In this document: in pieces, positions 1-36,700 of the stretch | Position numbering within the stretch: position 1 is the stretch's first letter | Layout of the letters: every line of letters starts with the position of its first letter | DNA from: Acidobacteriota bacterium | GTDB lineage: Bacteria; Acidobacteriota; CAIWXX01 | DNA length: 36,700 nucleotides | Reading direction: 5' to 3' | Assembly: GCA_040755995.1 (NCBI GenBank) | Contig: JBFMAF010000053.1 | Coordinates: forward strand, 1 to 36,700 | Program-made: the position numbers and the translations under genes | Notes under the pieces: model-generated | The model's input: only the letters and a program-made list of their open reading frames with translations | Told to the model about the DNA's origin: nothing | Databases searched by the model: none

Positions 1-127
1 CCGCCCAGTTCCACCCAGGCTCCCCGACGCCGTTTGGATCAACCCACCCACCAAGGAGAACATATCGACTGAGCCGACCTACACTAATTTCCAACCGTCG
101 GTGTCTCAAAATGCTTGACACGTTCCG
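1..127 (+). mobile_element. 3' end of an IS3-family insertion sequence (transposase C-terminus and right end)
   Basis: The frame from base 2 reads RPVPPRLPDAVWINPPTKENISTEPTYTNFQPSVSQNA* (TGA 116-118). The 'P..P.LP..VWINPP' tail is typical of one IS3-family transposase group. It is followed by TGTCTCAAAATGCTTGACACGTTCCG, which resembles that group's right end. The exact end (120-127) is uncertain. Confidence 0.7.
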
Positions 128-1601
128 CTTTCCCAATCCGCGGTTTCTCGCAGCTTGGCGGGAGCACCGCCTCATCTATGGCTACTCGCTCAGAGCGGAA
201 CTGGTCTATCAACTCAAGAAGGCATTGGAGCAGCGCGGGGACTTCCAACTCGAAGGGGATACTCGCCATCTGCTGGTGGATGAATACCAGGATCTGAACC
301 GTTGTGACCTGGGTGTCGTGCATGATCTCGCCTCTCGCTGCGTGGAATTGTTCGCTGCTGGGGACGACGACCAGAGCATCTACGGATTCAGGAAGGCCCA
401 CCCGGAAGGGATACGTCGATTCCATACTGACTACACCGGTTCGCGCGAACTGGTTCTCGAGCTCTGTAAGAGATGTGACCAGAAGATCTTGGACCTGGGA
501 CTATTCGTCGCTCGACAAGACTACCGCCGTATCGACAAACGGATCACGCCAGAGCCTGGGAGAACGCCGGGCGAGGTCAGCATCCTCCGCTTCCCCAATC
601 AGGCCGACGAGGCGGAAGCCGTGGCCCGGATCTGCCGGCACCTGGTTGACAAGCATGGTTTACAACCGGACGATATCCTTGTCCTCCTCAGGTCGGACCG
701 AAAGGCAGTGTTCTCCAATGTTCTTCGGCGACGGCTTGATGCAGCCAACCTTTCGACTGCGACGCGGACCGAAGGGGCCGGCCCGTTGGATGCGCCTGAA
801 GGCAGGTCGCTTCTGGCCTTCCTCCGTTTGGCGGCGAACTCCATGGACCACCTGTCGTGGCGCACTCTACTCATGACATTCTGCGCTGGCGTGGGCGACC
901 AGGCGATCCGGGCGCTGTATGAACTGGCTCGAGAGAGGGGAGAACCGTTCGGGCAGATTGTCCTTGCGGTCGAAGCCGACCCGAGTATCCTGCCGAGTTT
1001 GCACCGAAACCGCGCGGCCGGATGCATCTCGCACATTCGATCCACGCTTCGGGAGTTGTTCCCGAGCGGCACGGGGGATTACGGCTCGTGTGATCAACTG
1101 AAAGCGGCGGTGGGTGAAGCTGCAGTGCGGCTGGTCACGCAGGCGCATGACCGCGAGCTTGCCATGGCTCAGCTCGCCTTGGCGGTCGAACTCGGTCAGG
1201 CCACTTCGATGGAGAGCTTGGTGCGCGCAACGGAGCTCGTGGGAGAGGACATAGAGCAGGAACTCGAGCCCGGGAAGATCAACATATTGACGATGCACCG
1301 GGCAAAAGGGCTCACCGCCAAAGCAGTGATCGTCGTCGCCGCGGAAGACGAGTATCTCCCTGGACGCGCCCAAGGCGACGCCGTGGACGATGAACGACGG
1401 CTACTGTATGTGTCCCTCACTCGTGCCAAGCATCACCTATTCGTTACATACTGTGACCTGCGAACCGGCCGCCAGCGCTACACGGGACGGACCAGTGGAA
1501 CTGCCACGCGCTCGCTGACCCCGTTCCTGCGCGATGGCCCCGTGACCCCGGTCGATGGGAAAGCGTTCGTCCGCAAGCTGGCACAAGAGAGGCACCCGTG
1601 A
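111..1601 (+). pseudogene. UvrD/Rep (SF1) ATP-dependent helicase, 5'-truncated by the IS
   Basis: Motif II LLVDEYQD, motif III GDDDQSIYGFR, motif V TMHRAKGL and motif VI ERRLLYVSLTRAK are present. Walker A (motif I) is absent, and the ATG at 111 lies inside the IS end. Confidence 0.85.
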
Positions 1602-1759
1602 TCCCAACGAGCTCCGAACGGCTCCCGGAAGTCGATTTCCCCATCGCTCTAGTCTCGAAGCACTGGCCGCGGGATAAGTCCATCAGGAATGGGCTTCCGG
1701 GCACGCTCCATCTCTGCTGGGGGCGGAAGTTGCTGCCAGATCTGCAGGAGAGGCCGGGT
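1598..1759 (+). pseudogene. Decayed 5' fragment of a DUF1156 methyltransferase gene
   Basis: MIPTSSERLPEVDFPIALVSKHWPRDKSIRNGLPGTLHLCWG-RKLLPDLQERPG aligns with the start of 3759..6767 (MIPKECRRLAEVDFPIAVVSKHSAREKSIRHGHPSTLHLWWA...RKLLPDVQGKPG) with one internal deletion. Its GTG overlaps the helicase TGA. Confidence 0.9.
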
Positions 1760-1919
1760 CGAGATCTCCGACCCCGCCGACTTCCCCGAGGACATCCGGC
1801 TCGACAACCTCCTTGTCACATCGCCGCGCCGCTGCAACGCGGCTCTCGCGGATACCCTCAAGCGTGTGTGCGTCGTGGAACGCAGTGCTCGCGGGACAGA
1901 GGATCCCCCCGGGCTATGA
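1758..1919 (+). pseudogene. Remnant of an HATPase_c_4 ('RecG C-terminal') domain, as in AlbA_2/Schlafen-HATPase-HTH proteins
   Basis: VEISDPADFPEDIRLDNLLVTSPRRCNAALADTLKRVCVVERSARG matches the family pattern EI.NPGGFP.G...dNll....PRN..LA..f.R.glVER.gRG with several decayed positions. No plausible start codon. Confidence 0.65.
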
Positions 1920-1941
1920 CAAGCCATCATAGAGGAAGCCG

Positions 1942-3762
1942 ATGACTCATACCGTCACGCATTTCATGTGGGGCTATCAAGTGCACTTCCGAATTGAGCA
2001 TGAAGGGCACTCACACTCTCTATTCCAATTGCTGGACAAGCGATTTCATCCCGAAGTGTTCGTTGTCGGAGTGCGCATTGAAGAACATGCAAACCGATAT
2101 CCCGTATGCGTAGAGCCGGAGGACGATTTCTGGCTCACACCGGACGCTTTCGAGGGTGTTCTAAGAACTGCGGTCGAAATAGTCTCAACCTATCCGGAAA
2201 GCCGGATGTTTCACACTCATCCGATGGCCCAGAAGCAGTTGGAAGAATCGCTCTTCAAACGGGGCGTTCAGGACGCCGTCTCTAAGATGATATCCGAATG
2301 CCCCAGCAAGCCCGACGGCATGAGATACTACCCTTCCTTCCCGGTGAAGCTGGACTGCTTTCTTGTCTCACTGGTGCTGGGTCTGCAAGAGGAGGTTGTC
2401 GCCTCGCATGGCAGCCTCAGCGTCGACCGCGTTCCCATTCACGATTGTCGTTCATGTGAAGTGGCCACCTCATTGATTGATGCAGCCATCCACGCCTACC
2501 TGGACGATGTGGCAAGCGAACTCCTCAAGCCCGACCCCGGGGCTGACTTATCGGCGAGCAAGAGCCCGGGCGAGATACTTCGAGCAGCAGGCAACCTCTT
2601 GATGACCGGAATCGCCTACAAGACTGACCCAGGGGTGACCGGCTATTGGGGGACGATCTTCGACGCCTGGAACAGGATTTCCTCGCTCAAGTATGAGAGG
2701 GCCATCGGCAAAGGGCGGGTCGTCTTGGCCCGTCAAGACCATCCAGCCATAGCCCCAGAGATCACATTCGCGCAGCCTGTCAAGGTGCATGATTCCAGAG
2801 CCGCCCGCAAGCTCCTGCAACTTGCCTCCAAGGATTTGGCTCTTCACTCGAACGTCATGTATCTCTTCGGTCTCGCAAAGATCGGCAACTACCTGGCAGC
2901 TCAGGAAGACTTATACGAAGTCAACTTTCTTGACCATCATCTCTGGGAATTGGCCCATGCTGGTCATGTGCTCATGCGCGTCCAATTCGGGCAGCCGTCG
3001 TTGCCCGCGCCCGCCTTTGATGAGAAAAAGATGCGCAAGGATCTGGCCCGGATCTTTCCGCAGATCACCAGCCACCAGAGAGACCTGCTGGTTTGCCTTG
3101 TAAACGAAGCCGTAGGAGAGAAACACGGGACAATGCTCGTCATCGCCGAGGACGCGGCCAACGAAGCCAAACGACTCGTGAATCAGGCCACTCTCGTGGC
3201 CCCTCGACTCTTGAGGGCCGATCTTCTTAGGCAACTCACACCGATCGACGGCGCCGTCCTTGTCGACCCCAGCGGGACCTGTCACGCGATCGGCGTGATA
3301 CTCGACGGCATGGCCACGCAGAAAGGGAATCCAGCGCGTGGTGCCCGCTTCAACTCCGCTGTTCGTTACATAGAGACTCAGAAGAAGGCTTGTCTGGCTG
3401 TGATCGTCTCAGAGGATGGAGGAGTGGACATCATCCCGGAGTTGAGGCCTGCAGTGCGTCGGTCCACGATTGAGAACGCACTTGACGAACTTGAGGCACT
3501 CATGAGGTCCGAGCCCCTCAAGGTGCGGCATTACGGACGGGTGACAGAGTTACTGGAGGAACGGCGTTTCTATCTCTTGCCCGAGCATTGTGACAGAGCG
3601 AACCAATTGATCGCAGCCGCCGAGGAACGTTTGGCGAAGGACAATCCAGAAGCACCGCGTATCATTCGTCGCCAATTCGAACCTGATCCCGATTTTGCCC
3701 CTGGGCTTTACTACGAGCACGAGAGTACACTGGTAGGAGCGGGCGACAAGGGCCACGAATGA
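1942..3762 (+). CDS. Diadenylate cyclase (DisA_N/DAC) domain protein with long N-terminal putative sensor region (DACNG/DACNH-like)
   Basis: C-terminal DAC motifs KHGTMLVI, IDGAVLVD, RGARFNSA and IVSEDG. N-terminus FMWGYQ.HF. RBS AGAGGA precedes the ATG. The TGA overlaps the methylase ATG (ATGA). Confidence 0.8.
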   Translation: MTHTVTHFMWGYQVHFRIEHEGHSHSLFQLLDKRFHPEVFVVGVRIEEHANRYPVCVEPEDDFWLTPDAFEGVLRTAVEIVSTYPESRMFHTHPMAQKQLEESLFKRGVQDAVSKMISECPSKPDGMRYYPSFPVKLDCFLVSLVLGLQEEVVASHGSLSVDRVPIHDCRSCEVATSLIDAAIHAYLDDVASELLKPDPGADLSASKSPGEILRAAGNLLMTGIAYKTDPGVTGYWGTIFDAWNRISSLKYERAIGKGRVVLARQDHPAIAPEITFAQPVKVHDSRAARKLLQLASKDLALHSNVMYLFGLAKIGNYLAAQEDLYEVNFLDHHLWELAHAGHVLMRVQFGQPSLPAPAFDEKKMRKDLARIFPQITSHQRDLLVCLVNEAVGEKHGTMLVIAEDAANEAKRLVNQATLVAPRLLRADLLRQLTPIDGAVLVDPSGTCHAIGVILDGMATQKGNPARGARFNSAVRYIETQKKACLAVIVSEDGGVDIIPELRPAVRRSTIENALDELEALMRSEPLKVRHYGRVTELLEERRFYLLPEHCDRANQLIAAAEERLAKDNPEAPRIIRRQFEPDPDFAPGLYYEHESTLVGAGDKGHE

Positions 3763-6700
3763 TCCCCAAGGAATGCAGACGCCTGGCGGAGGTGGATTTC
3801 CCCATCGCAGTAGTGTCGAAGCACTCGGCGCGGGAGAAGTCTATTCGGCATGGGCATCCGAGTACGCTGCATCTGTGGTGGGCGCGGAGACCGTTGGCAG
3901 CGTGCAGAGCGATGCTCCTGGGGCTCTTGCTTCCGGACCCGTGCGACCCGCTCTGCCCGAGCGAGTTCAAGGCCGCGGCGCGAAAGCTACTGCCGGACGT
4001 GCAGGGCAAGCCGGGGCCTGAGGACAAAGACCTGCGGCGCGCATTGCTGAAGTTCATAGGTGATTTCGCCAACTGGGACCTCTCTTCGAATCAACAATAC
4101 CTCGCCGTCTCCCGCGGACTCGTCAAGGCCGCGCATCCGGAAGAGACCCCGCTCGTAGTGGATCCATTCGCAGGCGGCGGGTCGATCCCACTCGAAGCGC
4201 TGCGCCTAGGTTGCGATGCCTTCGCGAGTGACCTCAATCCCGTGGCATGCCTCATCCTGAAGGTCATGCTGGAGGACATCCCGCGCCATGGGCCGGAGCT
4301 GGCGGAGGAGCTGCGCCGGGTTGGGGCCGAGATCAAAGAGCAGGCCGAGAAGGAGTTGGCGGAGTTCTATCCGAAGGATAAGGACGGCGCCACGCCCATC
4401 GCCTACATCTGGGCGCGGACGGTCAGATGCGAGTCCCCGAATTGCGGCGCGGAGATCCCCCTCGCGCGGTCGTTCTGGCTGTGCAAGAAGGAGAATCGGA
4501 AACGCGCGTTGCGATATCGCGTCGTTCGCCGTGTAGGGGCACGGCGTGCCGTGCCCTCGGTGGAATTCGAGATCTTCGAGCCCAGATCGGATAAGGATGT
4601 TCCGACCGGCACGGTGACGCGCGCGAAAGCCACATGCGTGTGCTGCGGTACAGCGCTGCCTCCCGATCGCGTACGCGCGCAGTTGAGCGAGCAGCGCGGC
4701 GGCGCGGATGTCGTCTTTGACACGAAGGGCAATCGAATCGGCGGTGCGCGCATGTTGGCGGTGGTGACCCTCACAGCTGCTACGACAGGCCGCCAGTACC
4801 GCCTGACTGTCGACCGCGACTATCACGCCGTCTGGAAGGCACAGAAGCGGCTCAAGGCGATTCTCGACGACTGGGAGCGCGGCGGCAAGAAGGGTCTTTG
4901 CCCCGTGCCGGATGAGCCACTTCCCCCGATCGGTACTCTTGGCTTCCGCGTCCAGCGTTACGGCATGCTTCAGTGGGGCGACCTCTTCACGGCGCGGCAG
5001 AAGGTGGCGCTGGCAACGCTGGGGCGCACAATCCAGCGTTCTCACCGCGTGCCTGCGGTTGGAGAACTCCTAGCGCTGTGCCTTGACAGGGTGTCCAGCA
5101 GAAGCTCATCTCTGTGTCTATGGCGCTATCATGCAGACCAAGAGAAGGTAGAACACATCTTCGGGCGCCAGGCATTGCCTACGGTTTGGGATTTCGCGGA
5201 GTCAGTAATCACATCCGAATCCACCGGGAGCTTCGCGGATGCTTTGGATGTGGTCAGCCAGATGCTCACTTCCGCGTTCGGCACGATGCAACCAGGACAG
5301 GTTCAACAGGCCGATGCTCGCTCATCGCCGCTTCCCGACGCGGCGGCACGGCTCTGGTTCACTGATCCCCCGTACTATGATGCTATCCCATATTCCGACT
5401 TGTCGGATTTCTTCTTCGTATGGCTCAAGAGAACGCTTCCTGGTCATCCGCTGATTCAGGACCCGTTTGATTCCAATAATCCGCTTTCCCCCAAGGTGCA
5501 GGAAGCGGTACTGGATGAGACGAAATCCGCAAGCGGGAGACCGAAGGACCGAGCGTTCTTTGAAGAGACGATGGCCACGGCATTCAGGGATGGCCGTCGA
5601 GTGCTGCTGCAAGAAGGGATTGGCTCCGTTGTGTTTGCTCATAAGACCACGGAGGGCTGGGAGGCGTTGTTGTCGGGGATGATTCGCGGTGGCTGGGTCA
5701 TCACCGGATCCTGGCCAATAACAACGGAAATGCCCAACCGCTTGCGGGCGAGGGAGTCTGCTGCCTTGTCGGCGAGCGTCCACCTCGTCTGCCGCCCGCG
5801 GCCAGAGGACGCCCCGGTGGGCGACTGGGGCGACGTGTTGCGCGAGCTGCCGACACGGGTGGGTGATTGGATGGAACGGCTGCAGGGCGAGGGTATTCGC
5901 GGCGCGGATCTCGTCTTCGCCTGCATCGGCCCGGCGCTGGAAATCTTCAGCCGCTACCGCAAGGTCGAGACCCCCGAGGGCCGTGAGGTCAAGCTCCCGG
6001 AATACCTTGAAAAGGTCTGGGAGGTCGTCGGCCGCACGGCGCTCGAACAGGTACTCGGCACTGCGGAGGCCCGCGCGAGGAACAGTGCCGCGGGCGCGCT
6101 CGAGGAGGACGCTCGGTTGACGGCATTATTTCTGTGGACGCTCCAGTCCACTGACGGAGAGAACGGCTCCCGGGAGGAGTCAGCGGAAGAAGGCGACGAT
6201 GACACCGCTGAGGAAGATGAAGAGGATCGCGCGCCAAAGGGCAAGACCAAGGGCTTCAGCCTCATCTTCGACGTCGTGCGCCGTTTCGCTCAGCCGCTGG
6301 GGATCGCGCTACCGAAGTGGGAAGGACGAATCATCGAGACGCAAAAGGGTGTTGTGCGGCTCATGGCCGTCTCCGAGCGCGCGAAGCAGCTTTTCGGCGA
6401 AGACAGAGCGGAGTCGGTCGCTCAATGGATCGAGCACGACCCCAAGAAGGACATCCAGCTCGTCCTCTTCCCCGAGATGGAAGAAGAACACGTTCCCAAG
6501 ATCCGCGGCCGCCGGCGACACACTGTTCTGGAGGGGTCTGGGATGGAGATGAAGACCGAGCACGCCGCGACCACACTCGATCGCGTCCATGCAGCGATGC
6601 TGCTCCAGGCCGGCGGTCAAGCCAACGCGCTCCGGGCGCTCATCAAGGCCGAGCAGGATCGCGGCCCGGACTTCCTGCGCCTGGCGAACGCCCTCTCCGC

Positions 6701-6767
6701 ACTCTACCCCAAGGGCAGCGAAGAGAAACGATTGTTGGACGCGATGCTGCTTGCGGTGCCGAGGTGA
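3759..6767 (+). CDS. DUF1156-domain adenine-specific DNA methyltransferase with Zn ribbon
   Basis: N-terminal LHLWWARRPLAACRA (DUF1156), SAM-binding DPFAGGGSIP, Cys pairs CESPNC and CVCC, catalytic TDPPYYD, and FAHK. Confidence 0.93.
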   Translation: MIPKECRRLAEVDFPIAVVSKHSAREKSIRHGHPSTLHLWWARRPLAACRAMLLGLLLPDPCDPLCPSEFKAAARKLLPDVQGKPGPEDKDLRRALLKFIGDFANWDLSSNQQYLAVSRGLVKAAHPEETPLVVDPFAGGGSIPLEALRLGCDAFASDLNPVACLILKVMLEDIPRHGPELAEELRRVGAEIKEQAEKELAEFYPKDKDGATPIAYIWARTVRCESPNCGAEIPLARSFWLCKKENRKRALRYRVVRRVGARRAVPSVEFEIFEPRSDKDVPTGTVTRAKATCVCCGTALPPDRVRAQLSEQRGGADVVFDTKGNRIGGARMLAVVTLTAATTGRQYRLTVDRDYHAVWKAQKRLKAILDDWERGGKKGLCPVPDEPLPPIGTLGFRVQRYGMLQWGDLFTARQKVALATLGRTIQRSHRVPAVGELLALCLDRVSSRSSSLCLWRYHADQEKVEHIFGRQALPTVWDFAESVITSESTGSFADALDVVSQMLTSAFGTMQPGQVQQADARSSPLPDAAARLWFTDPPYYDAIPYSDLSDFFFVWLKRTLPGHPLIQDPFDSNNPLSPKVQEAVLDETKSASGRPKDRAFFEETMATAFRDGRRVLLQEGIGSVVFAHKTTEGWEALLSGMIRGGWVITGSWPITTEMPNRLRARESAALSASVHLVCRPRPEDAPVGDWGDVLRELPTRVGDWMERLQGEGIRGADLVFACIGPALEIFSRYRKVETPEGREVKLPEYLEKVWEVVGRTALEQVLGTAEARARNSAAGALEEDARLTALFLWTLQSTDGENGSREESAEEGDDDTAEEDEEDRAPKGKTKGFSLIFDVVRRFAQPLGIALPKWEGRIIETQKGVVRLMAVSERAKQLFGEDRAESVAQWIEHDPKKDIQLVLFPEMEEEHVPKIRGRRRHTVLEGSGMEMKTEHAATTLDRVHAAMLLQAGGQANALRALIKAEQDRGPDFLRLANALSALYPKGSEEKRLLDAMLLAVPR
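4533..4557 (+). repeat. REP palindrome lying in-frame inside the methylase gene
   Basis: GTAG + GGGCACGGC-GT-GCCGTGCCC. The first 24 nt match the palindrome at 15502-15529 at 23 positions. Encodes VGARRAVP. Confidence 0.85.
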
Positions 6768-6960
6768 GTCTCGAGACGGATGTTGGACATGTCATGTTCG
6801 TCGGTCGCGCCGGTGGGTGCATGATGCTGCATGGAGTATGCACCGAAAGAGAAAGCGGCCGAGGAGGCTCTCGCCTAGCCAGTCGCACACTCGCGGTTGT
6901 CTCGGTCGCCGCAACAAGTATGGCGCCTCGGCGCTGGGAATTCAATAGGGAAGCGACCCG

Positions 6961-7926
6961 GTGACCACAGATAGCAACAACCCGTCCATTTGGCAGCTTG
7001 CCGGTGGGCCGTCGAACAGGCCGTATGCTGATGTGTTTATCAAGTACGGCGTTGGACTCATCGGGCCGGGGGATGCTGGGGCATGGAAGCCTGAGCGGGA
7101 CGATGACGAATTCGAGGGTGGCTTCGTGCGCCGCTTCGCGAGCGAGATGGACGTAGGCGATGTGGTGCTGCTTCGGACCGGCCTCGCTACGATCAGCGCC
7201 GTGGGCGTCGTGGCCGGCGACTACCAGTACCTCAATCAGTTCGACGACGTGAACGGCTGGGACCTTCAGCATGGCCGGCGCATTCGGTGGTGCAGGTTGC
7301 CGCAGGACTACACGTTCGACAGCACAGTGTTTGGAGCCAATCCCACACGCTGCTCCCGAACCTGGAACGATGAAGTCAATGATTACGCGGAGCGGTTCCT
7401 GAAGTCGCCACCCAGTCACTGGCAGGACGCCTCCCTCCCGGCGCTCCCCACCGAAGAGCCGAGCCTGGAGATGATCCCACTGAAAATGGAAGGCGTCGTC
7501 GCGCAGGCTCAGGACCTGGCCCGTCTGTTCTGGGACCGGGAGAACTTCGGCGACCACCCGACTGAGGACGAGCTTGTCGCGCACTTCGTGGTGCCGTTTG
7601 TGCGACAGCTTGGCTGGCCGCCCGAGGGAATCGCGGTGAAGTGGCGGCGCATCGATGTCGCTGTATTCACCGCGCTGCCGCGCACTCCTGAGAATTGCCG
7701 CTTCATCATCGAAGCCAAACGACTCGGAGCCGGTGTTGAGGGCGCGCTCGAACAGGCAAAGGGGTATCTGCAAAGTCTCGGTATACTACGTGACGTGGTC
7801 GTCACGGACGGCATCCGGTACCGAATGTATTCGAGCGAACGGGCGTTCGAGCCCCTCGCCTACGCCAACCTGGTCCGACTCAAACAATCCGCCGTCAAGC
7901 TGTTCAACCTGATGCAGAGGCCATAG
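6961..7926 (+). CDS. Putative restriction endonuclease: N-terminal PUA/EVE-like domain + C-terminal HsdR_N-like PD-(D/E)XK nuclease
   Basis: C-half TEDELVAHFVVPF...IDVAVF...IIEAK...ALEQAKGY...VTDGIRYRMY fits the HSDR_N pattern. N-half (F..EM.VGDVVL...AVGVV.GDYQY...H.RRIRW) resembles the N-terminal domains of Mrr/McrB-like proteins. GTG start. Confidence 0.7.
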   Translation: MTTDSNNPSIWQLAGGPSNRPYADVFIKYGVGLIGPGDAGAWKPERDDDEFEGGFVRRFASEMDVGDVVLLRTGLATISAVGVVAGDYQYLNQFDDVNGWDLQHGRRIRWCRLPQDYTFDSTVFGANPTRCSRTWNDEVNDYAERFLKSPPSHWQDASLPALPTEEPSLEMIPLKMEGVVAQAQDLARLFWDRENFGDHPTEDELVAHFVVPFVRQLGWPPEGIAVKWRRIDVAVFTALPRTPENCRFIIEAKRLGAGVEGALEQAKGYLQSLGILRDVVVTDGIRYRMYSSERAFEPLAYANLVRLKQSAVKLFNLMQRP

Positions 7927-8063
7927 AGGAGACGGAGCTGATGGAACTGTGGTCCACAGTGAGCAGACTGCACTTGGCGAGCACAGCCTGCGCACTGTAT
8001 CCTATGGGCGGTGGAGGAAGCGGACCCGTAGACGCCGCGATATCGGCATCGCCAAGGTGAAGC

Positions 8064-9260
8064 ATGAAGCCCATCATCAGAAGAGTCATCGTCAAACGAT
8101 TTAGGAGTTTCCCGTCGGATGTGGTCGAGTTCGATAACCCCACCTTCTTGGTGGGACGAAATGGCGCCGGCAAGAGCAACTTCGCTGACATGTTCAGTTT
8201 TGTAGCCGAGGCCATGTCTTCCCCATTGCAGGCGGTCTTTGACAGACGAGGGGGCATTTCCACCGTTCGCAACCGGAGTTCCGCACGTAGCTATCCGCCG
8301 AATCTGGGATTGGGGTTTGAGTTCGGCGCAATGAACGCTGAAATCGAAGGCGGGCGTTTTGCCTTCGAGATCAAGGCGCTGCCCGGGTATGGGTTCGAAG
8401 TAGTCCGAGAGCAGTGTCTGGTTCGATATGGCAATGGCAAGCGGTGGTGGTTCGACCGCCGCAAGGAGTTTCAATCAAACGCGCAGGGACTCAAACCCGC
8501 CGTGGAGCCCTCGGCATTGTCCCTTCCCGTCATCGGCGGCGATGCTCGCTTTGCGCCGCTCCTGAAGGCCCTGAGCGGGATGCGCGTGTATCTGATCGAA
8601 CCTACCAAACTGCGTGAGATGCAGGACCCCGACAGCGGGGCAACTCTGAGAAGGGATGGAGCGAATGCAGCAAGTGTTCTCCAGGAGATTGGCCGGAGTG
8701 CTCCAGAGACCAAGACGAGGGTGGAGGAGATCCTGGAGTCTATTGTGCCAAGTACGACTTCGGTCAAGCCCAAGAAACATGGAAACAAGCTGTCACTGGA
8801 ATTCGCACAGGAATGGGGACCCAGGAAGAGGCTGTTGTTTGAAGCCTTCAACATGTCTGATGGAACACTGAGAGCATTGGGTCTGCTGATGGCCGTATTC
8901 CAGAGTCCTCCACCGTCCGTTCTCGTGATCGAAGAACCTGAGGCAACCATCCATCCCGGCGCTCTGGGAGCAGTCCTCGATCTGCTCCAGCATGCCAGCC
9001 GATCGATGCAGGTGGTTGCAACGACGCACAGCCCTGAGCTGCTGGATGCACAATGGATCGAGGATCACCATCTCCGAATCGTGGTGTGGCAGGAAGGAGC
9101 ATCCCACGTGTTGCCGCCTGACGAAGCGTCGCGAAAGGCTATGACCCAGCACCTCATGGGCGCGGGTGAGTTGATACGATCTAATGCAATGCATCCTGCT
9201 CAGCTCTTCAAGGAGACACTGGAGCTCCAAGTCCGGGATCTGTTCGAGGACCTGGAATGA
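8064..9260 (+). CDS. ABC-type ATPase (AAA_21/AAA_15 family)
   Basis: Walker A GRNGAGKSN, signature MSDGT, Walker B VIEEPE, IHPG, and H-loop TTHSP. Confidence 0.9.
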   Translation: MKPIIRRVIVKRFRSFPSDVVEFDNPTFLVGRNGAGKSNFADMFSFVAEAMSSPLQAVFDRRGGISTVRNRSSARSYPPNLGLGFEFGAMNAEIEGGRFAFEIKALPGYGFEVVREQCLVRYGNGKRWWFDRRKEFQSNAQGLKPAVEPSALSLPVIGGDARFAPLLKALSGMRVYLIEPTKLREMQDPDSGATLRRDGANAASVLQEIGRSAPETKTRVEEILESIVPSTTSVKPKKHGNKLSLEFAQEWGPRKRLLFEAFNMSDGTLRALGLLMAVFQSPPPSVLVIEEPEATIHPGALGAVLDLLQHASRSMQVVATTHSPELLDAQWIEDHHLRIVVWQEGASHVLPPDEASRKAMTQHLMGAGELIRSNAMHPAQLFKETLELQVRDLFEDLE

Positions 9261-9886
9261 AGATCCAGCCAGTCGTAGAAGGCTACGGCGATGTGGACGC
9301 AGTACCCGTGCTAGTGCGTCGCCTGCTGGCCGAAGCAGGCGTCTATGAGATTGACGTCGGGCGGCCCATCCGGAGGAAGATCTCCGAGCTGCACACACAG
9401 ACAGGGATACAGCGAGCCGTGCAGCTTGCGATGTTACAACCAGGGTGCTCCGCCGTGCTGTTCCTCTTTGATTCTGAGGACAGCTGCCCGAGGGAGTTGG
9501 CCCCGGTGATCCTCGGATGGGCCAGGCAGGCCGCAGCTGCAACGCCGTGCTGCGTTGTTCTCGCGTATCGTGAGTACGAAACATGGTTTCTTGCGTCCAT
9601 CGAGTCGTTGAGAGGCAAGTGCGGCATCCGGAATGACGCGGAGTTCATGTCGAACTTCGAGAGCCGTCGAGGCGCAAAGGAAGCTCTGGAGGGATACATG
9701 CCGAAGAGTAGGTCGTACCATGAAACCACTGACCAGGCCAGACTGACTGCGGCGTTCGACATGATGCTGGCATACGGCCGGTCCCGTTCCTTTCGGAAGA
9801 TGGTCAAGAGCGTTGGCGATGTGCTGACAGTATTGGGCGCTACCTGTGCGCCATGGCCACCGCTCAAGTGGACGCAGGGTGCATAA
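9257..9886 (+). CDS. DUF4276-family (TOPRIM-like) protein
   Basis: VVEGYGD, LFDSED..P, EYETWFLAS, Y.ETTDQ and RSRSFRK motifs. ATGA overlap with the ATPase gene. Confidence 0.8.
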   Translation: MKIQPVVEGYGDVDAVPVLVRRLLAEAGVYEIDVGRPIRRKISELHTQTGIQRAVQLAMLQPGCSAVLFLFDSEDSCPRELAPVILGWARQAAAATPCCVVLAYREYETWFLASIESLRGKCGIRNDAEFMSNFESRRGAKEALEGYMPKSRSYHETTDQARLTAAFDMMLAYGRSRSFRKMVKSVGDVLTVLGATCAPWPPLKWTQGA

Positions 9887-10105
9887 GATGGAACCAGAGC
9901 TGTCGTGGGCACAATCGAATGGCCTGCTGTGCACGAGGGGAAGGTGTCATATGTCCGATCATGAAACCATCGTGGTCGTCCGGGAGCCGAAGTCAAAGGC
10001 GGACAAGGATTCGGCCAGTGGAGCAAGTACGGTGTATCCAAGTGTCCGTGAAGGAGTCAGATTCGTGCGCGCCGTGTTCTTTGTCGTCCCAAGGGGGGCT
10101 GAACG

Positions 10106-10423
10106 GTGATAGACGCGAACCTGTTGCAGGAAATAGTCAACCGCATTCTGACTGTCAGTAAGCCGGACAGGATCATCCTCTTCGGTTCCTCGGCCACCGG
10201 ACGGGCCGCACCAGACAGTGATATCGACTTGCTCATTCTCGAGCGCGAGGTGGCGAATCCTCGGGAGGCCTCACTGACAATCCGGGACGCTCTCCGCGGG
10301 CTGCGCACGCCCTTCGATGTAGTGGTGATGAGCACGGGAAGATACGATGAGACCAAACATGTGGTCGGCGGAATCGCCTATCCGGCCAACAAGTACGGGA
10401 AGGTTCTCTATGAAGTCGCCTGA
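10106..10423 (+). CDS. Minimal nucleotidyltransferase (MNT) antitoxin
   Basis: ILFGSSATGRAAPDSDIDLL (GS-x10-DxD), 105 aa, ending GKVLYE. Confidence 0.9.
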   Translation: MIDANLLQEIVNRILTVSKPDRIILFGSSATGRAAPDSDIDLLILEREVANPREASLTIRDALRGLRTPFDVVVMSTGRYDETKHVVGGIAYPANKYGKVLYEVA

Positions 10424-10832
10424 AGAAGTGAAGAGGGAGTTTGTCAATCAATGGCTCGGGAAAGCGGATGCTGACCTGAGGGCGAGTCGGCACCCCTTGG
10501 CGGGCGGCGAGGCGTACGCTGCCGGGGCGGCATTCCACGCGCAGCAGGCGGCTGAGAAATACCTGAAATCCTTGCTGGTCTGGTGTCAGGTGGAATTCTC
10601 GAAGACACACGACATCGGAGAGCTCCTTGACCTGATCGCTCGTTTCGATGAGGAGCTTTCCAAGGAACTGCAGGCGGCTACGGCGCTGACTCCGTATGCA
10701 GTCGAATTGCGCTATCCGCACGAAATGCCCGAACCGTCACTCGATCAGGCAAGGGAAGCCGTGGCGTTGGCAGAGGAGGTCCGAGTGGGCGTTCTGGAAG
10801 CTTTGCCCCTGGAGTTTGCCGGAGGACTGTAG
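10410..10832 (+). CDS. HEPN-domain protein (partner of MNT)
   Basis: WL.KA..DL, FHAQQAAEKYLK, KTHDI..L and ELRYP. The likely ATG at 10410 overlaps the MNT 3' end. Confidence 0.9.
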   Translation: MKSPEEVKREFVNQWLGKADADLRASRHPLAGGEAYAAGAAFHAQQAAEKYLKSLLVWCQVEFSKTHDIGELLDLIARFDEELSKELQAATALTPYAVELRYPHEMPEPSLDQAREAVALAEEVRVGVLEALPLEFAGGL

Positions 10833-10833
10833 C

Positions 10834-13605
10834 ATGGAATACTGGTACAAGGTCGCCACACCGCGCAAGGAAGTGCGCGAGGGCAGGTCATTCAACCCCG
10901 ACGAGTTCGCCATTCACATGGAGCAGGTGGTCGCCAGAACAGCCCCGGAGGACTACCGGGAGCCCAAGAAGTTCTTCGATCGCACCTGCTTCACACGGGC
11001 GCTCCGCGAGCACGCCGGCATGGTGCTGCGGCGCCTTGCCGGTGAAACGGTCAACACGGCCCCCGTGATGACGCTCATCACCCAGTTCGGAGGCGGGAAG
11101 ACCCACACGCTCACGGCACTCTACCACCTTGTGACAAACGGGGCGAAGGCATCCGAGTACTCGGGCGTCGGAGATCTCCTCAAGGAGTCGGGGCTCAAGG
11201 CCGTGCCGGCTGGCAGAGTCGCCGTGTTTGTGGGGAACGCCTGGGATCCCCGTGAAGGACGGGAAACTCCTTGGATCGACGTCGCTCGGCAGCTGGCCGG
11301 AGAGAAGGGTGCAGAGGAGCTAGGCTCGGCGGCCAGAACCACGCCGCCGGGCACCGAGGCCCTCGGGCGCATATTCGCCGCCGCGGGCGCGCCGGCTTTG
11401 CTGCTCTTCGACGAGGTGCTGAATTTCATGAACCGCCACAGGGGAATGGCCGAGCAGTTCCACGCCTTTCTCCAGAACCTGACCGTGGCCACGACAGGCA
11501 CCACGCGCGGTGCGGCGGTCATCAGCCTGCCCCGAAGCCAGGTGGAAATGACCGATTGGGACATGCAGTGGCAAGACCGGATCATGAAGGTCGTGCGGCG
11601 CGTAGCCAAGGATCTCATCGCAAACGACGAAACGGAGATCAGCGAAGTCGTCCGCCGCAGGCTCTTCGAGAAAATAGGCACCGACCGGACGCGAAAGAAC
11701 GTCGCCAAGATCTATGCCGATTGGTGTTTCGACCACCGCGCGGAGCTTCCGCCCGATTGGACCGCCGCGACCACAGAGGCCAAGTCCAGGGAGTTTCTCC
11801 GAGGCCGCTTCGAGGTCTGCTATCCGTTCCACCCTGCCACGCTTTCGGTGTTTCAGAGGAAGTGGCAGGCGCTTCCCCAGTACCAGCAGACGCGTGGCAC
11901 CCTCGCGATGCTCGCGCAGTGGATTTCCTGGGCCTATCGGACCGGCTTCACGGAGGCTCGGCCGGAGCCGCTGATCACGCTCGGGTCGGCACCGCTGGAA
12001 GTGCCGGAGTTCCGGAGTGTGGTGCTGGGGCAGCTTGGGGAGGCGCGTCTTGTGGCTGCGATCGAGACCGACATCGCCGGGCAGCAGTCCCACGCCCGGA
12101 CCCTCGACACGGATGCCAAGGGTCCGTTGAGAAGCATCCACCGGCGGGTGGGAACCGCGATCTTGTTCGAGTCATCGGGCGGCCAGGTCGACAAGGTGGC
12201 TCATTTGCCGGAGCTTCGATTCGCCGTCGGCGGACCCGCCGTCGATACTACATCCGTAGATAACGCGGCGTTCGCCCTGGAGAGCAAGTCTTACTACTTC
12301 AGGCGAGTCGGAACCGACGGGTTCAAGATCAATCACAAAGCCACCCTCAAGAAGGTGATGAACGACCGCCGGGCGTCTCTGGACTTGGAGACCGAAATCA
12401 AGCCGGCCATGCGGAAGATAATCGACGAGGAATACAGGCGCGGGGCTGGCGTGCCGGTCGTCTCGTTCCCCGAAGATGGTGCGGCGGTGCCGGACACACC
12501 CAGGCTCACACTGGTCGTCATGGATCCGGCCCACGAGTGGACAGGCGGGACTTCGCTCCGCAAGCAGATCGCAGAGTGGATGCGGCTCCGCGGCGAGTCG
12601 TCGAGGCTCTATCCGGCGTCTCTCGTGTGGTGTTTGAAGAAGCCCGGCAGGGATCTGTGCGAAGGAGTCGAGACGTGGCTTGCATGGAGGCGGGTCGCGA
12701 AAGAGCTCGACGACCAGCAGAAGAAGAAGAAAGGTCGGGACAAGGAGACGCAGGAATCGGGCATCGAGGATGCCGACCCAAGCGAGGTCGCGGTGCAACT
12801 GAAGCTGGCATCGGAGTCCACAAAGGAAGAGGTCTGGGGCGGATACCGGTTCGCGGTCATTGCCGACCCGGACGAGGCTGAGGGGGTCAAGGTCATAGAC
12901 CTCGGAGCGGGACACTCTTCGAGCGGAGAAACGCTCTGCGGGAGGGTCATCGCCGCGCTGCGGTCGCAGGCCATACTGAATGAATCCGTCGGCTCCGGCT
13001 ACCTCGAACGCAACTGGCCGCCTGCGTTCAAGGGAGCCGGCGCGTGGCCGTTGGAGAGTCTCCGTCGCAGCTTCCTGAACGGCTCCCTGACCCGCTTGCT
13101 CGACCCGGATACAACCTTGCGCGGGAAGATAGTGGAGTTTGTGAACCGGGGCGAGCTCGGGCTCGCATCGGGGCGGAAGGCTGACGGCACCTACGAACGC
13201 GTGTGGCACCAGGAACTGATCGGGGCCGAGGAAGTTGAGTTCGATCCGGACGTCTTCCTCCTCACCAAGGCAACCGCGCGCGCCCTGAAGCGAGCGGAAA
13301 CGCCGGAGAGCGCGCCCGTGTTTCCTCCGCCGCCGGTGCCGGAAGTCCGGCCCGGGCCACCTCTGGAGCTCGAACCCGCAGCGTCCGTCACCACGCGGAC
13401 ATTCCATATCAGCGGCAAGGTGCCGCCGGAACTCTGGAACCGGCTCGGGACGAGAATCCTGCCGAAGCTCCGATCGGGCACGGATCTGCAGGTGGGCGTC
13501 GATTTCTCAGTCAGCGTGACGAGCGACATTGCGAAGGCGTTCGAAGCGGATCTCCGGCAGATCCTCGACGATCTGGGGCTCTCGGATAAGGTGCAGGTGG
13601 ATTGA
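10834..13605 (+). CDS. DUF499-family AAA+ ATPase (BrxC/PglY-related)
   Basis: N-terminus MEYWYKVATPR.EV.EG...EFA, Walker A FGGGKTH, Walker B LLLFDE, VVRRRLF, YPFHP and QQTRGTL. The ATG is 1 nt after the HEPN stop. Confidence 0.92.
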   Translation: MEYWYKVATPRKEVREGRSFNPDEFAIHMEQVVARTAPEDYREPKKFFDRTCFTRALREHAGMVLRRLAGETVNTAPVMTLITQFGGGKTHTLTALYHLVTNGAKASEYSGVGDLLKESGLKAVPAGRVAVFVGNAWDPREGRETPWIDVARQLAGEKGAEELGSAARTTPPGTEALGRIFAAAGAPALLLFDEVLNFMNRHRGMAEQFHAFLQNLTVATTGTTRGAAVISLPRSQVEMTDWDMQWQDRIMKVVRRVAKDLIANDETEISEVVRRRLFEKIGTDRTRKNVAKIYADWCFDHRAELPPDWTAATTEAKSREFLRGRFEVCYPFHPATLSVFQRKWQALPQYQQTRGTLAMLAQWISWAYRTGFTEARPEPLITLGSAPLEVPEFRSVVLGQLGEARLVAAIETDIAGQQSHARTLDTDAKGPLRSIHRRVGTAILFESSGGQVDKVAHLPELRFAVGGPAVDTTSVDNAAFALESKSYYFRRVGTDGFKINHKATLKKVMNDRRASLDLETEIKPAMRKIIDEEYRRGAGVPVVSFPEDGAAVPDTPRLTLVVMDPAHEWTGGTSLRKQIAEWMRLRGESSRLYPASLVWCLKKPGRDLCEGVETWLAWRRVAKELDDQQKKKKGRDKETQESGIEDADPSEVAVQLKLASESTKEEVWGGYRFAVIADPDEAEGVKVIDLGAGHSSSGETLCGRVIAALRSQAILNESVGSGYLERNWPPAFKGAGAWPLESLRRSFLNGSLTRLLDPDTTLRGKIVEFVNRGELGLASGRKADGTYERVWHQELIGAEEVEFDPDVFLLTKATARALKRAETPESAPVFPPPPVPEVRPGPPLELEPAASVTTRTFHISGKVPPELWNRLGTRILPKLRSGTDLQVGVDFSVSVTSDIAKAFEADLRQILDDLGLSDKVQVD

Positions 13606-13644
13606 GGCTCAGCTTTCGTACGTCTCCCTGATCGGTATGCTACG

Positions 13645-15213
13645 ATGGATGGCATGGGTGGAGCGCGTCTCTTCACACTGGTCCTGAGTCTCGCCTCTGC
13701 GTGTGCCGCCCGTCCCGCCGGGGCGACCGAGCCGTGGATCATCACGTCGCCGGTGAAGGTCACGACGCCGTTGGAAGTCGGGCACGTGATCATCGCCGAC
13801 GGTGGATACCTGGAAGTGAGTCGGGTGCCGGAGCCCGGATTCAGGGTCAGCGGCAATCTGATCTGCCTGGGAACGGGGCGCGCATACCTGCACGACTCGG
13901 TTGCGCAGGTGATGAGCACCTACCACGGCCAGTTCGCCACTGGCGCGATGGAACAGGGGACGATGACGATCGCCCGGTGCGACTATAGGGTTCCAAGTGG
14001 CGTGCAGCATGCACTCATCGCAGGCGGCACTGCCCGGGTCAGCATTCGCGACACTGACTTCGCCTTCGTGCAGCTTGCAACGGCGCAGCAGGGTACGCTC
14101 TCCGCTTCAGGGCTGAATGGCCAGTTTGAGGTCGTGGTCATGGATGAATCTCGTGTGGTTCTGGCCGACATCCCACGCGAATCGGGCAAGGGTGGACTGT
14201 GGGTCTGGCCGGAATTCCCGCGCGGCAGCAAGGCTATCTACACGCCGCCACTCCCGGGACTTGTCGAGAAGTTCACCTTCCCGCCTCCTGGCTCCGAGGG
14301 GATCGAGCAGCGCATCTCGCTCACGCGGTGCAGCGTCAAGCTCTGGCCGATGCTCGTGCGCGACCGCTGCGACCTGACGCTGCGCGACATCCCGGAGGAC
14401 AACTGGGTGGTTGTCGGTTTCCACATGCCGAACTCGTCAAACATCAGCGGATTGCGCAACGGGACCTATGTGGCAGACGGCGAGGTGCCGCTCAAGGATC
14501 GTACTGTCCGGCTTGAGCGAGCAAGCATAGATACATTCAACCTGTATCCGCAGAAGGGCGCACGGGTCGTCGTGGAGGATTCGACCGTCGGCGAGATACT
14601 TGCGATGGATCGGTGCGATGTCGTGCTGCGGCGCGTGGTGATCGACGGGAGCGGCGGGTACTTCGGCGCCGAGGGGACCTCCTCGGTCAGCGCCGAAGAC
14701 AGCAGGTTCACCTGCGACGTCCAGGCGAGCGACAAGGCAACGATGATCCTCCGAAGGTGCAAGCTGCTTCCCTACCCGCTCGATCCCACCGGCGCCTACA
14801 CCCGTTGCGGTGCCTTCGACACTGCTAGAATACTCCTCGATGCGACCACCTTGAAGACCACGCCGGCGCTCGGCGGCCAGGGACTGATCGCAGCCAGCTG
14901 GATCGCAAACCTCCCGGCGCATCCGCCCGCGCAAGGCGAGGTGGTGCAGTTGTCCGGGACGGCAGCGCAGTATTCGCTGAGCGGCTCCGTCGCGCCAGGC
15001 CGCTGGCGGCTCGATACCGTCAAGATGGCTGACGGATCCCGGATCACACTCGGTCGGGGCGATGGCGACATCACCGATGCGCTACTGGGCAGCTGGTCGG
15101 ACGCCGATCCATCCTCAGACTACGAGCTTCGCGTCGTCTTGACCGACGGCCTGAACCGCAAGCTCGTCGGACGATACTTGGTCCCGCGGGGTACGCGGAT
15201 CGCGGTGCAATAG
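13645..15213 (+). CDS. Secreted hypothetical protein, beta-rich (possible beta-helix)
   Basis: 522-aa ORF with GC-rich codon usage, signal-peptide-like N-terminus (RLFTLVLSLASACAA) and repeated short beta-strand patterns. Confidence 0.65.
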   Translation: MDGMGGARLFTLVLSLASACAARPAGATEPWIITSPVKVTTPLEVGHVIIADGGYLEVSRVPEPGFRVSGNLICLGTGRAYLHDSVAQVMSTYHGQFATGAMEQGTMTIARCDYRVPSGVQHALIAGGTARVSIRDTDFAFVQLATAQQGTLSASGLNGQFEVVVMDESRVVLADIPRESGKGGLWVWPEFPRGSKAIYTPPLPGLVEKFTFPPPGSEGIEQRISLTRCSVKLWPMLVRDRCDLTLRDIPEDNWVVVGFHMPNSSNISGLRNGTYVADGEVPLKDRTVRLERASIDTFNLYPQKGARVVVEDSTVGEILAMDRCDVVLRRVVIDGSGGYFGAEGTSSVSAEDSRFTCDVQASDKATMILRRCKLLPYPLDPTGAYTRCGAFDTARILLDATTLKTTPALGGQGLIAASWIANLPAHPPAQGEVVQLSGTAAQYSLSGSVAPGRWRLDTVKMADGSRITLGRGDGDITDALLGSWSDADPSSDYELRVVLTDGLNRKLVGRYLVPRGTRIAVQ

Positions 15214-15237
15214 GGACACTGCGCGCATTACCCTTTA
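15210..15237 (+). repeat. Degenerate REP copy upstream of RAYT
   Basis: ATAGGGACACTGCGCGCATTACCCTTTA matches the 28-nt REP at 19 of 28 positions (hand count). Its TAG is the stop codon of the upstream gene. Confidence 0.55.
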
Positions 15238-15242
15238 GTGAG

Positions 15243-15764
15243 ATGATGCGTCGCCATCGTCGTTCGATCCGCCTCAGGGGACATGACTACGCCCAGGCGG
15301 GGGCGTATTTCGTGACGATCTGTACGCATGAACGTCGGTGCATCTTCGGCGCAGTGATAGACGGAGAAATGCGGTTAAACAGGATGGGAACGATCGTTGC
15401 GGAGGAGTGGGTGAAAACACCGCAATTGCGGCCAAACGTAGGATTGGACGCGTGGGTGATCATGCCCAATCAGATCCACGGAATTGTCCTGATTTCCGAT
15501 GGTAGGGGCACGGCGCGCCGTGCCCCTACGATGGAACGATTCGGAGCGCCCGTGGTGGGTTCATTGCCGACCGTTGTGCGCGCGTTCAAATCTGCCACGA
15601 CGAAACGCATCAACGATCTCCGCTGCACACCCGCCACCACGGTCTGGCAACGGAATTATTACGAACACGTGATTCGAGACGAAGGTGACCTCATGCGAGC
15701 CCGGTGGTACATCGCCGGAAACCCCGCGAAGTGGGTGCAGGACGAACACCATACCCCAGAGTGA
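15243..15764 (+). mobile_element. REP-associated tyrosine transposase (RAYT, Y1/HUH family)
   Basis: RRSIRL.G.DY...GAYFVTICT, VIMPNQIHGI (HUH position), FKS, WQRNYYEHVIR and YI..NP.KW. Confidence 0.9.
15502..15529. repeat. Perfect 28-bp REP palindrome inside the RAYT gene
   Basis: GTAGGGGCACGGCG|CGCCGTGCCCCTAC is its own reverse complement and has GTAG ends. Confidence 0.9.
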
Positions 15765-15780
15765 CATCGTGACGACCCTC

Positions 15781-15799
15781 GTAGGCCGGCCCGGCCTAC
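15781..15799. repeat. Short GTAG-ended palindrome downstream of RAYT (REP-like; may also act as a terminator)
   Basis: GTAGGCCG-GCC-CGGCCTAC. Its CTA supplies the stop codon of the convergent gene. Confidence 0.6.
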
Positions 15800-16998
15800 G
15801 CCGCCGGGCGCCAAGGTGATCGCTGATGGGGCGCAAGTGGCCGGTTGGTCTCGCCGGAGGCGAGCCGCTCTTCGTAGGTCTCGGTCAGGAGCTTGAGGCG
15901 GCGCAGCATCTCGGTGGACATCACTTCATCCATGAGCAGGCCGATCCAACGGGCGATCGCGGCCCTGAAGCCGGTGCGGGGAAGGCCGAAGGTAATGCGG
16001 AAGTGGAGTCGCGTCGAATTGTCAGACTCGGGATCGACCCGAAAAGTCATCGCCACCGGCGTCTTCATGCCGAAGAAGCTAGGCTCGTCGTACCAGACCA
16101 GCTCCGCACCCCTGTCCACGTGGCGTATGGTACCGATATCTTTGTTCCAGTCTCCAACCTTCGGCTCCGGCACGTCGCAGAGGTAGTCGGCGTGCCGATG
16201 GCCGGGATTATCCAGGAAGTCCCACGAGTAGTAAGCCGCGCCTCTTCCGAACTGCGCGACCCAGGGCCACACCTTCTCCGGTCGCCGGTCGATTGTGATG
16301 GCGCGGTGGGCGTGGATTCCGCCTTCGACCATCTCATCTCCCGTCATCTTGCGGGCGAATTCCTCCGGGCGAGTGTTCCAACTCATCCTCTTGAAGATCC
16401 ATACACGCGGAATGGTTCGGAGCACCTGGCCGGCGCAGATGAGGAGCCCTTCCAGGAAGAAGCGCTCGAGACCATCTTGTTTCCGGCGAAGCATGTGACT
16501 GTGGGTGCAGGCGACGGCAAAACGGTCGGCGTTGGCCGCCAGCCCCCAGAGGGTCAGCAGGCACGGCCCCAAACCCACTACCGCGAACGCCCCAACGATT
16601 CCGGCGTAGTCACTCCATTGCCCCATCCCGCCCCGAAAGACCAGCCCATAGCGCTGGGCAGTGTATGTCATGAACATGTACACCCAGCAAATCGCGGACA
16701 TCATGCCTGCGACCTGGCCCCATCGGCGGCGGAACAGCACGCCGGCAAGCCCGGCGGCCATGAGGGGCATGACCAGCAACGCGTCGGCCACGCAGACCCC
16801 CCACTCTACGTGCGCCAGCACGCGCTGAACGATGTCTGCAGACTCTGGGTCGTTCTCCTGCAGCTGCAGGCGCAGCGCCAGGCCCCAGTCGAGCAGCGAG
16901 ACTACCTGCATACCCCCTCCCACCAGAAAGCAAAACAGCATGCAGCAGAGGGCGATCCAGATACCCAATGGATGACGGCCGACAGGGCGTCTCATCAC
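15796..16998 (-). CDS. Membrane protein fused to a C-terminal SRPBCC/START-like domain
   Basis: About four hydrophobic helices in the N-half, then RAITIDRRPEKVWPWVAQFG.GAAYYSWDFLDN and STRL, typical of SRPBCC proteins. Confidence 0.7.
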   Translation of the reverse strand: MMRRPVGRHPLGIWIALCCMLFCFLVGGGMQVVSLLDWGLALRLQLQENDPESADIVQRVLAHVEWGVCVADALLVMPLMAAGLAGVLFRRRWGQVAGMMSAICWVYMFMTYTAQRYGLVFRGGMGQWSDYAGIVGAFAVVGLGPCLLTLWGLAANADRFAVACTHSHMLRRKQDGLERFFLEGLLICAGQVLRTIPRVWIFKRMSWNTRPEEFARKMTGDEMVEGGIHAHRAITIDRRPEKVWPWVAQFGRGAAYYSWDFLDNPGHRHADYLCDVPEPKVGDWNKDIGTIRHVDRGAELVWYDEPSFFGMKTPVAMTFRVDPESDNSTRLHFRITFGLPRTGFRAAIARWIGLLMDEVMSTEMLRRLKLLTETYEERLASGETNRPLAPHQRSPWRPAA

Positions 16999-17262
16999 AG
17001 TTTGTTCATCCCTTCACGAAGATCTTCTTCAAGGGCAATGTCACACAGATCCGGTTCGATTATGGGGACACCGTATCGCCCGGCAGGCTGGCTGTCAAGA
17101 CCCAGGGCAGCGCCTGCGTACAACCCTCAATGGCAGGGGGCGTGTGCATCTCGTCCCGCTGGAGGAGCGGCCAGGCAAGCCTGCCGGGCGTTCGTCCCAA
17201 CCCGATTGCCTCTGGCGGCCGGTGGTGTCACGATTCGCGCATGAATACGAAAGGAGCAGAGT

Positions 17263-18429
17263 GTGCGAACCAATTGCAGACGGACCTTCGTCGCTTCGCT
17301 TGGCCTGATCGCGCTACTGGCGTCGATCGCCGCGGCTCAGAAGCGTGATGTGGATCTCACGGCACCCGACGGCGTCAAGCTGAAGGCTTCGTACTATCCC
17401 GGATCGAAGCCAGGGCCCGGAGTTTTGCTGTTGCACATGTGCGGAGGCGCTACGCGCCAATCGTGGGACCGGCTTGCGACGCTGCTGGCCGCCACGGGCA
17501 TTCACGTGCTCACGCTCGACTACCGCGGCTTCGGCGAGAGCGGCGACGAGCGTTTCGACACGCTGGACACGGAGCATCGTCGCGCTGCACAGGCGAAGTG
17601 GGCCGGCGACATCGACGTTGCGTTCGACTACCTGCTGGCCCAGCCCGGTGTAGACCGCCGGCGGGCCGGCGCCGCAGGCGCCTCTTGCGGCGCGAACAAC
17701 TCCGCGCAGCTCGCCCTCCGGCATCCCGAGGTGACGGCTCTCGTCTTCTTGTCCGGCGGTGTCAACAGGGCCAGTCTCGACCACCTCCGGCACTGCTCGT
17801 CGCTCTCACTGTTCCTTGCGTCCAGCGAAGACGACAGCGGGTTCATACCGTACATGCGCTGGCTCTCGCAGTTCTCTCAGAACCCGCATAACCGCCTGGT
17901 CGAGTACAAGAAAGCTGGTCACGGAACCGACATGTTCGCAGTGGAGAAAGACCTTGAGCCGCAGATCGTCGAGTGGCTCTCCGGAGCGCTCCTCGAAGCC
18001 CCCACTGTGAGTGCCGCCGCCACTGCTCAGCCGAATCCTCAGGTGGAGTTCTGGTCGATCCTCACGGGACCTGACGGCGCGACCGGGGCCCTGCCGATCC
18101 TTCGCGAGGCGCGCAGGCGGGACCCCGATGCCATCCTCCTACCAGAGCTGGCAGCCGTCATACTCGGAAGCGATCTTGTGCGAGCCGGCAACCCGCAGGA
18201 GGCCGTCGCGGTCCTCCGGGTGGGCCTGGAGGAGTATCCGGACTCGATCGATCTTCACTTCAGCCTGTCCGGTGCCTATCTCGAGGCCGGCGATCGCACT
18301 ATGGCTTTGCAGTACTGCGAGAAGACGCTTCAGCTTATCGATAAGGACACGACCATCAGCGACGAGGAGAAGGAGTACTACCGCAAGCGGATTGACGAGA
18401 GGGTCCAGCAATTGAAGGCGAAGCAATAG
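17263..18429 (+). CDS. Secreted alpha/beta hydrolase with C-terminal TPR
   Basis: Signal peptide, LLLHM, DYRGFGES, nucleophile elbow GASCG, SEDD, GHGT and TPR-like helices at the C-terminus. Confidence 0.85.
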   Translation: MRTNCRRTFVASLGLIALLASIAAAQKRDVDLTAPDGVKLKASYYPGSKPGPGVLLLHMCGGATRQSWDRLATLLAATGIHVLTLDYRGFGESGDERFDTLDTEHRRAAQAKWAGDIDVAFDYLLAQPGVDRRRAGAAGASCGANNSAQLALRHPEVTALVFLSGGVNRASLDHLRHCSSLSLFLASSEDDSGFIPYMRWLSQFSQNPHNRLVEYKKAGHGTDMFAVEKDLEPQIVEWLSGALLEAPTVSAAATAQPNPQVEFWSILTGPDGATGALPILREARRRDPDAILLPELAAVILGSDLVRAGNPQEAVAVLRVGLEEYPDSIDLHFSLSGAYLEAGDRTMALQYCEKTLQLIDKDTTISDEEKEYYRKRIDERVQQLKAKQ

Positions 18430-18480
18430 ATGCGCGCGCCAGGCCCTACCTGTGGCCTCATTAGCAGCCCGCGCTAAGAA

Positions 18481-19719
18481 TCACGCGGAGCGGACCAGGA
18501 GCTCGTCAGGGACATCCAGGACGCGCGCGATGTCTCTCAGGCGAGGCGATACCGGAAGACCCAGGGGGCAGACGACCGAGCAGGACGGGCAAGCGCGGCA
18601 CGCAATATCGTCCCTGGCCAACATCTGCAGCGTCTCCTTGGCCTGGCCCGGGTTCCGGTAGCCATACGCGTACATATAGGACCTCATCGCTGTCGGAATG
18701 TCCAGGTGGTTCCTACACTCGGCCCGGCAGCGGCCGCACTGGTCGCAGAAGAGGCCGGCTACGCCGTTGCGTTCCCCCCACCGCAGATCCGCTTCCTCCT
18801 CCGGCGTCAGCCTCAAGTCATCCATGACCGACACATCTTGCGCGACTTCATCGAGGTTGCTGGCCCCCGGTATCGCACTCTGGACGTTCTCGTTCTGGAG
18901 CGCCCATTTCAGCGCGGCCTTTGTGTTGATCGGGATCTTTCTTTCCTTGTCCCAGTAGAGGCCCGCCATGACCTTCATCGCCACGACTCCGAGCCCCGCT
19001 CCAGTCGCCTCTGCAAGCGCCCTCGTCACCTCGTCTCGGTTCGGTTGGCGGAAGTTGTAGATGGCCAGGACCACGTCGTAGATCTTCTGGTCGATGATGC
19101 TGCGCAGCATCGGGAGGTCGGTCTTGTGGATCGAGACGCCGAGCGCGCGAGCCTTGCCCTGACGCTTGATCTCCTGCATCACATCCTTGACGACGGGCAT
19201 GCTGAGCAGTTCGACGTTTTCGGAACCGTGCAGGTAGAGGATGTCGACGTAGTCGACGTTCAGCCGCCTGAGACTCTCGTCGGTCTGCTGGCGGAACAGG
19301 GCCTGGTACTCCGATGGGGTCACGTTCTTGGGGATCAGGCCGGTCCGATTGTCGCGCGCGCCGTAGATTTTGGTGCCGATGACGAAGGAATCCCGCGTGC
19401 GCCCCTTCAGCGCGTTGCCGAGCATCGCTTCATGGAGCCCGCCGCCGTAACGATGAGCCGTGTCGAAGTGCGCGGCGCCCGCGTCCAGCGCGGCCTGGAC
19501 CAGGTTGGGCGCGGCGAGCGCGCCCATGCCGACGACGGGCACGCGAATCCCGGTCCTCCCCAGCGTTCGATAGACGCTCCTGTGCTGCCGCTCCCCGCCA
19601 CCCCTGCTGGTGCTCTCGACGGCGAGCGCCGAAGGCAACTGTGACAGCCCTGCCATCCCCACCAGGCCGGCCTTGATGAACTCCCGCCGGCTTGGCTCTG
19701 TCGATTTCTGATCCATCAC
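18481..19719 (-). CDS. Aldo/keto reductase with Tat signal and C-terminal Fe-S motifs
   Basis: SRREFIK Tat motif, YRTLGRTG, FDTAHRY, SLRRLNVDYVDILYLH, AMK, CDQCGRC...C and CRAC..C...CP. Confidence 0.9.
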   Translation of the reverse strand: MMDQKSTEPSRREFIKAGLVGMAGLSQLPSALAVESTSRGGGERQHRSVYRTLGRTGIRVPVVGMGALAAPNLVQAALDAGAAHFDTAHRYGGGLHEAMLGNALKGRTRDSFVIGTKIYGARDNRTGLIPKNVTPSEYQALFRQQTDESLRRLNVDYVDILYLHGSENVELLSMPVVKDVMQEIKRQGKARALGVSIHKTDLPMLRSIIDQKIYDVVLAIYNFRQPNRDEVTRALAEATGAGLGVVAMKVMAGLYWDKERKIPINTKAALKWALQNENVQSAIPGASNLDEVAQDVSVMDDLRLTPEEEADLRWGERNGVAGLFCDQCGRCRAECRNHLDIPTAMRSYMYAYGYRNPGQAKETLQMLARDDIACRACPSCSVVCPLGLPVSPRLRDIARVLDVPDELLVRSA

Positions 19720-19727
19720 TTCTCTCC

Positions 19728-20522
19728 CTAGTACAGTGGCTGCGGATAGACTGCGTCACGGATGTCGGCCAACTCGGCCGGCCCAAGGTTCTTCTTCTCG
19801 AAGCCGCCCGGTACATCGTATATGCCATCCGGCGGTTTCTTTTCCGAGATCTCGACAACACTGAAGGACCATGTCAACTGATTGCCGTTGTGGTAGAGAA
19901 CCGTGTCCTCAGCCATGAGGAATCCCGGCATCCTGTTCAATGCCTCCAGATATTCTGAGGCGGGGTTGAAGAGCGGGCGGATCCATTGCTCCCATGCAGC
20001 GGCCAGTTGCGGGTCAAAGGGAACCTCGCGCGTGACTTTGACGACTCGATCCCGGTCGTAGTACCGGTCTCCGTTGCGAACGATCCACTCGGCAACACGG
20101 TAGACCTCGCACGTCCTGCCGGCCACCTTCTCCTTGGCCCCGGCCTGCTCGACGGTTCCGTCGACCTTGTACATCTTCAGCCGCTCCGCGGCCGGCGGCT
20201 CCATGATGCCCACGGGACTGGCTGTCAGCGGCGTTTCGAAGAAGAACTTCTCCGTGAGGTTGACTCCGAGCATGCGGTTGCGTTCCCTGTCGACGGTAAA
20301 GCGCCAGTCGTTGGTCATGAAGTCTATTCGCCATCCAGTCCTGGTGCAGGTGGCCTGCCGGCGCCCAATCCACCATTCGCACGTGACCTCCTGCTCGGGC
20401 ACGTGATGGCCCAGCCGATAACCGCCCTCGACACGCAGGATGCCTTTCACGTAGACATCGCCCCACAGCCCGGCAGGGGCCAGCAGAAGAAGTAACAGAC
20501 ACGCGGCAGAGCCATGCCTCAT
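19728..20522 (-). CDS. Secreted hypothetical protein (DUF4412-like)
   Basis: Signal peptide, G.KEKVAGRTCEVY, and C-terminal Y.VP.GF.K. Confidence 0.55.
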   Translation of the reverse strand: MRHGSAACLLLLLLAPAGLWGDVYVKGILRVEGGYRLGHHVPEQEVTCEWWIGRRQATCTRTGWRIDFMTNDWRFTVDRERNRMLGVNLTEKFFFETPLTASPVGIMEPPAAERLKMYKVDGTVEQAGAKEKVAGRTCEVYRVAEWIVRNGDRYYDRDRVVKVTREVPFDPQLAAAWEQWIRPLFNPASEYLEALNRMPGFLMAEDTVLYHNGNQLTWSFSVVEISEKKPPDGIYDVPGGFEKKNLGPAELADIRDAVYPQPLY

Positions 20523-20851
20523 GAGAACCTCCGTTCAATGTGGTCGCGTTCGTTCAGTTGTCCGCTGCATAGCACTACAAGCAATCTAGCCAGCCCGAGA
20601 CGCCGGGCACCATCGAAATGTGACGAGTTGCATCGGGGGGTGACGAATGCCATGCGGGCGCCATTTCTGATTTCGTCCCGAGCTTCATCGACTCGTGGCA
20701 GATTCCACGTTCGACTCAACTCCCAATTCCTGAACCTGACCCAGGCTGCTTGCGTTTCGTCTGATCATGTAAAATGGCCATGCATGCAAACGGTGATCCG
20801 CATGAGCGCAGTCGATCCAAGGCTCGGGGTGATCGCCATAGCGGCCACGCA

Positions 20852-22519
20852 ATGATCAAGCACCCTGTCATCTTCTCGCCATCCGGCCGATCCGTGCAGG
20901 TGGACGAGAAGACCACGATTCTCAAGGCGGCTCAGATCGCATCCGAGCCGATGTCGGCCGAGTGCACCGGGCGCGGCGCATGCGGCCGGTGCGTTGTGCG
21001 GGTTCTCGAGGGCAGGGTGCCCGACTATCGCGTGCTTCGCCGGCACGACGGATCACCCGAGGTGCTGGCTTGCCAGACGTGCGTCACTGGCCCGCTCAAT
21101 CTGATGCCCCTGGTCGAGGCGCAGCTCCCGAAGTTGATCTCGCACGATCGAAACGTTGGTGTCGCTCCGCTGCGCGAGTGGGCGCCGTGGAGCCTCGCGC
21201 TGGACCCGATCGCCTCTGTGGAAGATGCCGAAGACCTCGGGGTCGCAATCGACATCGGCACTACCACACTGCGGCTCGTCGTCGTCCGGCTGCAGGACGG
21301 GGTGATTGTCGCCGAGGCGAACGCCTACAACCCACAGATACCCAAAGGCGCCGATGTCGTGTCACGGATTGTCGCGGCGGAGAAGGGGCAGCTACGTGAG
21401 CTGGCCTCGCTGGTGCGCTCGCGCGTCGCCGAAATGATTTCAGATGCCACTTCGAAGGCAAGGGCACGGCCCGCCGTGCCCCTACTCGACCCGGCGCGCA
21501 TCCGCGGCTATGCCGTGGCCGGAAATCTTACGATGATACACCTGCTGCTGGAGGTGGATCCGTCAGGCATCCGCCGCGTGCCCAGCGAGCCGGTTTCGCT
21601 GGCGTTCGCGCCAGTCGAGGCGAGGGAGCTCGGGTGGCCTGGCTCGAGCCGCGCCGTGGTGCACACCGTGCCCGCGGTGGGCGGATGGGTCGGTGGAGAC
21701 ATCATCGCCGGCATCGTTCGCGCAGGATTCTCGCGCATGCGCGACCGGCTCACGTTCTACGTGGACCTCGGCACCAACGGCGAAATCGCCGTGGGTGGAG
21801 GCGATTTCGCCCTCGCGTGCGCATGCAGCGCAGGACCGGCCTTCGAAGGCGGCGGGATCCGCTGCGGCATGCGTGCAGACCGGGGCGCAGTCGATGGAGC
21901 GCGCATTGAGGCCGAAGAGGGAACGATGGAGCTCTCGGTGATAGGCGGCGGCCGAGTGCGCGGCGTCTGCGGATCCGGGCTGATCGCTCTCACCGACGCG
22001 CTGCTCCGCGCCGGCTGGATCGATCGCGCCGCTCGGTTCACGGAGGCTGTCCCTGCGCTGTATCGATTCGATGGCGACTGGGGGCGCGCGCTATCGCTCG
22101 CGACCGGCGGCAGGGTAGGTCTCTGGGAGCGCGACCTGCAGAGCCTGCTCAGGGCTAAGGCCGCCATTTTCGCCGGAATCCGCTCGCTCACTTCGACCCT
22201 CGGCGAAGGCGCCGTCATCGACCGCATCATCGTCTCGGGCAACTTCGGCCGCTTCCTAAATCTCAGCGCAGCGGTGGGAATCGGGCTGCTGCCGGACGCA
22301 CCGCTCGGGCTGTACCAGTACGTAGACAACGGCTCGCTTGAGGGCGCGGCGCTGGCGTTGCTCTCCAGAGAGTTCCTCGCGGAACTCCAATCGTACCTGC
22401 AGTGCGTAACGTATGTGAACCTGTCGGAAGTACCGGGGTATATGGACGAGTTCGTCGCCGCCAGCTTCTTGCCGCACACTGACCCCGCTGCGCTCAGATT
22501 CCCGGCTCCGGGCCGATAG
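20852..22519 (+). CDS. ASKHA-domain 2Fe-2S protein (RACo/DUF4445, reductive activator of corrinoid proteins)
   Basis: CTGRGACGRC...LACQ ferredoxin, DIGTTT, GADVVSRI, VGGD, DLGTNGE, AGPAFEG, CGSG and GNFG. Start placed at ATG 20852 (MIKHPVIF). Confidence 0.9.
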   Translation: MIKHPVIFSPSGRSVQVDEKTTILKAAQIASEPMSAECTGRGACGRCVVRVLEGRVPDYRVLRRHDGSPEVLACQTCVTGPLNLMPLVEAQLPKLISHDRNVGVAPLREWAPWSLALDPIASVEDAEDLGVAIDIGTTTLRLVVVRLQDGVIVAEANAYNPQIPKGADVVSRIVAAEKGQLRELASLVRSRVAEMISDATSKARARPAVPLLDPARIRGYAVAGNLTMIHLLLEVDPSGIRRVPSEPVSLAFAPVEARELGWPGSSRAVVHTVPAVGGWVGGDIIAGIVRAGFSRMRDRLTFYVDLGTNGEIAVGGGDFALACACSAGPAFEGGGIRCGMRADRGAVDGARIEAEEGTMELSVIGGGRVRGVCGSGLIALTDALLRAGWIDRAARFTEAVPALYRFDGDWGRALSLATGGRVGLWERDLQSLLRAKAAIFAGIRSLTSTLGEGAVIDRIIVSGNFGRFLNLSAAVGIGLLPDAPLGLYQYVDNGSLEGAALALLSREFLAELQSYLQCVTYVNLSEVPGYMDEFVAASFLPHTDPAALRFPAPGR

Positions 22520-22612
22520 TCAGGATCACCGCGTCTCCGCGTCCGCTCCCCCAGAGAACGGCGACGCGTGGTGGTTACTCTCAGTTGAGCAGTAGGGGTT
22601 CCGAGAAGTCCC

Positions 22613-22641
22613 TTGACTGCCGCTGCGCCAGTCGATAGTCT
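22613..22641 (+). promoter_or_regulatory. Probable sigma70 promoter of carAB
   Basis: TTGACT-N17-TAGTCT, about 90 nt upstream of carA. Confidence 0.6.
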
Positions 22642-22727
22642 GTGCGCGGACAGTTGGGATCAACGGTGGCGCTTAGAGGATGCTCTCTGCTCGCGCGGGA
22701 GTGCCTGTCTGCGCTTCGGTGTGCGCA

Positions 22728-23846
22728 GTGAGTGATAAGAAGGCGTATCTCGCGCTCGAGGACGGACTCTTTTTCACGGGGCGGTCGTATGGGGCCGAGG
22801 GCGAGCGAGGCGGCGAGGTCTGCTTCAACACCAGCATGTGCGGCTACCAGGAGGTGCTCACCGATCCTTCATACTTCGGCCAGATCGTGGTGATGACGGC
22901 GCCGCAAGTCGGCAACTACGGCGTGAACTCCGAGGACTGCGAATCGCGAGAGGTACAGGTGGAAGGCTTCGTGGCGCGCGAGTTCAGCCGTGCCTGGAGC
23001 AGCTGGCGCGGGGAAGATGATCTGGCGTCCTACCTTAGAGCGCACGCCGTGCCGGCGCTCGACTCGATCGACACGCGGAAGCTGACGATTCATCTTCGCA
23101 CTCACGGGGCCATGCGCGGTGTGATCTCAACGGTTGACGGCGACCCGAAGAGGCTCGTCGAGCGGGCGCTCCAGGTGCCTCCGATGCTGGGCCGCGACCT
23201 GATCTGTGAGGTGACCACGCGCAGACCGTACGTCGTGGGCGGCGGCGGATATCGCCCGTACGTGCGACCTCTGGTGGTGGCATACGATTTCGGCGTAAAG
23301 ACCAGCATCGTCGAGTGCCTGGAGCATGAGGGGATGGTCGTCGAGGTGGTCGAGGCCGGCGCCTCGGCCTTCCGAGTGCTGGAGAAACAGCCCGCGGGCA
23401 TCGTCTTCTCGAACGGCCCGGGTGATCCGGAACCGCTCGCGCATGCGATTCGCTGCTGCGTGTCATTCGTCGAACACGGGGTCCCGTTTCTGGGAATATG
23501 CCTGGGCCATCAGATTCTCGGCCTTGCGGCAGGCGCCAAGACGTACAAGCTCAAGTTCGGCCATCGCGGTGGGAATCACCCGGTCAAATACCTCCCGACG
23601 GGGCGCGTCGAGATCACCGCCCAGAACCATGGGTTCGCCGTCGACGCGGGAACGGTGGACCCGAGCATCGCCGAGATCACACACATCAATCTGAACGACG
23701 GCTCGGTTGAGGGACTCCGCCTGAAGCACTCGCCCGCGCTGAGCGTGCAATACCACCCCGAGAGCTCCCCGGGACCGCATGACTCGCGCTACCTCTTCAG
23801 AGCATTCGCCCGGATGGTATTTCAGGAGTGGAACAGGCGGAGTTGA
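22728..23846 (+). CDS. carA: Carbamoyl-phosphate synthase small subunit
   Basis: GEVCFNTSM.GYQE.LTDPSY, SNGPGDP, GICLGHQ, FGHRGGNHPV, QNHGF and QYHPE. Probable GTG start at 22728. Confidence 0.97.
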   Translation: MSDKKAYLALEDGLFFTGRSYGAEGERGGEVCFNTSMCGYQEVLTDPSYFGQIVVMTAPQVGNYGVNSEDCESREVQVEGFVAREFSRAWSSWRGEDDLASYLRAHAVPALDSIDTRKLTIHLRTHGAMRGVISTVDGDPKRLVERALQVPPMLGRDLICEVTTRRPYVVGGGGYRPYVRPLVVAYDFGVKTSIVECLEHEGMVVEVVEAGASAFRVLEKQPAGIVFSNGPGDPEPLAHAIRCCVSFVEHGVPFLGICLGHQILGLAAGAKTYKLKFGHRGGNHPVKYLPTGRVEITAQNHGFAVDAGTVDPSIAEITHINLNDGSVEGLRLKHSPALSVQYHPESSPGPHDSRYLFRAFARMVFQEWNRRS

Positions 23847-23852
23847 GATAGC

Positions 23853-26800
23853 GTGCCGAGAGACACTTCCATCCGTCGCGTCCTCGTGATCGGCAGCGGC
23901 CCGATCGTCATCGGACAGGCCTGCGAGTTCGACTACTCGGGGACCCAGGCCTGCAAGGCGCTGCGGAGCGAGGGTGTGGAGGTGGTGCTCGTGAACTCCA
24001 ATCCGGCCACCATCATGACCGACTCCGATGTCGCGGATCGCACCTATATCGAGCCGCTCACGGTACAGAGTCTCGCCGAGATACTGGAACGCGAGAGACC
24101 CGACGCCCTCCTCCCGACCGTAGGCGGCCAGACCGGCCTGAACCTCGCCGCCGAGCTGGCCGATGACGGCATTCTGGACCGGCTCCGCGTCCGCCTCATC
24201 GGCGCCAGCCTCCGGGCGATCAAGGTGGCGGAGGACCGGATGCTGTTCAAGAAGGCGCTGGCAGAGGCCGGCATAGATGTGCCCCGAAGCGTCAAGGCCG
24301 TATCGATCAGGGATGCGACTGCTTTCAGTAATGAGGCCGGCTTCCCGCTCGTCGTCAGGCCGTCGTTCACGCTCGGCGGCGCCGGCGGCGGCATCGCCTA
24401 CAACGTCCAGGAGCTCGCTGCGATCGCCGCCCACGGCATCGAGCTCTCGCCGATCGGAGAGGTGTTGATCGAGGAGTCGGTCATCGGATGGAAGGAGTTC
24501 GAGCTCGAAGTCATGCGGGACCGCGCCGGCAACGGCGTCGTGATCTGCTCCATCGAGAACTTCGACGCCATGGGCGTCCACACCGGCGACTCGATCACCG
24601 TCGCCCCGGTGCAGACGCTCTCTGACCGCGAGTACCAGCAGATGCGCAACTGGGCGCTGCGGATCATGGAGCTCATCGGCGTCGAGACCGGCGGCAGCAA
24701 CGTGCAGTTCGCGGTGAACCCCGCCAACGGGCGCATGCTCGCGATCGAGATGAACCCGCGCGTGTCGCGCAGCAGCGCGCTCGCGAGCAAGGCCACAGGC
24801 TTCCCGATCGCCAAGATCGCGGCCAAGCTCGCCCTCGGCTACAACCTCGACGAGATCCCCAACGACATCACGCGGAAGACGCCGTCGAGCTTCGAGCCGG
24901 TGCTCGACTACGTAGTCGTAAAGATCCCTCGCTGGGCGTTTGAAAAATTCCCGCGCGAGAAGCCGCTGCTCACCACACAGATGAAGTCGGTCGGCGAAGC
25001 CATGGCCATCGGACGCACCTTCAAGGAAGCCCTGCTCAAGTGCGTCCGTTCCCTCGAGATCGGCCGCGCCGGCCTGGGCGACGATACGACGCAGTCGGAC
25101 GATGAGCTCGTCGAGTCGCTGGTGCACCCACACCCCGCGCGTCTGTTCCGGATACACGCCGCACTGCGCCGGGGAATGCCCGTGCAGCGTATCAGCCGGC
25201 TGACTCGCGTGGACCCGTGGTTCATCGAGCAGATCGCCGAAATCGTGCAGATGGAGTCCAGGGTAGCTGAGGACGGCACCGGCGCGACGACGTTGCGCGA
25301 GGCCAAGCGCATGGGTCTCTCGGACAGCACGGTGGCGACGCTAAGGAATACTACTGAAGTAGTAATTCGCGACTGCCGCGCCTCGATCAGCCTCCGCCCC
25401 GTCTACAAGCGGATCGACACGTGCGCCGGCGAGTTCGAATCGTCCACACCGTACATGTACTCGACCTACGAGGACGAGTGCGAGGCCGCCGCAACACCGC
25501 GCCCAAAGGTGGTCATTCTCGGGAGCGGCCCGAACCGGATCGGGCAGGGCATCGAGTTCGACTACTGCTGCTGCCAGGCCGTCTTCGCGCTGCGCGAGCT
25601 GGGGATCGAGACCATCATGGTGAACTGCAACCCGGAGACGGTCTCGACCGACTATGACACCTCGGACCGGCTCTACTTCGAGCCGCTCACGTTCGAGGAC
25701 GTGATGCACATCGTGGAGCTGGAGAAGCCGCAGGGAGTTCTGGTTCAATTCGGAGGCCAGACGCCGCTGGCGCTGAGCCGCAGGTTGCACGAAGCGGGCG
25801 TCACGATCCTGGGCACGGGCTTCGAGGCGATCAACCTGGCCGAGGACCGGGAGAGGTTTTCGAAGCTTCTCGAGGGGATCGGCGTCGCTCAGCCGCGCGG
25901 CGGGGTCGCGCGGAGTCGCGAGGCGGCATTTGCGATTGCGTCCGAGATTGGCTACCCACTGCTCCTGAGGCCTTCATACGTCCTCGGCGGTCGCGCGATG
26001 GTGCTGATCCACGACCGCGCTCAGCTCGAACGTTCGCTCGGCGAGGCGTTCGAGTCCTCGGGCGGCCATCCGCTGCTCATGGACCAGTATCTCGAAAACG
26101 CGATCGAAGCCGACCTCGATGCGATCTACGACGGTTACGATCTGCTGGTGGGCGGGATCATGGAGCACATCGAGGAAGCGGGGGTTCATTCGGGCGACAG
26201 CGCTGCGCTGCTGCCTCCGCACACGCTCTCTCCCGAAGCCCAGGATGAGATGGTCTCGATAACGCGCCGCGTCGCTTCCGCCGTGAATGTCGTGGGATTG
26301 GTGAACGTGCAGTTCGCGATACGCAATGGTGACGTGGTGGTCATCGAAGTGAACCCGCGGGCGAGCCGCACGGTGCCCTTCATCGCAAAGGCGACAGGCG
26401 TTCCGCTGGTGAAGCTCGCCACGGGTGTGGCCCTGGGCAGGCGCTTGCGCGACATGTACGCGGGGGCGCTGCGGCCGGCCGTTCCGGGCTTTTTTGCCAA
26501 AGTGCCGGTATTCCCATTCGTCAAGTTCCCGGGCATCGACCCTGTGCTGGGCCCGGAGATGAGGTCGACGGGCGAGGTGATGGGGATTGGCGAGAGCCCG
26601 GCCCTGGCGCTGGCGCGCGCATTCGTGGCGAGCGGTGTGCCGCTGCCGGGGAGGGGCGGCGCGTTCCTGAGTCTGAGCGACCGCGACAAGCCGGCGCTTG
26701 GAGAAGTCGCGAGGGAGTTGGCGGGGCTCGGGTTCCAGATCGTCTCCACCGAGGGGACCGCGCGCGCGCTGCGCGAGATGGGACTCGATGCCAGGCGCGT

Positions 26801-27053
26801 GAACAAGGTCAGCGAGGGCCGGCCGCACGTGATCGACCTGATCCGCAGTCATGGACTGGACCTGATCCTGAACACTCCGCACGACCGGGCCAGCCACAGC
26901 GATGAGGAAAACATCCGTCGCGCCGCGATCCAGCACGGCATCCCGTGCATAACGAATCTCTCCGGCATCCGCGCCGTCCTGAGCGCCATCCGCGAGCTGC
27001 CGCATCTTTACGGCCCGCGCCGCCCGATTCAAATGATCGCCCGCGCGGACTGA
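23853..27053 (+). CDS. carB: Carbamoyl-phosphate synthase large subunit
   Basis: [17 protein letters not shown], two ATP-grasp halves ([19 protein letters not shown]) and a C-terminal MGS domain. Confidence 0.98.
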
Positions 27054-27121
27054 CAGATTCGTGATTGCCCGCCCCGATCCGTTCGAGCTTCTCGGCGAGC
27101 TCGACGCGAGGCCGCGGCTCC

Positions 27122-28231
27122 TCAGCGGTTGCGGGTGTTCGAGGCGCGCATGGGCGCGGCGCCGGGTTCGGGAAGCCAGGCTTCATCCCGCCACTGAGCG
27201 CCGTAGACGGGATGCGCTAGGATCGAATCGCGGATGCTGCGACCTTTGACCAGGTAGTACCAGGCGAGGTAGTAGAGAATCGCTCCTGCGCGGCAAAGGT
27301 CGAAGAGCGGTGTGTCGAAGGCCGCTCTTCGCAGCCAGGACCTTCGCAGCACCAGCTCCAGATACGAGACCAAATTGTGGCCGGCTGGGACGAATGCAGG
27401 GCTCAGAGTAGCACCCGCACCGTCGCCGGCCTGTTCGATTCGCGACAGGTCTGCCACGCCGAGCCCGTGGCGCGCGCAGTTCTGTATGTGCGGGATCGCC
27501 GCCGGATCGAAGCCCATGACCTTCGCCTGCACGGCTTCGAGCGCCACGAAATCGCCGGACGCCATGACGAGATCGGTGACCCGCGGCCTGCCGGACTTGG
27601 GCGCGTCGCCTTCCATGCTCACCGTGGCGTCCAGCACGGCGAAGCGCGGTCGCGCGGCGCGGTTGATGTCGACCAGCGCCTCGTTGACGACCGGATGGAA
27701 GTTGTGGCGGAGTTTGTCGAGGCATCCCCACTGGTTCTTGATCGAGCCGGTGATTGTGGTCTTGTTGTGAGTCTTCATCACGGGGATCGTGATGAGCTCG
27801 GTGTGATGCAGGATCTCGGGCACGTCCATCTCATGGAGTGCAAGCGCCCCGTCGAGCTTCACGTGTGCGAAGCGGCCCTTCGACATGTTCACGAACGGGA
27901 CGTTGTGCTTGCGGCAGACGCGGTCGATGTACGAGTTGCGCAGGGCGCGTTCCGAGCTCACCAGCACCTGGTCTGACTCGACGACGAAGACCTGCCCCAC
28001 GTACTCGCGGATGGTTTCGATCACACCTTCGACGACCCACGGCGATGTGATCGAGCCGGGCACGAAGAGATCCCATCCGAGGTTCACCTTCAGCGCGACG
28101 TCCGCGCCCGGGGTGATGAACCTTCTCCATTGAGCGGCTTCCATCGCGTCCCGCACGGCCCGCCGAACATTGCCTCGAACGCGCGCTACGCTGACGCGAG
28201 CGTCCACTACTCCGACCTCATTCAGCGCCAT
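27122..28231 (-). CDS. DUF362-domain protein
   Basis: VALKVNL, T.P.VV, P.MKTH.K..ITGSIKN.WG, D....MEG..P..G and D.VA.E patterns. Confidence 0.85.
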   Translation of the reverse strand: MALNEVGVVDARVSVARVRGNVRRAVRDAMEAAQWRRFITPGADVALKVNLGWDLFVPGSITSPWVVEGVIETIREYVGQVFVVESDQVLVSSERALRNSYIDRVCRKHNVPFVNMSKGRFAHVKLDGALALHEMDVPEILHHTELITIPVMKTHNKTTITGSIKNQWGCLDKLRHNFHPVVNEALVDINRAARPRFAVLDATVSMEGDAPKSGRPRVTDLVMASGDFVALEAVQAKVMGFDPAAIPHIQNCARHGLGVADLSRIEQAGDGAGATLSPAFVPAGHNLVSYLELVLRRSWLRRAAFDTPLFDLCRAGAILYYLAWYYLVKGRSIRDSILAHPVYGAQWRDEAWLPEPGAAPMRASNTRNR

Positions 28232-28271
28232 CGCGAGCGTCGTCTTCCGTCATCACCTGCCGCACGGACAG

Positions 28272-28300
28272 ATGCTAAGGGGGCAGCGCAGCCGAGTCAA
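28272..28300 (-). promoter_or_regulatory. Probable sigma70 promoter of the DUF362 gene
   Basis: Minus strand TTGACT-N17-TAGCAT, about 40 nt upstream of the ATG. Confidence 0.6.
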
Positions 28301-28309
28301 GAGGACATC

Positions 28310-28429
28310 CCCTGATCCGGCGATAAGGCGGCATCTGCTTCGTTGCCTTCGTCGCTGCGGTGCTCACGTACCACGGTGTACGCTGCGCTCCTCGGCGCCT
28401 CGCACCTGCCGCCTTCTCGCCGGCCAGGG
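28310..28429. repeat. About 120-bp palindromic MITE/REP-like element
   Basis: CCGGCGATAAGGCGGCA (28317-28333) pairs with TGCCGCCTTCTCGCCGG (28407-28423) with 1 mismatch. Outer CCCTG/CAGGG arms and inner CGTAC-N6-GTACG hairpin. Confidence 0.65.
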
Positions 28430-28570
28430 CCTTCAGCATGTTGCGGCGTGGGTGCCGGACTAGGGACATCCGCGTACCGTCGTGCGTGGCGTCCGAAAAG
28501 ACCCGGCTGAACCTGCAGAGCGGTGGTCGGGCGTCAATATCTTGCGTTTACGTCAGCCTGCCGCAAAGCG

Positions 28571-29827
28571 CTATTTCCCTTCCGCCTCCATGGACTTCTT
28601 CAGGTCCGCGATGAAAAGGTCGATCTTCTCCTTGGTCTCATGCTGCATGACGATGTCGTGCGCAAGCAGACCGCCGAGCCTGGGGTCCTCTTCCGGCGCG
28701 AGATCCCATTTCGTCATGATCGCGCTGTCCGGACGCTTGAAGAAGACCGTGTTGGAATGCGGATTCATCCAGTGCGGCCAGCGGATTTCCTCCATCTTGC
28801 TGCTGAGGTACTGTGCATTGGCCAGGATCCTGACTGCCTGCTCCTTGAAGCCTTGCAGTCCGGTCTTCTTCACCTTCCACCAGAATTTCAACGCGCCCAG
28901 AGCTGACCGGGAGCATGTGATGGTCGGAACGGCCTCATTGAGGTATGCCACCCGAAAAGGGTTCTGGTTCTGGAGCACCTCGTTGGTGGTGATGAAGATC
29001 CCGAGTGGCTCGTCGAATCCGAAGAATTTGTGCCCGCTGACGGCGATGGAGTCGAAGTAGACCTTCTTGCGGTCGATTACCTCGTGCGAGTCCGTGAATG
29101 GAAGAAAGCCTCCGAACAACGCGGCGTCCATGTGCCGGTAAACGGCGACCGGCTTCTTCCTACGGAGCACTTCGTCAATAGCTGCCTGATCGTCGATGGC
29201 CCCTTTGAACGTTGTTCCCATCGCAACTACCACAAGTGCGGGACGCGTCGGGTCGAGGGCCTTCTCGAACTCCGGAATGAGCATGTGCCCCATCAGGTCC
29301 GCGGGGATGAGCTTCAACTCAAGATTCTGCAGATCCGCGAGTTTGTGTATCGAGTAGTGGGCATCCTCCGAGACGTAGACCACTGGCAACATCTTTGCTT
29401 TCGCCTGAAGGTACTTGACCCCGAAGTACATCCCGTGGGCGTTGCCGTCAGTCCCGCTATGGGTGACAATGCCCCATGCCTCCGTAGGCGCGAAGCCATA
29501 AAGAGGGGCGAAGAAATCCACCACCTCGTTCTCGAACTCGTGCGTATTCATGCTGTAAATGCTGGGGTTCCTGGGGTTGCCAACATTGTTCATGGCTATG
29601 CCGCAGAGTCCGGAGTCAACGTACCACCGGTAGAAATCGGTCATGTCCACGTTCTGGTTGACCGGATAGCCGACGGCGTCCTTGCTCTCCTCGATCATCT
29701 TCTTCGCAAAGTCGTTCAGTCTCTGCATCGGGACCTCGTCGGCCGAGAAACAGACGCTCGGAATAAGGATGGCGAGGGATGCGAGGCAAAGGCGTATCAC
29801 TGCTCCGGCTCCTGGTGCGCGTCTCAT
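28571..29827 (-). CDS. Group II PLP-dependent decarboxylase (histidine/serine decarboxylase-like) with N-terminal signal-like segment
   Basis: MNNVGNP, WG.VT.SGTDGN, HYSI.K, GTTFKGAID, HMDAAL.G, SGHK (PLP lysine) and TITCSR. Confidence 0.9.
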   Translation of the reverse strand: MRRAPGAGAVIRLCLASLAILIPSVCFSADEVPMQRLNDFAKKMIEESKDAVGYPVNQNVDMTDFYRWYVDSGLCGIAMNNVGNPRNPSIYSMNTHEFENEVVDFFAPLYGFAPTEAWGIVTHSGTDGNAHGMYFGVKYLQAKAKMLPVVYVSEDAHYSIHKLADLQNLELKLIPADLMGHMLIPEFEKALDPTRPALVVVAMGTTFKGAIDDQAAIDEVLRRKKPVAVYRHMDAALFGGFLPFTDSHEVIDRKKVYFDSIAVSGHKFFGFDEPLGIFITTNEVLQNQNPFRVAYLNEAVPTITCSRSALGALKFWWKVKKTGLQGFKEQAVRILANAQYLSSKMEEIRWPHWMNPHSNTVFFKRPDSAIMTKWDLAPEEDPRLGGLLAHDIVMQHETKEKIDLFIADLKKSMEAEGK

Positions 29828-30066
29828 GGCTCCAACTCCTTTGGTTGCAGTTGATGAATGGGACGGTTAATCCTATCTGAGGCGGGATCCTATGGACCGC
29901 GTAGGCTGCGGCGCGCCGGATCGGACGAGGGCATATCGGGGGAAGGGGCATGATTCGCTCTCAAGAATTTGCATTCCGGAATGCGACCGGGCAGAGCCAC
30001 TCGCCGGACGGTGCAGCGCACGGAGCCAGCGGCACATCGGATCTTTCGCCTCTCGATCATGTGCCA

Positions 30067-30095
30067 CATATAGGGCGTCTGGGTCAGGGTGTCAA
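30067..30095 (-). promoter_or_regulatory. Possible sigma70 promoter of the decarboxylase gene
   Basis: Minus strand TTGACA-N17-TATATG. Confidence 0.35.
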
Positions 30096-30354
30096 GTGCT
30101 TGGGAGGTCGGGTCGGCCTTTCGCGGGTCGGCACATTCCTGATGTCATCTCCGCTCCAGGAGTCAAGAGCCTGAATTCGGTGAATTCGCCGTGAATCTGC
30201 GCGTTAGAGCATGAGGGGTCTAATGGAATGCGGATAGCTAGAACCAGCGGAGAACCAGGTCTTGGTCAGTGATGTCCATGAGGAGGACCTTGGGAGAACC
30301 GCATATGCTCGGGCCGAAAGACGTGTCAAGGGGAAGGCTTTCGTCGATGCGATC

Positions 30355-31200
30355 ATGCCAGCATCCGCCGGTCTGCTGCTGATGCTGATGGGACCCGCCA
30401 CGAGCGGAGGCGAGGGACCGAGATGGGAGTACATCGGGCCGGGGGGCGCCTACGTTGATGACGTCGCGATTGCTGCCTCCGACCCGAAGACCCTCTACGT
30501 CGTCTCGGATCCCAGTCGGTTGTCCTACACGTCCGAACCCGGCACGCTCTTCCGGTCAAAGGATGGCGGCGCGTCGTGGGAGAGAATATCGCGCTTGCCT
30601 TTTCCGTACAGTTGCGATGACTTGGAGGTCGATGGGGCCCTGCCGCGAGTGCTCTTCATCCTGACAGACGGTGAGCTTGTCAGAAGCACCGACGGGGGCC
30701 GCGGCTGGACAACCGTCTTGGGCAAGGATACGGCGGACCCAGGGGGCATCTTCTGCTTCGCGGCCGATCCGGCCAGGCCGGCGATGCTGTATGCAGGGGC
30801 TCGAGCGTGCGTTCTGAGGAGCACGGACCGCGGGGGCACCTGGTCGCGGCTCGATCTGGGGCGGACGGGCCCGCCTCGGACGGTTTATGTGGGTTGCGAA
30901 GACAACAGAGCGTTGTGGAGGAGCGCGGATGGTGGCTGGAGGTGGAGCCGTTGTGAGCTCCCAGGATCCGGCCTGACTTCACTAGCCGCATCCACCGGAA
31001 GGCCCGGAACGCTCTATGCGGGATTCTGGGGACTGGGCGTGTACAGAAGTGCTGACGGCGGCGACACGTGGCATCCGATGAGGAGCGGCCTCGCGGGATC
31101 GCTGGAGAAGCGCGTCCATGAGATCCTGTTGGCTCCTCCGAGTACAATCTACCTTGGTGCGGACGCAGGTGCTTTCAGGGCGATTGAATCGAATGACTGA
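30355..31200 (+). CDS. Secreted BNR/Asp-box (VPS10/YCF48-like) beta-propeller protein
   Basis: W.YIGP.G after a hydrophobic leader and five S.D.G..W repeats. The start is uncertain (30262-30355). Confidence 0.8.
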   Translation: MPASAGLLLMLMGPATSGGEGPRWEYIGPGGAYVDDVAIAASDPKTLYVVSDPSRLSYTSEPGTLFRSKDGGASWERISRLPFPYSCDDLEVDGALPRVLFILTDGELVRSTDGGRGWTTVLGKDTADPGGIFCFAADPARPAMLYAGARACVLRSTDRGGTWSRLDLGRTGPPRTVYVGCEDNRALWRSADGGWRWSRCELPGSGLTSLAASTGRPGTLYAGFWGLGVYRSADGGDTWHPMRSGLAGSLEKRVHEILLAPPSTIYLGADAGAFRAIESND

Positions 31201-32391
31201 CAGTCGGAAAACTCGGTTGAAGCGGCTGAGCTGGATTGCAGGGCTCTTGCTTTCAGCCCTCGTGGCGATGCGGCCCGGGAGCGCCTCTTGGGACGAGGGG
31301 CCTTCATCCGGCGTACCGGCCTGGAGATACATTGGTCCGGACGGCGCATCCGCAGACGATATCGCCATCGATCCTGCCAACCCGCGCAGGCTCTACCTGG
31401 CTTCGAATCGAGGTGTCGTCTTCCGGAGTGATGACGGCGCGCTTAATTGGGAGGCCGTCTCCGCGTTCCAGCCTGGTGGTGAATGGGATCGCGGGGTGGT
31501 ACTCGGACCGGTCAACGATGACACGGTTTTCCTGATCTCGTCGGCGCTATATATAAGCCGCGATGCCGGCCGGACCTGGACGAAGGTGCTCGGCCGCGGC
31601 GTCGTCACTCGCTCGCACGTTGCGTCCGTGGCCAGTTCCCGAGCCACACCCAGCACGCTCTATGCAGGCACCTATGACTGCGTCTTCAAGAGCACCGACG
31701 CCGGTGGCACGTGGTTCAAGGCCAGCGCCGGTATCGACGACGCCTCCGTCTCTTCGCTCGCCCTGGACCCGGCGAACGCACGCGTCATCTACGCCGGGAC
31801 TAGTGAGGGCATATTCAAGAGTACGGATGGGGCCATGACATGGGCGAAGGCCGACCGCGGTGTTCGCGAGCACGATTACGCCTTGGACCTGTACGCCGCA
31901 CCCGGCCGCTCCGCCCCGGTCTTCGCCGGCACCGACTGGTGTGTGTACAGGAGCACTGATTTCGGTGGGAGCTGGTTTCGCGTGAAGCGGCTGGGGAGTT
32001 CGAGAGAACAATGTCGCATCTCAGGCGATCCGATGAAATCGGCCATCGAATATTTGGCCACGGATCTCGGTGCGTTCGAGACGACAGACGGCCCATCGGT
32101 GGACACTGGCGAAGTACCGACCATGGACTGACCTGGACCGAGCTCCCGCATTCCTACTACACCACCTCGCTCCTCGTCCCGGTCGGAACATCCGGCAGCC
32201 TCTACGCAGGGTTCTAGGGTCGCGGTGTCTACAGGAGCACCAACGGAGGCAGGACGTGGAGAGCCATGAACCGGGGTTTGACGCAGCCCCCTGAGCGGGT
32301 GGTTAACGCCATAGCAGCCAGCGCCAGATTCCCGGCCATCCTGTATGCGGCCACGGAAGCTGGGATCTTCAGAGCTCGCGTGAGCCGGTAG
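31193..32391 (+). pseudogene. Second BNR-repeat paralogue, disrupted by a frameshift and a nonsense codon
   Basis: S.D.G..W repeats continue in a different frame after about 32090 (WRSTDHGLTW...LYAGF*GRGVYRSTNGGRTW...GIFRARVSR*). The TAG at 32215-32217 aligns with TGG in LYAGFWGLGVYRS of the upstream paralogue. Confidence 0.85.
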
Positions 32392-32416
32392 CCGAGCCCT
32401 GGTGCGCGACCGAAGT

Positions 32417-32500
32417 GAGGCGGTTTGTCTCTCACCGCACCCCGTTGTGGAGTTGATCGGCAACGTCCGCGAGCCGCCGCGGAGCGCCGGCCTCCGGGAG
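32417..32500 (+). pseudogene. Remnant 3' end of an AAA_14-DUF4143 gene
   Basis: EAVCLSPHPVVELIGNVREPPRSAGLRE aligns with the C-terminus QGLCLSRDPVAKLIGNVRALPWNEGLRE of 32714..33871. Confidence 0.75.
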
Positions 32501-32676
32501 ACGTGCCACGAGCCCGACTTGTGCATATCGGTGACGCGTCAAGAGCCTGATGAGGTGCCCCTGTGGGGCCAGCACCACCACGCATGAGTTGCATGCACTA
32601 GAGTGGTCCCCTTGAGGCCAGAAATAGGACTATTTTCAAATACATAGAGCTGGTTTGGATGCGTGACCGTTCACGC

Positions 32677-32722
32677 TTGACAATGATCCACCAATGGCGT
32701 ACTAATGTGGACTATGATCCAC
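32677..32722 (+). promoter_or_regulatory. Promoter/operator region overlapping the ATPase start
   Basis: TTGACA at 32677. ATGATCCAC occurs twice (32683 and 32714). The inverted repeat GTGGA-N6-TCCAC spans the ATG. Confidence 0.5.
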
Positions 32723-33871
32723 AGGATGCTCAACATACCGTCAACAAGGAGTTTCATGCTCTTCGGTCCCAGGGGCACGGGGAAGTCCACATTCCTGCGC
32801 CGACGGTTTACGAACCGGAACGCCATGTGGCTCGACCTGCTGGATCCCGAACAGGAGGACAGGTATGCACGAAGACCGGCCGAGCTTGCAGAGCACCTGC
32901 GTGCCACCGCCTCGCCTCCGGAGTGGGTCGTCATTGACGAAGTACAGAAAGTGCCTCGCCTTCTGGACGTGGTGCACGCCGAAATCGAGCGGGGGGTTGT
33001 GAAGTTTGCGCTGACAGGATCGAGTGCGCGCAGACTGAAGCGCCATGACACCAACTTGCTGGCTGGGCGGGCATCAGTCTACCACCTCTTCCCATTCACG
33101 GCCACGGAATTGGGCGATGCCTTCAGTCTGGATTCAGCCTTGCGATTCGGCACGCTGCCAGGGTTGCAGAATTGCACCACCGAGGCAGATCGCAATGCGT
33201 TCTTGCGTGCGTACGCCTTGACATATCTGAAGGAGGATATCTGGGCCGAGCACCTGGTGAGGGTGCTGGATCCCTTTCGCAGATTCCTCGATGTCTCAGC
33301 CCAAGTCAATGGTGAAGTCGTCAACTACACCAATATCGCCCGCGACGTTGGCGCGGATGTCAAGACGGTCCAGTCGTACTTCCAGATCCTGGAGGACACG
33401 CTGGTGGGATTCCCCCTGGAGCCATTCCACCGGTCGGTGCGAAAGCGCCAGACCCACGCGCTGAAGTTCTACCTGTTCGATCCCGGGGTCAGGCGGGCGC
33501 TGGCCCGCATGCTCACGCTGGATCTTCTGCCGGGCACGGGCGAGCATGGCCGGGCGTTCGAGCACTTCATCGTGGTGGAGGCGCTGCGCCGCAGCGCTTA
33601 CTTGCAGAACGACTACGCCTTCTCGTACCTTCGTACGAAGGATGGCGCCGAGGTGGACCTGATCGTCGAGCGACCGGGAATGGCAATGGCGCTGGTCGAG
33701 ATCAAGTCGAAGGATCGTGTGGATGAGCGCGACACGCGATCACTCGAACGTTTTCTCGCCGACATGCCTGAAGCACAGGGCCTGTGCCTATCGCGGGATC
33801 CCGTGGCCAAGCTGATCGGGAACGTCCGCGCGTTACCGTGGAATGAGGGCCTGCGCGAGTTGGGCCTCTAA
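32714..33871 (+). CDS. AAA_14 ATPase with DUF4143 (wHTH + PD-(D/E)XK-like) C-terminus
   Basis: GPRGTGKST, IDEVQK, LTGSS, LAGR, KFYLFDPG, FEHF and EVDLI...EIK. Alternative start at 32705. Confidence 0.92.
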   Translation: MIHRMLNIPSTRSFMLFGPRGTGKSTFLRRRFTNRNAMWLDLLDPEQEDRYARRPAELAEHLRATASPPEWVVIDEVQKVPRLLDVVHAEIERGVVKFALTGSSARRLKRHDTNLLAGRASVYHLFPFTATELGDAFSLDSALRFGTLPGLQNCTTEADRNAFLRAYALTYLKEDIWAEHLVRVLDPFRRFLDVSAQVNGEVVNYTNIARDVGADVKTVQSYFQILEDTLVGFPLEPFHRSVRKRQTHALKFYLFDPGVRRALARMLTLDLLPGTGEHGRAFEHFIVVEALRRSAYLQNDYAFSYLRTKDGAEVDLIVERPGMAMALVEIKSKDRVDERDTRSLERFLADMPEAQGLCLSRDPVAKLIGNVRALPWNEGLRELGL

Positions 33872-33977
33872 CACTGTTCCGCAAACCCCCGCGCGGTGGA
33901 CGAAGTCGGACGCGGAATCCCGCGCGTCCGGTCTCGATGTGTGGCCGCTTGAGATCGAGAACAGATCATCGCCGCTG

Positions 33978-35432
33978 CTACTGTATGTAGCCTAGCGAAC
34001 GCAGGAGTTCTTCCTTCTCCTTGTCGGCAGCCGCTTCGCCTCGCGCGTCGAGGCGCTCTGCGCGTCTCTCGATCAGGCCCTCGTACGTCGAGATCTTCGT
34101 CACGGGGCGCTCGGCCAGAAACCCCGGCTCGATGATCTCCGTCAGCACTCGACCCTGCATGTCCTCGGGCACCGGTAGTCCGAGCAGCGCCAGGACGGTC
34201 GGAGCGATGTCGTAGATGTTCGCGTTCACCTCGACTCCGCGACGAATCGGACCGCCGGACACGATGAGGACTCCGTCGCGATGATGCTTGCCTGACTGGC
34301 CCACGGCGACAACGCCGTTCATCGCGGCGGCTTCAGCCTCGGGTCCGTCGAAGAAATGGGGCGCGGGCGGCCGGTCGGCAGGCAGCGTCCCGGTCGCTTC
34401 GAACCCGTGGTCGGAGACGATCATGACGACCGTATCGTTGCCCACAAGCCTTCTGATTTCGCCCAGGTACGCGTCGTTGTGCTCGTAGAAATTCGGCACC
34501 ACACGGCCGAGACGCGAAGACTTCTCAGTGTCGGCACTGGGGAAGGCCGCGGGCTCGTAGAAGTGCCAAAAGGTGTGAGAGACAGGGTCGTTGGCGACGA
34601 GGAAGACCGCCGCGAAGTAGGGCTGAGCCTTGGACAGGAGGTGGAATGTCATCCGCTCGTTTGACAGCTGGCTGCAGAAGGCGAACTTGAATACGGACAG
34701 CCAGTGTCCGAACACGGGCTTGGTTGCGCTCAGGAACTCGGACCTCTCCGTCGCCGTGAGCGGCAAGATCCGCTCGACCGTCTCCATCGGCGGACTGGCG
34801 GGGTCCACGATGAATCGCTGAAGACCGCGGGTCAGCTCCTCTGGGTACACTGCGTGGTCCTGCTTCGGGCCGCCGGCCCATTCGTTCCACCGCTCGCGAG
34901 TAATGCGATCCGAGATCATCCAGCCGTTGACCTGCTCGGCGGGCCACGTGGCCCACCAGCCGGCGACACCGACTCGCAGGTCGAAGGCCGACGCGATGTT
35001 CCAGAGCGCCAGCGTCTTGCGGTCGGACGAGCCGATAAGCGCACCCTTGCGCTTGCCTCCGGCCTCCCTCGAGTAGAAGCCGATTATGCCGTGCGCCTGC
35101 CGTGACTGCCCGGTCGCGATCGTGGTCCAGAGGGCCGGCGATCGCATGGGGTCCTCCGACCGCAGGATGCCGGTCGCTCCGCTGGCAACCATGGCTCCGA
35201 TATGCGGCAGGCGACCCTCGTCCAGCAGGGGCCGGATAACCTTGAAGGTGGCTCCATCGATCCCGATCAAGAGCACCTTCACGCCGCTCGGAGTAGTCCG
35301 CTTCTTGAGCGCAGCGAAGTCTGATGGCTGCCTGCAGCAGTCTAAGAGCAGGGCGCTGCTCAGAACCAGGAGCAGCTTCAGGTGGTTGTGGCCGCTGAGA
35401 GGCGGTACATCCGTACGTCGTTGTCCGAGCAT
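33978..35432 (-). CDS. Alkaline phosphatase superfamily protein (type I phosphodiesterase/nucleotide pyrophosphatase-like)
   Basis: LIGIDGA, SPALWTTIATG, HGI, SDHGF, DIAPT.L.LLG and C-terminal LRSLGYI. Hydrophobic leader. Start uncertain. Confidence 0.88.
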   Translation of the reverse strand: MLGQRRTDVPPLSGHNHLKLLLVLSSALLLDCCRQPSDFAALKKRTTPSGVKVLLIGIDGATFKVIRPLLDEGRLPHIGAMVASGATGILRSEDPMRSPALWTTIATGQSRQAHGIIGFYSREAGGKRKGALIGSSDRKTLALWNIASAFDLRVGVAGWWATWPAEQVNGWMISDRITRERWNEWAGGPKQDHAVYPEELTRGLQRFIVDPASPPMETVERILPLTATERSEFLSATKPVFGHWLSVFKFAFCSQLSNERMTFHLLSKAQPYFAAVFLVANDPVSHTFWHFYEPAAFPSADTEKSSRLGRVVPNFYEHNDAYLGEIRRLVGNDTVVMIVSDHGFEATGTLPADRPPAPHFFDGPEAEAAAMNGVVAVGQSGKHHRDGVLIVSGGPIRRGVEVNANIYDIAPTVLALLGLPVPEDMQGRVLTEIIEPGFLAERPVTKISTYEGLIERRAERLDARGEAAADKEKEELLRSLGYIQ

Positions 35433-35534
35433 GCGAGAGAGAATTCTATCATACGCAGTTCTCCTGCATCGGGCACGCGTGGACACGAACGGAATCCGGG
35501 AGACTGCCCCCTGCGGGCTCGCCACGAAGCGACG

Positions 35535-36576
35535 TCACCAAGGCAGCTGGACGTTCATCCCGACAGTGATAACCATCGGCTCTCGCTTGCCGCTCACCAC
35601 CGTTCGCCAGTCTCGCTCCCGGCGCACGGCTTCCAGGTAGGCGTCCTCCAGCTCCGGCCACGGTTGTTGGCATTCCGGTCTCCTGAGGACCTTGGCTTCA
35701 GTTACCCTGCCTCTTGCATCTGTTCTGGCTTCAATGATGAGCGCACTCGAGCACGGGGTGGATAGAATGTGCGCTATGTGCTGTCCGTCGGTCTGCGAAT
35801 GGACGGTCGCGGGATTGAGCATCCACAAGGCACGCGTGGCTTCCCATTGGACGCGGTATTGCTGCGACAAACGCGACGCGTCCATGATCGCTTGAATTGT
35901 GGCACGGTCATTTGGCGCCACCGCGCAGAGCGCCTCTGGAACGAGGCACCTGACATCCTCCACTTCACCAGCATTTCGCAGAACCGCTGCCAGCCGATGA
36001 GCCGCGCTCTCGGCCGGCCCTCCGATGACCCGTAGGGACTGCACAGCCATTTGACGAACAGCAGGATGCGAGTCGTAAAGCGCGTCGCGCAGCAGACTGA
36101 CCCCTGCCCGGCCCATCCTTCCGAGCATGAACGCCGCCCGAAGTCGCCTCGACAAACTGCCCCTCTGCAGATCGCACGCTGCTCTCGGCAGCTGAAGCTC
36201 GATGTCCTCCACCGGCGGGCCCACGTTCAACAGAGCCTGATTCGATAGGAAGTGGACCATCCAGTTGGCATCCCTGGCCGCTATTCGCAACGCTGGGATC
36301 GCGGCCTTGGCCCCCGGTCCGATCTTCGCCAGCGCCCTGGCAGCCGAGGCACGGACTTTGGGATCCGGGCTTCGGAGCAGCCTGACGAGCGTCGGCACGA
36401 CCTCATCCGCGACGTCGCCAAATCGCACGAGTGCGGTCGCAGCTGCCGCGGAGTCCAGGTCCGAAGTGTCGCGCAGGGCCGCGGCAAGCGCTGATCTGAC
36501 ACTTCCTGCGTAGTCCCCGTAGTACTCCTTGGGTATCCCCAGGGCACGCAGGGCCCACTGACGATTACCCATGCTA
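35535..36576 (-). CDS. HEAT-repeat protein with C-terminal TonB-C-like domain, probably 5'-truncated by IS630
   Basis: Repeats such as VRASAARALAKIGP.AKAAIPAL and VRQMAVQSL..IG. C-terminal TDARGRVTEAKVLR...LEDAYLEAVRR...EPMVITV.MN. The sequence upstream of 36576 is IS end. Confidence 0.75.
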
Positions 36577-36700
36577 GTAGAGCGTTCTGTTAATAACATA
36601 GCATGCTAGGCCACCGAGATCTCGCTCATCTTGTACCGCCAGGTGAAAACGACAGGCTCTTGGTTCATTTGAGCGATGCCGCGATAGATGCGTTCAACAA
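36577..36700 (-). mobile_element. 3' end of an IS630-family element (transposase C-terminus, CDS end at 36606, and right end)
   Basis: Minus strand reads VERIYRGIAQMNQEPVVFTWRYKMSEISVA*, typical of an IS630 transposase C-terminus, followed by ...ATTAACAGAACGCTCTAC-TAG, consistent with an IS630 end at a TA/CTAG target (36574-36577). Confidence 0.75.

Follow-up and report, generated by a model that had tools for sequence, protein, structure and literature searches.

The gene at positions 1942..3762 of the DNA analyzed here (the window, 36,700 nucleotides of an Acidobacteriota genome) encodes a 606-aa protein that, judged by its sequence, is an intact member of the CdaG/DS-2C family of immune-type diadenylate cyclases. 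With a probability of about 0.75, we read it as a single gene that arrived on its own, as a cassette, immediately upstream of hmaB in an Hma hotspot. A preliminary description had regarded the locus as a candidate undescribed system, which it is not, because the CdaG/DS-2C family has already been named and has published genetics and biochemistry. The name CdaG is attributed to Galperin 2023 in an excerpt of PMC13640721, and the family corresponds to DS-2C of DS-2 (PMC13092281) and to the DAC of CBASS-DAC/Liu-DS2 (PMC13069673). The features discussed below are as follows.

1..130, forward strand: terminal part of a repeat resembling an insertion sequence, which splits a UvrD gene and closes the contig (matches to contig C4)
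111..1601, forward strand: C-terminal part of a UvrD/GajB-like helicase, cargo (Pfam UvrD_C, UvrD-helicase)
1598..1750, forward strand: degenerate duplicate of the hmaB 5' end (repeat comparison; weak DUF1156/HmaB matches)
1942..3762, forward strand: CdaG/DS-2C diadenylate cyclase gene, 606 aa (Pfam, NCBIfam, alignment to E. coli DS-2C, structure model)
3759..6767, forward strand: hmaB, DUF1156 N6-adenine methyltransferase of the Hma (DUF499-centered, BREX-related) system (PADLOC HmaB, 384 bits)
6961..7926, forward strand: 321-aa putative nuclease, Hma cargo (weak HSDR_N match, E 0.009)
8064..9260, forward strand: HEC-01A ABC ATPase, a Hma-embedded candidate (PADLOC, 362 bits)
9257..9886, forward strand: HEC-01B, DUF4276 (PADLOC, 191 bits; Pfam)
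10106..10832, forward strand: MNT nucleotidyltransferase and HEPN gene pair (Pfam NTP_transf_2, HEPN)
10834..13605, forward strand: hmaC, DUF499 AAA+ ATPase (PADLOC HmaC, 282 bits)

Domain architecture of the cyclase

The preliminary description reported the 606-aa open reading frame, its motifs (starting at residues 435 for IDGA, 467 for GARFNSA and 489 for VSEDG), a non-membrane N-terminal part and an ATGA overlap with the following gene, and all of these were confirmed in the sequence. Its view of the protein as an immune-type rather than a housekeeping cyclase was right, and the two N-terminal domains that it had suggested searching for are present. Pfam detects DACNG at residues 9-221 (155 bits), DACNH at 239-340 (78 bits) and DAC at 389-494 (41.7 bits), all above cut-off and in the order found in CdaG/DS-2C. 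The DAC region extends over residues ~377-500 and is followed by a C-terminal helical bundle at ~502-583. The NCBIfam model NF053872 (DS2_3_antiphage) matches residues 6-585 with 576.3 bits (E 5.8e-173), short of its equivalog cut-off of 630, which places the protein in the wider family but outside the narrow E. coli-type equivalog. The cyclase thus shares with CdaG/DS-2C the DACNG-DACNH-DAC-helical bundle layout, a length of ~580-600 aa, the DG and RGxR[FY]NS motifs, two residues required for defense and a defense-island setting. In contrast to E. coli DS-2C, to which it is 33% identical across 556 aa, it lies on a separate branch and is embedded in Hma.

The structure model (pLDDT 89) contains a DAC fold with Z-scores of 12-13, while the fold matches of DACNG and DACNH (Z 5-7.5) lie below the tool's reliable level. 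The DAC fold and the DGA motif are shared with the housekeeping enzymes CdaA, DisA and CdaS. Unlike these, the protein carries RFN in place of RHR, has no membrane helix (maximum Kyte-Doolittle hydropathy of 1.42 in 19-residue windows) and has neither DisA linker nor HhH; Pfam and the sequence itself gave no trace of the DisA linker or the RHR motif. A PDB sequence search returned a CdaS-like DAC as the sole match (E 0.002), and the ESM Atlas yielded no usable match for DACNG. A purine-rich ribosome-binding stretch lies 5' of the ATG at 1942, and a promoter and terminator scan of positions 1500-4000 gave matches at chance level.

Organization of the Hma locus

The neighboring genes had been described as a DUF1156/DUF499 defense system, which we identify as the known three-gene system Hma from the HmaB and HmaC matches. 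In the window, PADLOC places hmaB and hmaC on one strand. The hmaB product (1002 aa) contains DUF1156 at residues 14-63 (Pfam), DPFAGGG at 135 and DPPY at 536. The hmaC open reading frame was listed from 10696, but homologues align from 10834, with 70% identity from residue 1 to the homologue in the closest Hma relative (genome G057).

The hmaA gene of this system is most probably located on the neighboring contig C39, where PADLOC detects HmaA with 547 bits, together with SNF2, Helicase_C and NOV_C domains and five further cargo genes. The join is deduced from a split UvrD gene and repeat ends across an unassembled repeat. C39 carries the other half of the UvrD gene at its end; the C39 piece matches positions 19-138 of the GajB profile PDLC00117 and the window piece positions 221-377. 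The repeat at 1..130 shares 99% identity with the terminus of contig C4 and 83% with a copy inside C4; at the start of C39, the N-terminal half of UvrD is followed by the opposite end of an element of this kind.

Like the published Hma and DUF499-centered BREX-related systems with embedded genes (bioRxiv 10.1101/2024.01.29.577857; PMC11232893; PMC12839542), the locus has hmaA (SNF2 and NOV_C), hmaB (DUF1156) and hmaC (DUF499) on one strand, given the deduced join to hmaA, with cargo in both intervals that includes HEC-01A and HEC-01B. Published figures put the share of Hma systems with embedded genes at 62.7% and 66.5%, and anti-phage activity has been demonstrated for one HmaA from Halomonas. 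The present locus differs in holding about 10 unrelated cargo genes between the hma genes, where the published survey permitted three per interval, in being split over two contigs, in carrying, between its cassettes, repeats left over from the ends of hmaA and hmaB, and in a CdaG cargo gene, for which we found no earlier report. The slot before hmaB is a known insertion hotspot for defense genes, and the cyclase is one of many passengers; in the closest relative (~70% identity) the slot is held by RmuC, SIR2 and HerA. Likewise, homologues of the 321-aa protein with 59-67% identity lie between hmaB and hmaC at two other loci (L103 and L107) that have no cyclase. For the 792-aa protein of the locus, the ESM Atlas returned unnamed clusters only.

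Probable insertion scars upstream of the cyclase

The open reading frame at 1598-1945, overlooked in the preliminary description, opens with a degenerate duplicate of the hmaB 5' region; the start of this remnant overlaps the stop of the UvrD part as GTGA. The remnant is 63.6% identical to HmaB over 44 aa and 80% identical to positions 3779-3888 over 110 bp, an alignment score that none of 300 shuffles reached. We infer that this remnant is the scar of a cassette insertion; a decayed hmaB start upstream would mark the cyclase gene as an inserted cassette. Recombination at the conserved start of hmaB is the probable route of entry and would leave a direct repeat on either side of the cassette.

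Repeats of both the hmaB 5' and the hmaA 3' end are present at the locus, and among 17 other genomes remnant repeats occur in one (G072), where hmaB 5' remnants flank cargo. Such remnants of hmaA ends and hmaB starts between cassettes suggest that the hotspot gains cargo by recombination through conserved gene ends, a route that the Hma papers examined do not address. No report of repeat-mediated cassette gain in Hma was found in a search that covered mainly freely accessible literature.

Relationship between the cyclase and Hma

The preliminary description proposed that the cyclase is coupled to the methylase and possibly guards the methylase/ATPase complex. In its explicit form, the cyclase would be a functional layer on Hma that binds or monitors HmaB/HmaC and fires once these have been inactivated by an anti-restriction protein of a phage, in the manner of PrrC with its type I system. 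The two genes share a strand, the cyclase stop and the hmaB start overlap as ATGA (3759-3762), and embedded backup systems such as PrrC and BrxU are known. However, the overlap is generic. The hmaB gene starts with (A/G/T)TGA, and the same overlap joins other upstream genes (open frame of at least 100 codons) to 7 of 12 other hmaB-type starts (6 of 10 when only intact starts are counted); the count is limited to loci with an aligned hmaB start, which sets aside seven that are more distant. An overlap shared with such unrelated genes is uninformative on coupling, and we rejected it as evidence.

A survey of co-occurrence between CdaG and DUF1156/DUF499, which had been suggested as a check, gave no sign of co-travel in either direction. 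Among 79 CdaG loci, Hma is near one (L066), where a second CdaG gene lies two genes after an hmaABC-type locus; this could speak for a link to Hma, but that copy sits on another branch of the tree. Conversely, a close hmaB is present in 17 of 400 genomes of the phylum and CdaG in none of the 400, and no CdaG was found in the 18 stretches taken from the 17 genomes with close hmaB. Within 10 genes of 1,079 hmaA genes, pfam02457 appears in two table rows, both CdaA. Given this lack of joint occurrence, and an overlap that comes with hmaB starts as such, coupling to the methylase/ATPase is not supported.

Other genes of the locus fare no better as dedicated partners. The 792-aa protein, the UvrD halves, DUF1016, AAA_13, the 321-aa protein and HEC-01B had no match at the 79 CdaG loci, HEC-01A matched only at L066 and AlbA_2 only at L065. 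The candidate of a dedicated partner was rejected for this lack of recurrence.

Methylases nevertheless recur near relatives of the cyclase. In an all-against-all clustering of 309 neighboring open reading frames, the recurrent partners were N6/N4 methylases, the commonest recurrent neighbor of the clade (5 loci in one cluster), and otherwise pairs only. A restriction-type DNA methylase lies within 1.5 kb at 6 of 50 loci, more often than anything else, a seventh is truncated (L053), and one relative is fused by read-through to a type III Mod protein. A Shedu control showed methylase adjacency at 0 of 9 loci (p = 0.58), a sample too small to judge any excess over island background, with flanks partly filled by the Shedu gene itself and probes taken from CdaG loci. 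The variety of these enzymes speaks against a functional layer on Hma, since methylases that neighbor other CdaG genes belong to unrelated types (II, IIG, III). The methylase/RM label is also unclustered on the tree, where 84 of 500 shuffles gave a value as low; this tree was built by a quick method with 11 of 59 loci left out as partial or over-long. No report associating CdaG with Hma or restriction systems was found in the mainly freely accessible main texts searched. Taken together, we consider a cyclase that monitors HmaB/HmaC highly improbable.

Catalytic motifs and predicted product

Across 59 aligned sequences, D436, G437, A438, R466, G467, R469, N471 and S472 are invariant. D436 and R469 correspond in the alignment to two E. 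coli positions whose mutation (D433A and 'R468A') abolished defense (PMC13092281/PMC13069673); for the latter, the primer shows the Arg of RGS-R-YNS, which we count as position 466 in WP_001593457.1.

The RFN at the RHR position had been taken as a hint that the product may not be c-di-AMP. This hint loses its force, because RFN/RYN is the family norm: the motif reads RYNS or RFNS in 119 of 120 homologues and RYNS in the validated E. coli enzyme. A novel product deduced from the motif was accordingly rejected. DS-2C relatives make 3'3'-c-di-AMP from ATP, and two Hymenobacter DS-2C proteins gave c-di-AMP in vitro by LC-MS (bioRxiv 10.64898/2026.08.10.743927).

Support for another product, such as cUMP-AMP, kept separate from the housekeeping c-di-AMP pool and sensed by an unrecognized receptor, comes from the minimal immune DACs. 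These PanS enzymes mostly make 3'3'-cUA (bioRxiv 10.64898/2026.08.10.743927) and, in published work, never co-occurred with a non-immune DAC in one genome, and the present host has a CdaA-type enzyme. Furthermore, the DAC-like fold of DACNH, itself a weak fold match, could break active-site symmetry. In Panoptoo/PanDA, too, a DAC domain whose RHR motif is degenerate serves immunity, but PanS is ~150 aa, constitutive and paired with the 2TM-beta effector PanE, whereas the cyclase here has 606 aa, two extra domains, UvrD and hmaB as neighbors and no Cap15-like gene found in a search without positive control. In view of the Hymenobacter products and the family-wide motif, a product other than c-di-AMP appears quite unlikely.

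Effectors, receptors and signal output

As noted in the preliminary description, no receptor is visible in the window: Pfam gave no SAVED, CARF or STING match among the 26 open reading frames scanned. The genes adjacent to the cyclase are UvrD and hmaB. This sets the locus apart from DS-2/CBASS-DAC, as neither a patatin nor a CD-NTase lies beside the cyclase or was found in the genome, which is 99.84% complete and encodes a housekeeping CdaA-type cyclase on contig C49. Six DS-2/CBASS probes, four of them also among the CdaG-neighbor probes, had no match in the genome at E 0.01, and none of its four patatin-domain genes resembles the DS-2 or CapV patatins at this threshold. Genome searches were also negative for SMODS (control search positive in 3 of 14 genomes), for SAVED (positive control G055) and, without positive controls, for Cap15 (PF18153), STING and DncV-like proteins.

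The cyclase might be a stranded CBASS-DAC component, left without output in this host after the loss of its CD-NTase and phospholipase partners. In favor of this stand the empty genome searches, the patatin effector required in the only validated setting, and the other broken parts of the locus (split UvrD and remnants). In CBASS-DAC, the cyclase is essential, the cGAS nearly dispensable and signal binding by the patatin required, and Acb1 blocks the system; in E. coli, DAC activity triggers abortive infection via a separate effector (PMC13092281/PMC13069673). On the other hand, no CD-NTase or patatin was seen near 59 non-redundant loci of relatives, whose flanks are often short, and genes of this effector-less clade are typically full-length and keep the catalytic residues unchanged, which makes repeated loss of function unlikely. 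A stranded component is quite unlikely as an explanation.

A non-immune reading can be weighed against the same neighborhoods, namely that of a stress or osmotic-signaling cyclase that adds to CdaA activity and happened to insert where insertions are tolerated. One close relative lies between a transhydrogenase and an efflux pump (L028), another is also among housekeeping genes (L002), and 38 of the 59 loci, many with short flanks, have no defense-like gene within two open reading frames. However, 21 of the 59 do (a count without background control), CdaG branches are enriched in anti-phage neighborhoods according to published work, and the gene combines a patchy spread in the phylum with a GC content of 0.56 versus 0.64-0.67 in core genes. 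We regard a stress cyclase as very unlikely.

For the preferred reading of an independent immune cassette, the following sequence of events is proposed. DACNG, which is GAF/roadblock-like, would sense a phage cue; DACNH, with a DAC fold but catalytically empty, would hold the enzyme off until that cue; and two DAC domains would then pair, giving a sudden rise in c-di-AMP. With no effector gene next to the cyclase, this signal must act in trans. For the output step, the host's own c-di-AMP-regulated machinery is our tentative first choice, given the CdaA-type cyclase, followed by an unrecognized receptor elsewhere as a possible second; the lack of any current output is somewhat unlikely, and some other route rather more so.

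On a more speculative note, and with the odds against it, most environmental CdaG proteins may be stand-alone one-gene defenses without a dedicated effector, in which a flood of c-di-AMP, released when infection is sensed, turns the host's own c-di-AMP-controlled ion and osmolyte machinery into a killing or dormancy step. As a second line of defense, they would ride inside systems for DNA methylation (Hma and type II/III restriction), with pairing to a CBASS phospholipase confined to hosts without c-di-AMP signaling (E. coli, Citrobacter, Gluconobacter). This is consistent with the absence of CD-NTase and patatin at the 59 loci and with the patatin/CD-NTase linkage at all three proteobacterial CdaG loci examined. 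It is also consistent with the housekeeping-type DAC of the present host and of 4 of 5 other CdaG hosts tested, and with SMODS in none of those five incomplete genomes.

CdaG can be added to the list of Hma cargo, which is a modest advance as such. The family has been published as a CBASS accessory, yet most of the relatives in the present sample occur without it. A cyclase in a host with its own c-di-AMP signaling offers a suitable test case for effector-less CdaG action.

Domain architecture and motifs of the cyclase

The window spans all of contig C53 of the 7.7-Mb source genome (56 contigs). The preliminary description of the cyclase was accurate: ORF 1942-3762 (+) encodes a protein of 606 aa, shares an ATGA overlap with ORF 3759-6767 (1002 aa), lacks a membrane-length hydrophobic stretch, and has IDGA, GARFNSA and VSEDG beginning at residues 435, 467 and 489. 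The DACNG (9-221) and DACNH (239-340) domains, for which an HMM search had been suggested, were both found above the Pfam cut-off, as was DAC (389-494). NCBIfam NF053872 'DS2_3_antiphage' matches residues 6-585 with 576 bits, below its cut-off of 630, and PADLOC 2023 contains no model for the protein.

Scoring of 8,000 candidates gave at least 1,362 homologues, of which the 120 best are 43-62% identical to the cyclase. Nearly all of these 120 share its three domains, an architecture described for CdaG in PMC13640721 and for DS-2C in bioRxiv 10.64898/2026.08.10.743927. Identity to E. coli DS-2C (WP_001593457.1) is 33% across 556 aa. D436, G437, A438, R466, G467, R469, N471 and S472 are invariant in a 59-sequence alignment. 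The motif at the RHR position, initially flagged as unusual, is the family norm: 69 of the 120 homologues read RYNS and 50 read RFNS. By its architecture and motifs the cyclase belongs to the CdaG family and is predicted to work like DS-2C; rather than the undescribed system first proposed, it is an additional member of the already described CdaG/DS-2C family.

The AlphaFold2 model of the cyclase has a mean pLDDT of 89. Residues ~360-501 match DisA, CdaA, CdaS-like and CdaM structures at Z 12-13 and are followed by a helical bundle. For a separate model of residues 5-355 (pLDDT 93), the four best matches are DAC structures across the DACNH part (Z 6.7-7.5), and the DACNG part matches roadblock/GAF-type folds (Z 5-6.5). 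These scores, all below 8, are only suggestive of a DAC-like fold for DACNH and a roadblock/GAF-type fold for DACNG. The DACNH matches agree with its description as a distant, catalytically empty relative of DAC in PMC13640721.

PMC13092281 describes E. coli DS-2 as a patatin, a CD-NTase and a DAC whose defence is lost when two predicted catalytic residues are mutated, with 15 of 30 homologues adjoining CBASS. The defence-null DS-2C mutants listed there are D433A and 'R468A', the primer of the latter lying at the Arg of RGS-R-YNS; D436 and R469 of the cyclase align with the residues mutated. An independent DS-2 study found the DAC essential and the cGAS nearly dispensable, and reports that the phospholipase residues that bind the signal are needed and that the phage enzyme Acb1 inhibits (PMC13069673). 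Three DS-2C proteins are active in vitro, with c-di-AMP detected by LC-MS for two (bioRxiv 10.64898/2026.08.10.743927). The cyclase locus studied here, in contrast, is not a DS-2/CBASS-DAC system.

The Hma locus and its cargo

The following Hma genes and embedded genes were identified on C53 and on C39, a further contig of the source genome.

3759-6767, +: hmaB, DUF1156 methylase (PADLOC HmaB, 384 bits)
between hmaB and hmaC: 321-aa putative nuclease, HEC-01A/B, MNT-HEPN pair
10834-13605, +: hmaC, DUF499 ATPase (PADLOC HmaC, 282 bits)
C39, upstream of UvrD: unknown 792-aa protein, Fic-C HTH protein, AlbA_2 protein, AAA_13 ATPase (PDC-S06), DUF1016 protein (PDC-S02)
C39, upstream of UvrD: hmaA (PADLOC, 547 bits; SNF2, Helicase_C, NOV_C)

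The repeat end opening the window is also present on contig C4, and C39, read on the reverse strand, likewise opens with the end of a repeat, in this case one common to contig C37. A UvrD helicase is split between the two contigs: its N-terminal part precedes the repeat on C39, its C-terminal part opens the window, and the two align to neighbouring segments of a single GajB profile. We infer that C39 and C53, whose join is not assembled, together make up an entire Hma locus in the order hmaA-cargo-hmaB-cargo-hmaC, carrying about ten cargo genes. Embedded genes occur in 931 of 1,485 Hma systems in one survey (bioRxiv 10.1101/2024.01.29.577857) and in ~66.5% in a second (PMC11232893); Hma also goes by the name of DUF499-centred BREX-related system (PMC12839542). 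The cyclase is cargo inside Hma and not an Hma component.

The 792-aa protein (616-2991, -, of the C39 stretch L018) directly precedes the UvrD helicase (L018:109-609 and window 111-1601). It has no Pfam or PADLOC match, and its Atlas matches are unnamed clusters. The two are possibly an undescribed nuclease-helicase defence pair, broken here by an insertion element. After hmaC, window 13645-17244 holds three ORFs (522, 173 and 472 aa) without Pfam match, the first apparently secreted and beta-rich.

Co-occurrence of cyclase and methylase

The preliminary description had coupled the cyclase to the methylase. We surveyed 79 CdaG loci (5 genomic and 74 metagenomic, the latter from the best 80 of 556 confirmed stretches), corresponding to 59 non-redundant loci. 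Hma genes lie near only one of the 79, L066, where an OLD-like ATPase separates them from CdaG, and its cyclase falls on the opposite side of a well-supported split from the window cyclase (quick tree of 56 rows, 11 loci left out). A close hmaB is present in 17 of 400 sampled genomes of the source phylum, and CdaG is absent from the 18 stretches taken from these 17; NF053872 or DACNG matched none of the 400, with the source genome as sole positive control. One unpublished genome, G048, is included in the 400 purely as a genome lacking a match. The overlap reflects the way hmaB itself begins: it starts (A/G/T)TGA, and a long upstream frame ends there in 7 of 12 other tested starts. The proposed coupling is thus not borne out.

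For the genes within ten of 1,079 hmaA, the counts in a published table are 921 for pfam06634, 872 for pfam04465 and 2 for pfam02457, each of these two being CdaA; DACNG and DACNH labels are missing from this table, which may predate the models, and an unannotated CdaG would escape it. The closest Hma (genome G057, 70-73% identical) retains DUF1016 after hmaA and carries RmuC, SIR2 and HerA in the slot ahead of hmaB.

Repeats and remnants at the cargo sites

ORF 1598-1945 opens with a degraded duplicate of hmaB's 5' end (80% over 110 bp; score reached by 0 of 300 shuffles), which overlaps the UvrD stop in the same manner as intact hmaB overlaps the cyclase. A 94.8%-identical copy of the final 154 bp of hmaA follows the DUF1016 and AAA_13 genes (C39:5916-5763, in L018, versus C39:10261-10108). 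These two copies suggest that cassettes enter Hma via conserved gene ends; single-crossover integration through such an end would leave direct repeats around each cassette. The AlbA_2/HATPase_c_4 gene likewise has two further copies of its 3' end downstream (C39:4659-3436, L018; 71-84% identity), and the final one extends into a Fic-C HTH ORF. Genome G072 has two hmaB 5' remnants (L106:10974-11151, 12111-12185) flanking cargo before a second hmaB, and stretches from the other 16 genomes with close hmaB have none. The two tandem hmaB genes of G072 are ~12 kb apart, the second apparently frameshifted. The GC content of the cyclase gene (0.56) is below that of hmaB (0.63) and the core genes (0.64-0.67).

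Genomic neighbours of other CdaG genes

Restriction-system DNA methylases are the commonest recurrent neighbours of the cyclase's clade, lying within 1.5 kb at 6 of the 50 CdaG loci that have 1 kb or more of flank, a seventh being truncated. In the homologue P0035, closely related to L036, the cyclase reads through into a type III Mod methylase as a single 807-aa ORF. These neighbours count against our reading of the cyclase as independent cargo. The adjoining methylases are of unrelated types, the methylase-neighbour label is not clustered on the CdaG tree (quick tree, 11 loci left out), and the Shedu control (methylase adjacency 0/9, p = 0.58) was too small. The clade may therefore have a loose tendency to ride with DNA methylation systems. 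A CdaG sub-clade (P0035; L036:10001-12442; L027) is flanked by an HTH-like stretch on one side and a type III Mod gene on the other.

At the 59 loci, no CD-NTase or patatin was found by PADLOC among 275 neighbouring ORFs, by Pfam among the 136 nearest ORFs, or by tblastn with CBASS probes; flanks of 3 kb were available on both sides in only 18 loci and on one side in 30, and the ORFs were defined with a simple rule and with short ones passed over. Defence-like genes lie within two ORFs at 21 of the 59 (our own count, without background control), and E1/E2-like genes within ~8 kb at three loci. All three proteobacterial CdaG loci inspected are patatin/CD-NTase-linked; annotated neighbours of these types were not seen for the Bacillus, Phycisphaera and Dyadobacter plasmid copies.

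A bolder reading, with CdaG as a stand-alone defence working through the host's own c-di-AMP network, has a low probability. The source genome encodes a cyclase of the CdaA type that carries DGA and RHR motifs; the gene after it we take to be cdaR. SMODS, SAVED, Cap15, STING and DncV-like matches were not found in this genome (three without positive control), and none of its four patatin genes resembles DS-2-type patatins. Among five other CdaG hosts, all incomplete genomes, four have a separate strong DAC match, by a search that missed the weak CdaG DAC in three, and none has a SMODS match. c-di-AMP in excess harms bacteria. For an archaeal TIR-SAVED, host c-di-AMP is reported to be able to serve antiviral signalling (bioRxiv 10.1101/2025.06.19.660554).

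The archaeal-looking locus L094:462-5220 (TBP gene adjacent) has CdaG after E2 and ThiF/E1 genes; a divergent CARF-like Csa3/DUF6293 gene nearby is the sole receptor-like neighbour seen in the survey. On an E. coli chromosome (L102:2069-9746), DS-2 stands directly ahead of a second, DncV-type CBASS operon. A BNR/Vps10-repeat gene at window 30262-32131 consists of two overlapping ORFs, suggesting a frameshift. At L068:6486-10873 and L031, CdaG matches extend across ORFs that are split or of unusual length and may represent fusions or interrupted genes.
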